Shown here: in pieces, positions 1-64,000 of the stretch
Numbering within the stretch: the stretch's first letter is position 1
Layout: each line of letters begins with the position of its first letter
DNA from: Acidobacteriota bacterium
GTDB taxonomy: Bacteria > Acidobacteriota > Thermoanaerobaculia > Gp7-AA8
Assembly: GCA_019244185.1 (NCBI GenBank)
Contig: JAFATB010000025.1
Location: forward strand, 1-64,000
Reading direction: 5' to 3'
DNA length: 64,000 nucleotides
Program-made: the position numbers and the translations under genes
The notes under the pieces: model-generated
The model's input: the letters and a program-made list of their open reading frames with translations, nothing else
Told to the model about the DNA's origin: nothing
The model's database searches: none

Positions 1-444
1 GCTGCCGTCGTACTCGTAGTTCCACTTCGTGAGCGCGACCGACGTCGGCGTGACCGGGCGTGGCGCCGGACTCGATTTCGTTTGCGGCGCGACGGGATCC
101 TGCAGCGCGACGGCATCCTCGGCGAGCGCTCCGACCCGCTGGACGAACGCCACGTGCGGATCGTGACGCAACTCCTCGAGACGCTCCGGCGGCAGATAGA
201 TGATCCGCAGATCGCGTTTCGATTCCACCAGCACGCCGCCCAAGCGCGCCAAGTCCGGCTCGCGATTGCCGGGTGCGGCGTTCGCGGGCGCCGCGGTGCC
301 CGCGCCTCGCAAAGCCAGCACGTAAATTCGCATTCCAGGCGGCGCATTCTGCGGGAGCGCGGCAAACGCGCGTCCGCTCATCAGCGCGACGAGCACGGCC
401 AGCAGCAGCAGCGCGAGTCGCGATTCCTTCGCCTTCGTCTTCAC
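1..444 (-). CDS. Partial (runs off window) secreted protein; signal peptide, I9-propeptide-like segment, then YD-repeat-like sequence; probable second part of a split RHS protein
   Basis: Not in ORF track; translated by hand. GTG at 444-442 overlaps the TGA (443-441) of the RHS gene. Open to base 1: MKTKAKESRLALLLLAVLVALMSGRAFAALPQ...ERLEELRHDPHVAFVQRV...TKWNYEYDGS. Confidence 0.75.
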   Translation of the reverse strand, partial: MKTKAKESRLALLLLAVLVALMSGRAFAALPQNAPPGMRIYVLALRGAGTAAPANAAPGNREPDLARLGGVLVESKRDLRIIYLPPERLEELRHDPHVAFVQRVGALAEDAVALQDPVAPQTKSSPAPRPVTPTSVALTKWNYEYDGS

Positions 445-3400
445 TGCACGCCTCCTCGCAGATCCGTCACGTGTACGGCGAGTACCGTTCCGCCCGCGAC
501 CGGCGGCACCGACGTATCCGTCATCGCCGGCAGCCCGAGCGCCGTCCGTGCCTCGGCCAGCGCATTCCGCAGATCCACCATGTGCGCTGCCGATACGTTC
601 ACCCCTGTCAGCGTCGCGGGGGTGAACGTCACCGCCGCCAGACCCGCCGCCGCGCGGACCGCGTTGATTGCGGTGCGCAACTGCAGGATGTGCTGCGCAC
701 GGATGATCGGCATCGGTGCTACGAGCGCGTCGTCGAACATCACCGTCGTTGCGACGTCCGGCGCGCTGGGCGGCGACGCGGTGCCGTTCTTGATCGCGCG
801 CACCCGATAGAGATAGGCACGCGACGACAACGCGGTCGTGTCGGAATACGTCAAACCGGTGGTGCTGCCGATCTTCACAAAGCCCGTGCTCGACGTGCAG
901 TTCACCGTACCCGAGCTGCAGCGTTCAATGTCGAACGAATCGGCGGCCGGAGCATAGCTCCACGACACGGCCACGACGCTGCTGCTCTGCGCCGTCGCCA
1001 CGGCGATCGGAACAGAGACCACGGTCACGCTCACCGCAACGCTATCAGCGTGCGTGTTCGAACAGCCGGTGTGCGACTGATTCGTCACCCGGACCCAGTA
1101 CCGCGTGGTCGTCGTGAGCACACCAGTAGAGAATGTGGCAACCTGCGTCTCCGCGGTCACCGGATTGGTGGTATCTCCCGACTCTCCTTTGTACCACCGG
1201 TACGTCAGAGCATCGCCCGTGGCAACGACCGAGAGCGTCGTCTGCTGATTCGTGTTGATGGTCTGCGGCGCCGGTTGGGTGACGATGCGGGGCAGACAGA
1301 TGTACACCGTTTGCGCCTGGCTATCGGCGTGACAGGTCGTACGCGTTCCGCGTACCCAGTACGAGGTAGTCGTCTTCGGCTGGACGAAGATCGTCGTGCC
1401 GCCGCCCACCGGACTGCTCGTATCCCCTCTTTGTCCGGCGTACCACGCGAACGTCTCCTCAGCGTCTGCGCCCGAAATCGACATCACCACACGATCTCCG
1501 CTGACACCGGTCCGTCCGGGGCTGATCGTGATCTCGTGCGCCGGGCAGACCGACACGGCCACCTGATTACTGTCCACCCACGCGTCGCCGCTCCAGACGC
1601 GTACCCAGTACACAGTGTCCGAGGTGACTGCAGGCGCGTAGGACGGTCCGTCGTTGTCACTGGTACTGACAGGATGCTGATCGTCGGTGCCCGTATACCA
1701 CTTGTATTTCAGGAACGAGCCGCTCGCGGCCACCGACAGCGGATAGGTGTCACCGCTCGTCACTGAACTGCCTACGGGCTGCGTCGTGATGAGAGGCCGG
1801 ATGCTGATCGTGGCCACCGCGCTGTCGACCGAACCGCAACCGTTTGCTACGCGGACCATGTATTTGGTCGTGATGAGGGGATCGATGAGCGTTGACGGAT
1901 CCGCCACGCTCCCGAGTTCGTGAAGCGATCCGTTCTGAAGCACCTCGAACCAGTCGTACGTCAGATCCGTCCCCAATGCGTCGACGCTCAGCCACCGCGG
2001 GAAGTGCGCGACGGTCGTGGTTGACGCCGGATTGAGCCGGATCTTCGGCATCGCACAAACGTTCACCGTCGCAGCGAGGTCGATCGAACACGACTTCGTC
2101 GTCACGCGTACCCAGAAGGCGGTCGTCGCGCTCACCGGCACCTGCAAGCGATTGCTCTGACCGGCATACGCGGCATACGGAGCGTATGCAGCGTCGCCCA
2201 CTGGCTGCGACGTATCGCCCGATTCGCCGACGTACCACTGGTAGCTCAGCGAATTCTGCGACGACGCGTTCACGACCAGATTGGTCACCGGCGAAGCCTG
2301 ATCCTGGTTCCAGGTCAGCGTCGCTGCCTGCGGCGCAGCCTGCACCGCAATGTCGTCGCACGAGATCACGTGCACGGTTGCGCGCACCGTATCCGTCGTG
2401 TCGCAGGCGTTGCTCAGCGTCGCCCAATACTGGGTCGTCCGCGTTGGCGTGACAGTCTTTGTTTTTTCGTGGCCGACGTTCTGCACCGGCTGGGCCTGGT
2501 ACCAATCAATGGTCGACGGCTGCGTCGATCCCGTTTCAAACGACAGCTGATACGCTTGACCGGCGTTCACTTCGGCCGATTTCGGCTGCGTGAGAATCTC
2601 GATCGGACTACAGGTGCCGGAGCCCGCGGCGGCCGTCACCGTCAGCGTCGGGCTGTCCGCGTATTTGCCGCACGGAGAAAACGCGCGAACCCAGAATGTG
2701 CCCGCGCCCACGCCGGGCGTCATTTGGCTCTGGGCGCCGAAATCAGGTTGCAGCGTCGAGATGCCGTTGAGCACTTCATGGTCGGTATTGCCGCTGTCGC
2801 CCATGTACCACTTGAACGTCACGCCATTCCAGGGACTGCTGGCGGTGAAGGTCTTATTGAGCGACGCCGGGACGATTGCCGTCTGATCCAGCGAGAGCAC
2901 CGGTTTCGGGCAGTCGTCTGCCGGGTAGATGAACGTCGCCAGTTCCACGACGCTCGATTTCGCGTTGGTACAGTTATGCCAGACGCGGAGACGTACAGTC
3001 CGCCCATCCCTCACGAAGCCCGTAAAGTTGCTCGCGGACGCGTCGTTCCTCGGCGGGAACACTGTGCCATCGACAGCCCACTCGAAGGTGTACTCGCCTT
3101 CGTGGCCTACGACGGGATTCGCCGTGACATAGAACGTGTCGTGTCCTGCCGGCATCCGAATCACGGGTGGGAATTTCACGTCGAAGTGCGCGGCGTCGGG
3201 AATCGTGCAGACCGGAGTGGTGGCCAGGGTGACGACCTTGACCAGCCGCGTCTGGGGCGCGCTGTCCGCGCAGATGCCCGAGACCTTGACGTATATTCCC
3301 CAGGTGCCGCTCTCATTCACCGCCGGCGTCCACGAGATCGATGGCGTCGTGCCACTGATGCTCACCGTTTGCACGTCGTCGTTGACCCAGTTCTGGCCGT

Positions 3401-6400
3401 TCCACGTCACCTTCTGCCGCCACCAGACATAGGAGACGCCTGTCGACTCTACGTCGACGCTGGCCGTCACCGCGGTCCCCGCCGCCACGGGATAGGCGAC
3501 CACGCGGTAATCGCTGTCGGGCACGACGATCTGCGGCGACTCACAGACGATCGCCTGGACGAGATTGGAGTCGATCACGCACCGGCCCGCGGTAACGCGA
3601 CACCAATAGGTGGTGGTGGAGGTAAGACCCGAGATGGTCAGCTGACTCCCGCCGTCCGCCGTCCGCGTGACGTACTGTGCGTTGACGGGCACGGCGTGGT
3701 CGCGGGTCCCCTCATACCACGTGTACTGCGCACCGCTCTCGCCCGATCTCGCGATAAACACGGCGTTCCCATCCGTCGCCAGCACGTCGACCGGTTGCAG
3801 TGCGATATCCGCGCAATGCGAGACGTTCTCGAACGAGAGCTCCTTCGGCCGGCCCATCCCCTCCTCCGGCACCTGCCGGTCGACGATGTCGTTCGCATGC
3901 GTCCGGCTGGTCCACAGCCCCTCGGGGCCATAGGCAATGTCATCGATGTATCCGGGAACGGTCTTCAAACGTCCCGCGTCGTGGGTAGCCGAAATGGCCA
4001 CGACGTCCGACATTCCGCAGACGCCTCCGGTGCATTCGGGGTAGGTGGTTTTCTTCACGAGGCCGAGGTCGTCGTAGTCGATGCTCTGGTCGAGCTTCGG
4101 CATGAGCGCCTCGCCGGTCGCCGCATCCGTGATTTCGGTCGTACGCGCGTTCGGACGGCCGCCGGCGTCGTAGCTATACGACTCCTTGACGACGATGGTC
4201 GATTGGTTGGACGCATCGTTGTAACGAGTGGCGGTATTCAGCCGGCCGTTGTTTGCGTCGAATTGAAAACTCTTCACGTCGGCGCCGGCAGTGACGGCGT
4301 CACAAGCACCGCTGCATCGCTTCACGTTGACGAGATGCTCCGCGGCGTCATAGGTATTGCGGACGTCGAACTCCGTTCCCGCCGCATCGCTCGAGAGCAC
4401 ATGACCGCGCGCGTCGTAGCGATAGCTGGTCGTGCCGCTCTCGGGATGGGTCTCCTGGGTCAGGAATCCTCGGTGGTCGTAGACGAATGTCCGTTGCTGC
4501 GGCGTCGCTCCCGCGGAGGGATACATCCTCACGCCCGACAAGCGGTTTCCGATGTCATAGTCATATTCCGTCCGGATTTCTCCCGCGGTCGCGGACGGCT
4601 TTTCGACGACTGCGCGGAGACGGCCGAAATTGTCGTATTCCTCGCGAACTTCCGCTTCCGTTTCGGCGCTGTTCGGCGTCGTATCGGTACGCACCGTCGA
4701 CTTGCGCTTGATGACACGCACGCCGAGGTAGGTCGTCGAATGGACGGCCTGATCGGGCGTCGTGACTGTCTGTGGCCGGCCGAAAGGATCGTACTCGTAG
4801 GTCGTGGAGAGGCCGGTCGCCGACGCGGACGCAACGGGAGCATGCGCATGGTGAAGGCGGCCCATCAGGTCGTAATCGGTCTTGCGATAACTCCACTGCC
4901 CATCGGGCATCAGCTCTTTTTGAACGGTGAGCCGCCCCAGACCATCGAAGGAATAGTGGACTTCACGAGACGACGGAGAAGTCCCCTGAGTCATGTCCAC
5001 CGCGGCCGGTGAGCTCGAGAGATCGTACGTGTAATGCAGGCAAGACTGCGCCGGCGCGCACACTTGCTTCAGCCGGCTGAGCGCGTCATACGCGTACGTG
5101 GTCACAAGGCCGGCGGTATCGCGGGAGGCGGAAGCAAGTCCGGTCGAGGCATCGATCGTCAGGTCGAGCGACTTGTACACCAGCGGCGCCGGAGTGGCAG
5201 ACGACACATTGACCCATTGCGAACTCGTAATCGAGCCGAAGGCGTACTGATGGCTCAGGCGAAACTCCGGCCGTTGCGGCAGCGGCATGGCCGCGAGCGA
5301 CGGGGCAAGATCAGCGTTCAGAGTTTGAACGTCGCCACCATAAAAGTCTTCATCAGTGACGTTGCCGGAGCTGTCGAAGGTATTGACCTTCAGGAGATCG
5401 TGTGCCCCGCGCGCGCCGCCTGCCCACGTGCGTTCGCGCCGAAGGGCGCCGGTTGCGGGATTGAAATCCGTTTCGACCGTCGCGGTATCGGTGACCGTCT
5501 GCGGATTGACCTCCCCGAGGACCGCGGACGCCGTGACCGTACGGCGAGGGTACGTGTTCAACAGCCACGCGGCTGCCGTCGACGGCATCGTGAAGGTCGT
5601 GGTGCTGGGCGCATTGGGGTCGACGATCGTGTAGGTGCCGGCGCCCAGGTTGTAGTCCGTCGTTTCCGTGCGTTGCTCGGAATGTGACGGCGCGGTATTG
5701 AACGAGCCGGTGATCGTTTGCTGACGATAGTGCCCGAGGCCATCGAAGGATGTCAGGTGCGTATCGATGTAGCTGCCGGACGGCGCGGCTTCCGTGTCGT
5801 CGGCGAACACGGTGCTCGTCGAGACGACGCGCTGATTGCGCTCGCGAAAGCAGCCGTCGTCGAAGGGATTACAGCCGCTCCATTGATCGTACTCGTAGCG
5901 GACGTACGATTTTCGCAGTACGTTTCCGCCGTAGAGGGTCTGACTGGAAAGAAACCGCCGCGTCGTGGGGTCGTTCGAGTCGGCGACTGCCCGGTTGTAC
6001 GGCAAAGCGTACTCCGCGGGGATCTGACCGTCGTCGTTGAAGTAATACTTGATCGTCGTCTGAGCGGGATCCGTGACGCTCGTGACACCAGCGGTGGGAT
6101 CGTCGACGCTATAGGTCCAGACGCCGAGCGACGTTCCGCCGGCGTCGACGAGCTCGCGCGTTTTCACGCCGGCCACCAATTCTCCACCGCCGGCAAAGGA
6201 CTGATAGGTCCACTTCAGCTTGCCCTTGGTCGGTAAGGTGAGGCTCATCAGCGCACCGGCATCTTCGTTGTCGAGCGGTGGCGCCGGCAGGTCCTCGCAG
6301 GGAGAGCCGGCGAACGTCGACATCGTCCATGACTGGTTCACGCCGTCGCCGGTCACCGTCAGCTTCTCGAGGATCGGCGCGTGCGTGTCGTCGGAGCTGT

Positions 6401-7283
6401 TCGGATGGTCGTCCGCACAGGGGCGTTGCAGCAAGGTTCCCGCGCTGGACGGCTCGCCCTCGTACGTGAATGCGTACGTGACGATGCCACCGTTGAAGCT
6501 CGTCAACTCGACGGATGAGACGACCGTATGCTTTGCGATCGTTTTGTAGTGGATTTCATGATGGCGATTGGCGGAATCGTCGAGCGTGGTCGTCATCCCG
6601 TCATAGCCGACCGTCAAGGCGTTATTGAAGCGATCGTTGATCGCGGTCAGCCGGCCCAGCGTGTCGAACGATTGAATCGTTCCATCCGCGAACTCGAGAG
6701 TGGCCGTGTTCGACGTCGGCATTTCGTGAAGCCGGAGGTACATGCCGTCACGCGAATAATAGTAATTCGGCACGGAAGCCTCGCCGTCGTGCAAGGTCGG
6801 ATAGAGCGTATGCAGGCTGCCGTCGGGCGCCTCATAGATCCAGTGGGCGGTCAGGTATGCGTTGGGCGTGGACGGCTGCAGCCGCCCCAGCGACAGATTC
6901 CATCCGACGCCGGCGCTGCGGACGATCAGCCGGGCGACGGTGTGGCAGGCGGTCGGATCCAGCGCCGGCTCGACATACAGCGGATCATCACCGTCTTCGC
7001 GGTCGATGCCGTCCGTGATCGAGCACATCTCCTTGTAGCGCCACGGACTGCCGCTGTAGATCAACTTCAGGCCGTACGAAAGGCCGCCACCAACCCTGTA
7101 GCTCTGCCCGATCGGCAATTCCGCCAGAAGATTGCCGGAAAAGAAATTGACATGATCGATGTCGCCCATCGCCAGCACGCGATCCGGCGCAAAGCCCGAC
7201 TCGCGCATCGGATACTCCTGCGCGAGGAGCGCGCGCGCGGCGAGAAGGGCGGCCAATGCTGCGACGAAAAGACTCCGCCTCAC
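441..7283 (-). CDS. Large secreted RHS/YD-repeat protein with C-terminal Ig-like repeats, FN3 domain and helical His-repeat tail
   Basis: 2280 aa; signal peptide (MRRSLFVAALAALLAARALLA); N-terminal DHVNFFSGNL motif; many YD repeats (YAYDALSRL, YEYDPFGRP, YRYDARGHV); ~10 repeats of ITxQP...YxWYxGxSGDT...TTxYWVRV; FN3-like VSWS...YLYRVRA. Confidence 0.9.
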   Translation of the reverse strand: MRRSLFVAALAALLAARALLAQEYPMRESGFAPDRVLAMGDIDHVNFFSGNLLAELPIGQSYRVGGGLSYGLKLIYSGSPWRYKEMCSITDGIDREDGDDPLYVEPALDPTACHTVARLIVRSAGVGWNLSLGRLQPSTPNAYLTAHWIYEAPDGSLHTLYPTLHDGEASVPNYYYSRDGMYLRLHEMPTSNTATLEFADGTIQSFDTLGRLTAINDRFNNALTVGYDGMTTTLDDSANRHHEIHYKTIAKHTVVSSVELTSFNGGIVTYAFTYEGEPSSAGTLLQRPCADDHPNSSDDTHAPILEKLTVTGDGVNQSWTMSTFAGSPCEDLPAPPLDNEDAGALMSLTLPTKGKLKWTYQSFAGGGELVAGVKTRELVDAGGTSLGVWTYSVDDPTAGVTSVTDPAQTTIKYYFNDDGQIPAEYALPYNRAVADSNDPTTRRFLSSQTLYGGNVLRKSYVRYEYDQWSGCNPFDDGCFRERNQRVVSTSTVFADDTEAAPSGSYIDTHLTSFDGLGHYRQQTITGSFNTAPSHSEQRTETTDYNLGAGTYTIVDPNAPSTTTFTMPSTAAAWLLNTYPRRTVTASAVLGEVNPQTVTDTATVETDFNPATGALRRERTWAGGARGAHDLLKVNTFDSSGNVTDEDFYGGDVQTLNADLAPSLAAMPLPQRPEFRLSHQYAFGSITSSQWVNVSSATPAPLVYKSLDLTIDASTGLASASRDTAGLVTTYAYDALSRLKQVCAPAQSCLHYTYDLSSSPAAVDMTQGTSPSSREVHYSFDGLGRLTVQKELMPDGQWSYRKTDYDLMGRLHHAHAPVASASATGLSTTYEYDPFGRPQTVTTPDQAVHSTTYLGVRVIKRKSTVRTDTTPNSAETEAEVREEYDNFGRLRAVVEKPSATAGEIRTEYDYDIGNRLSGVRMYPSAGATPQQRTFVYDHRGFLTQETHPESGTTSYRYDARGHVLSSDAAGTEFDVRNTYDAAEHLVNVKRCSGACDAVTAGADVKSFQFDANNGRLNTATRYNDASNQSTIVVKESYSYDAGGRPNARTTEITDAATGEALMPKLDQSIDYDDLGLVKKTTYPECTGGVCGMSDVVAISATHDAGRLKTVPGYIDDIAYGPEGLWTSRTHANDIVDRQVPEEGMGRPKELSFENVSHCADIALQPVDVLATDGNAVFIARSGESGAQYTWYEGTRDHAVPVNAQYVTRTADGGSQLTISGLTSTTTYWCRVTAGRCVIDSNLVQAIVCESPQIVVPDSDYRVVAYPVAAGTAVTASVDVESTGVSYVWWRQKVTWNGQNWVNDDVQTVSISGTTPSISWTPAVNESGTWGIYVKVSGICADSAPQTRLVKVVTLATTPVCTIPDAAHFDVKFPPVIRMPAGHDTFYVTANPVVGHEGEYTFEWAVDGTVFPPRNDASASNFTGFVRDGRTVRLRVWHNCTNAKSSVVELATFIYPADDCPKPVLSLDQTAIVPASLNKTFTASSPWNGVTFKWYMGDSGNTDHEVLNGISTLQPDFGAQSQMTPGVGAGTFWVRAFSPCGKYADSPTLTVTAAAGSGTCSPIEILTQPKSAEVNAGQAYQLSFETGSTQPSTIDWYQAQPVQNVGHEKTKTVTPTRTTQYWATLSNACDTTDTVRATVHVISCDDIAVQAAPQAATLTWNQDQASPVTNLVVNASSQNSLSYQWYVGESGDTSQPVGDAAYAPYAAYAGQSNRLQVPVSATTAFWVRVTTKSCSIDLAATVNVCAMPKIRLNPASTTTVAHFPRWLSVDALGTDLTYDWFEVLQNGSLHELGSVADPSTLIDPLITTKYMVRVANGCGSVDSAVATISIRPLITTQPVGSSVTSGDTYPLSVAASGSFLKYKWYTGTDDQHPVSTSDNDGPSYAPAVTSDTVYWVRVWSGDAWVDSNQVAVSVCPAHEITISPGRTGVSGDRVVMSISGADAEETFAWYAGQRGDTSSPVGGGTTIFVQPKTTTSYWVRGTRTTCHADSQAQTVYICLPRIVTQPAPQTINTNQQTTLSVVATGDALTYRWYKGESGDTTNPVTAETQVATFSTGVLTTTTRYWVRVTNQSHTGCSNTHADSVAVSVTVVSVPIAVATAQSSSVVAVSWSYAPAADSFDIERCSSGTVNCTSSTGFVKIGSTTGLTYSDTTALSSRAYLYRVRAIKNGTASPPSAPDVATTVMFDDALVAPMPIIRAQHILQLRTAINAVRAAAGLAAVTFTPATLTGVNVSAAHMVDLRNALAEARTALGLPAMTDTSVPPVAGGTVLAVHVTDLRGGVQ

Positions 7284-7981
7284 TGGTTGCCTCCCACACG
7301 CACGACGGCATAGTCGAGCGTATCGGTGTTCACCGCGATCACGACGTCGCCCGTTTGCAGCGCCGTCAAGGCCGGCGTCGCGCCGGTCACCGCCTCCATT
7401 GCGCTGACACTGACCGCTCCTTCCGCTTCCTCGCGACGCAGTCGGCGCCAGGTGCCGACGCCCGGCCGGACGACGATGAAATCGAGCTCATCACCTTCTG
7501 CATCGAGTTGCACCGCCGCCGCCGCGGCACTGAGCGTCGTGCTCAGTTGCGGAAATGAACGCTCGTATCCAACGCGGGCAACAGGCTCAGATGGCACCCG
7601 CACGCCCCAGTCCCCATGCGTCAGATCGACGGCAATGGTCAGCGACTGGTTCGGCGGAGTGTGCAGGACGGTCTGCGACGGATTTTCGATTGGCCGCGGC
7701 TGCACCAGCGACACGGGATCGAAGATGTAGACGATGCCGTCCTGATTGACGTCGGTGCGGCGACAGAAGCGCATCCTGCTCTGCCACACCATGCGGCCGG
7801 CATTCAGTTCGCCGCGGACGTCCGGCACGATGACGTAGGAAACGGCGACGACGGAATCGCCGGGAGGCAGATTTCCGACGGCCAGACGGCTGCCGTCGGC
7901 GTCGATCGTCAGCGTTGCCGCGGCGTGAAGCGACAGCGGCAATGCCAGCAGAATGAGGACAGTAAGAGTGCGAATGCGCAA
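7280..7981 (-). CDS. Secreted hypothetical protein, accessory to RHS gene
   Basis: 233 aa; signal peptide ending LHA-A; TTG start with GGGAG upstream; stop overlaps the GTG of the RHS gene (GTGA). Confidence 0.75.
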   Translation of the reverse strand: MRIRTLTVLILLALPLSLHAAATLTIDADGSRLAVGNLPPGDSVVAVSYVIVPDVRGELNAGRMVWQSRMRFCRRTDVNQDGIVYIFDPVSLVQPRPIENPSQTVLHTPPNQSLTIAVDLTHGDWGVRVPSEPVARVGYERSFPQLSTTLSAAAAAVQLDAEGDELDFIVVRPGVGTWRRLRREEAEGAVSVSAMEAVTGATPALTALQTGDVVIAVNTDTLDYAVVRVGGNQ

Positions 7982-8070
7982 AGGAAACTCCCGTCGGCAA
8001 ATCGTGATTCGTCAAGCGCCGCGGACGAGCACGTCCGCCGGCGCCGCGACTCTCTGTAGCGTGGACGCGC

Positions 8071-9669
8071 TTACTGCAGCGACAACAGCACGAGAATCTC
8101 GCCGGTGCCCGACGCCAGCGGCTCGAGTGCTTTGCCGACGATGGTGCCGGGCTGGTGAAAGGCGCGGCCTCCGACTTCGATCGGGATCGATTTCATGGCC
8201 GTGCCGGCGACGTCGCTGCTGACCAGCAGGTCGCCGACTTCGATCGGAGCGCGGCGGGCATCCACTTTGACGCGCACGCGGCCGGTGGTTGCGATCATTT
8301 CCTTCGTCGCGCCGGCCTCGCCGAGGACGACGCCGGGGTGCGCGGAGACGACGCCGGCGACGGCCGTGTCATAGGCGTGCGACGACGCGGCGACTTCATT
8401 GACGCGACCGCGCGCCAGCACCACGACGGTACCGACCTCGAGGTCGGCGGCGGCGGGAACCCATTCGGCGACGTCCTGGTATTTCGCGGCGATGTTTCCG
8501 GTGATGTCCACCGAGCCGTTGACCTTGAGGCGGGTCGCCGTTTCGGCGGCATTGTCGCCGATGGTCGTGAGACCGCTCACGTACATGTCGGCGCGGGTCT
8601 GGGAGACGCCGGTCGAGTTCGTGGCCGCTTTGACCCAGAACGTCTCCTTGTTCTCGACCGCCGACAAGCCGCGGAAGTAGTACTTGTCGTAGTTGGGGAA
8701 CGTCGGGTTGAAGTGATAGTAGATCTGCGAGTCGAAGTTGATGTCTTTCTGCGTGTAATAGCCGAGCGTGAACGCCTGGAATTTCGTCGTCGCGGGCGAG
8801 CCGACCTCGTCGTCGGAACGCGCGTTGTAGAACGTCACGCGATTGTTGTTCGTCCCGGCGCTGTCGCGCGGATTCACGATCCGCACCTCGTGCACGACGT
8901 TCCCGCTGATGGAGGACGATTCGTGGTACGAGGTCCGTCCGCTGAAGTAGTTCGTGCCGCGCAGACGGGTGTCGCCATTGGAGCCGACGCGGAGCAGTTC
9001 GTTCTGATTGCTGTCATACACTGCAAAGCCGCCGGTGCCGGCGGAATCGCCAGCCTTCAGGATGGTCCACGGAGTGGCGGCTCTCGCCACACCGACGAAA
9101 CCTGCGCTCGACCACGGGCTGGCCGCATCGAGGAACAGATCGCCGGCGGTTCCGGACGTCGTGACGTTGGTCTGCGGCGCACCCGGACGCAACGGCACGA
9201 CGGCGGCCTGCATTTTCTGCGCGGACGTCGTCGCGCCCGTCGTCGTCTCATCGGTCGGGTCGACCACGGTACCGGGGCGGACGTAATAGCCTTCAATGTC
9301 GACGGCGACGTTCTCCGTCATCGCGACGGGAAACGACGCCACCGCTCCTGCCGGAAAGCGCACCAGCGGGCCGGGCGTGCCCGGCGTGGGTGCGACATGC
9401 GGAATAGCGCGCGTCATGGACGTCACGCGGACCGCGTACGCGATCGCACTGGCGGGCACCAGACGGCCGCAGCGCGTCGACGCGATGTTGAGGCGGCGTG
9501 TGGTTTCATCCGACGAACTATCGGGCGCATCGACGCGCGTATCGACCAGGCGGCACGGCGCGATCGCAACGAAGCGGTCGGAGGCGGCACTGGCCGTTTC
9601 CTGTGCAAACGAGTTCAATGCAACGGCACAGACGGCCGTCAGAAGCAGCGCTTTCGGCTTCATGGACAT
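8071..9669 (-). CDS. Secreted protein with N-terminal PCRLVDTR module and C-terminal peptidase G2/intramolecular-chaperone-like domain
   Basis: Start moved to ATG 9669 (MSMKPKALLLTAVCAVALNSFA, GGGGA upstream); FVAIAPCRLVDTR; C-terminal AKYQDVAEW...GTVVVL...VAGVVS...GRVRVKVD...GDLLVSS...GTIVGKALE. Confidence 0.75.
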   Translation of the reverse strand: MSMKPKALLLTAVCAVALNSFAQETASAASDRFVAIAPCRLVDTRVDAPDSSSDETTRRLNIASTRCGRLVPASAIAYAVRVTSMTRAIPHVAPTPGTPGPLVRFPAGAVASFPVAMTENVAVDIEGYYVRPGTVVDPTDETTTGATTSAQKMQAAVVPLRPGAPQTNVTTSGTAGDLFLDAASPWSSAGFVGVARAATPWTILKAGDSAGTGGFAVYDSNQNELLRVGSNGDTRLRGTNYFSGRTSYHESSSISGNVVHEVRIVNPRDSAGTNNNRVTFYNARSDDEVGSPATTKFQAFTLGYYTQKDINFDSQIYYHFNPTFPNYDKYYFRGLSAVENKETFWVKAATNSTGVSQTRADMYVSGLTTIGDNAAETATRLKVNGSVDITGNIAAKYQDVAEWVPAAADLEVGTVVVLARGRVNEVAASSHAYDTAVAGVVSAHPGVVLGEAGATKEMIATTGRVRVKVDARRAPIEVGDLLVSSDVAGTAMKSIPIEVGGRAFHQPGTIVGKALEPLASGTGEILVLLSLQ

Positions 9670-9799
9670 GAGTTCCCCACAGGCCGTCGCGAGACGGCGC
9701 ATCTCTCGAGCAAATTTTCGTTGTCTTGTCGGAGCGGACCTGACGGCGGAGATGATACAGGGAACTACAAGAGCGAGCAATAACTTTTTCAGAATTTCG

Positions 9800-12340
9800 T
9801 CATTTCATCAGAATTCCGCGCACGCTTCCCGACACGAGTGCGGCGATGTCCGTGAGGATGAGCGGGAGGCGGAGGCCGCCGGGGCTGGCGAGGAAAATCG
9901 GTTCCCAGACGGGGTCGAATTTCTGTTTGTACTGGCGCAGGCCCTGGAAATTGTAGAAGTGGCCTCCGTGCTCGAAGCCTAACGCTGCGACGCGGCTCCA
10001 CAATGGGCCTTGTGCGCGCGCTTCGAGTCCACTGAGCGGGGCCATGCCGAGGTTGAACCAGCGGTAATTCAGCGACTGCGCGTGCAGGATGAGATTGACG
10101 AAGAGGAAATCCATGACGCCGCTCGGTGCGGCAGTGGAATGTCGCATGAGATCGACGGTCAATTCTTCGTGCACATCGTCGCCCCATAGATTCGCGAATG
10201 CGACGAGCTCCTCGCGATAGCGAATCAATGCAACCGGCAGGCGTTGCATGTAGGCGTCGTCGAAAAAGCCGAGCGAGAAACGTTTCTCGCGCGTATTGCG
10301 CGTCGACAGCCAGTCGTTCGACACGCGGCGCAATTCGGGAAGCATGGCGCTCGCAGCTTCGGCGGAAATCACCTCGAAGGTCGTGCCTTCGGTCTCGAGA
10401 CGCTTCACGGTATGACGCAGGCTTTTGCGATCGCGTCCGGCGAGCGTGAAGCCCGCGGTCGCGACGCGCGCTTCTTCGCCGAGCTTCATGAGGCGCAAGC
10501 CCAATTCGATATAGAGCGGCAGAAGCGGCGTGCGCACCTGATAGAAGACCGGCCAGCCATTGTGGCGGTCGGCTTCCTCGAAAAAGCGCCACGCGAGCTC
10601 GTGCGCATCCGCGGGCGGGCCGATCGGATCGCCCATGGCCACCCAACTGCGGCGCTGTACGCCGTACATAAGAAATGCGCTGCGCGGCTCATTGAAGAGC
10701 AGCGACTTGTCATTGAGCAGCACGAGATAGCCGGCCGGCGCGCAGCGGCCGCGCGCGATCTCGGTCGCGCGGTCGAGCTCCTGCGACACGACGGGCGGCG
10801 GTGGCGCGACGGCGGGATGCAGCAGCTTGCGCGCGGAGAACGCCAACGCGACCGCGGCCGCGGCGAGACTCGCGCGCAAGAAGCGCGGCGCGTCGCCGCT
10901 GAAGCTGAAGTGCCACCAGAGCTCCGGCGAATACGCAATGCGGCGGTACGCGAAGAAGCCGAGCCACATCGTCGACAGCACCGTGAGCCCGATCGCGGTC
11001 GCCCACCCCGGCGTGAACGGCTCGTCGAGCAACGCGGTCTTGCGATAGAAGTGGCGGCGGCACGGCACGATCGCGACGACGGTGATGCCGAGGAGGCACG
11101 CCTCTTCCCAATCGAGGCCCTTGAGTAACGACGCCATCATGCCGGCGACGAGCAACGTCACCGACAACGCATATGCGCCGTTCAAGCGCCGCTGCAGTCC
11201 GCGCGCGAGCAACAGCAGTCCCGCGCCGGCCATGCTGCCGACGAGATGCGCGACTTCGACGAGCGGCAGCGGCACCGCGGCTTTCAGCGCGTAGACGCGG
11301 TCGCGTTCCGCGGGCGTCGCGCCCGAGATCAGCAGAATCACGCCGTCGATGAAGATCGCGACGGAGAAGACGCTCGGCACGAACAGCGACACGGTGCGCG
11401 CGAGGCCGCGGCCGAACGCGCTCAGCTGCGTGCGCCGCCGCAGCACTTCCTGCGCGCCGAGAAGGGCGCCGGCGACGAAGAGCGGCAGGACGTAATAGAG
11501 CGCGCGATACGCGACGAGCGCGCCGGCGAGCGTGCCCGCGCCGAGGGCGGGGCCGAGGAGGGAGAACACCGCGGCCTCGAACACGCCGACGCCACCGGGA
11601 ACGTTGCTGACGACGCCGAGGACTTGCGCGGCGAGGAAGACCGCGAGCGTCGTCGCGAACGAAACGCGCGACTGCGGCAGCAGCGCGTAGAACACGAGCG
11701 CGGCGCAGAACCAGTCGGCGATCGACAGTGCGAACTGCAACGCCGCGAGGCGCGTGTGCGGCACGGCGAAGCGTCCGATCTCTTTCCGCCTCGACAGTAC
11801 GAGCGCGGCGTAGATGACCGGCAGAATCAGCAGCACCGGGCCGAGCCACGGCACGACCCGCAGCCGGTGCAGCGTCAGCACGCTGCCGGCGAGACTCAGG
11901 AAGCCGAGCCAGAACGTGGCGACGCTGAACGCGATCACGCGCGCGGCGTCCGCACCGCTGAGCCCCCACGACGTGTACAGCCGATAGCGCAGCGAGCCGC
12001 CGGCGATGCCGGAGAGTCCGACGGTGTTGCTGACCGCGGCGGAGACGAACGACGCGAACGCCGTCTTGCGCAGCGGCAGATCGTGGCCGCCGTAGTGCGC
12101 GCCGAGGGCGTCGTAGCCGGCGAGCGCGAGATAGCTGGCGGCGGTCGCGGCGAGCGCGAGCGCGACCTGCGACGGCACGAGGCGCCCGATGTACGCCGCA
12201 ACCTCGTGCAGGTGAAAGTGCCGCAGCTCGCTGAAGATCACGCGCAGCGCGATGAGGAACAGCGCCGCGCGCGCGACCGGCCACGCGTAGCGCGCGAGCT
12301 GCAGCGAGACGCGCCGCTCCGTATCCGACAGCGCAGTCAT
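9800..12340 (-). CDS. mprF: Bifunctional lysyl-phosphatidylglycerol flippase/synthetase MprF (LpiA)
   Basis: 846 aa; polytopic N-terminal domain (VPGGVGVFE, YRALYY); synthetase motifs MGDPIG, KLGEEA, VDLMRH, NLGMAPL, FYNFQGLRQYKQKFDPVWEP. Confidence 0.95.
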   Translation of the reverse strand: MTALSDTERRVSLQLARYAWPVARAALFLIALRVIFSELRHFHLHEVAAYIGRLVPSQVALALAATAASYLALAGYDALGAHYGGHDLPLRKTAFASFVSAAVSNTVGLSGIAGGSLRYRLYTSWGLSGADAARVIAFSVATFWLGFLSLAGSVLTLHRLRVVPWLGPVLLILPVIYAALVLSRRKEIGRFAVPHTRLAALQFALSIADWFCAALVFYALLPQSRVSFATTLAVFLAAQVLGVVSNVPGGVGVFEAAVFSLLGPALGAGTLAGALVAYRALYYVLPLFVAGALLGAQEVLRRRTQLSAFGRGLARTVSLFVPSVFSVAIFIDGVILLISGATPAERDRVYALKAAVPLPLVEVAHLVGSMAGAGLLLLARGLQRRLNGAYALSVTLLVAGMMASLLKGLDWEEACLLGITVVAIVPCRRHFYRKTALLDEPFTPGWATAIGLTVLSTMWLGFFAYRRIAYSPELWWHFSFSGDAPRFLRASLAAAAVALAFSARKLLHPAVAPPPPVVSQELDRATEIARGRCAPAGYLVLLNDKSLLFNEPRSAFLMYGVQRRSWVAMGDPIGPPADAHELAWRFFEEADRHNGWPVFYQVRTPLLPLYIELGLRLMKLGEEARVATAGFTLAGRDRKSLRHTVKRLETEGTTFEVISAEAASAMLPELRRVSNDWLSTRNTREKRFSLGFFDDAYMQRLPVALIRYREELVAFANLWGDDVHEELTVDLMRHSTAAPSGVMDFLFVNLILHAQSLNYRWFNLGMAPLSGLEARAQGPLWSRVAALGFEHGGHFYNFQGLRQYKQKFDPVWEPIFLASPGGLRLPLILTDIAALVSGSVRGILMK

Positions 12341-12984
12341 GGCGCGGGCAACGCGTCGAGGATCGCGCGCGCGATCGCGCGGTACGCGCCTCCGAAGTGA
12401 TGTCCGCCCGGCGTGCGGATCGACGCCGCCTCATCCGGCGGCAGGGTGGGACAGAGGCTCACCTCCCCTTCCTCGGCGCCGTGAAAGCAGAGCAGGCGCA
12501 CGCCGCGGCTCGCATGCACGAGCGGCGCGAGCAGCACTTCCGGCGGCGCGGGATCGAGGCCGAAGAGCCACCAGCGCCGCACGCGCAGCTCGGCCGTTTT
12601 CTCGGGTCCGAGCATCGCCGCGAGCGCGATCTTCGCGCGCGCCTCCGGCGTCATCTGCGACAGCGCGATCGGCACCGCCTCCGCGCCGCGCGAGTAGCCG
12701 ATGACGACCGGCTTGGCCTTCCGCCACTTCGCTCCGTACGCCGCGATCACCGACTGCACATCGCGCGCGACTTCCTCCGGCGTCCGCTCGGTTTCGAAGT
12801 AGCGGTTCGACAGAAAGCCGACGACCGGGATGCCGTGCGCGTTGATCTCGCGCGCGAGCTCGATGTCGATCTTCCGCCAGCCGCCGTCGCCGGTGAGCAG
12901 CACGACAAAATACGGCGTCGCCGTCGGCGTCACCGGCTTTTCGATGAGGGGCAGATGGATGGCGAAGAGGAGCGCCGCGATCAC
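12337..12984 (-). CDS. AcvB/VirJ-family lysyl-PG hydrolase (single alpha/beta-hydrolase domain)
   Basis: TGDGGW, GYSRGA nucleophile elbow, GGHHFGG; coupled to mprF (ATGA). Confidence 0.85.
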   Translation of the reverse strand: MIAALLFAIHLPLIEKPVTPTATPYFVVLLTGDGGWRKIDIELAREINAHGIPVVGFLSNRYFETERTPEEVARDVQSVIAAYGAKWRKAKPVVIGYSRGAEAVPIALSQMTPEARAKIALAAMLGPEKTAELRVRRWWLFGLDPAPPEVLLAPLVHASRGVRLLCFHGAEEGEVSLCPTLPPDEAASIRTPGGHHFGGAYRAIARAILDALPAP

Positions 12985-13658
12985 TTCAGCTCCTCGAGGA
13001 TCCGCGCCGCGATCGCGTCGTACTTGCCGTCGAAGTGATGTCCGCCATGCAAGGTCAGATCACGCGCGATGGTGCCGTCGAGTTGCGTGCAGAGGCTGTC
13101 CGTCTCGGCGTCGCCGTGCACGCAGAGCACGCGCATGCCGCGTAACTTGCGCGCTTCCGGCAGCGTCGGAAGGCCGTGCGGATCGCGGAGCCAGTCGGCC
13201 ATGTGAAACTGAAACGTCGCCTCGGTGCTCGGCGCGAGCATCGCCACGAGGCGGATGTTGCGGCGCGCGTCCGCGCTCATGCGCGGCACCGCGAACGGCA
13301 GCGCGTCGGCGCCGCGCGAGTAGCCGATCAGCACGACCTGCTCGCGTCCCCATTTCGCGCGATACGCGGCGATGACGCGCGCGAGATCGTTCGCGATCTC
13401 GTCGGGCTTCCGTTCGTGCCAGAAGTACTGCAGCGAGTTGATGCCGACCACCGGGATGCCGCGCGCGGCGAGCGCGTTCGCGATGGATTTATCGATGGCC
13501 GCCCAGCCGCCGTCACCGGAGATCAGGACTGCCATCACGGGGGCGGGCGCGCCGTGCGCCGCCACTTCGACGAGCGGCAGATCGTTGAGGACGGTTGTGG
13601 ACAGGAGGACCAGGAACGCTACAGTAGACACCGGCGGCGATTCTCGTCCGTCCAACAT
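12981..13658 (-). CDS. AcvB/VirJ-family lysyl-PG hydrolase (second paralogue)
   Basis: SGDGGW, SLQYFW, GYSRGAD, GGHHFDGKY; true start may be GTG at 13631. Confidence 0.85.
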   Translation of the reverse strand: MLDGRESPPVSTVAFLVLLSTTVLNDLPLVEVAAHGAPAPVMAVLISGDGGWAAIDKSIANALAARGIPVVGINSLQYFWHERKPDEIANDLARVIAAYRAKWGREQVVLIGYSRGADALPFAVPRMSADARRNIRLVAMLAPSTEATFQFHMADWLRDPHGLPTLPEARKLRGMRVLCVHGDAETDSLCTQLDGTIARDLTLHGGHHFDGKYDAIAARILEELK

Positions 13659-13672
13659 GACGCGGAGATGAA

Positions 13673-14347
13673 ATGCGGGCGCTGATCGTGGAAGACGACG
13701 AACGGTTGCGCAACATCGTGCGCCGCTCGCTCACGCGCCTCAACCTCGCGTGCGACGAAGCGGGCTCGCTCGAGGAAGCGGACGAGCTCACCGGACTGCA
13801 CGAGTACGACGTGATCGTCCTCGACCGCCGCCTCCCCGACGGCGACGGCATCGCGCTCTGCCGCGCGCTGCGCACGCGCGGCTTCGGCAACGGCATCCTC
13901 ATGCTCACCGCGCTCGACGACGCGCGCTCGACCGTCGACGGGCTCGAACAAGGCGCCGACGATTACCTCGGCAAGCCGTTCGACGTCGAGGTGCTCGAAG
14001 CGCGCGTGAAAGCCTTGTTGCGGCGCAACGAGCGGCGTCCGACCACGGCTCTCGTCTCCGGCCATCTCAAGCTCGATCCCGCGCGGCACACGCTCGAACG
14101 CGAAGGCGTGCCGATCTCGCTCACCGCGCGCGAGCTGCGTCTGCTCGAAACGCTCATGCGCGCGCCGGGCGCGATCGTCGGACGCGAGGATCTGATGGAG
14201 CAGGCGTGGGGCGAGCGCGAGGAGCCGATGAGCAACACGATCGACGTGCACATCGCGCGGCTTCGTCGCAAGCTCGAAGCGGCCGGCGAACGCGACGCGA
14301 TCGAGACCGTGCGCGGCGTCGGATATCGCATGCGAGGCGGCGCGTGA
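13673..14347 (+). CDS. OmpR/PhoB-family response regulator
   Basis: LIVEDD, LDRRLPDGDG, GADDYLGKPF, winged-helix ETVRGVGY. Confidence 0.95.
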   Translation: MRALIVEDDERLRNIVRRSLTRLNLACDEAGSLEEADELTGLHEYDVIVLDRRLPDGDGIALCRALRTRGFGNGILMLTALDDARSTVDGLEQGADDYLGKPFDVEVLEARVKALLRRNERRPTTALVSGHLKLDPARHTLEREGVPISLTARELRLLETLMRAPGAIVGREDLMEQAWGEREEPMSNTIDVHIARLRRKLEAAGERDAIETVRGVGYRMRGGA

Positions 14348-15786
14348 TGCGCCCGCGCGACCGCAAGGCCCGCACGCGCATCGTCGTCACCGGCACGCTG
14401 GCGACGTTCGCCGTGCTGGCCGCGTTCGCGATCGCGGCGCGCATCGCCACGCGCGTGCTCATGCTGGCCGACCTCGACGACGAGCTCGAAACGCTCTCCA
14501 TCGCCATCGCCTCCGATCTCGAGCTGCGCGGCACGGCGACCGTCGCGCACGAGTCACTGCGGCACGGCGTCGAGACGAACGCGTTCGTCTACCGCCTCGA
14601 ACATCACGCGGCCGTGCTCTTCGACGCGCATGGCGTCCTCGCCGCGACGGGCGAGCTGGGACACCTCGCGCGTCATTCGAATCTCCTCGAGTTTCAGCGC
14701 CGCGACGAACAGCCGTTCACGGGGCGCGAGCCGTTCACCGGACAGCAGCGGCTCTGCCGCTTCCGCGTCACGCACCTGCGCGAGCACGCCGCGGGCGCGA
14801 CGCTGCTCATCTTCCGGTCGATCGAGACGATCTCGCGCACGCTGGATATCGTCGACGGCGCGCTCGCGCTGCTCGTCTTCGGCGGCTCGCTCGCGTCGGC
14901 GCTCATTCTGCGTTACGCCGTCGGCCGCGCGCTGCTGCCGGTCGAACAGGTGACGGCGTTCGCCGAGCGGATCACCGCCAGCGACCTCGCGCAGCGCGTG
15001 GAGGTCGCGGCGGCGGGCGAAGAGTTCCAGCGTTTGGCGGACGTCATCAACTCACTGCTCGAACGCCTCGATCGCTCGTTCGACGCGCAGCGGCGGCTCG
15101 TCGCCGATGCCGCGCACGAGCTCAAGACGCCCGCGGCGGTGATCGCGGCGGAAGCGCAGGAGCTCGCGCGCGGTCGGCTCTCGGAAGACGAGTCGCAGGA
15201 GAGCCTGCGCATGATCGCGCGCGCGGCGGCGGGACTCGCGCACGAGGTCGACGATCTGCTCGAGCTCGCGCGCGGCGATGCGGCGCAGCGGCGGCAGTGG
15301 GAGACGTTCGACGTCGACGAGGCGCTCGACGAATCGGTGGCCATGGCCGTGTCGCCCGCGCGCGAGCGCGGCGTGATCATCATGCGCGACGGCCGCGCCG
15401 CGTGCCGCGTGCACGGCGATCGCGCGGGCTTCGTCCGCGCGATCGGCAACCTCGTCGCGAATGCCGTGCGCTACGGCCCGCGCGACAGCGAAGTGCGCGC
15501 CACGGCGCGCGTCACCGAACACGCGTGTGAGATCGACGTCGCCGATCGCGGACCGGGAATCCCGGAGGCGGAGCGCGCGCGCATCTTCGAACGCTTCGTC
15601 CGCCTCAGCTCCGCGCGGAAGGAGCATCCCGAAGGCGCGGGCCTCGGACTGGCGATCGTCGAGCAGATCGTGCAGGCGCACGGCGGCGCGATCGAGGTGC
15701 TCGACCGCGAAGGAGGCGGCGCGCTCTTCCGCGTGCGCTTTCCGCGCGCCGCCACCGAACCTCCGCAGGAACCGGTTGTCGCTTAG
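14347..15786 (+). CDS. HAMP-domain sensor histidine kinase
   Basis: Real start ATG 14347 (TGATG overlap); two TM segments, HAMP, H-box DAAHELKTP, N-box NLVANAVRY, DRGPGI, GAGLGL. Confidence 0.92.
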   Translation: MRPRDRKARTRIVVTGTLATFAVLAAFAIAARIATRVLMLADLDDELETLSIAIASDLELRGTATVAHESLRHGVETNAFVYRLEHHAAVLFDAHGVLAATGELGHLARHSNLLEFQRRDEQPFTGREPFTGQQRLCRFRVTHLREHAAGATLLIFRSIETISRTLDIVDGALALLVFGGSLASALILRYAVGRALLPVEQVTAFAERITASDLAQRVEVAAAGEEFQRLADVINSLLERLDRSFDAQRRLVADAAHELKTPAAVIAAEAQELARGRLSEDESQESLRMIARAAAGLAHEVDDLLELARGDAAQRRQWETFDVDEALDESVAMAVSPARERGVIIMRDGRAACRVHGDRAGFVRAIGNLVANAVRYGPRDSEVRATARVTEHACEIDVADRGPGIPEAERARIFERFVRLSSARKEHPEGAGLGLAIVEQIVQAHGGAIEVLDREGGGALFRVRFPRAATEPPQEPVVA

Positions 15787-16208
15787 TGCTTCGAAGTCGT
15801 GGTGGCGACCGTCGTCTTCGACGCGGCGACGGTGGACTTCGACGCCGCAGCGCCCGTCTTCGCGGTCGTGGTCGTCGTCACCTTTGCGGGAGTCGTCTTC
15901 ACAACCACCGGCTTCGCGGGCGCGGGCTTCGCGGCCACGGCGTGCGGCGTCGTGACGATCGACGTCGCCACGTTCTTGCCGTCGCGCACCATGTAGCGCG
16001 CGGTGGCGTTCTCGCCGATGGCGAGCTTCGGTCCGCTGAGCTGCGTCGCGGCGTTCCAGACGAGCGACGTGGTGTGGCCGGCGGCGTCTTTCAACGCGAC
16101 GGTATGCGCGGTCTGCTGCACGGCGATGACGTGACCCGTCACGCTCTGTCCGTGCGGAGCGTTGGCGGCGGTGGTGGCGGCGAAGATGGCGATGAGCGCG
16201 AGTTTCAT
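15783..16208 (-). CDS. Small secreted hypothetical protein (OB-fold-like core, Lys/Thr/Ala-rich tail)
   Basis: MKLALIAIFAATTAANA signal; SVTGHVIAV...; low-complexity C-terminus. Confidence 0.6.
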   Translation of the reverse strand: MKLALIAIFAATTAANAPHGQSVTGHVIAVQQTAHTVALKDAAGHTTSLVWNAATQLSGPKLAIGENATARYMVRDGKNVATSIVTTPHAVAAKPAPAKPVVVKTTPAKVTTTTTAKTGAAASKSTVAASKTTVATTTSKH

Positions 16209-16265
16209 GGATTGCGTCCTTTCGCCGCGCATCGTGGCGCAGCGCGAATGAACGCAAGATGACGG

Positions 16266-17201
16266 CTACTCGCCGAGCGGATATTCGAGCTCGCCGAGGA
16301 AGCGCGTGTCCTCGCGCCAGCCCTCGTGCACCGCGACGTGCAGGTCGAGATACACCTTCGCGCCGAGGATCGCCTCGAGCTCCGCGCGCGCCTCGGAACC
16401 GATGCGCTTGATCATCGCGCCCTGCTTGCCGACGACGATCCCCTTCTGCGAGTCGCGTTCGACGTACACCGTCGCGAAGATGTTGATGCGCTCGGAGTCT
16501 TCTTCTTCCTCCCAGCGCTCGACGGCCACGGCGGTCGTGTACGGCAACTCGTCGGACGTGTGCTGCAACACTTTCTCACGCACGAGCTCCGCGGCGAGGA
16601 AACGTTCGGGCTGCGTGGTGTAGTCCTCGGTCGGATAGAGCGCGGGACCTTCCTTCGCGTTCGCGAAGAAGAGATCGACGAGCGTGTCGAGCCCCTCGCC
16701 TTTCCCCGCGGAGATCGGCACGATCTCGTCGAAGAGGCCGAAGCCGGCGTACTGCTGCATGAGCGGCAGCAGCTTGTGCTTCTTCAGCAGATCGATCTTG
16801 TTGAGCAGCACGAAGCGCTTCGCATCGGGATTCCGCTCGCGTTCCTCGCGAATGAGCTCGATAACGTACTGATCGCCTTTGCCGAACGGTTCGGTCGCGT
16901 CGACGAGCAGCGCGATGACGTCCGCCTCGGAGAGCGACGAGCGCACGTGATCCATCATCCGCACGTTCAGCTTGTGCAGCGGGCGATGCACGCCGGGCGT
17001 GTCGAGGAATGCGAGCTGGCCGCGCTCGTCGTTGAGGATGCCGACGATGCGGTTGCGCGTCGTCTGCGGCTTCGCGGAGACGATCGAGACCTTTTGGCCG
17101 AGGATGCGGTTGAGCAGCGTCGACTTCCCGGCGTTCGGGCGGCCGACGAAGGCGATGACGCCGAACTTGCGATGGCTTGCGTCGCGCGGCGCGTCAGACA
17201 T
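16266..17201 (-). CDS. era: GTPase Era
   Basis: GRPNAGKSTL, KPQTTR, DTPG, NKID, KH domain VERDSQKGIVVGKQG. Confidence 0.97.
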   Translation of the reverse strand: MSDAPRDASHRKFGVIAFVGRPNAGKSTLLNRILGQKVSIVSAKPQTTRNRIVGILNDERGQLAFLDTPGVHRPLHKLNVRMMDHVRSSLSEADVIALLVDATEPFGKGDQYVIELIREERERNPDAKRFVLLNKIDLLKKHKLLPLMQQYAGFGLFDEIVPISAGKGEGLDTLVDLFFANAKEGPALYPTEDYTTQPERFLAAELVREKVLQHTSDELPYTTAVAVERWEEEEDSERINIFATVYVERDSQKGIVVGKQGAMIKRIGSEARAELEAILGAKVYLDLHVAVHEGWREDTRFLGELEYPLGE

Positions 17202-18477
17202 CCTCGTCTTCCTCCTCGTCGCGTCGCCAGTCGGGATCCTTCGACACGCGCACGCGATAGATGCGGCGGCGGTCGGCGCGTTCCACTTCGAAGCGATAGC
17301 CGTTCTTCGTCACGACCGCGCCGACCTTCGGGACGCGGCCGAGCGTCGTGAAGATGAGCCCCGCGACGGTCTCGTAGTCGTCGCCGGAGAGGTCGGCGTC
17401 GAGCTTTTCCTCGAGCTGTTCGACGCGCAGCAAACCGTTGACGAGAAGGTTGCCGTCGCCGACGTCGACGATCGTCACTTCCTCGTCCTCGTGCTCGTCC
17501 GCGATCTCGCCGACGATTTCCTCGACGATGTCCTCGGTCGTCACGATGCCGGCGGTGCCGCCGTACTCGTCGACGACGATTGCGATCTGCAGATGCTCGG
17601 TCTGGAACTCGCGCAGCAGCTCGGAAACCTTCTTCGTTTCGGAGACGAAGTACGGCTCGCGCGCGAGCTCGGCGACCGGCTTCGTCTCGCCGCGCAGGAT
17701 CGCGTCGAAGAGCTCCTTGATGTGCACGATGCCGGTGATCTGGTCGATGCTCGTCCCGTAGATCGGGATGCGCGAGTATTTCGACTCGCTGAAGAGCTTC
17801 GCCAGCTCGTCCATCGGATGGCGTGCGTCGAAGGCGAGGACGTCGATGCGCGGCGTCATGATCTCGTGCGCGAGCCGGTCGCCGAAGTCGACGATCGACT
17901 GCAGCATGCGTCCTTCCGACGCCTCGAGCACACCCGCTTCCTCGCCGACGTCGATGTACGCGCGCACTTCCTCGTCGGTGACTTCCTCTTCCTCGTCGTC
18001 GTTTTCCTCCGCCGACTCGAGCCGCTCGAGCAGCCGGCGCAGCGGATAGAGGAACGGCCAGAAGAGGTAGTAGCCGACGTGCGAGAGCGGCACGAGCAGC
18101 CGCAGCATCGTCTCGCCCGTGTCTTCCGGAATCAGCGCGAGCGCGTACTTCCACGCGAAGACGACCACGCACCAGATCAGAACGCTCGTGAAGATCGCCA
18201 CGCCGAAGCTGCGATCGCTCAAGGCCATCGCCGTCGAGCCGGCGCCAATCACGAGCGCGACCTGCAGCAACGCGCCGCTGACGAACTGGAAGTCTTCGAC
18301 GTCGAAGGCCATCCATCGCGAGCCGTTCTCCTCGGAGCTCGTGCTGAGGCGATGCAGGCGCACGGGGCTGAGCTGCAGCGCGAACGAGCGCAGCGCGTCG
18401 AAGACGAGATAGAAGATTCCGCAGAGGATCGCGAGCAGAGACCAGAGGATGTGCGGGTGCGGGATGCTACTTCCCAT
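17194..18477 (-). CDS. Hemolysin/CNNM-family protein with CBS pair and CorC/HlyC domain
   Basis: N-terminal TMs, [47 protein letters not shown]. Confidence 0.92.
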
Positions 18478-18489
18478 GCGCGGTGCGGG

Positions 18490-18960
18490 CTAGCTTAGCA
18501 GCATCACGACGAGCGCCGCGACGAGGCTCGCCTGCAGCAGCCGCTCGGCGCGGCGGTGGAGCGCCTGAAACGCGCGGCGCGTCGGATCGTCTTCACCCAT
18601 CTCCGGCGTCAGATGCACGCGCCGGGCCTCCAGCGCTTTCTCGAGCACCGCGATCTCGTAGACGAGGCTGGCAGCCATGAACGCGATGGCCAGCCAGCGG
18701 ATGCCGATCCAGACATTCGCGTTGTGCTCCCACAGCGCGAACTTGACCGCCGCGGCGAGGACGATCGCGATCAGCGCGCCGAGGCGCACGCGCGCGAAAC
18801 GGCGGAGCGTGGGACCGAAGATCGCGCCCGCCTGCGGACGCGGCAACGCGCGGAAGAGTCCCGGCGCGACGAGCGCGCCGAGCACGAGCGTGCCGCCAAC
18901 CCACAGCGCCAGTCCGAGGTGCGCGACGAGATTCGTGAACAGATACAGCCAGTTGGGCAT
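18490..18960 (-). CDS. DUF4149/TMEM205-like membrane protein
   Basis: Four TMs; LWVGG...VAPGLF..LPR..AG.IF; FQALHR. Confidence 0.8.
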   Translation of the reverse strand: MPNWLYLFTNLVAHLGLALWVGGTLVLGALVAPGLFRALPRPQAGAIFGPTLRRFARVRLGALIAIVLAAAVKFALWEHNANVWIGIRWLAIAFMAASLVYEIAVLEKALEARRVHLTPEMGEDDPTRRAFQALHRRAERLLQASLVAALVVMLLS

Positions 18961-18991
18961 TTTTCGCGGCGCAAGCGTAATCTAAAGAAGC

Positions 18992-19672
18992 ATGAACGCG
19001 CTCCTTCTCCTGCTCACGCTCACGACCTCGACGCTCGTGTTGCGCTCCGGCGATCGGATCACCGTCGAGGGAGACGTTCGCGAGACGAACGGCGTGGTGA
19101 CGTTCCGCGCAAACGGCCTGCTCTATTCGATGCCGGCGTCGGAAGTCGACGTCGACGCGACGAAGAACGCGGGCACGAACGCGGAGTGGCGCCGCCGCGC
19201 CGCGGACGCCGACGCGAAGCCGGCGCCGCAGCCGAAAGTGAAGCTGAAGGTCTCCGAGGCGGAGCGGAAGCGGCTGCTCGAACAGCTCGAGAACAATCAT
19301 TCCGGATCGCCGGCGCCGCCGTCGCAGAGCGTCGTGGACGGTCCGCACATCAAGGTCACCGAGCCGACGCCGCCCCCGGGCGACGAATGGAGCTGGCGTC
19401 ATCAGGCGCAGGCGCACGAGGAAGCGATCCGCCGCGCGAAAGAAGAAGTGGCCATGCTCGAGTCGCGCGCGCAGCAGCTCGAGTCGGAGATCCGCGGCTT
19501 CTTCGCCCTCGGCTACAAGGCGAGCCAGTTCACGTACCAGTCGACGCAGCTCCAGCAGGCGCGCGAACAGCTGCCTTACGCGCAGCTCGAGGTGACGCGC
19601 GCCGAGCGCGCGTACGAGCAGTTCCGTGAGGAAGCCCGCCGCCAGGGCGTGCTGCCCGGATGGCTGCGCTGA
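18992..19672 (+). CDS. Secreted hypothetical protein (small beta domain plus coiled coil)
   Basis: Hydrophobic N-terminus; LVLRSGDRI; DEWSWR...EEARRQGVLPGWLR. Confidence 0.75.
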   Translation: MNALLLLLTLTTSTLVLRSGDRITVEGDVRETNGVVTFRANGLLYSMPASEVDVDATKNAGTNAEWRRRAADADAKPAPQPKVKLKVSEAERKRLLEQLENNHSGSPAPPSQSVVDGPHIKVTEPTPPPGDEWSWRHQAQAHEEAIRRAKEEVAMLESRAQQLESEIRGFFALGYKASQFTYQSTQLQQAREQLPYAQLEVTRAERAYEQFREEARRQGVLPGWLR

Positions 19673-20088
19673 CGCCGGAGCCGCGTCCGAAAATCCCCAT
19701 CGGTCTCGTGCTGCGCCGCGGCCTCCGCCGCCGCTGCCCGCGCTGCGGCGAAGGTCCGCTCTTCCGCCGCTGGATCGAGGTGCACGAGCGCTGCTCCGCG
19801 TGCGGCCTGCTCTATCAGACCGATCACGGCGACACGTGGGGCTTCGTGCTGATCATGGACCGCGTGCCGCTCTTCATCGGCATCGTGCTGGTCTACTTCG
19901 GCTTCCGCTCGACCTCGATGACGTTGGGCATCGGCTTTCTCGTCGGCCTGCTCGTGCCGCTCATCGCCACGACGCCGAATCGCGAAGGGCTCGCGATCGC
20001 GATGGTGTACCTCTGGCGGATCTATCTCCCCGATCCGTCCGATCCGATTCACCAGCGCGAGTACGTGATCGAAAAGCGCGGCAACTGA
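19660..20088 (+). CDS. DUF983-family zinc-ribbon membrane protein
   Basis: RGLRRRCPRCGEGPLF...CSACG plus two TMs. Confidence 0.85.
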   Translation: MAALTPEPRPKIPIGLVLRRGLRRRCPRCGEGPLFRRWIEVHERCSACGLLYQTDHGDTWGFVLIMDRVPLFIGIVLVYFGFRSTSMTLGIGFLVGLLVPLIATTPNREGLAIAMVYLWRIYLPDPSDPIHQREYVIEKRGN

Positions 20089-20094
20089 TGCGCG

Positions 20095-20880
20095 TCACCC
20101 CTTCTCGCTCTTCGTGACGAAGGATGTGTAGCTGGCGATCGTCAGCAGCACGAACGCGAGCGCCGCGAGCCAATGGAAGCGCGTCGACGCCCCGAACGCC
20201 GCGCCTTTCGGCTTGTCCTGCAGGTAATGCACGATCGTGTACGCGTACGGCCACCAGATCGCGTAACGCGACGACACCGCCGCGAGCGCGCCGACCCACG
20301 CGAGAAAGCCGACGCCGATCGGGACGAGCACGTTGTTCGCGCGCAGCGACATGAGGTACTGCGCCGCGACGATCGGCAGGCAGTCGAGAAAGTAGAGCGC
20401 GTTCTCGCGCAGCAACGGCAGCGAGAAGAACGTCGACGTGAGACGCGGCACGTTTGGCACGAGGACGTACGGGATCATCGCCGAGAGCCAGATGCCGAGG
20501 CTGAAGAGCGCGAGGAACTCGACCAGCATCACCAGGATCACGGAGAGCTTCGAGAGGAACAGCACGTGCGCGCTGAGCGGCAGCGCGTGCACCTGCTTCC
20601 ACGCGTTGCTGCGGAACTCGATCTGCGCGATGAGACTCGTCGCGAGGATCGCGCCGAGCGGCAGGAAGAAAATCGCCATCGACTCCCACGAGCTGCGCCA
20701 GAGGTCCGCCCAGAACGCCGGCGCGGCGTAGACGCCCGCCAGCGTGCGGAAGTGGATGAGCCGCACGACCGCGACGATCGCCGGCGTGAAGAGCGCGCCT
20801 CCGATGACGAGCGCGGAGGCGAAGCTGCGCTTGCGCTTGAGCCATTCGCTGTGAAACGCGCGGACGAACGGGAAGTCCAT
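20095..20880 (-). CDS. ABC-2-type permease (lantibiotic/bacitracin immunity-like)
   Basis: SEWLKRKRS; IEFRSNAWKQVHALP; LFLSK; multiple TMs. Confidence 0.85.
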   Translation of the reverse strand: MDFPFVRAFHSEWLKRKRSFASALVIGGALFTPAIVAVVRLIHFRTLAGVYAAPAFWADLWRSSWESMAIFFLPLGAILATSLIAQIEFRSNAWKQVHALPLSAHVLFLSKLSVILVMLVEFLALFSLGIWLSAMIPYVLVPNVPRLTSTFFSLPLLRENALYFLDCLPIVAAQYLMSLRANNVLVPIGVGFLAWVGALAAVSSRYAIWWPYAYTIVHYLQDKPKGAAFGASTRFHWLAALAFVLLTIASYTSFVTKSEKG

Positions 20881-20883
20881 CGC

Positions 20884-21786
20884 TTACTCCCTCACCAGGT
20901 TCAGGAAGATCGTCTCGAGATCGTTGTGCACGCTGCGGATCTCGTAGACGTCGAGGTTGCGCATGACGAGCTGCTTGTTGATCGCGGCGATGCGCGGACC
21001 GGGCAGCGCGGGGAGCACGAGCTCGTCGTCGGCGAGCTTCGCGTCGACGCCGGCGTGCGCGAGCGCGCGCAGCGCCTCGACGTTGTCGCTCGTCGACACG
21101 CGCACGGAGAGCACCTGTTGGCGATGGCGCCGCAGTTCGTCGATCGTCCCCTGAAAGAGCAGCCGCCCTTTGCCGAGGATGCCGACGTGCGTCGCGACGC
21201 GCTCGACTTCGGCGAGGAGATGGCTGGAGACGAGAATCGTGCAGCCCTGCGTGCGATTCAGCTCGACGAGCAGGTTGCGGATCTCGATGATCCCTTCGGG
21301 GTCGAGGCCGTTCGTCGGCTCGTCGAGGATGATGAGCGACGGCCGGTGCAGCAGCGCCGCGGCGATTGCGAGCCGTTGGCGCATGCCGAGCGAGAACTGC
21401 TTCGCGCGCTTCGAGCCGGTGTGCGCGAGGCCGACGAGCGCGAGGACTTCGGCGATGCGGCTTTCGGGACAGCGATGCACGACCTGCATCACGCGCAGGT
21501 TCTCGGCGGCGCTCAAGTGATCGTAGAGCGACGGGCTCTCGATCATCGAGCCGACGCGCGCGAGGATCTCGAGGCGGTGCTCGGCAAACGGCTTGTCGAA
21601 GACGCGGATCGCGCCGTGCTGAATTTTCAGCAGGCCGAGGATGAGCCGCAGCGTCGTCGTCTTGCCGGCGCCGTTCGGGCCGAGGAAGCCGTAGATGCTG
21701 CCGGCGGGGACCTGGAGGTCGATGCCGCGGAGGACGTCGTGGGTGCCGAAGCGGTGGCGGAGATCTGCGGTTTCGAGGGCGAGCAT
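20884..21786 (-). CDS. ABC transporter ATP-binding protein (BcrA/LanF-like)
   Basis: GPNGAGKTT, FSLGMRQRL, ILDEPTNGLDP, VSSHLL. Confidence 0.95.
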   Translation of the reverse strand: MLALETADLRHRFGTHDVLRGIDLQVPAGSIYGFLGPNGAGKTTTLRLILGLLKIQHGAIRVFDKPFAEHRLEILARVGSMIESPSLYDHLSAAENLRVMQVVHRCPESRIAEVLALVGLAHTGSKRAKQFSLGMRQRLAIAAALLHRPSLIILDEPTNGLDPEGIIEIRNLLVELNRTQGCTILVSSHLLAEVERVATHVGILGKGRLLFQGTIDELRRHRQQVLSVRVSTSDNVEALRALAHAGVDAKLADDELVLPALPGPRIAAINKQLVMRNLDVYEIRSVHNDLETIFLNLVRE

Positions 21787-21794
21787 GGCGTTGA

Positions 21795-21815
21795 AATTTA
21801 AGTCTAACTTAAATT
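21795..21815. promoter_or_regulatory. AT-rich perfect palindrome, putative operator in divergent promoter region
   Basis: AATTTAAGT-CTA-ACTTAAATT in the 40-bp gap between divergent genes. Confidence 0.7.
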
Positions 21816-21826
21816 AACATCGCGCC

Positions 21827-22342
21827 ATGGAGCGGTCAATCCCAAACGAAACAGCCACATCGATTCGCGAGCACGGCGCGCGGATGCGAAGCTTCGTGAC
21901 GATTCTCTGGGTCATCTGCCTGACGCTGGTCGTGCTCGAACGGTTCAGCGCGGCGGGCATTCGCGTGGTGCAGACGGACTTTGCGAGCGACGCGCTGCGC
22001 GCGTTCGCGTGTCAGTTCGCGGCCGCGTTCCCGGAGGCGTTGTTTCTCCTCGCGTTGTGGTGGGTGCGCGCGGCGCTCGCGGACATCGCGCGCGGCGCAC
22101 TGTTCGCGATGCCGATGACGCGCATGCTCGATCGGGTAGGGATTGTGCTCGCGTGCGGCGCGTTCGCGCGCATCGTCCTCGTGCCCGGCGCCTGCCGCCT
22201 CCTCGGCTTCAGCGCGGGACATTGGATCGCCTTCGACGCGGAAGGCATGGTCCTCGCCGCACTCGGGCTCGCGCTGAAAGCGATTGCCGGCGTGCTGCGA
22301 CAAGCGTCGCGCATTCAATCCGAGCTCGACGAGATCTTCTGA
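21827..22342 (+). CDS. DUF2975-family membrane protein
   Basis: Four TMs; ends RQASRIQSELDEIF; coupled to HTH gene. Confidence 0.8.
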   Translation: MERSIPNETATSIREHGARMRSFVTILWVICLTLVVLERFSAAGIRVVQTDFASDALRAFACQFAAAFPEALFLLALWWVRAALADIARGALFAMPMTRMLDRVGIVLACGAFARIVLVPGACRLLGFSAGHWIAFDAEGMVLAALGLALKAIAGVLRQASRIQSELDEIF

Positions 22343-22584
22343 TGCCGATCGTGATCACCATCGACGGCGTGCTCGCGGCGCGCAAACGCAAGGCGAAGGA
22401 GCTCGCCGCGGCGATCGGCGTCAGCGAAACGCACCTCTCGCTCTTCCGCTCGGGCAAGGTGCGCGGCGTACGCTTCTCGACGCTGGCGAAGTTGTGCGCG
22501 GCTCTCGACTGCCAGCCCGGCGACCTGCTCGCGTATCAGCCCGATCCGAACGATCTCGCATCGCCGGACGAGGGCGAGGAATGA
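22342..22584 (+). CDS. XRE/YozG-like helix-turn-helix transcriptional regulator
   Basis: Start ATG 22342 (TGATG); MPIVITIDGVLAARK...GKVRGVRFSTLAKLCAALDCQPGDLL. Confidence 0.9.
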   Translation: MPIVITIDGVLAARKRKAKELAAAIGVSETHLSLFRSGKVRGVRFSTLAKLCAALDCQPGDLLAYQPDPNDLASPDEGEE

Positions 22585-22593
22585 CGCGCGGCC

Positions 22594-23244
22594 CTACGGC
22601 TGCGGGCCGAAGGTCTCGCTGATCGTCTGCGACGGGTCGACGTCGATCGCTTCGAGCGCGCGTTTCGCGCGTTCGAGGAACGGATCGAAGCCGGCGGCCA
22701 TCACCACGCCGTCCTTGATCGCGGCGCGGTTGCGGTCGACGAGCGTCTCAATGGAGCCGGCCTCGTGGACGATCTGGCCCGCGCGCGCGAGCGGATCGAA
22801 GTCGCCGGCGTAGAGGATGTGGCGCTGGTCGGGCTCGTAGAGCACCGTGATCGCGCGCGGATCCTTCTCGGCGAGCATGTACAGAACGATGCTGCGCACC
22901 GGCGCGATACCGACGTCGCCGGCGAGGAAGACCACGCCGCGCCGGTCATCATTCGGGAGAAGAAAATCTCCGTAAGGACCCTCGACGACGACTTCCGCAC
23001 CTGCTTCCAATTTCCGGAGCGCCTCTCCACCCTTCCCCACCCCCACCCGGACGCAAAGCTGGACTGCCTCCGGACGCTGCGGCGCGGACGCGATCGTGTA
23101 GGCGCGCGACGGCCCGCCCTCGGGAAAACGGAAGTTCACCCACTGCCCCGGCTGGAACCGGAACTCCTGGGAGAACGAAACCGTGAGCTGCAGGACGCTG
23201 GGGGCGAGGGCCTGGATCTCCGTCACAATCGCCGTCTGTCGCAT
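22594..23244 (-). CDS. FAD-dependent oxidoreductase (FNR-like)
   Basis: FQPGQW, RAYTIAS, EGPYGDF, LAGDVGIAP. Confidence 0.85.
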   Translation of the reverse strand: MRQTAIVTEIQALAPSVLQLTVSFSQEFRFQPGQWVNFRFPEGGPSRAYTIASAPQRPEAVQLCVRVGVGKGGEALRKLEAGAEVVVEGPYGDFLLPNDDRRGVVFLAGDVGIAPVRSIVLYMLAEKDPRAITVLYEPDQRHILYAGDFDPLARAGQIVHEAGSIETLVDRNRAAIKDGVVMAAGFDPFLERAKRALEAIDVDPSQTISETFGPQP

Positions 23245-23263
23245 CGCGGCGATTCTAATCGAA

Positions 23264-23779
23264 TCAGCCCCACATGCCGGACCGCGCGAGCTTGGCGATC
23301 TTCTTGAGGATGCGGTCCTTCTTCAGGCCGCGCAGATGATCGACGAACAGCGTGCCGTTGAGGTGGTCGATCTCGTGGCACATCGCGCGCGCCATGAGGC
23401 CTTCGCCCCACATCTCGCGCGTCGCGCCGGTGCGGTCCTGATAGCGCAGCTTCACGCGCTCGGGACGCGTCACCACCTCGACGAAGTCGGGGATCGAGAG
23501 ACAGCCTTCTTCCTCGGTGATCTCGCCGGTGGCGTCGATCATCTCCGGGTTGATGAAGACGTGGCATTCGCCGGCGCGCTTGCCGACGGAGAGGTCGATG
23601 ACCATCACCCGCTGCGAGACGCCGACCTGATTCGCCGCGAGGCCGACGCCCGGTGCGGCGTACATCGTGTCGATCATGTCGTCGATGAGCGTCTGCAACG
23701 CGGCGTCGATCTCGGCCACCGGCCGCGCGGGCAGGCGGAGCACGTCGTCGCCGTATTTGCGGATGGGAAGAACGGCCAA
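23264..23779 (-). CDS. def: Peptide deformylase
   Basis: GVGLAANQ, EEGCLS, HEIDHLNG. Confidence 0.97.
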   Translation of the reverse strand: MAVLPIRKYGDDVLRLPARPVAEIDAALQTLIDDMIDTMYAAPGVGLAANQVGVSQRVMVIDLSVGKRAGECHVFINPEMIDATGEITEEEGCLSIPDFVEVVTRPERVKLRYQDRTGATREMWGEGLMARAMCHEIDHLNGTLFVDHLRGLKKDRILKKIAKLARSGMWG

Positions 23780-23781
23780 AC

Positions 23782-24534
23782 CTATCTCCTCTTCAGGCTC
23801 TCGATCATCGCCTCGACGGTGTGCTCCGCGCGCTTCTTGTAGAAGTCGTCGAGAACCTTGCGGAGTCCGGGATAGCGTTCCAGCACGGCATCGAGCTTGT
23901 CTCGGTCGAGGCGAAGGAGCTCGGTGCGCTGCGACGCGGTGATCGTCGCCGTGCGCGGTTTCCCGGTCAACACGCTGACTTCTCCGAAAAAATCCCCTTC
24001 GGTGAGGCGCGCCAGATAGACCGTGCTGCCCGACGCGGGGCTGCGCGTGTAGACCTTCACTTCGCCCGACGCGATGAGATACATCGACGAGCCGGGATCG
24101 CCTTCGTTGATGATGACGCTCCCCTCGTCGTGCGTCTCCACTTCCATCTCGCGCACGATCGCCTCGCGCTCTTCGGTGTTCAGCACGTCGAAGAGCGGCG
24201 ACGTGAGCGGACGATGCGCGAAGAGCGGCTCGCTCTTGCCCGCCTCGTCGGCCGGCGGCTGTTTCGCCGCGAGCTGCTCGCTGACCTTCTCGGCCTTCTT
24301 GCGCACGGCGATGGCCTGCACGGTGAGGCCGTTGTCCTCGTAGTAGTGCGCGGTAGCCTCGTACTGCTTGATCGCCTCTTCGATGTCGCCGTTGCCGGCG
24401 AGCGAATCGGCGTACTGCAGGCGGATGCGCGGGTTCGACGGATACTTCTCGTGCTCGCGCTTGAGGACGGGAACCGCGCGCGCGTATTCGCGCCGCGCCA
24501 GCAGCGTCGCGCCGCTTTCGGTTTCTTCAGCCAT
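23782..24534 (-). CDS. TPR plus cyclic-nucleotide-binding domain protein
   Basis: N-terminal TPR-like helices; EGDPGSSMYLIASGEV...GDFFGE...PRTAT. Confidence 0.88.
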   Translation of the reverse strand: MAEETESGATLLARREYARAVPVLKREHEKYPSNPRIRLQYADSLAGNGDIEEAIKQYEATAHYYEDNGLTVQAIAVRKKAEKVSEQLAAKQPPADEAGKSEPLFAHRPLTSPLFDVLNTEEREAIVREMEVETHDEGSVIINEGDPGSSMYLIASGEVKVYTRSPASGSTVYLARLTEGDFFGEVSVLTGKPRTATITASQRTELLRLDRDKLDAVLERYPGLRKVLDDFYKKRAEHTVEAMIESLKRR

Positions 24535-24547
24535 ACGGCCGCGTATT

Positions 24548-24578
24548 GTAGTGGAGCGTCAGTAGTGGAGCGTCAGTA
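24548..24578. repeat. 14-bp tandem duplication at cpoB stop
   Basis: GTAGTGGAGCGTCA x2 then GTA. Confidence 0.7.
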
Positions 24579-25307
24579 CTTGATGCGCTGCAGTTCCTGC
24601 TTCGCCGTCGACGCGGGACTCGAGTACGGATAGCGCGCGATGACCTGCTGCAGCGTCTTGCGCGCGAGGGCGAGGTCGCCCGTCTTCTCCTGCGCGAGCG
24701 CGGTCTTGAAGAGCGCGTCCGGCGCCTTGTTCTGGTCGGAGTACTCGTTCCACACGCGCGCGTAGTAGCGCATCGCGTTCGTGTAGTCGCTCGCGGCGTA
24801 GTACGTCTCGCCGATCCAGAAGAGCGCGTTGTCCGCGAGATCGCCGGTCGGATCGGTGTCGAAGACCTGCTGGAACTCGCGCCGCGCTTCCGCGAGGTTG
24901 TTCCGTCCGTACAACATGATCGCCTTCCGGTACGCCTCGGCCAGATTCGCGCTGACCACCGCCGGCTGCGCCGATCCCTGCGCCGGCGCCGCGGCCGCGG
25001 ACGGCGACTGCACCGGCGCGGACGGCTGCGGCGGCGCGGGACGCTCGCTCGGCAGCGCGCGCTCGACCGGCGCCGGACGTTCGGCGACCGTCACCGGCGC
25101 GGGCGCCGAACGCGTTTCCTCGAGCCGCGCGATGCGGTCGTTGAGCACGTCGATGCGCTCGAGGAGCTCCGTGAGCGACGTCTGCATCTCGCCGATGCGC
25201 GGATCGGGTGCGAGCGCGGGCGGCGCGGACGTCACCGGTCCGTCGTCACCCGTCGTCGCGCAGGCGGCGAGAAGAACGAGAGCGGCGGACGCGAGGAACG
25301 ATTTCAT
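24573..25307 (-). CDS. cpoB: Tol-Pal system protein YbgF/CpoB (lipoprotein)
   Basis: Lipobox LAAC; coiled coil; ADNALFWIGE, KAPDALFK, YPYSSPA. Confidence 0.85.
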   Translation of the reverse strand: MKSFLASAALVLLAACATTGDDGPVTSAPPALAPDPRIGEMQTSLTELLERIDVLNDRIARLEETRSAPAPVTVAERPAPVERALPSERPAPPQPSAPVQSPSAAAAPAQGSAQPAVVSANLAEAYRKAIMLYGRNNLAEARREFQQVFDTDPTGDLADNALFWIGETYYAASDYTNAMRYYARVWNEYSDQNKAPDALFKTALAQEKTGDLALARKTLQQVIARYPYSSPASTAKQELQRIKY

Positions 25308-26086
25308 GCTTTTATGTCGCTGAGACGGCGCTTCGCGCGCTCCGCGTAGTCGCTCTTCGGGAACTCGGTGACGACGCGCTCGAAGTAGAGCCGCGCCTCC
25401 CCTTTCCGTCCGAGACTCGCGAGGGCGCTGCCGAGGTCGTAGAAGACGCCGGCGCGGTCATCGTACTGCGGGTACGTGTCGACGAGGTAGTTCAGACGCT
25501 TGACCGCCGCGTCCCAGCTGCCGCGCTTGATGTAGAAGCGCGCCACGATGTGCTCGTGCTTCGCGAGCCGATCGTACGCATCCTGCCGCCGCGCTTCCGC
25601 CTCGGCGCGCAGCGGGCTGTTGGGATACGTGCGGATCATGTCGCTGAGCTTCTCGACCGCTTCGCGCGTCTTCGCCTGATCGCGGTCGGGGCGTTCCATC
25701 TGCCGGAACGAGCACATGCCGATGCGCAGCATCGCGTAGTCGGCCTGCTCGCTGGTGGGATAGCGGTTGATGAAGTCGCGGTACTTGTACTGCGCCTCGA
25801 CGAGGTTCACCGCGTCGCCCTGTTCGTAGAACGTGTCGGCGATGCGGAGCAGGCTGCGGCGGCCGAGGGGATCGTTTGGGTACGTTTCGTAGAGGTGCGT
25901 GTAGTACGTGCGGGCGCGCGACCAGTGGTGTTTCGCGTACTGATCCTCGCCGCGCTGGTAGAGCTCCTCTTTCGAGAGCTTGAGAAGCTCCGGGTCGACC
26001 ACGACGCGCTGGATGCGCGGCCGGTGGTGACAGGCCGCGACGAGGACCATCATCGCGACGAGACTGGCGATCTGCTTGACCTTCAA
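25304..26086 (-). CDS. bamD: Outer membrane protein assembly factor BamD
   Basis: Lipobox VAAC; FINRYPTSEQADYA; DRDQAKT; LAKHEHIVARFY. Confidence 0.9.
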   Translation of the reverse strand: MKVKQIASLVAMMVLVAACHHRPRIQRVVVDPELLKLSKEELYQRGEDQYAKHHWSRARTYYTHLYETYPNDPLGRRSLLRIADTFYEQGDAVNLVEAQYKYRDFINRYPTSEQADYAMLRIGMCSFRQMERPDRDQAKTREAVEKLSDMIRTYPNSPLRAEAEARRQDAYDRLAKHEHIVARFYIKRGSWDAAVKRLNYLVDTYPQYDDRAGVFYDLGSALASLGRKGEARLYFERVVTEFPKSDYAERAKRRLSDIKA

Positions 26087-26098
26087 ATTGCCTCCGAA

Positions 26099-26758
26099 TT
26101 AAACCCGGGTGGTGGTAACAGCGTCGCGAATCGCCCGCATTGCAGCGTCGCGGTCAGGCTTGCCGAACACGGCCGAGCCCGCAACGAGGATCGAGGCCCC
26201 CGCGTCGACCACCCGCGGCGCGGTGCCGGCGTCGATGCCGCCGTCCACCTCGATCTCGACACGGAGCCCCCTCTCGCGCACGAGCCTGGCGATATGACGG
26301 ATCTTGGGCACGACAGGTTCTATGAACTTCTGCCCGCCGAAGCCGGGATTCACAGTCATCACCAAAATGTAATCGCAGAAGTCGAGCGCGGACGTGAGCG
26401 ATTCCGCGCTCGTGGCGGGGTTGATGGCGATGCCCGCCTTCGCGCCGCCGTCGCGGATCATCTGCAGCGCGCGCTGGAGATGCGGCTCGGTCTCGATGTG
26501 GATCGAGATGAGGTCCGCGCCGGCGTCGAGGAACGCGCCGATGTAGCGCTGCGGCTCGGCGATCATCAGATGACAGTCGAACGGCAGCTTGGTGTGCTTG
26601 CGCAGCGCCTTGATCAACGCGGGGCCGATCGTGAGATTCGGCACGAAGTGGCCGTCCATCACATCGAGATGCAGCAGGTCCGCGTGTTCGACGGTCGCGA
26701 GCTCGTCGGCGAGACGCGCGAAGTCGGCGGAGAGCAGCGATGGTGCGATGCGGATCAT
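26099..26758 (-). CDS. rpe: Ribulose-phosphate 3-epimerase
   Basis: IAPSLLSADF, HLDVMDGHFVPNLT, MTVNPGFGGQKF, VDGGI. Confidence 0.98.
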   Translation of the reverse strand: MIRIAPSLLSADFARLADELATVEHADLLHLDVMDGHFVPNLTIGPALIKALRKHTKLPFDCHLMIAEPQRYIGAFLDAGADLISIHIETEPHLQRALQMIRDGGAKAGIAINPATSAESLTSALDFCDYILVMTVNPGFGGQKFIEPVVPKIRHIARLVRERGLRVEIEVDGGIDAGTAPRVVDAGASILVAGSAVFGKPDRDAAMRAIRDAVTTTRV

Positions 26759-27513
26759 GGCGCGGGCGGCGCTCCTTCGACGATGTTCGTCTCCTCCTGC
26801 CGCGACACGACCACGGAGATCGGATCGCGGCCCGAGACCGGCGCGCCGCGCAGAGGATACTGCCGAATGATGATCCCGTCCGCGATTCCGGGATACGTCT
26901 CGAACTTCACCGTGGCGACGTGCAGTCCGCGCTGCTCGAGCGCGGGACGCACGGCATCGAGCCGCTGATCGATGAGATCGGGCATCACGTACTGCGGCGG
27001 CTGCGGCGGCACGGCGACGAGAAACGAGACGCCGCTCTGCGGCGCGACGACCGTCGTCTTCGGCGGATCGGCCGCGAGAATGCCCTTATCGTCCGCCGGC
27101 ACGTAGCTGAGGTTCGCGAGCTTGAGGTTCTGCTGGCCGAGCCGCAGCATGCCGGTGCCCGCGGTCTCGCCGGCGAGATCGGGCACGCGCAGCACGAGCG
27201 GTCCCGCGCTCAGCTCGACTTTGATGAGGCTTCCGCGCTTGATGAAGTTCGTGTTGCCGGGCGTGCGGTTCTGCCAGACGATGCGGTCGACGGGCACTTT
27301 GTCGTCGTTGCGGCGATGCGTCTCATCGACTTCGAGATCGACGCCGAGGTCTCGCGTGATCGCGCGCGCTTCGGTCACCGTGCGGCCGACGAGATTCGGC
27401 GTCGGCAGCGAGCGCCCTTTGACGAAGAACGTGAACGAGAAGTACGTGCTGCCGCCGAAGACGACGAGGAGCACGATGGCGAAGAGCAGGTTCTGAAGAC
27501 AGCCGCGCTTCAT
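26755..27513 (-). CDS. PASTA domain-containing membrane protein
   Basis: One TM then three PASTA-like repeats (TPNLVG, VPDLAG, MPDLID). Confidence 0.88.
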   Translation of the reverse strand: MKRGCLQNLLFAIVLLVVFGGSTYFSFTFFVKGRSLPTPNLVGRTVTEARAITRDLGVDLEVDETHRRNDDKVPVDRIVWQNRTPGNTNFIKRGSLIKVELSAGPLVLRVPDLAGETAGTGMLRLGQQNLKLANLSYVPADDKGILAADPPKTTVVAPQSGVSFLVAVPPQPPQYVMPDLIDQRLDAVRPALEQRGLHVATVKFETYPGIADGIIIRQYPLRGAPVSGRDPISVVVSRQEETNIVEGAPPAP

Positions 27514-30017
27514 CGCCTCTCGGCGTGCTCGTCGCCGCCGCGATCCTGTGCGCTCTTCTTCTCATGCTCGGCGCGGTACTCCGCCTCGTCGTACTTGCGG
27601 TCGTGCGCGTCCTTGACGAGGTAGAGCGGGATCAGCGTCTCTTTCCAGACGTCCTCGACGCGCTCGGCGAAGAGGAACTGCAGTCCCGCGCGGATCTCCT
27701 CGGGCACTTCGGTGAGATCTTTGCGATTCCCTGCCGGCAGGATCACGGTCTTGATGTTCGCGCGATGCGCGGCCATCACTTTCTCCTTGATGCCACCGAC
27801 CGAGAGCACCTTGCCACGCAGCGTGATCTCGCCCGTCATCGCCACGTCGTGACGCACGGGACGCTCGCCCATCACCGACGCGATGCACGTGGCGATGGCG
27901 ACGCCGGCGGACGGGCCGTCTTTCGGGATCGCGCCCGCGGGGAAGTGGATGTGGATGTCGTGCTCGGTGAACTGCCGGTCTTCGATGTCGAGCTCGTGCG
28001 CCTTCGAGCGGACGTACGAGTACGCCGCCTGCACCGACTCGCGCATGACGTCGCCGAGTTGTCCCGTGACCGTCGTGCGGCCGGTGCCGGGCATGCGCGT
28101 GGCCTCGATGAACATGATCTCGCCGCCAAACTGCGTCCACGCGAGACCGGTCGTCACGCCGATCTCGGGATGGCGTTCCGCGAACTCGTGCTCGTACTTC
28201 GGCAGGCCGAGGTACGACTCGACGTCGGCGGCCGTCACGCGGTAGTGCGCCGGTTCCGCGCCTTCGGCCTGCGGCTCCGCGCTCGCCACTTTGCGCGCGA
28301 TCTTGCGCAGCACATTGGCGAGACTGCGTTCGAGATTGCGCACGCCCGATTCCGCGGTGTAGTCGCGGATGATGTGCAGGATCGCGTCGTCGTCGATCGT
28401 CACCTGCTCGCTCGAGAGGCCGTGATTCTCGAGCAGCTCCGGCACGAGATGCCGCGTGGCGATGGCGAGCTTCTCGTTCTCCGTGTAGCCGGAGAGACGG
28501 ATGACTTCCATGCGGTCGCGCAGCGGCCCCGGAATCATGTCGAGGATGTTCGCCGTGCAGACGAAGAGCGTGTGCGAGAGATCGAACGGGATCTCGAGGT
28601 AGCGATCGACGAACGCGTGGTTCTGTTTCGGATCGAGCACCTCGAGCAGCGCCGACGAGGGGTCGCCGCGGAAGTCTTTCCCGATCTTGTCGATCTCGTC
28701 GATCATGATCAGCGGGTTGTTCACGCCGACCTGCGTGTAGCTGTTGATGAGCTTTCCCGGCATCGCGCCGATGTAGGTCTTGCGATGGCCGCGAATCTCC
28801 GATTCGTCGGTCACGCCGCCGACGGCCATGCGCACGAACTTGCGGCCGAGCGCGTCGGCGATCGCGGCGCCGAGGGAGGTCTTGCCGACGCCGGGAGGCC
28901 CGACGAAGCAGAGAATCGGGCCTTTGAGATCGCCCTTCAGCTTGAGCACGGCCAGAAACTCGAGCACGCGCTCCTTCACCTTCTCCAACCCGTAATGCCG
29001 CTGGTCGAGAATCTCCTCGGCCTTCTGCAAATCGAGCCGGTCGTCGGTGTGCTGCGTCCACGGCAGCTGCAGCACCGTGTCGAGATGCCCTTTGATCACC
29101 GCGTAGTCGGACGATGACTGCGAGAGCTGCCCCATGCGCGTGACTTCGCGGCGCAGCTGCTGCTTGTGCTCTTCGGCGAGCGGCAGCGCCTCGATGCGAT
29201 CGCGGTACGTGTCCGCTTCGCGCTCGGCGGGGTTCGTCTCTCCGAGTTCGTCCTGAATGATGCGCAGTTGTTCGCGGAGATAGTTCTCGCGGTCGCGGCG
29301 ATCGATCGACGTCTGGATCTGCCGCTGCAGCTCGCGATCGACGGTGGCGCGGCCGAGGTCGCGCTGGACCCATTCGATGAGCAGCTCGATGCGCTCGATC
29401 GGATTCACGGTCTCGAGCAGGAGCTGCTTCTCTTCGAGCGGGAAGTTGACGAAGGACGAGATGAGATCCGCGAAAACGTCGGGACCTTCGTCCATGTTGC
29501 TGCGCACGACGTTGAGAAGCTCGTTCGAATACTTCGAGTCGCTCTCCACTAGCTTCTCGAAGAGCGAGAGCGCCTTCCCCATCAGCTGATCGGTCTTGAC
29601 GGTCTTCGGGATCGGGCGCGGCGCGACTTCGCGCAGGCGCGCCTCGAAGTACGGCTCGTTTTGCAGCATCTGCACGAGCTCGACGCGCTGGCGGCCCTGG
29701 AGGAAGAGCTGGTAGCGGTCGGCGGAAAGCGGAAGCCGCTGCACGATCGCGGCGAGGACACCGATCTGCGCGAGGTCTTCCGGCTTCGGGTTTTCCTTGT
29801 CACCCGACTTCTGGCAGAACGCGGCGATCAGGTTCTGATCGTCGGGCAGGCTCTTGAGGAGGCGGACATTGCGGTCGATGCCGACCTGGAGCGAGAGCAC
29901 GCCGCCGGGAAAAAGCACGGACGAGACGAGAGGGATGATCGGCAGCCGGCTGGGGACGTCGAGGTCGACCCAGTCGGGACCGTTGGGATTCGATTTGCCG
30001 CGAGCTGTTTGTGCCAT
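27510..30017 (-). CDS. lon: ATP-dependent Lon protease
   Basis: Start moved to ATG 30017 (MAQTARGK); [28 protein letters not shown]. Confidence 0.97.
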
Positions 30018-30196
30018 GCGCCGTTTTGCTTTTTCGACCGCCGCGCATTGTAAGCGGCGGCGGTGACGAGGAAAACACGTTTCCGCCCGGGGCGAATTGC
30101 GCGCGGCGCCTGCGGTACACTCGCCTCGTTGCCACTTCGGCACGCGGCTCGCAGAAATTGCTCAGCTGGACGGGCTCGCGCAGCCGCCGCGATTCG

Positions 30197-31183
30197 ATGA
30201 CTGAACCCTTTTCGCTCGACCCGAGCCTCAAGCGGGCGGACCTGCACTGCCACAGCCGCTTCTCGGTGTTCAAGTACTTCCGCCGCGCGAATACTCGCGA
30301 CTGCTACAACGCGCCGGAAGACGTCTACCGCATCGCCAAAGAGCGCGGCATGGCGTACGTCACGCTGACCGATCACGATTCGATCGACGGCGCGCTGTAT
30401 CTGCTCAACAAGTTTCCGGACATGCAGGACTTCTTCATCGGGGAGGAAGTCGAGACGTACTTTCCGGAGACCGGCCAGCGCATCCACATCGGCGTATGGG
30501 ATCTCAACGAGGAACAGCACCGCGAGATCCAGCGGCTGCGCCCGAATATCCGCGAGCTGATCCCGTACATGAAGTCGCAGCAGCTGATCTTCGGGATCAA
30601 TCACCTCTTTCAGAACTATCGGATGAAGAACGTCGCGGCGCGCTACATCAGCGAGCTGCTGGACATGTTCAACGTCTTCGAGGTGATGAACGGCGCGATG
30701 GCGTCGTTTCATAACCGGATGGTGCAGCAGCTCGTGCAGCACGTGAAAGAGCAGCACGGCCGGCAGGTGTCGATGGTCGGCGGCTCCGACGCGCACACGC
30801 TCAAACACGTGGCGAAGGTGCACACGGTGTCGCGCGGCGAGACCGTGCGCGAGTTCCTCGACAACATCCGCGCCGGCAACTGCTTCGCCTGGGGCAGCGA
30901 GATGCGCTTCCGCGAGCTCGTCGCCGACATCTACCTGCTCACGATGGCGTACCAGAGCGAGATGGGCGCCGACCTCCGCTCCGAGCACTACAGCGCCGTC
31001 GACAAAACGATCCAGCTCGCCGGCCGCCTCGCGTCGATCCCGACCGCGATCTCCGGCCTCCCCGCCGCCGTCACGTCGCTCAACTACCTCAAGCAGATCG
31101 TCGTGACGAAAGGCCTCAGCCTGCGCTTCTCGAAACTGGTCGAGGAAATCCGGCCGGGGCTGGGCGGCGGCGGGCAGCAGTAG
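30197..31183 (+). CDS. PHP-domain phosphoesterase
   Basis: Start ATG 30197; ADLHCHS, TDHD, NH, GGSDAH. Confidence 0.88.
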   Translation: MTEPFSLDPSLKRADLHCHSRFSVFKYFRRANTRDCYNAPEDVYRIAKERGMAYVTLTDHDSIDGALYLLNKFPDMQDFFIGEEVETYFPETGQRIHIGVWDLNEEQHREIQRLRPNIRELIPYMKSQQLIFGINHLFQNYRMKNVAARYISELLDMFNVFEVMNGAMASFHNRMVQQLVQHVKEQHGRQVSMVGGSDAHTLKHVAKVHTVSRGETVREFLDNIRAGNCFAWGSEMRFRELVADIYLLTMAYQSEMGADLRSEHYSAVDKTIQLAGRLASIPTAISGLPAAVTSLNYLKQIVVTKGLSLRFSKLVEEIRPGLGGGGQQ

Positions 31184-31212
31184 GGGCGCAGCGCGCGGCG
31201 TACAATCGCCGC

Positions 31213-31698
31213 ATGGATCTGTCGCGCCTGCTCAAGATCATCGTTGGCGTCGCCATCGTGCTCGTGGTCTGGAAGACCGTGCTGCCGAAACTGAAAGACT
31301 CGCACGGCCCCGATACGACGGTGCAGTCGTCGACGGCCTCGCGCAACGCGTCGCCGCTCGCGGGCGGCGGGCAGTGCGTCGCGGCGGCGCAGCGGGCGTC
31401 GGAGGCGTGGGGCGGCGGGATCTCGCGCTTCGCGAATCCGCCGTACGATCAGAACGCGTGGGCGTCGTTCCGCTCCGACGTCGACACGCGCATCGGCAAC
31501 GCGGACTCGCTCTGCTCGTGCAGCGATCAGGCGTGCACGAAGAGCGCGGAGGCGTTGCACGATCTGCGCGGTCTCGTCTCGGAAGTCGACGGCACGATCC
31601 GCAACGGTGCCGAGCCGCCGTCGAACCTCGTCTCGCGGCAGGAAGAGATCGACAACCGGCTCAACGAGGCGCACGACTTGGTTCGCGCGGGGCGCTAG
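31213..31698 (+). CDS. Hypothetical membrane-anchored protein with four Cys
   Basis: N-terminal TM; TACAAT 6 nt upstream of ATG. Confidence 0.7.
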   Translation: MDLSRLLKIIVGVAIVLVVWKTVLPKLKDSHGPDTTVQSSTASRNASPLAGGGQCVAAAQRASEAWGGGISRFANPPYDQNAWASFRSDVDTRIGNADSLCSCSDQACTKSAEALHDLRGLVSEVDGTIRNGAEPPSNLVSRQEEIDNRLNEAHDLVRAGR

Positions 31699-31721
31699 TT
31701 CCCGCGCGGGGCGCTAGTTCC
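31684..31721. repeat. 19-bp tandem duplication spanning a stop codon
   Basis: CGCGCGGGGCGCTAGTTCC x2. Confidence 0.7.
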
Positions 31722-31773
31722 GCACGCCACAATTTCTCCCGCTTCGTGTCCTTCCGCATGAAAGGACATACGG

Positions 31774-31944
31774 ATGCATTACGAGAAATACAAGGACAAC
31801 CGGGGCGAGTGGCGATGGACGTTCTACAGCGGGAACAACAAGATCATCGCGGTGTCGAGCGAGGGGTACGACACCGAACGCGCCTGCGATGACAGCATCG
31901 CGCTGATCAAAGGCTCGGCGAACGCCCCCGTGCGCACGCGATGA
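31774..31944 (+). CDS. YegP/DUF1508-family small protein (56 aa)
   Basis: Not in ORF track; MHYEKYKDNRGEWRWTFYSGNNKIIAVSSEGYDTERACDDSIALIKGSANAPVRTR; AAAGGA SD. Confidence 0.88.
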   Translation: MHYEKYKDNRGEWRWTFYSGNNKIIAVSSEGYDTERACDDSIALIKGSANAPVRTR

Positions 31945-31991
31945 TGCGTTGAGCGCGAGCGAGCGCCGCGACGGCGCTCGCTCGTCCTTCC

Positions 31992-33272
31992 CTACTCGCG
32001 CACGATCTCCACGCGACGGTTCTGCGCGCGGCCGAGGCTCGTGTCGTTGGTCGCGAGAGGCTGCGTGGCGCCGAGGCCGGTGGCGGTGAGGCGTGAGGCC
32101 TCGATGCCGGCGGCGGCGAGGTAGCTCTTCACCGATTCCGCGCGCCGCGCGGAGAGCTGCTGGTTGTGCTCGGCGCTCGCGGTCGAATCGGTGTGTCCCT
32201 CGATCGTGATCTTCCAGGCGGCGTTCGTCTTGAGGATCGCGGCGAGCTTGTCGAGGGTTGGCTTCGACTCGGCGCGGATCTGATCGGAGTCGATGTCGAA
32301 GTTGATCCCGTAGAGGCGGACGCGCTTCTGCTGTTCGAGCTCCGACTCGAGCGGATCCTTCAGCTTCCACGCCGCGCACGTCTGCGGCGTGCCGGACTTC
32401 TTCGTGGCCTCGAGTAGCGCGATGGTCGGATGTTCGACGACCTTGCTGTCGGCGCGCCACCAGCCGCCAGCGAGGCGCTTGCCGTCGCCGCTGATGACGA
32501 GCACCGCCGGACCCTTACCGTTCTCGCCGAAGTCGGCGGCGAACTTCAGCACGCGTCCTTCGATGCCGCCGACGAACGGCCGCTCGTCGATGCATCCCGC
32601 GACGGTCGTGCCGTCCTGTTTGAGCTCGAACGAGCCGGCGGCGTTGAACGTCCATGAGCCGGTGACGCTCGGCGCGCTGTCGTGCGTCAGCCGGTCGCCG
32701 TACGCTTCTAGCTCCATGATCTGCACGATGTCGCCGCTCTGCACCGACTTCGCCGTCACGCGCAGCCAGCGGCCGGGCACCTGCGCCGTCACCGGGAACG
32801 CGCGGCCGTCGAGCTCTTCGGGCGGCAGCTGCAGATCGGCGATTGTTTGAAAGCCGCTGTCCGGTCCCGCGTCCGACATCTCGAGAAGCAGCTCCTTCGG
32901 ACGCCGCGACTCGATCTCGTCGTTCTTCGTCGCGAAGCGAAACTCGTGAATGGTGCTGCGGTCGCCGAGCTCGATGACGACCGGCTCCGCGAGCTTGTCG
33001 CTCGTCCAGCCGGTGCGGTCGTCGCCGTCGAGCATGTAGTACGGATCGCCGAGCGACTCCGGCTTCACGGCGATCGTCGCGCCCGCGGCCATCGAGGCGA
33101 GGTTCTCCTGCTGTTGCGCGCTCGTCGACGCTGTCGCTGTCGATGGCGCAGCGGCAGCAGACGATGTCGTCGCGGCGCTCTCGGTCGCGGACGACGACGA
33201 GACCGCGGATTCGTGACGCGCGCACGCGAGGACTGCGGCGCAGCCGAGCGCGAGGAGAGCGAGCTTGTGCAT
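31992..33272 (-). CDS. OmpA-family lipoprotein with discoidin (F5/8C)-like domain
   Basis: Lipobox VLAC; MLDGDDRTGW...RWLRV...IMELEAYG; INFDIDS, IEGHTD, NQQLSARRA, RAQNRRVE. Confidence 0.88.
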   Translation of the reverse strand: MHKLALLALGCAAVLACARHESAVSSSSATESAATTSSAAAAPSTATASTSAQQQENLASMAAGATIAVKPESLGDPYYMLDGDDRTGWTSDKLAEPVVIELGDRSTIHEFRFATKNDEIESRRPKELLLEMSDAGPDSGFQTIADLQLPPEELDGRAFPVTAQVPGRWLRVTAKSVQSGDIVQIMELEAYGDRLTHDSAPSVTGSWTFNAAGSFELKQDGTTVAGCIDERPFVGGIEGRVLKFAADFGENGKGPAVLVISGDGKRLAGGWWRADSKVVEHPTIALLEATKKSGTPQTCAAWKLKDPLESELEQQKRVRLYGINFDIDSDQIRAESKPTLDKLAAILKTNAAWKITIEGHTDSTASAEHNQQLSARRAESVKSYLAAAGIEASRLTATGLGATQPLATNDTSLGRAQNRRVEIVRE

Positions 33273-33306
33273 AGGCTCGCGAGAATAGCGGGCGCGCCGC
33301 GATTTG

Positions 33307-33855
33307 TCAGCGCTCGCGTTGCGCCGCCTCGCGCAGCTCCGCGAAGAGCGTCACGAGCTGCGCCGGCTGATAGTTCGCATTGAGGCCGCTCGGATTCGGC
33401 AGCACCCAGATGCGCGTCTTGCCGATGCTCTCGTCCTGCAACCCCAGCTTCGCGCGCGGTCGCCCGAACGCGGTTCGATACGCGCCGATGCCGACGATGG
33501 CGAGATAGCGCGGCGCGAAACGCTTCACTTTCTGCTCGAGGATCTCGCCGCCCTCGACGAGCTCCTCGTTCGTCAGCTCCGCCGCGGCCGCCGTCGCGCG
33601 CGCGACGAGGTTCGTGATGCCGCAGCCGTAGCGCAGCAGCTCGAACTGCTCGCTCGGATGGAAGAGCCGCGGCGTGAAGCCGGCGCGGTGCAGGACGGGC
33701 CAGAAGCGATTGCCCGGACGTCCGAAATGCTGCTGCACGGCGGCGGTGTAGAGACCGGGATTGATCCCGCAGAAGAGGACGTCGAGATCGGGAGCGATGA
33801 CGTCGGGAAGGGTCTTCCCGGCCGCCGCTGCGAGTTCCGTCTTGCTCGGTCTCAG
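33307..33855 (-). CDS. mug: G/U mismatch-specific DNA glycosylase
   Basis: Frame extends upstream of the track ORF through LFCGINPG; HFGRPGNRFW, LPNPSGLN. Start uncertain (possibly CTG overlapping the upstream TGA). Confidence 0.88.
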   Translation of the reverse strand: MRPSKTELAAAAGKTLPDVIAPDLDVLFCGINPGLYTAAVQQHFGRPGNRFWPVLHRAGFTPRLFHPSEQFELLRYGCGITNLVARATAAAAELTNEELVEGGEILEQKVKRFAPRYLAIVGIGAYRTAFGRPRAKLGLQDESIGKTRIWVLPNPSGLNANYQPAQLVTLFAELREAAQRER

Positions 33856-35666
33856 AAGTTGAACGCCAGTCCGCCGATGTACTTCTTCGCGTGTCCCTCT
33901 TCCTGCAGCGTGTCGACGAGGAACGGCGAGTTCTCCGCGCGCGCGAGCTCGAGGCCGAGAAGCAGCTTGATGTCGATCGGCAGATAGAGCGACTGCGCCA
34001 TCTGCAAGTTCACCCGCGCCGTGCGGTACTCCCCTTCGCTCACGCCGCGCGGCTGCTCGATCTCGCGATACGACACCGCGAGCGTCGTGCGCGTCGGCGT
34101 GAACGTCGACTGCAGGTCGCCCGTGACGTAGTTCTTGCGCTGCTCGTGCAGCGACGCCTCGCGCGGCGTGGCCGTGCCGGCGCTCGTGGCGACGTCCACC
34201 GCGAAGCGGTTGCCGATCTCACGTCGATACGCGACGCGCACGTCGCGGCGCACGTCGCCCGTGTCGACGTACAAGCCATCCCAGAACTGATCGTCGGCGT
34301 CGTTGAACACCACGCGCAGCGGATCGTCGACCGCGGTCACCGTCGCAATCGCGGAGAAGCGGTTCTTCCGATCCTTCCCCGTGACGAATCCGAACGTGTA
34401 CGCGTACCTCGGCAGCACGCGTCCGTCCTCGGACCAGTAGACGAGCGTCGGCATGTCGACGCCCGCGGCGGGATTGCGGTCGAGCACTTTCACGAGCGCC
34501 GAGGCGACGACGGAGGTGTGCTCCGTGATCTTCCACTCCGCGCCGGTGCGCGGCGCCCATTCCTGCCGTTCCATGCCGATGCGGCTGGCCATGCCGTAGT
34601 GCACCATGAGCGACGGCACGATCGAGAGCGTGCCGTCGGCGGAGACGTCGGCGGTGCGGAAGATGTTCGCCGCGCCGATGCTCGTCTGCGCGCCGACGCT
34701 CTCCTGCGTCACGCGCAACGCGACGCCGAGGTCGCTGCGGCGCGTCTGCAGGACGGTGGTGTTGCCGCCGATCTCGATGAGATTCGACGAGCCGTTCGAC
34801 GCACCGGAGGGCACCTGCTCGCGGAAGAGATTGTCCTGCTCGAGATAACGGACCTGCACCTTCGCCGGTCCGTGCTGCCATTCGAAGTTGTGCGCGGTGA
34901 CGTCAGCCTGCTGCTCGCCGGCGACGTCGTCGGTGTAGATCCACGAGCTGCGCGTCGACGCGACGCGATACGAGTCGGTCGGCGACGAGCGGAGCTCCAT
35001 CGACATGACGCTCGACTCCGCGACGGGAGTGCCGAAGCGCGTGTCGTCGGTGGGATCCTCGAAGCGCTGGACGTTACCGCGGATGCCGACCTGCCACGAG
35101 TCGCCGATGCGCCCTTGCACGCCGACCGCCGTCGCCGCGAACGCGGGGTTCGCGACCTGGTTCGAGACGCCGGTGAGCGACCTCATCTCGCCGCGGAAAC
35201 GCGGGATCTCGTACGTGGCCATGGCCATCGGAGCGGCGAGCACGTTGTCGAGCTCGCGCAGGACGTCCGGAGGTAAGGAGCCGCGGAGCTCCCAGATCTC
35301 CTGATTCGCGTCTTTCCGGCGTGCCGTCTGTTCGGACTGCAGCTTGAGCGCGACGCGATGGCTGGACTTCGTCGGAACGATGGTCGCGATGGCGGGGATG
35401 AAGCCCTGCTTGACCGCGATGATCTTGTACATCCCGGCGCGCAGCGTGGGCATGATGAACGAGCCGTCGCTGCCGGAGTAGGTTTGGGTGGCGTTGAAGT
35501 CGTGGAGGTTGAGCGCGATGACGAGGGCGTTGGCGACGGGACGCGCGGCGTTCGTGACGGTGCCGAGGACTTGCAGCGCCGCGGGCAGCGGCGCGTCGGA
35601 GCGGGCAGGAGCGGCGACGACGACCACGATCGCGGCCGCAAAGGCTAGAGCTCGAATCCGGCGCAT
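33852..35666 (-). CDS. Outer-membrane beta-barrel protein with carboxypeptidase-regulatory-like N-terminal domain
   Basis: Real start ATG 35666 (GGAGGA SD; MRRIRALAFAAAIVVVVAAPARS); GTVTN..RPVANALV...DGSF..P.L.AG.YKI.A.K.GF; C-terminal YIGGLAFNF. Confidence 0.78.
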   Translation of the reverse strand: MRRIRALAFAAAIVVVVAAPARSDAPLPAALQVLGTVTNAARPVANALVIALNLHDFNATQTYSGSDGSFIMPTLRAGMYKIIAVKQGFIPAIATIVPTKSSHRVALKLQSEQTARRKDANQEIWELRGSLPPDVLRELDNVLAAPMAMATYEIPRFRGEMRSLTGVSNQVANPAFAATAVGVQGRIGDSWQVGIRGNVQRFEDPTDDTRFGTPVAESSVMSMELRSSPTDSYRVASTRSSWIYTDDVAGEQQADVTAHNFEWQHGPAKVQVRYLEQDNLFREQVPSGASNGSSNLIEIGGNTTVLQTRRSDLGVALRVTQESVGAQTSIGAANIFRTADVSADGTLSIVPSLMVHYGMASRIGMERQEWAPRTGAEWKITEHTSVVASALVKVLDRNPAAGVDMPTLVYWSEDGRVLPRYAYTFGFVTGKDRKNRFSAIATVTAVDDPLRVVFNDADDQFWDGLYVDTGDVRRDVRVAYRREIGNRFAVDVATSAGTATPREASLHEQRKNYVTGDLQSTFTPTRTTLAVSYREIEQPRGVSEGEYRTARVNLQMAQSLYLPIDIKLLLGLELARAENSPFLVDTLQEEGHAKKYIGGLAFNF

Positions 35667-35734
35667 AGTCCTCCTCCGTGCTGTTGTCGAACAACGCCGC
35701 CCGTCACGCCCGAACTTCCCCGGCGATGGTACCT

Positions 35735-37168
<1,434 letters not shown>

Positions 37169-37189
37169 AATTGCGGGCGGAGTCTATCA

Positions 37190-37987
37190 ATGCACGAAGT
37201 CGAGCCGATCCTCGTCGCGGAGCGATTCGCGCCGCTCGATGCCGCGTTGCTCGCACTCCTGCGCTCGCTGACGCCCGACGAATGGCACGCGCCGACCGTC
37301 GCCGGCGCGTGGACGGTCACAGACGTCGCCGCGCATCTGCTCGACACCGCGCTGCGCCGCCTGTCGCTGCAACGCGACGGCTATCTGCGGCCCGTCGACA
37401 TCAACGACCTCGCGACATTCGTGAACGGCATCAACGCCGACTGGGTCAGCGTCGCACGCCGCATCAGTCCCGCGATTCTCATCGAACTGCTCGCGACCTA
37501 CGGCGCGCAGCTGACGCACTATCTCTCCTCGCTCGATCCGTTCGCGGAAGCGCAATGGTCCGTGAGCTGGGCCGGCGAGTCGACGTCCCGCCAGTGGCTC
37601 GACACCGCCCGCGAGCTCACCGAACGCTGGCATCACCAACAGCAGATCCGCGATGCGACGCACCGTGAGCCGCTCTACGAAGGTTTCCTCGAGCCCGTGC
37701 TCGATACGTTCGTCCGCGCGATGCCCTACACGCTGCGCGACGTCGATGCGCCGGAAGGAACGTCCGTCACGCTGCGCGTGACGGGCGTCGTCGACCGCGC
37801 CTGGACCGCCGTTCGCGAAGCGCAATGGACGCTTTACGCCGGCGCAGCAAGTGCGACGTGTACCGTAACGCTCGACGCCGATCGCGCCTGGCGTCTCTTC
37901 ACGCGACAACGCATCGCGCGCGACGCGCAAGTCGACGGCGACCCGAGCCTCGCAAGTCCGATATTGACGATGGTGTCCGTGATCTGA
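37190..37987 (+). CDS. Maleylpyruvate isomerase N-terminal (MDMPI/DinB-like) family protein
   Basis: Start ATG 37190; LTPDEWHAPT..GAWTVTDVAAHL; ERWHHQQQIRDA. Confidence 0.85.
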   Translation: MHEVEPILVAERFAPLDAALLALLRSLTPDEWHAPTVAGAWTVTDVAAHLLDTALRRLSLQRDGYLRPVDINDLATFVNGINADWVSVARRISPAILIELLATYGAQLTHYLSSLDPFAEAQWSVSWAGESTSRQWLDTARELTERWHHQQQIRDATHREPLYEGFLEPVLDTFVRAMPYTLRDVDAPEGTSVTLRVTGVVDRAWTAVREAQWTLYAGAASATCTVTLDADRAWRLFTRQRIARDAQVDGDPSLASPILTMVSVI

Positions 37988-37990
37988 CGA

Positions 37991-38107
37991 GGAGCGCCTC
38001 CGGCGGGCCGGCGCGGCCGGCAGCGCTAAGGGCCAAGCCGAGATGCACGTGCCGGATAGGCTGAGCCCTTAGCGCTGCCGGCCGGGCCGGCCCGCCGGAG
38101 GCGCTCC
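37991..38107. repeat. Long GC-rich inverted repeat (REP/MITE-like hairpin) between convergent genes
   Basis: 49-bp arms 37991-38039 and 38059-38107 with 3 mismatches, 19-nt loop. Confidence 0.85.
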
Positions 38108-38121
38108 CGGTCACTCCCGGT

Positions 38122-39156
38122 CTAGCTCGCCGCCAACGCCGGCTGCAGCGCGCGGCCGAGGACGCGGGCGATCGCGTCGACTTCGCGTACGACCTGTTCG
38201 AACATCTCGGGCAGGAGCGCCTGCGGACCGTCGGACAGTGCTTCTTCCGGCTTGTGGTGCACCTCGATGAGAACGCCGTCGGCGCCGGCCGCGATGGCCG
38301 CACGCGACATCGGCAGCACCTTGTTGCGCTTGCCGGTGCCGTGGCTCGGATCGACGAGGATCGGCAGGTGGCTGATGCGCTTGATCGCGGGGACGACGGA
38401 GAGATCGAGCGTATTGCGCGTGTGATCGGCGAACGTGCGCACTCCGCGCTCGCACAGCATCACGTTGTAGTTCCCCTCGGACATGATGTATTCGGCGGAG
38501 AGGAGCAGCTCCTCGAGCGTCGCCGACATCCCGCGCTTGAGGAGGACCGGCTTGCGCGCGCGGCCTGCACTCTTCAGCAGCGAGAAATTCTGCATGTTGC
38601 GCGCGCCGATCTGGATGCAGTCGGCGTACTGATCGACGAGTTGCAGCGACTCGTGGTCGACCGCCTCCGTGATGATCGGAATGTCGAACTCCTCGCGGAC
38701 GCGCGCGAGGATCTCCAGCGCTTCCTCGCCGAGGCCCTGGAACGAGTAGGGAGACGTGCGCGGCTTGTATGCGCCGCCGCGCAGGAGCTGTCCGCCCGCG
38801 CGCTTCACGCGTTCGGCGATGGTGCGCGTCTGGTCGAGCGACTCGACGGCGCACGGACCGCCGATCACGATCACGCCGTTGCCGCCGACGTCGACGCCGC
38901 TGACGTTGATCACCGAATCGTCCGGCTTCGCCTCGCGGCTCACGAGCTTGTACGCGTGCGAGACCGGGATGATCTCCTTGACGCCGGGGAAATTCTCGAG
39001 GACCTGCGGGTCCGCTTTCCCGGCCGTGCCGGTGACGCCGATCGCGGTGCGGAACGCGCCCGGAATGGGATGCGCGCGAAAGCCCAGCTTCTCGATGTGG
39101 CGAACGACCGCTTCGATTTGCTCCGGCCGCGCCGCGGCCTCCATCACGACCAGCAT
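38122..39156 (-). CDS. aroF: 3-deoxy-7-phosphoheptulonate (DAHP) synthase, type I-beta
   Basis: Start ATG 39156 (MLVVME); GGPCAVES, KPRTSPYSFQG, IGARNMQN, DPSHGTG, SDGPQ. Confidence 0.95.
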   Translation of the reverse strand: MLVVMEAAARPEQIEAVVRHIEKLGFRAHPIPGAFRTAIGVTGTAGKADPQVLENFPGVKEIIPVSHAYKLVSREAKPDDSVINVSGVDVGGNGVIVIGGPCAVESLDQTRTIAERVKRAGGQLLRGGAYKPRTSPYSFQGLGEEALEILARVREEFDIPIITEAVDHESLQLVDQYADCIQIGARNMQNFSLLKSAGRARKPVLLKRGMSATLEELLLSAEYIMSEGNYNVMLCERGVRTFADHTRNTLDLSVVPAIKRISHLPILVDPSHGTGKRNKVLPMSRAAIAAGADGVLIEVHHKPEEALSDGPQALLPEMFEQVVREVDAIARVLGRALQPALAAS

Positions 39157-39238
39157 TGAACGTTTCTCCCGCGACCGACTGATGCGGCTCGATCCGTCAG
39201 TATAATCGAGCGCTCGAAGCCGAGATTCCGGAGATCCG

Positions 39239-39961
39239 ATGAAGAAATCGCTGCTGCTGTTCGCGCTCGCCGCCTTCGCGGCCTCATCGTCGTTCGCGAC
39301 GTACGTCGTCATGCTGAAGGACGGCACGCGCTACCTCGCCAAAGCGAAGTGGACGGTGGTGAACGGCAAAGCCATCGTTCAGCTCGAAAACGGCCAGGCG
39401 CTGCAGCTCGATCCGTCGCTCATCGACGGACCGCGCTCGGAGCAGGCGACGAAGCTCGGCCTCACGAACGCGAACGTCATCGACCTCAACCCGAACATGC
39501 CCGAGGCGCAGACCACGACCGCGAGGCCCTCGCTGGGCTCGCAGATCAAACTGCGCAAGCCGGCGGAGAACGCCGCGACGCCGCCGCCGGTGAAATCGGT
39601 CACGCCGCCCGTGGCGACGAATCCCGGCGCGGTGCCGCCGGAAGTCATCGACCGCTTCGACCGCGCCTTCGAGAACGTCGGCATCTTCGAGAAGAAAGTC
39701 GTCTCCACCGGCGGCAACAGCCTGCGCGCGGATCTCGTCACGGACACCGAAGAGCGCGTCTTCAACGCCATCTCCGCGGCGTCGTTCCTCATGGTGCGCA
39801 ACGCGGGACAGAGCGTGCGCATCGACATGGTCGAGCTCTACATGCGCACGACGACCGGCGGGATCGCGGGACGCTTTCAGATGACGCGCGAGGACGCGGA
39901 AGCGCTCGACAAGCACACGATCTCGCAGCAGGAGTACTTCGTGCGCAAGGTCCTCTACTAG
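39239..39961 (+). CDS. Secreted hypothetical protein
   Basis: Signal peptide ending SFA; YVVMLKDG domain; Pro-rich linker. Confidence 0.75.
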   Translation: MKKSLLLFALAAFAASSSFATYVVMLKDGTRYLAKAKWTVVNGKAIVQLENGQALQLDPSLIDGPRSEQATKLGLTNANVIDLNPNMPEAQTTTARPSLGSQIKLRKPAENAATPPPVKSVTPPVATNPGAVPPEVIDRFDRAFENVGIFEKKVVSTGGNSLRADLVTDTEERVFNAISAASFLMVRNAGQSVRIDMVELYMRTTTGGIAGRFQMTREDAEALDKHTISQQEYFVRKVLY

Positions 39962-40356
39962 AGCGCGACGGAGACGCCGCCCCACGCCTCGGGCGCCACG
40001 TCCGCGATCGACTGCGAGAACGTCCACGCGTGTCCCCCGGGGTCGCGCGCCGTGTACTGCCGCTCGCCGTACGCGTGATCCGCCGGCTCGCGGACGATCG
40101 TCGCGCCCGCGTTCCGCGCGCGTGCGGCATGCGCGTCGACGTCGTTTACGCGCACGAGCACGCGGCAGCCGGGCGCGTCTCCTTCGACCACGACGATCGC
40201 GCAGTCGCCGGCGTTCATCTGCACGCGATGGTCGCCGATGGTGAGGCGCACCGTGAATCCGAACGCGTTCGCGAGCCACGCCGCGGCGTCGGTCACGTTC
40301 GCGTACGGCAGTTCCGGGATCACGGAGCAGTGAGGGATGGATCGGTTGCTCAGCAT
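39958..40356 (-). CDS. VOC/glyoxalase-bleomycin resistance family protein
   Basis: Start ATG 40356; AAAWLANAFGF, VNDVDAH, YGERQYTARDPGGHAWTF. Confidence 0.88.
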   Translation of the reverse strand: MLSNRSIPHCSVIPELPYANVTDAAAWLANAFGFTVRLTIGDHRVQMNAGDCAIVVVEGDAPGCRVLVRVNDVDAHAARARNAGATIVREPADHAYGERQYTARDPGGHAWTFSQSIADVAPEAWGGVSVAL

Positions 40357-41288
40357 CACTGCACGACCTCCGCACGGACATTCTTCCCGAACACCATCAC
40401 GTAACGAAAGTTGTGCACGTCCGGCGTCGTCACGACGTGCTCTCCCGGCGCGAAGACGACCGGCCGGAAGCTCCAGTCGATGAGGCCGAGCTCGGGGCGG
40501 ATGTTCGCGTAGCGCACGTTGAACGCGCGGCTCGCGTAGCGATCCGAGTCGACGACGAGCCGCACGCGGCCGCGCGTGAAGCCGAAGTCGAACGCCGTCG
40601 CGCGCCCGCGTTCCGGCACCGCGATCGCGATCCCCGCGCGCGTGCGGATCGCGGGGATGTAGCCGATCACCGGAAACGCCTGATGCGGCGCGAGCGTTTT
40701 CGACGGCGGCACGTCGGGCGCGCGGCGCGCGAGCGGCAGATAGTTCCAGCGTCCGATCGGCGGCTCGCCGAAGAGGACCGGCGTCTCCCAGTCCGCATCG
40801 ACGTCGTGCACGAGGATCTCCGGACGCCAGCGGCGATAGATGCGCCAGCTGGCGTCGGTCACGACCCAGTTCTCGGTCTCCGGCGCGATGTCGAGCGACG
40901 CGAGCAGACCGCCGACGCCCTGCGGTGCGCGCACGGTGATGACGATGCGGTTCGCGCCGGTGTGCACGAGCTCCGAGATGTCGTAGAGATCGAGCTCGCG
41001 CTGATCGCTCTGCAGCCTGCGTCCCGCGACCTCGCGTCCGTTGACGTAGAGCGTGTACTCCGGATCGCCGATCACTTTCAGCCGCGCGTAGACGCGCTTC
41101 TCCGGCAGCGTGAAGTTGCGCGCGGCGAAGAACGCCACGGGGTCGTTCGCGCTCATCGGCTGCCGCGCCCAGATCCACTGCGCGCGCCCGGTGACGTCGA
41201 GGAACTTCTGCGAGTAGACGCGATCGAGTCCGCTGAACGCCGCGGTGAACGCGAAGAGGAACAACAGGACGAGCGTCAGCCGCCGCAT
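40356..41288 (-). CDS. Secreted protein with galactose-binding-like/alpha-L-rhamnosidase N-terminal-like domain
   Basis: Start ATG 41288; signal peptide; AQWIW...YTLYVNGREV...YDISELVHTGANRI...VVTDASWR. Confidence 0.7.
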   Translation of the reverse strand: MRRLTLVLLFLFAFTAAFSGLDRVYSQKFLDVTGRAQWIWARQPMSANDPVAFFAARNFTLPEKRVYARLKVIGDPEYTLYVNGREVAGRRLQSDQRELDLYDISELVHTGANRIVITVRAPQGVGGLLASLDIAPETENWVVTDASWRIYRRWRPEILVHDVDADWETPVLFGEPPIGRWNYLPLARRAPDVPPSKTLAPHQAFPVIGYIPAIRTRAGIAIAVPERGRATAFDFGFTRGRVRLVVDSDRYASRAFNVRYANIRPELGLIDWSFRPVVFAPGEHVVTTPDVHNFRYVMVFGKNVRAEVVQ

Positions 41289-41328
41289 CAGGTCGCGGTC
41301 TTCCGCACTGATAGAATCCGCCGCCGGC

Positions 41329-42060
41329 ATGCGCAGCGTGATTGTAATTCCGGCGCGGTGGGCGTCCACGCGTTTCCCCGGCAAGCCGCTCGCGCCGATC
41401 GCCGGCGTGTCGCTCATCCAGCGCGTCTACGAGCGCGCCGCGCGTTCGCAACGCGCGTCCGCCGTCTACGTCGCCACCGACGACGAGCGCATCCTCGGCC
41501 ATGTCGCGGAGTTCGGCGGCAAGGTCGTGCGTCCGGAAGGCGACTTCCAGAGCGGCACCGATCGCATCGCCGCATCGCTGCCGATCATCGAAGCCATCGA
41601 GAAGGCGCCGTTCGATCTCGCGATCAACATCCAGGGCGACGAGCCGCTCATCGACGTCGGCACCGTCGACGAGCTCATCGCGCGCTTCGACAACGCCGTC
41701 ACCGGCATGGCTACCCTCGCCTGCCCGCTCGAATCGGACGACGAGTTCCACGCGCGGGACATCGTGAAAGTGGTCGTCGACGACTTCGGCAACGCCATTT
41801 ACTTCTCGCGCGCCGCGATCGGCTCGCGCGAGACCGCGCTGCGCCACATCGGCGTCTACGCCTATCGTCGCAGCGTGCTCGAGCGCTTCGTCGCGCTGCC
41901 GCCGTCGCCGCTCGAACGCGCCGAATCGCTCGAGCAGTTGCGGGCCGTCCAAGCGGGCTTTAAAATCTCCGTGTTACGGACAGCGAAGCCTCACCTCGGC
42001 GTCGACCGACCGGAGGATGTGGCGCGCGTGGAGAGCGAACTTGCCAGGCTGCAAGCGTGA
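41329..42060 (+). CDS. kdsB: 3-deoxy-manno-octulosonate cytidylyltransferase
   Basis: Start ATG 41329; IPARWASTRFPGKPL, ATDD, SGTDR, NIQGDEP, ESLEQLR. Confidence 0.96.
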   Translation: MRSVIVIPARWASTRFPGKPLAPIAGVSLIQRVYERAARSQRASAVYVATDDERILGHVAEFGGKVVRPEGDFQSGTDRIAASLPIIEAIEKAPFDLAINIQGDEPLIDVGTVDELIARFDNAVTGMATLACPLESDDEFHARDIVKVVVDDFGNAIYFSRAAIGSRETALRHIGVYAYRRSVLERFVALPPSPLERAESLEQLRAVQAGFKISVLRTAKPHLGVDRPEDVARVESELARLQA

Positions 42061-42143
42061 ACTCGGAGGAAAGCGTTCGTGAGCGCAATGCTCACAGGAT
42101 TCGAGTCTCCGCACCCCCGCTCCCCTCATCCCCAATCAAAAGC

Positions 42144-43916
<1,773 letters not shown>

Positions 43917-43955
43917 GGGCCCGCCACAATCGGTTCGCTGCCGTGTCTACCTCTG

Positions 43956-44501
43956 TTGATTTGGAGGTGCACGGTGGAATCACCGGTGGCGGTCACGTCG
44001 GCGCAGCAAGGATCGAATCTGCGCCAGTCGCTCACGGAGCGCGGCGTGATCCTGATGAAGGAAAGTCGGCCGATCGCGTACGTCGCGACGCTGTACGGTC
44101 CATCGATCGAAGTCGCCGGGCACATTCTCGTCCGGCTCAGAAACTCCATTCGTCACATCTTCTATGGTGTGCGGCTTCAGTACGCGGAGACGGACACGCA
44201 CGCATCTGCCGCCTTCATCGATTCCGACGAAATCGATGAACTCCTCGGCGCCGTCGACTTCATCGTCACATCCGCGGATCGCATGGCGCACGACCGGCGC
44301 GATTACACGGAAGTGTCCTACTCCACCAATGACCACGTCACGTTCGGTTTCTACCAGCAAGACTCGAAGCAGCAGGCATTCGTGCGGTTCGACGGTCGCT
44401 TGATCCACATCGGCATCGAAAAGCTTCCGATCCTCCGATCCTCCATCGCCGACGCACGAGCTCACGCCGACACCCGGAAGATCGCATGGGAGTCGCGCTG
44501 A
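43956..44501 (+). CDS. Hypothetical protein
   Basis: Globular-looking ORF filling the gap; start uncertain (GTG 43974 or ATG 44055 possible); codon usage looks less GC-biased. Confidence 0.6.
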   Translation: MIWRCTVESPVAVTSAQQGSNLRQSLTERGVILMKESRPIAYVATLYGPSIEVAGHILVRLRNSIRHIFYGVRLQYAETDTHASAAFIDSDEIDELLGAVDFIVTSADRMAHDRRDYTEVSYSTNDHVTFGFYQQDSKQQAFVRFDGRLIHIGIEKLPILRSSIADARAHADTRKIAWESR

Positions 44502-44566
44502 CGCGGCCCCGCCTCGCAACTCTGTAGATTTCCGGCCGCGCGTCCTCGCTCCCGTACAATCCCTCC

Positions 44567-46696
44567 ATGTCCGAACGCCTCGTCGGCGTCGTCGAGCGCG
44601 TGCCGCATTACGCGACCGCGACCGGCTTCTGCATCGCCGATGTGCGCGAGCAGGCCGGGGCGCTGGTGCGCGTCGTGGCGACGTGTCCGCCGCTGGAGCC
44701 GGGCGACGAGGTGGAAGTGCTCGGGCGGCACATGGTGCACAACCGCTTCGGGCCGCAGTTCCGCGCCGAGCAGGTGACGCCGCGTCTGCCGGTCGGGCGC
44801 GCCGCCCTCGCCCGCTACCTCGGCTCGGGACGCGTGCGCGGCATCGGTCCCGCGCTCGCGGAGCGGCTGCTCGACGAGTTCGGCGAACACGTTATCGGCG
44901 TTCTCGACGACGCGCCGGAGAAGCTGCTGCGCATCCCCGGCATCGGTCCGAAGAAGCTCGCGCTCATTCGCAAAGGGTGGAGCGAGCAGCGCGACGTCTG
45001 GCGTCTCGCGGCGATGCTGGCCGAGCACGGCATCGGGACGGGACGCGCGGCGCGGATCCAGAAACAATTCGGCGGCGCCGCGATCGCGGTCATCCGCCAG
45101 AATCCCTACCGGCTCGCGCAGGAAGTGCGCGGCATCGGCTTCGCCACGTCCGACGCGATCGCGCAGTCGCTCGGCTTCGATCGTGCGTCGCCGTTCCGCG
45201 TCCGCGCGGGACTGCAGCATCTGCTCGACGAGGCGCGCGGCGCGGGTCACTGCGGCGTGCCGCGCACCAAGCTCGTCGACGAGGCGGTGAAGCTGCTCGA
45301 TGTCGATGCGGCACTCGCGACGTCGGTGCTCGACGACGCGCTCGCGGAGCGCAGCGTCATCGCTGAGACGCTCGAAAATACGACGCTCCTCTTCACGCCG
45401 CGACTCTACGTGGCGGAGACTCGCATCGCCTCGATGCTGCGTGCGCTCGCGTCATCGGAGGCGCCGTTTTCCAGGAACGACATCGACGCGCTCATCGACA
45501 CGGTCGAGAGCGACTTCGTGCTGCCGGACGAGAAGCGCCGCGCGATCGCGCTCGCGCTGACGAATCCCGTCTGCGTCATCACCGGCGGTCCCGGCGTCGG
45601 CAAGACGACGGTCGTCAACGCCATCCTGCAGATCGCGGCGCGCGCGGAGCTCGAGCTCGCGCTCGCGGCGCCGACCGGACGCGCGGCGAAGCGGCTCGCG
45701 CAGCAGACGGGCCATCCCGCGCAGACGATCCACCGGCTGCTCGAGTGGAATCCGGAAGAAGACGGCTTCCAGCGCAACGAGGACCGGCCGCTCGAATGCG
45801 ATCTGCTCGTGATTGACGAAGCGTCGATGTGCGACGTGCTGCTTTTCGAGTCGCTGCTGCGCGCGGTCGACGCCGGCACGTCGCTGCTCATCGTCGGCGA
45901 CGCCGATCAGCTGCCGTCGATCGGTCCGGGGCAGGTGCTGCGCGACATCATCGACTCGGGTACGGTGCCGGTGGCGTCGCTGACGACCGTCTACAGGCAA
46001 TCCGGCGGCAGCGACATCGTCGCGAACGCGCATCGCATCAACCGCGGCACGCTACCCGATCTCGCGAACGCGCCGGAGACCGACTTCTACTTCTTCAGCG
46101 CCGCGACGCCCGAGGCCGCGCGCGAGCGCATCGTGGAGATCGTGGCGGAGCGGATCCCGCGCCGCTTCGGTCTCGATCCGCTGCGCGATGTGCAGGTGCT
46201 CTCGCCGATGCACAAAGGCGCGACCGGCGTCGACGAGCTGAACGCGGCGCTGCAGCAGCGCCTCAATCCCGCGCAGCGCGCCGGACGCCTCGCCTTCGCC
46301 GCGGGCGACAAGGTGATGCAGACGGTCAACAACTACGACAAGGAAGTCTTCAACGGCGACGTCGGCATCGTGCGCGAGATCGGCCGCGACGCGGAGTCGG
46401 TGGTGGTCGACTTCGACCGCGTGCTCGTCGAGTACGTCGCCGACGAGATCGAGCAGCTGACGCTCGCGTACGCGACCACGGTGCACAAGGCGCAGGGCTC
46501 CGAGTTTCCGGCGGTCGTGATCCCGGTCGTGGCCGCGCACTCGATCATGCTGCAGCGCAACCTCCTCTACACCGCCGTGACGCGCGGCCAGAAGCTGGTG
46601 ATCCTCGTCGGCGAGCGCGCCGCCGTCGAGCGCGCCGTGCGCAACGCGAACGCGATGAAGCGCTGGACGCGGCTGCGGCACTGCCTGCGCGGCTAG
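44567..46696 (+). CDS. recD2: ATP-dependent RecD2-like DNA helicase
   Basis: HNRFGPQF, HhH GIGP, NPYRL..GIGF, TGGPGVGKTT, DEASM, VGDADQLPS, HKAQGSEF, YTAVTRG. Confidence 0.93.
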   Translation: MSERLVGVVERVPHYATATGFCIADVREQAGALVRVVATCPPLEPGDEVEVLGRHMVHNRFGPQFRAEQVTPRLPVGRAALARYLGSGRVRGIGPALAERLLDEFGEHVIGVLDDAPEKLLRIPGIGPKKLALIRKGWSEQRDVWRLAAMLAEHGIGTGRAARIQKQFGGAAIAVIRQNPYRLAQEVRGIGFATSDAIAQSLGFDRASPFRVRAGLQHLLDEARGAGHCGVPRTKLVDEAVKLLDVDAALATSVLDDALAERSVIAETLENTTLLFTPRLYVAETRIASMLRALASSEAPFSRNDIDALIDTVESDFVLPDEKRRAIALALTNPVCVITGGPGVGKTTVVNAILQIAARAELELALAAPTGRAAKRLAQQTGHPAQTIHRLLEWNPEEDGFQRNEDRPLECDLLVIDEASMCDVLLFESLLRAVDAGTSLLIVGDADQLPSIGPGQVLRDIIDSGTVPVASLTTVYRQSGGSDIVANAHRINRGTLPDLANAPETDFYFFSAATPEAARERIVEIVAERIPRRFGLDPLRDVQVLSPMHKGATGVDELNAALQQRLNPAQRAGRLAFAAGDKVMQTVNNYDKEVFNGDVGIVREIGRDAESVVVDFDRVLVEYVADEIEQLTLAYATTVHKAQGSEFPAVVIPVVAAHSIMLQRNLLYTAVTRGQKLVILVGERAAVERAVRNANAMKRWTRLRHCLRG

Positions 46697-46707
46697 AATC
46701 GCAGGAC

Positions 46708-47322
46708 ATGTTCCATCGCCGCCGGCAGCGCGCATTCGTCGCGGCCGCCTACGCCGCGACCGTCTTGTCGGTTGCCGGTCTGTGCGGCACGTTCTCCATC
46801 CCAAACCTCATCGAGGCGGACTTCTGCCGCGCGAGCAGGAAGACGACCGCGCGGATGCACGCCGTCGTGGATTGCCTTGGCGAGCGGAGACCACGGCATG
46901 GGCGCTTTCCCGGCGACCGCGAGTTCGATCTGCGCGCAATCCGCGACGGCTGGAACGGTGTGCTGCGCTACCACGCGTACGCCGACGGCGCGCGTTACGC
47001 GCTCGTGAGCGGGGGCGCGAATCGCCGCATCGATCCCGTGACCGCGGAACTCCTCGCCGCGCCGTCGCCGACGATCGATGTCGAGGGACGACTCGCGCTG
47101 GCGAATCGCATGCGATCGGACGCGCCCGCCGCCGCAAACGGTGACGACCTCGTCGTCGTCGATGGCCGCTTCGTCGCGTATCCCGAGCTTGGCTCCACCG
47201 AGTCCGCACCCTTCGTTTCGCGCTCGGCGCGCATTCAGCGCGCGCGTCGCGTCTCCGTAGCGCTCGGCCTCGTCTTCGGCGCGATGGCCGCCGTGCTCTG
47301 GAAGCTCGGCGGCCCACCGTAA
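46708..47322 (+). CDS. Hypothetical membrane protein with GspG/pseudopilin-like middle
   Basis: Start ATG 46708; N- and C-terminal TMs; SIPNL...DGWNGVLRY...YALVSGGANRRID...DDLVVVDGRFVAYP. Confidence 0.6.
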   Translation: MFHRRRQRAFVAAAYAATVLSVAGLCGTFSIPNLIEADFCRASRKTTARMHAVVDCLGERRPRHGRFPGDREFDLRAIRDGWNGVLRYHAYADGARYALVSGGANRRIDPVTAELLAAPSPTIDVEGRLALANRMRSDAPAAANGDDLVVVDGRFVAYPELGSTESAPFVSRSARIQRARRVSVALGLVFGAMAAVLWKLGGPP

Positions 47323-47361
47323 TCGTCAGCGCAATGCGGCGCGGCGTCACGCGCTATCGCG

Positions 47362-48684
47362 TCAGTACTCCCACGCTCCGATCTCGTACGTCCCGCCGCG
47401 CGCCTTGCGCCAGTAATCGACGGTCACGTAGCTGAGCGTGCGGCCGTGATCCTTCGCGGCGGACGTGCTGCCGATCTGATAGTCGGTCGCGAGGAGGCCG
47501 CCGGCGTGCGCGAACGCGGGGTCGCCGATCTGATCGTCGGCGCTGCTGTACGCGGGCGAGCCGGGATTCGCCGTCCAGTTGTTGTTGCGGAAGGTGTTGC
47601 CGGTCGACGTCACGCTGGCCAGCGTCGCGGACGAGCCGGACGGCAACGCGAAGATGTTGTTCTCGATGAGGTTCCCGCTGCTGGCGGTGTCGTTGTCGAT
47701 GTGCAGCGCGTGCGTCGTGGCGTTGTAGACGGTGTTGTTCGCGAAGCGGCAGCTGGTCATGCCGTACGGCTGGCTCTTCCAGTAGCCGAGGCCCCAGTGC
47801 GCGCGCACGACGACGTTGTTGATGACGTCGTTGCCGGAGAGCGCGTGCGTCGAGCCGCTCCCCTCGTTGGCCATGATGATGCCGTCGGCCGGATTGCCGC
47901 TGCGGTAGTAGTCGGCGTCGCCGCTACTATAAACATAGTTGCCGTCGACCTTGGCCGTGCGCGCGTACGTGATGTAAATCCCGGCCGAGTAGTTGTCGAA
48001 GACCTCGTTCCCCGTCACCACGACGCCGTCGGTGTAGCCGACGATGATCCCCTCGCCGTAGTTGCGGAAGACGCGATTGTTCATCACCGTCACGTTGTCG
48101 GCCTTGTCGATGCCGATGGCCTGGGGCCAGCCGCCGCTCGACGAGCGCGCGGAGTTCGAGAGGCAGTTGTGGTAGACGACGTTGCCGGCGATGAGGTCGT
48201 CGTGCACGACGTTGTCGGTGTCGTAGCCGAGGTAGATGCCGTCGTGCTGGTTGTCGTGAATGATGTTGTTCAGCACGCGGCCGTACTGCATGCCCCAGCC
48301 GTCGAAGCCGACCCAGGGTCCGTTGCGGATCTCGAAGCCGATGAAGTCGACGTACGGCGCGCCGACCGCGACGACGTCCGTGCCCGACGCGAGGCCGGTG
48401 CCGTCGAGGATCGCGGTCTCGCCGGGATACGACTGGAAGACGACGCGCGCGGTGCTGCTGCCGCCGTTCCAGATGCCGACGCTGCCCGTGTAAATGCCGC
48501 CGCGCACATAGACGACGTCTCCCGGCAGCACGAAATCCTCCGCCTTGTTGATCGTTGCATAAGGAGTGGTGATGCTGCCGTTGCCGGTCGAGTCACTGCC
48601 GTTCGTCGCGACGTAGAACGTGTTGGCGGAAAGCTGCGCGGCCGCGAGCATCGCGGCGGCGATCAGAAGAGCGATGCGTTTCAT
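47362..48684 (-). CDS. Secreted right-handed parallel beta-helix protein (DUF1565/PL9-like)
   Basis: Signal; FYVATNGSD...PYATI..A...PGDVVYVRGG; Asn-ladder repeats; C-terminal YEIGAWEY. Confidence 0.88.
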   Translation of the reverse strand: MKRIALLIAAAMLAAAQLSANTFYVATNGSDSTGNGSITTPYATINKAEDFVLPGDVVYVRGGIYTGSVGIWNGGSSTARVVFQSYPGETAILDGTGLASGTDVVAVGAPYVDFIGFEIRNGPWVGFDGWGMQYGRVLNNIIHDNQHDGIYLGYDTDNVVHDDLIAGNVVYHNCLSNSARSSSGGWPQAIGIDKADNVTVMNNRVFRNYGEGIIVGYTDGVVVTGNEVFDNYSAGIYITYARTAKVDGNYVYSSGDADYYRSGNPADGIIMANEGSGSTHALSGNDVINNVVVRAHWGLGYWKSQPYGMTSCRFANNTVYNATTHALHIDNDTASSGNLIENNIFALPSGSSATLASVTSTGNTFRNNNWTANPGSPAYSSADDQIGDPAFAHAGGLLATDYQIGSTSAAKDHGRTLSYVTVDYWRKARGGTYEIGAWEY

Positions 48685-48711
48685 GGGGACGGTCTCCGTG
48701 AGGAAAGTTGG

Positions 48712-50082
48712 TTAGTGTTCGAGCGCGCCCATGTCGGGCGCGCCGTGGCGCGGGCGGCCGAAGTAGTCCGTCGCAATGCCGGGCATCGGCGCCGCGCGGT
48801 CGATGCAGGGCGATCCCTGCTGCAGTTCGAAGCTGGCGGCGCCGCGATTCCCCTCGGGATCGGCGAACTTCGGATCGCCGTGCGTATCCGTCGGGCTGGC
48901 CGCGAGCCACACGCCCGCGGCGGTGCCGCCGTTCCAGTGATTGTGGTGATACGAAACGCCGGTGCCGCTCACCTGCGCGAGCGGCCGTCCTGCGAACCCG
49001 TCGAAGATGTTGTCCGCGATGACGCTGCCGCTGTGGTGGACGTTCGGATCGGAAGCCGAGGCGGGCGTGACGCGGATCGATTCCTCGTGCGAGTGATAGA
49101 AGGTGTTGTGGGCGACGGTCACGTTCTGCAGGCCGCCGCCCTGGTCGTAGTTGCCGTAGTAGAAACCCCAGCGCGCCCACGCCACGATGTTGTTCGTGAT
49201 GGTGAGATCGGTGAGCGGCGTCATGTACTCGTACGTCTCGTTCGCGCAGGCGATGCCGGTGGCCGGCAGTCCGCCGCGATAGAACTTCTCGTCGGACGTG
49301 GCGCTGATGAAGTTGCGGTCGACGCGCGAATGCCGCGCGTTGTCGAGGTAGATCTCGACGCTGTAGTTGTCGTGCAGCTGATTCCCCTGCACGAGGCCGT
49401 GGCTGGAAACGATGAGCGCGATGCCTTCGCCGTAGTTGCGGAAGATGCGATTGCCGACGATCGTCGCGCCGTCGGTGTACTGCGTGCTGACCGACTGCGC
49501 CCAGCCGACACGCATCGCGCGCGGCTCGTTCTCGAGCACGCAGTTCGTGACGGTGTTGTCGCGGAACGTGAGCCGCGCGCTGATGCCGGGCTTCGGCGCG
49601 CCGCCGTAGATGCCCGCGCGGCGGCAGTCGCGCACGATGTTGCCGTCGACGAGGATGTCCTGCGAGCTCCAGACGTTGATGCCGATGAACGACGAGCCGG
49701 CGACCTCGAGGCCGCGCAGCTCGACGAAGCTGCTGCCGTCGAGCGTGATCGCCGCGGCCTGAGCGTTCGTCACGTCGCGGTCGTCGAGGATCGGCCGCTC
49801 GCCGGGATACGCGCGCACGACGATCGGCGTCTGCGCGGTGCCGTGCTTGTCGTGGACGCGAACGGCCTCGCGATAGCGGCCGCCGCGCACGGAGACGGTG
49901 TCCCCCGCGACGGCGCGCGCGGCCGCGGCGGTGATCGTGGCGAGCGGGCGTTCGAGAGTGCCGAGGCCGGCGGAATCGCTGCCGGTCGGCGCGACGTAGT
50001 AGGTCGCCGCGAGAACGCGCCGGGAGAGAAACGTCACCGCGAGAAGGGCGGTGACGCGGGCGAAGCGGAACGCCGTCACCAT
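48712..50082 (-). CDS. Secreted right-handed parallel beta-helix protein (paralogue)
   Basis: YYVAPTGSD...PLATI...AGDTVSVRGG; FRNYGEGI, DNYSVEIY; PDMGALEH. Confidence 0.88.
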   Translation of the reverse strand: MVTAFRFARVTALLAVTFLSRRVLAATYYVAPTGSDSAGLGTLERPLATITAAAARAVAGDTVSVRGGRYREAVRVHDKHGTAQTPIVVRAYPGERPILDDRDVTNAQAAAITLDGSSFVELRGLEVAGSSFIGINVWSSQDILVDGNIVRDCRRAGIYGGAPKPGISARLTFRDNTVTNCVLENEPRAMRVGWAQSVSTQYTDGATIVGNRIFRNYGEGIALIVSSHGLVQGNQLHDNYSVEIYLDNARHSRVDRNFISATSDEKFYRGGLPATGIACANETYEYMTPLTDLTITNNIVAWARWGFYYGNYDQGGGLQNVTVAHNTFYHSHEESIRVTPASASDPNVHHSGSVIADNIFDGFAGRPLAQVSGTGVSYHHNHWNGGTAAGVWLAASPTDTHGDPKFADPEGNRGAASFELQQGSPCIDRAAPMPGIATDYFGRPRHGAPDMGALEH

Positions 50083-50124
50083 CGCCTTCCGTACTGCATT
50101 CCGCGCGCCGGACGCGCCCCGGGT

Positions 50125-50823
50125 TCAGCGCGTTTCTGTTTCGAATTCGCGGACGGCCTGCAGCGACCGCAAGGCGTTCGTGAGCGAGCGTCCGGCGAAT
50201 TCGTCCATGAGGCGCTGCAACCGCGGCGAGCGCTCCGCGCGTGCCTCGTAACGGCGCGCGAGCCAGAGCAGCACGCCCGCCGCGGCGACGCCGAAGAGCA
50301 CGTTCAGGACGAGCCAGAGCACGAACGTTTCGTGCTGCGCGCCGACGGCGCCGAGAATGCGCCACAAATCGACGCCGAAGAATCCCTCGACGAGCACCAC
50401 GAGCACGGGAAACCAGCACACGAGCGAAACCATCATCGTCCAGCGGGTCGTGCGGATGCGGAGAATCCGCAGCTTCCCGAGCTCCTTCTGCACCGTCACG
50501 ACCGGCTGGCTGTAATCGAGACGCGCGAGCGCGGCGAGTTGCCGGATGCAGTTGCCGAGGTACGCGATCGCACCGCAATCGACGAGCAGCGCGGGCACGA
50601 GGAAGCGCGGCTCGCGCAGATGCGTAAACACGAAGTCGCCGAGCCACACGACGGCCACGATTGTCATCAGCAGCTCGAACGCGACGCCGCGGCCGAGCCA
50701 GCGCAGGCTCGCGTGCGTCTTATCCAGTTGCATCGCGCGCACGCGTGCGGCGTCGAGGCGCACGAGCCGGTCGAGCTTTTCGTCGTGTGCGGCGAGGCGC
50801 GCCTTCAGTTCATCGAGATCCAT
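50125..50823 (-). CDS. Multi-TM hypothetical protein, putative anti-sigma factor
   Basis: MDLDELK start, four TMs, overlaps the 3' end of the ECF sigma gene. Confidence 0.7.
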   Translation of the reverse strand: MDLDELKARLAAHDEKLDRLVRLDAARVRAMQLDKTHASLRWLGRGVAFELLMTIVAVVWLGDFVFTHLREPRFLVPALLVDCGAIAYLGNCIRQLAALARLDYSQPVVTVQKELGKLRILRIRTTRWTMMVSLVCWFPVLVVLVEGFFGVDLWRILGAVGAQHETFVLWLVLNVLFGVAAAGVLLWLARRYEARAERSPRLQRLMDEFAGRSLTNALRSLQAVREFETETR

Positions 50824-51340
50824 GAGCGTCTCCTTCCATCTCTTCCTTCAGTTTGTTTTTGACGCGGTTGATGCGCGTCGCGGCGTTGGTGGCGGTGATG
50901 CCGAGGATCTCCGCGGACTCGGCGTGGCTGTAGCCTTCGATGTAGAGCACGAGCAGCGCGCGACTGAGCTCGTCGAGCTTCGCGACGAGCCGTTGCAGCA
51001 CGCGCACGCCGTCGCCGGCCTCGCCCATCAGCCGGTCGGCCGCGGCGAAGTCGATGAGCTCGACGTCGTCGAGCGGTACGGTCTGCCTCGCGCCGCGGCT
51101 GCTGCCGCGCAGCGAGGAGATCGCGACGTTCATCGCGATGCGGTACATCCACGTCGAGAACTTGAAGCGCTCGTCGTAGCGCGGAAACGACCGCCACAGT
51201 TGCACGACGATCTCCTGCGCGAGATCGCGGCGATCTTCGGCGTTCGCGCAGTACGCGCTCGCAACCTTGTACAGAATCCGCTTGTGCCGTTCGAGCAGCG
51301 TCACGAAGCGTTCATCCACCACTGCGTCCGTCATCAACAT
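50810..51340 (-). CDS. ECF-type RNA polymerase sigma-70 factor
   Basis: DLAQEIVVQLWRS...KFSTWMYRIAMN; YIEGYSHAESAEILGIT..N...RINR. Confidence 0.92.
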   Translation of the reverse strand: MLMTDAVVDERFVTLLERHKRILYKVASAYCANAEDRRDLAQEIVVQLWRSFPRYDERFKFSTWMYRIAMNVAISSLRGSSRGARQTVPLDDVELIDFAAADRLMGEAGDGVRVLQRLVAKLDELSRALLVLYIEGYSHAESAEILGITATNAATRINRVKNKLKEEMEGDAHGSR

Positions 51341-51404
51341 CGAGCCTTCACTGCATGATTCGCTCGGAGGGGCCGAAGTATCACGAGCCCGCTACAATCC
51401 GCGC

Positions 51405-51827
51405 ATGAACAACCCGATCGTGCGCATCGTGGCCGGCATCGTCGCGGGAGCGATCGTGGCGATGGCCGTCATCTTCGGCTTCGAGTCGCTCAACCTCGTG
51501 TTGCATCCGCTGCCGCGCGGGATCGATCTCAGCGATCCGGCCGCGATGAAGGCATTCGCGGCGGCGGCGCCGGCGAGCGCGCTGCTGGTGGTGCTCGCGG
51601 GCTACGTGGTGGGCACGTTCGCGGGCGTGTTCGTGGCGGCGAAGGTGGCGCGCTCGCAGATCGCGGGCATCGTCGTGGCGCTGCTGCTCGTCGCCGCCGG
51701 GATCGTCAACATGCTGACCATTCCGCATCCGGTGTGGTTCTGGGCGTCGTCGCTCAGCGCGTACGTGGTGATGGCGTGGGCGGCGCTCGTCGCGGCGCGG
51801 ACGCGCGGCGCGGCGCTTGCGGCATAA
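51405..51827 (+). CDS. Small membrane hypothetical protein
   Basis: Start ATG 51405; four TMs; IPHPVWF motif. Confidence 0.75.
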   Translation: MNNPIVRIVAGIVAGAIVAMAVIFGFESLNLVLHPLPRGIDLSDPAAMKAFAAAAPASALLVVLAGYVVGTFAGVFVAAKVARSQIAGIVVALLLVAAGIVNMLTIPHPVWFWASSLSAYVVMAWAALVAARTRGAALAA

Positions 51828-51837
51828 TCCGCCGCGC

Positions 51838-52665
51838 ATGACTCGACCGATCGAAATCGCGCCCGGACTCTCGTTCGGCGGCGACCATCCTCCGCTGTTC
51901 ATCGCCGGCCCGTGCGTAATCGAGTCGCTCGACCACGCCCTGCGCATGGCCCGCACGCTCGTCGCGCTGCGTGACCAACTCGGCATCTCGCTCGTCTTCA
52001 AGTCGTCGTTCGACAAAGCGAACCGCTCGTCGATCGAGTCGTTCCGCGGACCGGGACTGGAGGAAGGGCTGAAGGTGCTGCGCGCGGTGAAAGAAGAAAC
52101 GGGATTGCCGCTGCTGTCGGACGTTCACGAGCCGTGGCAGGCGGAGCCCGCCGCGGAAGTCCTCGACATCCTCCAGATCCCGGCGTTCCTCTGCCGTCAG
52201 ACCGATCTCGTCGCCGCGGCCGCGCGGACGGGTAAGGCCGTCGGCGTGAAGAAGGGACAGTTCCTCTCGCCCGAGGAGACGAAGAACATTCTCGAGAAAG
52301 GCGCGGAAGTCGGGAACGAGAAGATCTTCATCACGGAGCGCGGCAGCTCGTTCGGCTATCAGAACCTCGTCGTCGACATGCGCGCGTTTCCGATCGTGCG
52401 CGGGTTCGGCGCGCCGGTGGTCTACGACATCACGCACTCGATGCAGAAGCCGGGCGGCGAAGGGAAGCAGACCGGCGGCACGCCGCAGTTCGCGCGTCCG
52501 CTGGCGCGCGCGGCGGCGGCGGCGGGAGCGGACGGCTTCTTCATGGAAGTGCACGACGATCCTCCGCACGCGCTGTCGGACCGCACGACGCAGATCCGTC
52601 CCGACGCCGCGCGCGCGATCATCGAGGACGTGTTGAAGATCCGCGCGGCGCTCGAGCCGATCTGA
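51838..52665 (+). CDS. kdsA: KDO 8-phosphate synthase
   Basis: Start ATG 51838; IAGPCVIES, KSSFDKANRSS, QIPAFLCRQTDL, KKGQFL, DITHS. Confidence 0.97.
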   Translation: MTRPIEIAPGLSFGGDHPPLFIAGPCVIESLDHALRMARTLVALRDQLGISLVFKSSFDKANRSSIESFRGPGLEEGLKVLRAVKEETGLPLLSDVHEPWQAEPAAEVLDILQIPAFLCRQTDLVAAAARTGKAVGVKKGQFLSPEETKNILEKGAEVGNEKIFITERGSSFGYQNLVVDMRAFPIVRGFGAPVVYDITHSMQKPGGEGKQTGGTPQFARPLARAAAAAGADGFFMEVHDDPPHALSDRTTQIRPDAARAIIEDVLKIRAALEPI

Positions 52666-52678
52666 GGCGTTCTTCATC

Positions 52679-54367
52679 GTGAAAGCGCGCTACGTCGCCG
52701 GCCTGCTCGTCGCGCTGTTCGCGCTGCTCACGCTGCTCGATCGCTTCGTCCTCATCGAGCTGCTCGTACGGCGCGTGTCGCTGCCGCTGCTGTTCGCGTG
52801 CGTGGCGGCGGTCGCGTGCATCGGCGTCGGCGCACTGGCGCGGCGCGCGGCGCGCGTCGATCTCGCGCTCGATTTTCTGATCGGCTATCCGCTGTTCGGC
52901 GCGCTCTGTTTTCTCGTCGCGCTGCTGAAGATCTCGGCGTGGACGATGGCGCCGCTGCTCATCGTCGGCGCGCTCGCCGGCGTGCGGCTGATGCTCGTGC
53001 CGGGACTCGCGCCGCTCGCGCTGCCGCGCGGCAACGCGGCGCTCCTCGCGATCGTGGCGGTGTTCGCATGCGCGTTCGTTGCGGCGCAGGCGCCGCCGGC
53101 GTCGCTCGACGAGGTGGCGTATCACCTCGCCGTGCCGCACACGTGGGCGCTGGAAGGGCGCGCGGTCGAGCTGCCGCTGCTGTCGCATTCGTACTTTCCG
53201 CTCGGCATCGAGTCCGCCGACCTTCCCTTTTTCGCGTTCGGCGACGACGGCGTCGCCTCGCATCTGCTGCATCTCTTCGCCGCGATCGTCGTCGCGCTGC
53301 TGCTCGCGCGCAGGACGGAGTCGTGGCTCGCGGTGGCGGCCATCGTGACGACGCCCGCGCTCGCGGTGACGGCCGGCTGGTCGCTGGTCGACTGGCCGCT
53401 GGTCGGACTCTTTCTCGCGCTCTGGCTCGCGGATGACGACTGGACCGCGTCCGCCGCGACCGCCGCGGGGCTGCTCGTGAAGTACACGTTCGCGCCGTTC
53501 GCGCTCGTGGTGTGGGCGATCCGCCGCCGCGTTCCGCGTTGGATCGCGTTCGCGGGCCTCGTGTTCTTCGTCCGCAATCTCGTGCTCACCGGCAATCCGA
53601 TCGCGCCGTTCTTCAGCGCCGGTGCGCCCGCGGTCACGCACTTCCGCGACGTCGCGCTCGCCGACTACGTTTTCTCCGGCACGTTCCTCGACGAATCGAT
53701 CGGCGCGTGCCTCCTCGCGCTGGCGCCGTTCGCCGCCGGCATCATCCCGCTCGCCGTCCTTGCACTCGCGATCGCACTCTTTCTCCTCGGACCCTCCTCG
53801 CGCATTCTCGTGCCGTACCTCGTCGTCCCCGCCGCGAGCGGCGCGCCGGCGTTGCAGCGGCGGCTGCTGATGATCGTGGTGTCGGTCGCCGTCGTCGTGC
53901 AGACGTTCTTCGTGGTCTGGTTCACCGCGCGCGGCGATGCGTTCTCGCTGCTCGCCGGCGGGAAATCGGAAGAGGAGTATCTGCGGCGGCAGCGGCCGTC
54001 GTACGCGGCGACGGAGTGGCTGAACACCGTGCTGCCGCCGCATTCGCGCACGCTCGTCATCGGCTCGGGCGAGACGTACTGGTTCACGCGACGCGTGCGC
54101 GGCGGCGGCAACTTCGACGGCGCGCGCGTGTCGCGCTATCTCGACGTGCCGACGGCGGAAGCGCTGCGCGAACGGCTGCGCCGCGACGGCATCACGCACG
54201 TGGCCGTGCTTTCCGTGAGCGCGCCGGCGACGAAGGACGAACGCAAAGAAGAAGAGCGCGACACGACGCTCTCGCCCAACGCGCAGAAATTGCTCGTGCG
54301 GATGCTCGACCAGAACGCGGCGAGCCTGATGTCGCGCGGCAACGCGACGCTGTTCACGCTGCGCTAG
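52679..54367 (+). CDS. Polytopic membrane protein, GT-C glycosyltransferase-like
   Basis: DEVAYHL.VP; many TMs; KYT; RNLVLTGNPIAPF; LRRDGITHV. Confidence 0.65.
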   Translation: MKARYVAGLLVALFALLTLLDRFVLIELLVRRVSLPLLFACVAAVACIGVGALARRAARVDLALDFLIGYPLFGALCFLVALLKISAWTMAPLLIVGALAGVRLMLVPGLAPLALPRGNAALLAIVAVFACAFVAAQAPPASLDEVAYHLAVPHTWALEGRAVELPLLSHSYFPLGIESADLPFFAFGDDGVASHLLHLFAAIVVALLLARRTESWLAVAAIVTTPALAVTAGWSLVDWPLVGLFLALWLADDDWTASAATAAGLLVKYTFAPFALVVWAIRRRVPRWIAFAGLVFFVRNLVLTGNPIAPFFSAGAPAVTHFRDVALADYVFSGTFLDESIGACLLALAPFAAGIIPLAVLALAIALFLLGPSSRILVPYLVVPAASGAPALQRRLLMIVVSVAVVVQTFFVVWFTARGDAFSLLAGGKSEEEYLRRQRPSYAATEWLNTVLPPHSRTLVIGSGETYWFTRRVRGGGNFDGARVSRYLDVPTAEALRERLRRDGITHVAVLSVSAPATKDERKEEERDTTLSPNAQKLLVRMLDQNAASLMSRGNATLFTLR

Positions 54368-54381
54368 TAAGACGCTCGCGC

Positions 54382-54419
54382 AAAAACAAAAGCGGCAGGC
54401 GACGCATCGCCTGCCGCTT
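54382..54419 (-). terminator. Rho-independent terminator of metK
   Basis: 13-bp stem AAGCGGCAGGCGA-cgca-TCGCCTGCCGCTT followed on the minus strand by TTTGTTTTT. Confidence 0.85.
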
Positions 54420-54440
54420 CGAAACGTTTGCGAAATTACG

Positions 54441-55607
54441 TTAGACGCCGACGGTGGCTTCGACGCCCGCGGCCGCGCGCAGCGCGTCGGCCTTGTCCGT
54501 CTGCTCCCACGAGAACTCCGACTCGTTGCGGCCGAAGTGGCCGTACGCGGCGGTTTTCTTGAAGATCGGACGGCGCAGGTTGAGCGATTCCATGATGCCG
54601 CGCGGCGTCATCTGGAAGTGCTCGCGCACGAGGTCGACGAGGCGCGGCACTTCGACCTTGCCGGTGCCGAACGTGTCGACGTAGACCGACACCGGCTCGG
54701 CGACGCCGATCGCGTACGCGAGCTGCACTTCGACCTCGTCCGCGAGGCCCGCGGCGACGAGGTTCTTGGCGATGTAGCGGGCCATGTAGCACGCCGAGCG
54801 GTCGACCTTCGTGGGGTCTTTGCCCGAGAACGCGCCGCCGCCGTGACGTCCACGGCCGCCGTACGTGTCGACGATGATCTTGCGGCCGGTGAGGCCGGTG
54901 TCGCCCTGCGGCCCGCCGATGACGAAGCGACCGGTCGGGTTGATGTGGAAGACGGTCTTCTCGTCGATCAGCTCACCGGGGACGGCGTGGCGGATGACCT
55001 TGTCGAGGATCGCGTCGTGGAGGTCGCGGTTGCTGACGTTCGGCGAGTGCTGCGTCGAGATGACGATCGCGCTCGCGCGCACGGGGCGCTTGCCCTCGTA
55101 TTCGATCGTGACCTGCGACTTGCCGTCGGGACGGAGGAAGTCGAGCTCACCCGACTTGCGGACGTCCGTCAGCCGGCGCACGAGCTTGTGCGCGAGCGAG
55201 ATCGGCAGCGGCATGAGCTCGGTGGTCTCGCGGACGGCGTAGCCGAACATGAGACCCTGATCGCCGGCGCCGCCGGTGTCGACGCCCTGCGCGATGTCGG
55301 GCGACTGCGGGTCGATCGAGGAAATGACGGCGCAGGTCTCGCTGTCGAAACCGTACTTCGCGCGCGTGTAGCCGATCTCGCGGATGGTGTTGCGGACGAT
55401 CGACGGAAAGTCGACATACGTCTTCGTGGTGATCTCGCCGGAGATCATGGCCAGACCGGTCGTGACGAGCGTCTCACACGCGACGCGGCCGACGGGATCC
55501 TCGGCGAGCACGGCGTCGAGAATCGCATCGGAGATCTGGTCGGCGATCTTGTCCGGATGCCCCTCGGTGACGGATTCCGAGGTGAAAAGGGTCCTGTAAT
55601 TCGGCAT
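54441..55607 (-). CDS. metK: S-adenosylmethionine synthetase
   Basis: Start ATG 55607; [35 protein letters not shown]. Confidence 0.98.
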
Positions 55608-55719
55608 GCGTTCAGTGCTCCTGTTGGACGACTTGAGAATCGTGGAATCGTAGCACAGAGCATCGCCCCGGCAGGGCGCGGACGGCGTGCGGCGCTCCGT
55701 TTGCACAGTCCGGCTCGCG

Positions 55720-57441
55720 ATGCTGAAGACCCGCAATCTCGGAACGTACCGAGACCTGCTCCTGCTGTTCACGCGCTACGGCCGGAAGGACTTCCGGATC
55801 GCCCTCAGCCCGGAAGACGTCTTTTCCGCCGAGACGGACGCCGCCGCACCGACCGAGCCGGACGTCCGCGCGCGCGCCGAAGCGTTCGCGAAGGCGCTCA
55901 AGCAGATGGGACCGACCTACGTGAAGTTCGGTCAGCTGCTCTCGACGCGGCCCGACATCGTGCCGCAGGAGTACATCCTCGCGCTCGAGTCGCTGCAGGA
56001 CCAGCTCGAGCCGTTCTCGTTCGCGGAAGTCGAGAAGATCGTCGAAGAGGAGCTCGGCGTCCGCATCTCGAAAGCGTTCGAGTATTTCGATTCCACCCCG
56101 CTCGCGGCCGCGTCGCTCGGCCAGGTGCATCGTGCGGCGCTGCGCCACAGCAACGGCGAGATCCGCGAGGTCGTGGTCAAGGTGCAGCGCCCGAACGTGC
56201 GCGAGCAGGTCCGCCACGATCTCGAAGTCTTCACCGAGATCGCCGCGGAGATGGACAAGCACACCGACGTCGGCCGCAAGATGAACCTCGTCGGCGCGGT
56301 CGAGCAGGCGAAAGTCGTACTGTACGGCGAGCTCAATTACCTGCAGGAAGCGCGCAACACGGAGATCCTGCGCGAGCATCTCGCCGACTTTCCGCAGATC
56401 TACATCCCCGCGGTCATTCACGACTTCAGCTCGCCGCGCGTGCTGACGACGGAGCTCGTGCGCGGGCGCAAGGTCTCGAAGCTCACGCCTCTGGCGATGA
56501 TCGAGAACAACTACGCCGAGCTCGCGTCCGTGCTCACGCAGGCGTATCTCAAGCAGATCTGCGTCGACGGGATGTGGCACAGCGATCCGCATCCCGGCAA
56601 CATCTTCATCCGAGAGAACCCCGAGACCGAAGACGGCGCGCCGCAGGTCGTGCTGCTCGACTTCGGCATGACCAGCCGCATCAGCACGGAGTTTCAGGAC
56701 GAGGTCATCAAGCTGCTGCTTTCGATCTCGTCGAACCGGGGAACGGAGACGGCGGAAGCGTGCATCCGCATGTCGGAGATCCAGGAGCGCTTCGACCCGG
56801 TGAAGTTCACGCGCGAGATCTCGACGATCGTCGCCGCGGTGCACGACGTCAGCGCGAGCGATCTCAACACCGGGCAGCTGATCTTCAACGTCATCACGCT
56901 CGCGAACTCGAACGAGCTGAAGGTGCCGGCCGAGCTGACGATGCTCGCCAAGACGCTGCTGCACCTCGACGCGATCACGAAGAAGCTCGATCCGAACTTC
57001 GATCCGCAGCGCGTGATCCGCGACTACGCGGAGCGGCTGATCAGCCAGAAGCTCGCGCAGAAATTCAATCCGCGTAATTTCTATCCGGCGCTGCTCGACC
57101 TCAATCAGCTCGTGCTCGATCTGCCGCGGCGCACGCGCGAGATCATCGATCTCACGGCCGCGGGCAAGCTCGCCCTGACGATCAAGCTCTCGCAGGCGGA
57201 AGAGTTCCTCGCCGGCATCCACAAGGTCGCGAACCGCATCACCATCGGCGTGGTCATCGCGGCGCTGCTCGTGTCGTCGTCGATGATGATGCGCGTGCCG
57301 AGCCGCTTCACGATCTTCGGCTATCCCGGCCTCGCGGTGTTCGGCTATCTCCTCGCCAGCGCCGCGGCGTTCTACCTGATCCTCTCGACGCTCATCCGCG
57401 ACCGGAAGGATCAGGAGCGCGCAAAAATGAAAAGCAAGTGA
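55720..57441 (+). CDS. AarF/UbiB/ABC1-family atypical kinase
   Basis: Start ATG 55720; [43 protein letters not shown]; C-terminal TMs. Confidence 0.93.
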
Positions 57442-57574
57442 CGGATGAACATTCGCCCGCTGTCAGGCGTCACAGCATTACGTGTGGTGCGCCTGCATTA
57501 TGGCGATCATGCCTCAGGCGCGTACAATCTCCGCGGCTCCCAGACAATTTACGTTCGGGCCGCGGAGGCGCGTC

Positions 57575-60052
57575 ATGCAGCTGTCCGGCAGGCGGTTTGG
57601 TCACATCCGCGTCGCCGAGCCGATCGGCGAAGGCGGGATGGGCTTGGTGTACGCGGGCTTCGACGAGACGCTGCACCGCCGCGTCGCGGTCAAGGTTCTG
57701 CAGGATGATCAGCGGCTCGATCCGGAGGCACGCGCAAGACTGATCCGCGAGGCGCGGTCGCTGTCGCGGCTCGATCATCCGAACATCTGCCGCATCCACG
57801 ACTACATCGAAGGCGACGAAGCCGATCTGCTCGTTCTCGAGTTCATCGAGGGCAAGACGCTGCATCAGCTCGCGGAGCCGGGCCTCGCGCGCGCGGAGAA
57901 GCTGCGCATCGCCGCCGCCGTCGCGGAAGTGCTCGTCGCCGCACACCGCCGCGGCATCATCCACCGCGATCTCAAGCCGGACAACGTGATGGTCACCGAC
58001 TCGGGTGAAGTGAAGGTGCTCGACTTCGGCCTCGCGCGCTGGACGGAAGACCGCACGCGCTCGCTGCAGATGAACGCCGCGCGGCTGCATGTCGTCGACA
58101 GCAGCGGCACCGACGACGCCGACGCCGGCAGCTCCGGCGACACGGATGCCGCCGACTCCGACCTGACGGTGGTCGGTCTCACGATGGGCACGCCGATGTA
58201 CATGAGTCCCGAGCAGGCGCGCGGCAAGCCGCTGACGCCGGCGAGCGACATGTACTCGTTCGGCCTGCTGCTGCAGGCGCTCTTCACGGGACGCGAGCCG
58301 TACGACGACACGCTCGGCGCACGTCAGGTGATCCTCGAAGCCGCGCAGGGCCGCTCGTTGCCCGTGAAGAACGTGCCGCGCGACATCACGGCGCTGATCC
58401 AGAACCTCAAGCAGCTCGCGCCCACCGATCGGCCGACGGCAGCGGAGACGCTGCGCCGGCTGCGCGAGCTGATTGCGAAGCCGCGCCGCATCGCGCAGCT
58501 CGCTGCCGCGGCGCTGCTCTTCGCGATCGTGGTCGCGGGCGTCGTGAAGTACACGATCGATCTGCGCCGCGAGCGCGCGGCGGCCGTCGCCGCCGAGAAA
58601 CGCGCCACCGCCGCGCAGAACGAGGCCGCGCAACGGCGCGCGCAGGCGGAAGACCTCATCAACTTCATGGTCGGCGATCTGCGCAAGAAGCTCGAGCCGG
58701 TCGGTCGTCTCGACGTGCTCGACGACGTCGGCGCGCGCGCGGTCGCCTACTCCGGCTCGCTGCAGCCGGAGCGGATGTCCGCCGACGAGCTCGCGCGCAA
58801 CGCGAAGGCCCTCAATCAGCTCGGCGACGTGCGCGTCGCGCAGGGACGTCTCGCCGACGCGACCACGATTTTCGCGCGCGCTCTCACACTCGCCTCGGCG
58901 GCCGTGCAGAAGGCGCCGCGCAGCGAGGCCGCGCAGCTCGCGCTGATGAACGCGCACTTCTACGTCGGCGAGGCCGCGCGCCTGCACGGCGACGCGCCGG
59001 CGGCGCTGAAGGAAAACGAGCGCTATCTCGCGACGGCGCAGCGCCTCGTCGCGGACTTTCCGTTCAACGACGACTACCGCATCGAGGAAGCGTACGCACA
59101 CGCGAACGTCGGCACGCTGCTGATGCTGCAGGGCGATTACGCCGGCGCCGGAAAACACTTCGAGGAAACGCTGCGCATCAAGCGCGCGCGGCTCGAACGC
59201 GATCCGTCGAACGTCGAATGGCAGGCCGACCTGGCGAACACGATCAACAAGCTCGGCGTGAACCTGCAGCGCACCGGCAATCTCACCGGCGCGCGGGGGC
59301 AGTTCGAGGAGCAGAAGCGCATCACCGAACAGCTCGTGGCGCGCGCGCCCTCCAACGCGCAGTGGAAGCGCCGTCTCGAGATCAGCCACGCCTACCTCGC
59401 CGCCGCCCTCACGAGCCTCGGCGACCTCGAAGCCTCCCAGCGCGAGACCGAGGCGCAGCTCGCGCTCGAACGCGAGCTCGTGAAGCTCGATCCGCAGAAT
59501 GCCGAATGGCTGCGCGCCCGCGCGCTGACGACGATCCGGCTCGCGGGGCTGCATGCGCGTCGCGGTCTCGCCGCGCAGTCCGCCGCGGAATTCCGCGAAG
59601 GCATCGCTCAGCTCGAAGACGTCGTGCGGCGCGCGCCCGATCGCGTCGCCTATCGTGAAGATCTGGCGGTCGCGCTCGCGCGCGACGCGCGCTTCCGCTT
59701 CAGCCGCGGCGAGACCCGCGAGGCGCGGCAGCAATGGACGCGCGCGTGGTCGCTGCTGGACGTCGCCCAGTCCCGTGAGGTGTCGGCGCTGCAGGACGCG
59801 GCCGGCGTGCTGCTCGACGGCGCGACGCTCGCCGAAGATGCGGCGACGAAAACGCAGCGGCTCGATCGCGCGGCCGCGCTGCTCGACGCGCCGCCGCTCG
59901 CGCGTTCATCGGATCCCGACACCGACGCGCTGCGCGCGCGTCTCTTCGTCGCGCGCGGACGCCGCGACGCCGCCGCGCCGCTCGTCGCGCGGCTGGACGC
60001 GATCGGCTACCACCATCCCGACTACGAGGCGGCCGTACGAGGCGGCCGGTAG
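57575..60052 (+). CDS. Hanks-type Ser/Thr protein kinase with TM segment and TPR sensor region
   Basis: Start ATG 57575 (GGAGG SD); GEGGMGLVY, VAVK, HRDLKPDN, DFG, GTPMYMSPE; TM; TPR-like repeats. Confidence 0.93.
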   Translation: MQLSGRRFGHIRVAEPIGEGGMGLVYAGFDETLHRRVAVKVLQDDQRLDPEARARLIREARSLSRLDHPNICRIHDYIEGDEADLLVLEFIEGKTLHQLAEPGLARAEKLRIAAAVAEVLVAAHRRGIIHRDLKPDNVMVTDSGEVKVLDFGLARWTEDRTRSLQMNAARLHVVDSSGTDDADAGSSGDTDAADSDLTVVGLTMGTPMYMSPEQARGKPLTPASDMYSFGLLLQALFTGREPYDDTLGARQVILEAAQGRSLPVKNVPRDITALIQNLKQLAPTDRPTAAETLRRLRELIAKPRRIAQLAAAALLFAIVVAGVVKYTIDLRRERAAAVAAEKRATAAQNEAAQRRAQAEDLINFMVGDLRKKLEPVGRLDVLDDVGARAVAYSGSLQPERMSADELARNAKALNQLGDVRVAQGRLADATTIFARALTLASAAVQKAPRSEAAQLALMNAHFYVGEAARLHGDAPAALKENERYLATAQRLVADFPFNDDYRIEEAYAHANVGTLLMLQGDYAGAGKHFEETLRIKRARLERDPSNVEWQADLANTINKLGVNLQRTGNLTGARGQFEEQKRITEQLVARAPSNAQWKRRLEISHAYLAAALTSLGDLEASQRETEAQLALERELVKLDPQNAEWLRARALTTIRLAGLHARRGLAAQSAAEFREGIAQLEDVVRRAPDRVAYREDLAVALARDARFRFSRGETREARQQWTRAWSLLDVAQSREVSALQDAAGVLLDGATLAEDAATKTQRLDRAAALLDAPPLARSSDPDTDALRARLFVARGRRDAAAPLVARLDAIGYHHPDYEAAVRGGR

Positions 60053-60088
60053 CGCAGAGGAGACCTGCATGCAGAAAGTGAGGAACTC

Positions 60089-60433
60089 ATGACCGTCAAA
60101 AACTATCTCGTCTCCGTCACCTTCAACGAAACGATCAACGGTCCGGTGTGGCTGATCGAGCCCTCGCGGCTCGTCGTCGACGCAGCAGACGCCGCGATCT
60201 ACTTCACCTGGACCTCGCTCACCGCGCCCGATACGAGCATCGCGTTCAGCTGGCAGGTCGTGTCCGCGCCGGTGACGACGCAGACGAGCACCAACCCGTT
60301 CCAGACGGTCGTGACGCTCACGAACGAGGTCACGGAAACGCAGACGCTGGCGTACCGGCTGTGGGCGGACATCGAGCATCTCGTGATCGTGTCGCACGAC
60401 CCCGAGATCGTGCTCGAGCCGCCGCACCCATGA
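60089..60433 (+). CDS. Small beta-rich protein ending DPEIVLEPP (DP-EP-like)
   Basis: 114 aa; GAGGAA SD; C-terminus SHDPEIVLEPPHP. Confidence 0.75.
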   Translation: MTVKNYLVSVTFNETINGPVWLIEPSRLVVDAADAAIYFTWTSLTAPDTSIAFSWQVVSAPVTTQTSTNPFQTVVTLTNEVTETQTLAYRLWADIEHLVIVSHDPEIVLEPPHP

Positions 60434-60496
60434 GGTATCGACGCGGGTCTTCACCGCCGCACTCACGACCGCTGCAAGAACGAGAGGGGCAGAGCC

Positions 60497-60799
60497 ATGG
60501 CCACCGTGTATGAATTCGAAGTCGATCTCGTCGACGATAAAATTAAGGTCACGCCCGATACCCAGAGGATCGACGCCGCCGATGTCGAGTTGCGTTTCAA
60601 CGGATCGGAAATCCTCGTCGAGGATCTGAAGTTCGCGTGGAAGACGTCGCCGGCGCCGGCGGTCACGCAATCCGACGACAACCCGCTCGTCGTGACGTTC
60701 ACGAACGACTTCACCACGGAGACGACCTTGACTTACGAACTCTCCGAGAAATTTGCCTTCAGGAAAGATCCCGAGATCGTGCTCGAGCCGCCGCGCTGA
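60497..60799 (+). CDS. Small beta-rich protein ending DPEIVLEPP (paralogue)
   Basis: 100 aa; GAGGGG SD; C-terminus RKDPEIVLEPPR. Confidence 0.75.
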   Translation: MATVYEFEVDLVDDKIKVTPDTQRIDAADVELRFNGSEILVEDLKFAWKTSPAPAVTQSDDNPLVVTFTNDFTTETTLTYELSEKFAFRKDPEIVLEPPR

Positions 60800-61405
60800 T
60801 CACATATCGAGATCGTTCAAGCCCTTGTCCGCCGCGATCTCGCGCGGGCGGCTCTCGAAGATGTAGACCGGCGTGCCGACGTCGACCTCATTCCAGAGGA
60901 CGCTCAGCATGTCGTTCGGGAGACGGATGCAGCCGTGCGAGACGCGGCGGCCGATCGACTTCGGGTCGTCCGTGCCGTGGATCATCACGCTCTCGCCGAG
61001 GTCGAGGGCGTACTTGCCCATCTTCCCGCGCTCGAGACGCAGCGGCGAGTCGGCGGGCGGCACGGCCTTCCCTTCCTCGACGAACGCCCAGTCGGGCTTG
61101 TGCCAGACGGGATTGGTGATCTTGCGCAGCACCTGATGCAGGCCGCGCGGCGTGCGGAACCACCAGACGTGGCGGCCCTGCTTGAGCACTTTGTCGGAGC
61201 CGGTCGCGGCCGCGGAGCTGCGGACGAGCTGGCCGTCTTTGAAGAGATACGCGTGATTGGTCGAGACGTCGATGGTGACCAGCGTGCCGGCATGCGGCGC
61301 GTCGGCCGGAAGTCCTTCGATTTCTTCAGCGTGGATGTGCAGCGTCGCGGCGAGCAGCAGCGCCGCGAGCGAGGCGAGCCTGACGTTGGAAAGCTTCAAA
61401 ACCAC
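60800..61405 (-). CDS. L,D-transpeptidase (YkuD family)
   Basis: TPRG, NPVW.KP.W, IHGT...SIGRRVSHGCIRL. Confidence 0.92.
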   Translation of the reverse strand: MVLKLSNVRLASLAALLLAATLHIHAEEIEGLPADAPHAGTLVTIDVSTNHAYLFKDGQLVRSSAAATGSDKVLKQGRHVWWFRTPRGLHQVLRKITNPVWHKPDWAFVEEGKAVPPADSPLRLERGKMGKYALDLGESVMIHGTDDPKSIGRRVSHGCIRLPNDMLSVLWNEVDVGTPVYIFESRPREIAADKGLNDLDM

Positions 61406-61486
61406 CCTCCCATTCGCGATTTCACTGCGAATAACTATTGCGAACGGGAGGCCAGCTGAAGGGGCGGGTGGTGTGAGGTGAATTCG

Positions 61487-61564
61487 TGGTGGCCCCGAGA
61501 GGATTCGAACCTCCGACCCACGGTTTAGGAAACCGCTGCTCTATCCGTGCTGAGCTACGGGGCC
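61487..61564 (-). tRNA. tRNA-Arg(CCT)
   Basis: GGCCCCGTAGCTCAGCACGGATAGAGCAGCGGTTTCCTAAACCGTGGGTCGGAGGTTCGAATCCTCTCGGGGCCACCA; paired acceptor stem, TTCGA loop, encoded CCA. Confidence 0.96.
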
Positions 61565-61615
61565 AGCGAGTGCGACGCGCCTAACGTCTCGACGCGCGCA
61601 ACGTTAGCACGCGGC

Positions 61616-63688
61616 TCACTTCTTTCGCGTGGCGGTATAGAGGCCGTTCGGCTGGCTGAGCTCGAGCGTGGTCGGGCTGAGACGCGCGCGGAAGCCGGTC
61701 AGTCCTTTGAGATTGAGCCAGCCGTCGATGTCGGGCACGAGCTCGTACGGCGGCTGTCCGGCGATGTTCATGATGACGCGGTTGCCGCGCAGCGAGAGCG
61801 TGATCGCCTGCGGGCCGAGCTCGTATTCGCCGAGAAACTGCGCGAGGTACGCGGGATCGGAGAGACGCGCGTCCGGCTTTTTGTAGAACACGATCGGCGC
61901 GACGCGCGGCTCGAATGACGCCTCGACCGCGTTGATGTTTCCCGCAAAGTCCGTCCAGAAGTTGTACTTCATCCCCTCGAACGTCGGATCCTTCTCGTTG
62001 CGCAGGCCGTTGAAGACGTCGTAGTGCCAGTGTTCGAGCGGCGTCTCGATGCGGTTGTACGTCGCGCGCAAGCCGTCCGCCGTCGCCGCGACGCGCAGCA
62101 CGCCGTAGCCTTCGCTCTCGTAGTCGCCCGCGAAGTCGGCGAGCGCGTGCGACGGCTTCGTGCCGCTCTTCCGCGCCGCGTTCTTCTTCGTCTCCGCGTC
62201 GGCGTCGAGCTGCTTCACCGCGTTGCGCTTCGCGAGCGCGGTGGCGTTCCAGTCGATGGCCGGAAGCTGCAGCATGCGGTCGGCGATGTGATTCGTCAGC
62301 ACGTCGAGGATGCCGGCGTGATCGAGGTTCGCGAGCGTGACGACGGCGATGCCGTCGGCGGGAAAGAGCGTGAGGAGCGACGAAAAGCCGTCGATGTGGC
62401 CGCCGTGATAGACGCGGTTGTGGCCGCGGTAGCTGTCGATGAACCAGCCGAGCGCGTACGACGCGGGCGAGATCTCCGGCGACGGCGGCAGGTCGCCGGT
62501 GGCGATGACGGGCGCGTGCAGCTCGAGCATCGTGGCCGGCTGCACGAGCTGGCGATCGCCGGCGCGGCCGCGTTCGAGATGCAGCAGCGCGTAGCGCGCG
62601 AGCTCGTTCGCGCTGGAGCTGATCTCGCCGACGGGGCCCATGTTCCCGACCTCGCGGAACGGCACCTCTCGCACCACATCGTGCTCTTCGAGATACGGTT
62701 GCGCGTGATCGGGATCCTTCGAGGCCGCGGCGTCGGTGAAGGTGCTGCGCGTCATGCCGAGGGGCGTGAAGATGCGCGTGCGCGCGACGTCCTCCCACGG
62801 TTGGCCGGTGAGCTGCTCGACGAGATAGCCGGCCGCGAGAAACATCAGATTGTTGTATTGAAAGTGCGTCCGAAAGTCTTCGCTCGCGGGAAGATGCGCG
62901 AGGCGCGCGACGATCTCTTTCCGCGTCAGCGTGTCGTTGTTGTACCAGACCAGATCGTGGCGCGGGAGACCGGTGCGATGCGTCACGAGATCGCGCGGCG
63001 TGATGCGCGATGTGAGCGTTTCATCCATCACGCGAAAGTCCGGCAGATACGTGCGCACCGGCTTGTCCCACTCGAGCTTGCCCTCGTCGACGAGCATCCC
63101 CATCAGCAGCGTCGTGAAGCTCTTCGTCACCGAGCCGATCGGCAGCAGCGTGTCGGCGGTCATCGGCAGGGCTTTCTCGACATCCCGTTTGCCGAAGCCC
63201 TGCGCGTAAACGACCTTGCCGTCGGCGACGACGGCGACGGCGAGTCCGGGCGTGTTCCACGAATGTAGCGCGGCGTTTGCGAGCTCGTCGAAGCCGCTGA
63301 GGCGCGCGCTGGGATCCGCTTTCGCGGCGCGGTGCAGCGCGAACGGGAACGTCGCGCCGCTCTGCGTGAACGTGCCGGAGAGCTTGTCGCCGGCGAGCGT
63401 GCCGCGAAACATCGGCGTCCCCGGAATGCCGTCAATCCCGAAGTTCACCGTTTCCCGAACGACGTCCACCGGACGCAGCACGAGCCCCTTGGCGTCCTGC
63501 GCGGGGATGTCGATGTGCCCGCGCCAGCGCCCGCCGCTCGTTTCGAGATCGACGGCGATGACGAGCGGCTGGTTCGGAAGCTCGATCGCTCCTTCCCAGT
63601 GCCCTTCGGGCGTGTCCGCCGCGCGCGCGGGCACGGCGGCGGCGCAGAGGAGCAACAGCGGAATGCAAAGCAGCTGGAGGCGTGACAT
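61616..63688 (-). CDS. Secreted serine hydrolase (beta-lactamase/class C-like) with DUF3471 domain
   Basis: Start ATG 63688; signal; SVTK (SxxK), YNN, HGG; LEHWHYDVF. Confidence 0.9.
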   Translation of the reverse strand: MSRLQLLCIPLLLLCAAAVPARAADTPEGHWEGAIELPNQPLVIAVDLETSGGRWRGHIDIPAQDAKGLVLRPVDVVRETVNFGIDGIPGTPMFRGTLAGDKLSGTFTQSGATFPFALHRAAKADPSARLSGFDELANAALHSWNTPGLAVAVVADGKVVYAQGFGKRDVEKALPMTADTLLPIGSVTKSFTTLLMGMLVDEGKLEWDKPVRTYLPDFRVMDETLTSRITPRDLVTHRTGLPRHDLVWYNNDTLTRKEIVARLAHLPASEDFRTHFQYNNLMFLAAGYLVEQLTGQPWEDVARTRIFTPLGMTRSTFTDAAASKDPDHAQPYLEEHDVVREVPFREVGNMGPVGEISSSANELARYALLHLERGRAGDRQLVQPATMLELHAPVIATGDLPPSPEISPASYALGWFIDSYRGHNRVYHGGHIDGFSSLLTLFPADGIAVVTLANLDHAGILDVLTNHIADRMLQLPAIDWNATALAKRNAVKQLDADAETKKNAARKSGTKPSHALADFAGDYESEGYGVLRVAATADGLRATYNRIETPLEHWHYDVFNGLRNEKDPTFEGMKYNFWTDFAGNINAVEASFEPRVAPIVFYKKPDARLSDPAYLAQFLGEYELGPQAITLSLRGNRVIMNIAGQPPYELVPDIDGWLNLKGLTGFRARLSPTTLELSQPNGLYTATRKK

Positions 63689-63778
63689 GGCCTCATTGTA
63701 CGTGCGCCGAAACCGACCCCATCCCGAGCGCGATTCTGGCCTTGCGGTTGCAGTTATTTGGAGCACGGAGGAAACGAT

Positions 63779-64000
63779 ATGAATCGTAACGACCGAACCG
63801 ATGCCGAAGAAGCCGTCGCCAATCAGGCGAGCGGCCTGGGAAATCAGATCAAGGGACGCGTGAAGCAGGCCGTGGGCGACCTCGCCGGCGACCATTCGCT
63901 GCACGCGAGCGGCACCAAGGACCGCATCAAAGGTAAGGTTCAGGAAGCCTACGGCAACCTGAAGGAGAAGGAGTCGGTGCTGGAAGACAACCTCGCCGAC
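63779..64000 (+). CDS. CsbD-family stress protein (partial)
   Basis: GGAGGA SD; QIKGRVKQAVGDLAGD...GTKDRIKGKVQEAYG. Confidence 0.85.
   Translation, partial: MNRNDRTDAEEAVANQASGLGNQIKGRVKQAVGDLAGDHSLHASGTKDRIKGKVQEAYGNLKEKESVLEDNLAD

Follow-up and report, generated by a model that had tools for sequence, protein, structure and literature searches.

RHS cocoons carry very different toxins, and the cocoons of the Tc toxins are under engineering as protein carriers. In the Tc toxins, two separately encoded chains, TcB and TcC (TcdB2-TccC3 in Photorhabdus, YenB-YenC in Yersinia), make one YD cocoon. The TcC chain is described as carrying the core autoprotease and a hypervariable toxin that is kept inside the cocoon (PMC8765631), and one Tc B chain is reported to accept several C chains (PMC11067744). 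Among the papers that we searched, TcB/TcC is the sole case of a natural two-chain cocoon. Bacterial teneurin-like proteins (TLPs) are described as exported proteins with extracellular domains of Ig/FN type, and as probably surface exposed (PMC13018210).

Here we analyze a locus at one end of a window of 64,000 nucleotides, which is the whole stretch of DNA analyzed, from a soil Acidobacteriota bacterium. The initial annotation proposed a cocoon encoded as two exported chains and set it against canonical RHS toxins, which it described as single chains. The latter view is corrected by the TcB/TcC precedent: two-chain cocoons are already known, and what is new here is a cut at a different position. 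We consider it probable, at roughly three chances in four, that the locus encodes a two-chain RHS toxin cocoon. This reading draws directly on how the genes are built, on how the two chains tile and are conserved, and on the finding that core and stalk tail exclude each other; the interface between the chains is predicted.

Organization of the locus

The features of the locus are as follows.

8071..9780 (-), operon gene A, a 569-aa secreted protein with a strongly conserved C-terminal part of ~170 aa
7280..7981 (-), operon gene B, 233 aa with a signal peptide; GTGA overlap between its stop codon and the GTG at which the large gene begins
7218..7283 (-), inferred signal peptide of the large protein, ~aa 1-22 (VRRSLFVAALAALLAARALLAQ), a low-pLDDT helix in the model
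3825..7202 (-), open YD/RHS shell, aa 28-1153, from the model, the VIA fold comparison and the paralogue alignment
aa 44-314 of the large protein, SpvB-like N-terminal part of the shell
3831..3860 (-), break point GMGRPKELSF, aa 1142-1151, the last conserved shell motif (GMxRPxxI), with Ig repeats next
1014..3824 (-), Ig-like stalk of ~10 repeats, aa 1154-2090 (Pfam Ig_7, E 2.4e-29, 3 stretches)
444..1013 (-), FN3 and a conserved ~90-aa C-terminal domain of no assigned family, aa 2091-2280 (alignment A6)
441..444 (-), GTGA stop/start overlap with GGAGG 8 nt upstream (GGAGG-N8-GTGA)
361..444 (-), inferred signal peptide of the small protein, aa 1-28 (AFA/A), a helix in the orthologue model
109..360 (-), N-domain of the small protein, beta-alpha-beta-beta-alpha-beta in the orthologue model (pLDDT 63-89)
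1..108 (-), small-protein linker and initial YD strand (WNYEYDGS), truncated at the contig end

The large ORF (441..7283, minus strand) encodes a 2280-aa protein (P0001) with a signal peptide, a YD shell of ~1150 aa, ~10 Ig-like repeats, FN3 and a C-terminal domain. Its N-terminus is a typical Sec leader, and a hydrophobic leader is kept in the homologue consensus (alignment A4); one database gene call, P0026, starts at Met26 without it. RHS/YD repeats were matched by PF05593 (Pfam, E 6.7e-25) and TIGR01643 (NCBIfam, E 1.6e-11). Homology to RHS shells ends at GMGRPKELSF, where the initial annotation had correctly placed the shift to Ig repeats. Nine Y/FxWY/F motifs and six of the YWVRV type mark the stalk. 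In the tail alignment A6, fn3 was matched in 6 of the 11 members, and CAP-like matches are weak. The initial annotation had also noted that the protein has no RHS-associated core, and indeed TIGR03696 was not found in it at E <= 0.01 (NCBIfam), nor did a home-made core HMM find a core in P0026. No PAAR or VgrG-type N-terminus was seen with Pfam; the protein has the Sec leader instead. In one related genome (G007), the large gene stops in the Ig repeats, without FN3 and the C-terminal domain. This weakened a candidate role for that domain as a dock for the N-domain of the small protein.

Two genes lie upstream. The C-terminal part of gene A is 57-70% identical in the loci of 7 relatives, adjoining the module where mapped, and an eighth locus (L040) has gene A at 41% identity over 381 aa. 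The protein is a possible fibre with an intramolecular-chaperone-like end, a lead from Atlas matches to Peptidase_G2/IMC-like phage fibre ends (0.94). In 4 loci, the gene that immediately precedes the large one is a weakly conserved gene B (26-34% identity). Neither gene had a match in Pfam, PHROG or PDB sequence searches.

The small protein and its family

The stop of the large gene (TGA, 441-443) overlaps the GTG start of the next gene (442-444), whose ORF (1..444, minus strand) is open-ended: 148 aa are visible (P0002), and the end is lacking at window base 1. That base is also base 1 of the assembly contig C2, so the truncation is an assembly break and not biology. The visible protein starts with K/R, a hydrophobic stretch and AFA. 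The N-domain that follows is conserved in 14 sequences and may be similar to a subtilase prodomain or inhibitor I9, a lead from Atlas matches (CspB_prodomain 0.91, Inhibitor_I9 0.89). With 9 candidates scored per genome across a phylum sample of 401 genomes, the N-domain profile matched in 3, G000 among them, and in each case the family was that of the window. At the window edge, WNYEYDGS aligns exactly with the first YD repeat (WGPKxYxYDGSGNIK) in 13 homologues. The coupled gene with its own signal peptide and YD-like edge motif, as first described, is thus borne out.

Near-orthologues provide the missing part. P0021, P0022 and P0024 (620-651 aa) match the visible 148 aa at 82-83% identity and have the full architecture of the family, which consists of a signal peptide, the prodomain-like N-domain, ~190 aa of YD repeats, an RHS core with PxxxxDPxG and a hypervariable toxin. 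Twelve uncut small proteins measure 602-651 aa, and a 13th is cut at 187 aa. TIGR03696 was found in 14 of the 16 aligned members; the two without it, which include the window's own protein, are truncated at contig ends. TIGR01643 was found in 12 of the 16, and PF05593 was listed in 10 of 10, nine of these above its cut-off. The proposal that a second chain carries the closing shell, core and payload therefore agrees with the family. P443, D448, G451, D418 and D400 do not vary among 30 small proteins compared, and cleavage at PxxxxDPxG is predicted from this conservation. Past DPxG the family alignment collapses into tips of ~130-200 aa, which include HNH (E 2.5e-11) and weak GIY-YIG and M91 matches. 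Of the 11 small genes examined, 10 are followed at -26 to +9 nt by the start of an ORF of 90-155 aa, a candidate immunity gene; after the eleventh (L036), the ORFs at +1 and +8 are 422 and 193 aa long. Tandem small genes in G013 are identical up to the core and differ in their tips, which fits the payload swapping suggested earlier. A 77-aa remnant of the end of a large gene lies ahead of the second small copy in G013.

In the source genome itself, a candidate for the closing part is found elsewhere. The right end of contig C11 holds a core fragment (62.6 bits) of the window's small-gene subfamily in a fitting orientation. P0021 aligns through its aa 1-145 to C2:1-444, and its aa 367-452 match the C11 end with 76% identity. 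The gap between the small gene and the C11 fragment is ~221 aa as judged by the orthologue, and C2 and C11 are not physically linked. Read contigs place bases 1-179 in a repeat, for which they show another flank not represented in the assembly, so the C11 fragment may belong to a second copy. One read contig of 729 nt extends 550 nt past base 1, and a branch at 150-179 leads to a read contig of 1673 nt whose 30-nt flank is missing from the assembly. Of the annotated claim, the closing part is therefore present in the orthologues and at the end of C11, and absent from the window. The toxin tip at the C11 end apparently lies in two overlapping frames, and it had no match in Pfam, PHROG or PDB sequence searches.

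Fit of the two chains

The model of the shell (pLDDT 85.1, pTM 0.83) aligns in VIA with RhsA (Z 21.6), TcdB2-TccC3 (Z 13.7) and the N-domain of SpvB (Z 10.8); a PDB sequence search with the shell gave 0 matches. The model end (residues 1149-1160) corresponds to residue 1126 in RhsA, 1164 in Tse15 and 1829 in the TcdB2-TccC3 fusion (4o9x). RhsA is reported to be cleaved after residue 1323, and the catalytic aspartates of Tse15 are 1369 and 1391 (PMC8765631). The shell model ends ~200-300 aa short of the catalytic or cleavage sites in solved RHS proteins, and the large protein is not a closed shell on its own. Neither of the two outcomes that the initial annotation had named as contrary to its proposal was thus obtained. 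The small orthologue folded alone gave a pLDDT of 51.4 overall and ~30 in the core region, and was left out of the fold search. A PDB sequence search with P0021 returned two RhsP entries, at a repeat offset.

Co-folding of P0001 520-1160 with P0021 125-470, a stand-in from another metagenome, gave ipSAE values of 0.90, 0.91 and 0.90, and the best of 3 controls gave 0.00. For comparison, 58 of 80 solved complexes attained this mark, against 2 of 110 mismatched pairs. Between runs, at least 88% of contacts agree, and the partner pLDDT is at least 82. In the predicted assembly, residues 1145-1153 of the large protein touch residues 132-147 of P0021, forming a strand-to-strand continuation at the break. 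The pass may reflect likeness to solved single-chain RHS and TcB/TcC structures and not binding.

The two chains also tile single-chain relatives. The source genome has a single-chain RHS of 1820 aa (contig C26), to whose residues 18-1321 P0001 aligns with its aa 1-1159. The core of this paralogue lies at 1531-1647, beyond the end of the shell alignment, and the YD repeats plus core of all 5 small proteins tested map to aa 1333/1334-1646/1647. Tiling of P0029 (1581 aa) is near gapless (3-1113 and 1122-1411), and the two chains also cover P0039 (19-1145 and 1119-1455) and P0030 (26-1153 and 1149-1464); for P0027 and P0031, the single HSP shown covered the core alone. Together the two chains thus cover single-chain relatives almost without a gap.

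The split recurs in related genomes, a check that the initial annotation had suggested. A P0002 homologue is present in 11 of them, and in 10 of these the small gene lies -4 to +22 nt past a coreless shell gene. Among the best 150 of 7251 shell homologues, 64 have only the core, 63 only the stalk tail, none both and 23 neither; the stalk tail was detected by a home-made HMM, and the core HMM recovered 28 of 30 positive controls. These include 63 split-type clusters at 50% identity with long branches. In the single-chain relatives, the motif is followed by a linker of 10-18 aa (16 of the 18 with a measurable linker) and then by WxxGxYxYDGxGN; in the split-type relatives, GMxRPxxI is followed by Ig repeats. 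Split and single-chain shells form clusters on an IQ-TREE tree of 43 rows, a subsample that took one in three labelled tips together with the large protein of the window and C26 as outgroup; the tree needs 2 changes, and none of 500 shuffles was as low. This low number indicates that the split form is an old, diversified lineage and not decay, and the tree may be compatible with a single origin. Recurrent fission, which a FastTree of 142 shells had favored with at least 6 switches, was dropped since the IQ-TREE subsample needs only 2.

The two proteins might instead work independently, the large one using its open YD scaffold as a surface adhesin or a receptor of teneurin type and the small one as a self-sufficient mini-RHS toxin that shares its operon. 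The ~190 aa of YD hairpins plus core cannot enclose a tip of 130-200 aa, however, and the orthologue core region alone was modelled at pLDDT ~30. Each chain does have its own signal peptide, second small copies in G028 and G030 stand alone away from an adjoining large gene, and the large protein of G007, without FN3 and the C-terminal domain, speaks against a universal dedicated docking domain. Against independence, the chains tile single-chain relatives, core and stalk tail never occur together in the best 150 homologues, the genes are tightly coupled in 10 genomes, and the co-fold scored 0.90 against 0.00 for the controls. We regard independent functions as unlikely.

Orphan C-terminal cassettes are described as classic at rhs loci (PMC7043789), and the small genes could be such cassettes, kept for recombination into the genome's single-chain rhs and not expressed as partners. 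The tandem copies of G013 with different tips, together with the large-gene remnant before the second copy, fit this idea. However, the small genes all come with their own start codon, Shine-Dalgarno-like site, signal peptide and conserved N-domain, the coupled large gene is without an exchangeable core, and the identity of 41-42% between the small genes and the single-chain paralogues of the source genome is too low for homologous recombination. These features make the cassette explanation very improbable. A broken or misassembled single-chain rhs, by pseudogenisation or a chimeric contig, is less credible still: the contig does stop inside the small gene within a repeat and the C11 tip appears to be in two frames, but the architecture occurs in 10 genomes and 63 long-branched clusters, ~1100 aa of ordered Ig, FN3 and C-terminal domains continue in frame past the break, and contigs of three runs (possible source samples) cover 1-1500 with at most one difference.

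Proposed assembly and comparison with known systems

For the two-chain cocoon, we propose the following assembly. Chain 1, the Sec-exported 2280-aa protein, would provide about four fifths of the YD shell, including its SpvB-like N-terminal part, and stop at GMxRPxxI; past this edge, its ~10 Ig-like repeats, FN3 and small C-terminal domain would form an outward stalk. Chain 2, translationally coupled through GTGA and equipped with its own signal peptide and prodomain-like N-domain, would supply the missing last ~190 aa of YD hairpins, its first strand probably zipping onto the last strand of chain 1. Its RHS-associated core would spiral inward as plug and aspartyl autoprotease (PxxxxDPxG), closing the shell, and the hypervariable toxin of ~130-200 aa would be cleaved and retained inside. 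Alternative small genes, each with its own downstream immunity-like ORF, could load one scaffold. Assembly would take place after export, with neighboring bacteria as the most likely target; no outer-membrane secretion route and no target were identified for the cocoon. It is possible, though we hold this only tentatively, that Sec exports both halves unfolded, that assembly, closure and loading of the cocoon follow outside the cytoplasm as the first hairpin of the small chain zips onto the free edge of the stalk-bearing scaffold, and that one scaffold is charged combinatorially with alternative small chains. If true, this would make a plug-and-play RHS capsule that occurs in nature and is assembled in another way than the cytoplasmic TcB/TcC.

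The locus adds a second split at a different seam, widespread in one acidobacterial lineage (63 clusters among the best 150 homologues), and the new split marks a point at which the shell can be interrupted. Encapsulation after export is another possibility that it suggests. The small gene of ~620 aa would be an exchangeable module of lid and cargo. The locus has the Ig stalk and a fibre-like neighbor gene and showed no T6SS or TcA signature, and it hints that Sec-dependent RHS toxins of diderm soil bacteria are delivered by a route not yet explored. A split RHS other than Tc was absent from the literature searched, which comprised freely accessible papers including PMC13018210, PMC7861908, PMC3482391 and PMC8765631.

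Compared with TcB/TcC, the shell model aligns to the TcdB2-TccC3 fusion over 939 residues (Z 13.7, rmsd 3.6). Whole TcB chains (4igl_C, 6l7i_F, 5kis_A) map only to model residues 27-863/876, with 665-679 of ~1450 TcB residues aligned. The large protein runs past the TcB/TcC boundary to the equivalent of about TccC3 residue 350. No beta-propeller family was found in it with Pfam, and PF18276 (TcA_TcB_BD) had no match in the source genome, a profile that matched in no control genome either. The small chain (602-651 aa) is shorter than TcC, for which PMC7861908 gives 851-1050 aa in 97.2%, and its tip of ~130-200 aa compares with a TcC HVR of 201-400 aa (PMC7861908). Unlike Tc, the cocoon proposed here has Sec leaders on both chains and an Ig stalk at the seam, and its host belongs to the Acidobacteriota and not to the Proteobacteria or Firmicutes.

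TLPs and teneurins also have a YD shell. The shell model matches a bacterial TLP (PDB 9ifo; 9ifo_A, model 40-1155) with Z 18.2 and metazoan teneurins with Z 16.5-17.8. TLPs are single chains with an FN-plug and NHL, whereas only the YD shell aligns to the large protein, in which Pfam found no NHL; the accessible text of PMC13018210 does not mention a split form.

The T6SS-linked single-chain Rhs effectors (P. protegens RhsA, Tse5, Tse15 and RhsP) have the same shell fold (Z 20-24). The small chain shares with them the C-terminal core, PxxxxDPxG and a polymorphic tip with an immunity-like neighbor. In these effectors one chain makes the whole cocoon, whereas the large chain here ends ~200 aa short of where they are cleaved. 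Within the bacterial family, single-chain RHS relatives such as P0029 and the C26 paralogue have shells 33-35% identical to that of the large protein, the same leader and the same GMxRPxxI. These relatives continue past the motif into YxYDGxGN, core and toxin in one chain, whereas in the split type a stalk, a stop, a signal peptide and an N-domain are inserted at GMxRPxxI.

The large gene and the small gene behind it

The initial annotation described a 2280-aa protein that switches from YD to Ig-like repeats at GMGRPKELSF without an RHS-associated core, followed by a GTGA-coupled gene with its own signal peptide. Our analysis confirmed both points. Window base 1 is a contig end, since the window comprises bases 1-64,000 of contig C2 of the assembly (26 contigs, 5.3 Mb, 98.9% complete).

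Features of the locus
441-7283, minus strand: large ORF, 2280 aa (ORF reading)
1-444, minus strand: small ORF, 148 aa visible, then off the window at base 1 (ORF reading)
Large/small junction, minus strand: GTGA overlap with GGAGG 8 nt upstream (sequence)
7280-7981, minus strand: ORF for a signal-peptide-bearing protein of 233 aa, joined to the large gene's start by a GTGA overlap
8071-9780, minus strand: 569-aa secreted protein, last ~170 aa conserved in relatives' loci

RHS/YD repeats and Ig_7 were matched in the large protein by Pfam and NCBIfam, which found no RHS-associated core in it. Contig C26 of this genome encodes a single-chain RHS of 1820 aa with its core at residues 1531-1647, and residues 1-1159 of the large protein align with residues 18-1321 of this paralogue. 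GMGRPKELSF (residues 1142-1151, nt 3831-3860) is the end of the shell homology. It is followed by ~10 Ig-like repeats, an FN3 domain and a conserved end of ~90 aa that belongs to no known family. In single-chain relatives the next motif after GMxRPxxI is WxxGxYxYDGxGN; the linker was measurable in 18 of them and is 10-18 aa long in 16. The strict GMxRPxxI motif occurs in just 21 of the 64 single-chain sequences. In split relatives, Ig repeats come after GMxRPxxI.

The 148 visible residues of the small protein contain a Sec-type leader, a domain of ~85 aa (the N-domain), a linker and WNYEYDGS at the window edge. Among 60 sampled relatives, small-protein homologues occur in 11 genomes, all of one genus (11/34). 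The analysis covered 12 stretches, drawn from 10 of the 11 genomes; the remaining one, G021, has a weak 177-aa match. The split recurs in all 10: a small gene of 602-651 aa begins -4 to +22 nt after a coreless gene encoding shell and tail. G028 and G030 also have additional small genes that no large gene precedes. The family aligns through the leader, the N-domain, ~190 aa of YD repeats, the RHS core and PxxxxDPxG, beyond which the tips are unalignable. The core motif string is RHxHxDHLGS...YMHARYYDPxxGRFLSxDP...PxxxxDPxG, and TIGR03696 matched 14 of 16 aligned members, both misses being sequences cut by contig ends. The proposal of a split cocoon, which depended on YD repeats or a core in the downstream gene, therefore holds on this point for the gene family.

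Among the toxin tips are an HNH nuclease (E 2.5e-11) and weaker matches of GIY-YIG-like and metallopeptidase-like type. Of the 11 small genes whose downstream side was inspected (L034-L043), 10 have an ORF of 90-155 aa beginning between -26 and +9 nt from their end; the exception is locus L036, where ORFs of 422 and 193 aa lie at +1 and +8. A leader or lipobox is present in the ORFs that follow metallopeptidase-like (HExxH-type) tips and absent from those following HNH and GIY-YIG-like tips. The 90-155-aa ORFs are unrelated to one another and likely encode immunity proteins.

A profile search with the N-domain across 5.8 billion proteins retrieved 23, of 416-651 aa, named in their source records as RHS repeat-associated core proteins of Thermoanaerobaculia or Acidobacteriota. 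Three of these share 82-83% identity with the 148 aa visible in the window and show the complete architecture. In a phylum sample (9 candidates scored per genome), 3 of 401 genomes including our own matched the profile, all with the window's family. As a lead, the N-domain could be prodomain-like.

Upstream, the 233-aa protein belongs to no known family and is weakly conserved in front of the large gene in 4 loci. The final ~170 aa of the 569-aa protein are 57-70% identical in seven relatives' loci, where it adjoins the module wherever mapped, and an eighth (L040) has 41% identity over 381 aa. Pfam, PHROG and PDB gave no sequence match for it; an Atlas lead likens its C-terminal end to Peptidase_G2/IMC-like phage tail fibre ends. 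Farther along, the gene for an MprF-like lysyl-phosphatidylglycerol synthase (846 aa) precedes two VirJ-family genes (9800-13658, minus strand), and a histidine kinase is encoded at 13750-15786 (plus strand).

Two chains along one proposed shell

All five small proteins analyzed align, by their YD and core part, to residues 1333/1334-1646/1647 of the C26 paralogue. This is the same protein whose residues 18-1321 are covered by the large protein, so the two chains tile it. On closer single-chain relatives, the large and small chains cover 3-1113 and 1122-1411 of P0029, 19-1145 and 1119-1455 of P0039, and 26-1153 and 1149-1464 of P0030, an almost gapless fit. In two further single-chain relatives, the single HSP shown spans the core alone. 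Searches with the shell gave 7251 homologues, 1184 of them at E <= 1e-30, and the best 150 were sorted with home-made HMMs, the core HMM recovering 28 of 30 positive controls. Among these best 150, 64 have only the core, 63 only the stalk tail, none both, and 23 neither, the last being fragments or long Ig tails. What the analysis shows is the architecture, the tiling, the conservation, and that core and stalk tail exclude each other.

Six of the 23 homologues with neither core nor stalk tail (2693-3191 aa) end in Ig repeats. So does the large gene at L036 (genome G007, 5159-7573), which lacks the FN3 and C-terminal domains and has a small gene behind it all the same. Such an Ig-repeat end defines another subtype of split RHS.

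A model of residues 1-1160 of the large protein (51-row alignment) reached a pLDDT of 85.1 and a pTM of 0.83, and its strong PDB matches are YD shells without exception. The SpvB N-domain matches model residues 44-314 (Z 10.8).

Structural matches of the shell model
RhsA (7q97): Z 21.6, rmsd 3.2, 759 aligned; model 43-1149, chain 302-1126
Tse15 (8uxt): Z 16.3, rmsd 6.0, 751 aligned; model 41-1160, chain 333-1164
TcdB2-TccC3 fusion (4o9x): Z 13.7, rmsd 3.6, 939 aligned; model 27-1158, chain 48-1829

In RhsA, cleavage takes place after residue 1323 and the C-terminal conserved region seals the cocoon (PMC8765631); for Tse15, the title of the PDB entry places the catalytic Asp residues at 1369 and 1391. 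The shell model ends short of these sites, so the large protein is without the final part of the wall and the plug and does not provide a closed shell by itself.

Modelled alone, a small-protein orthologue was poor (pLDDT 51.4), with a confident N-domain and YD hairpins and a core at ~30. Residues 520-1160 of the large protein were co-folded, with custom alignments, with residues 125-470 of P0021, a near-orthologue from another metagenome standing in for the window's small protein. The runs gave ipSAE values of 0.90, 0.91 and 0.90 vs 0.00 for the best of three controls, with contact agreement of at least 88% and partner pLDDT of at least 82; solved complexes reach this mark in 58 of 80 cases and mismatched pairs in 2 of 110. 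In the predicted interface, large-chain residues 1145-1153 contact small-chain residues 132-147, and the small chain's turn packs against large-chain residues 844-1135. Solved single-chain RHS and TcB/TcC structures may account for this result, which speaks for likeness, not for binding.

Copies, contig end and origin

Residues 1-145 of P0021 map to C2:1-444, and residues 367-452 match the right-hand end of contig C11 (76% identity) in the orientation fitting the gene's continuation; the part between is absent from the assembly. A 729-nt public-run contig covers window bases 1-179 and extends 550 nt past base 1, and the public-run contigs branch at 150-179 into a 1673-nt contig with a flank not in the assembly. 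This branching indicates that C2 broke in a repeat common to two small-gene copies. The 729-nt contig has ~1.5 times its neighbours' depth, and given this and the branch the organism probably has a second small-gene copy. On C11, the RHS core fragment at the contig end (L007, 146439-147259) has a tip that seems to switch into another, overlapping frame because of a frameshift or a sequencing error, and Pfam matches neither of the two frames. RHS toxins abound in this genome: at least 8 further loci (C2, C6, C7, C11, C26) exceed the core cut-off, among them an open frame of 7325 aa on C6 and a 2113-aa SpvB-domain RHS on C7.

Two small genes per locus are found at L039 (G013, 9524-14211), L040 (G028), L043 (G030) and G128:C33. 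The G013 pair is identical from leader through core and differs in the tips. The second copy is preceded by 77 aa left over from the large gene's C-terminal domain, which suggests that the duplicated unit comprised the 3' end of the large gene together with the small gene.

In an IQ-TREE phylogeny built on 43 shells (every third labelled tip was sampled), 2 changes between split and single-chain forms are required, a number as low being reached in 0 of 500 shuffles. A single origin is compatible with this tree. We did not rely on a FastTree phylogeny of 142 rows with 6 changes. The long branches (median 0.72) mark the split form as old.

Proposed assembly and comparison with Tc toxins

The split RHS is a confirmed observation. 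The interpretation that one cocoon is encoded as two separately exported chains is supported by tiling, synteny, mutual exclusion and the predicted interface. Both chains would pass the inner membrane by Sec. The first hairpin of the small chain would prolong the free edge of the large chain through the predicted strand-to-strand interface, and the core would close the shell and cut off the tip. The stalk and the neighbouring, possibly fibre-like 569-aa protein could act in display or targeting. Interbacterial antagonism is the role suggested by the immunity-like ORFs and by tips of nuclease and peptidase type.

The literature searched contained no split RHS outside the Tc toxins, in which two-chain cocoons are known (PMC8765631) and one TcB can accept several TcC chains (PMC11067744). 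No TcA-binding-domain match was found in our genome, a search whose control matched in no genome either, and neither Pfam nor structure alignment detected a propeller in the large protein. Whole TcB chains cover only model residues 27-876, so the split RHS is cut at a different position from TcB and TcC. The small chain has 602-651 aa compared with 851-1050 aa for TcC (PMC7861908). The split RHS also differs from TcB/TcC in the Sec leaders on both acidobacterial chains, in the Ig stalk at its seam and in its occurrence in a different phylum.
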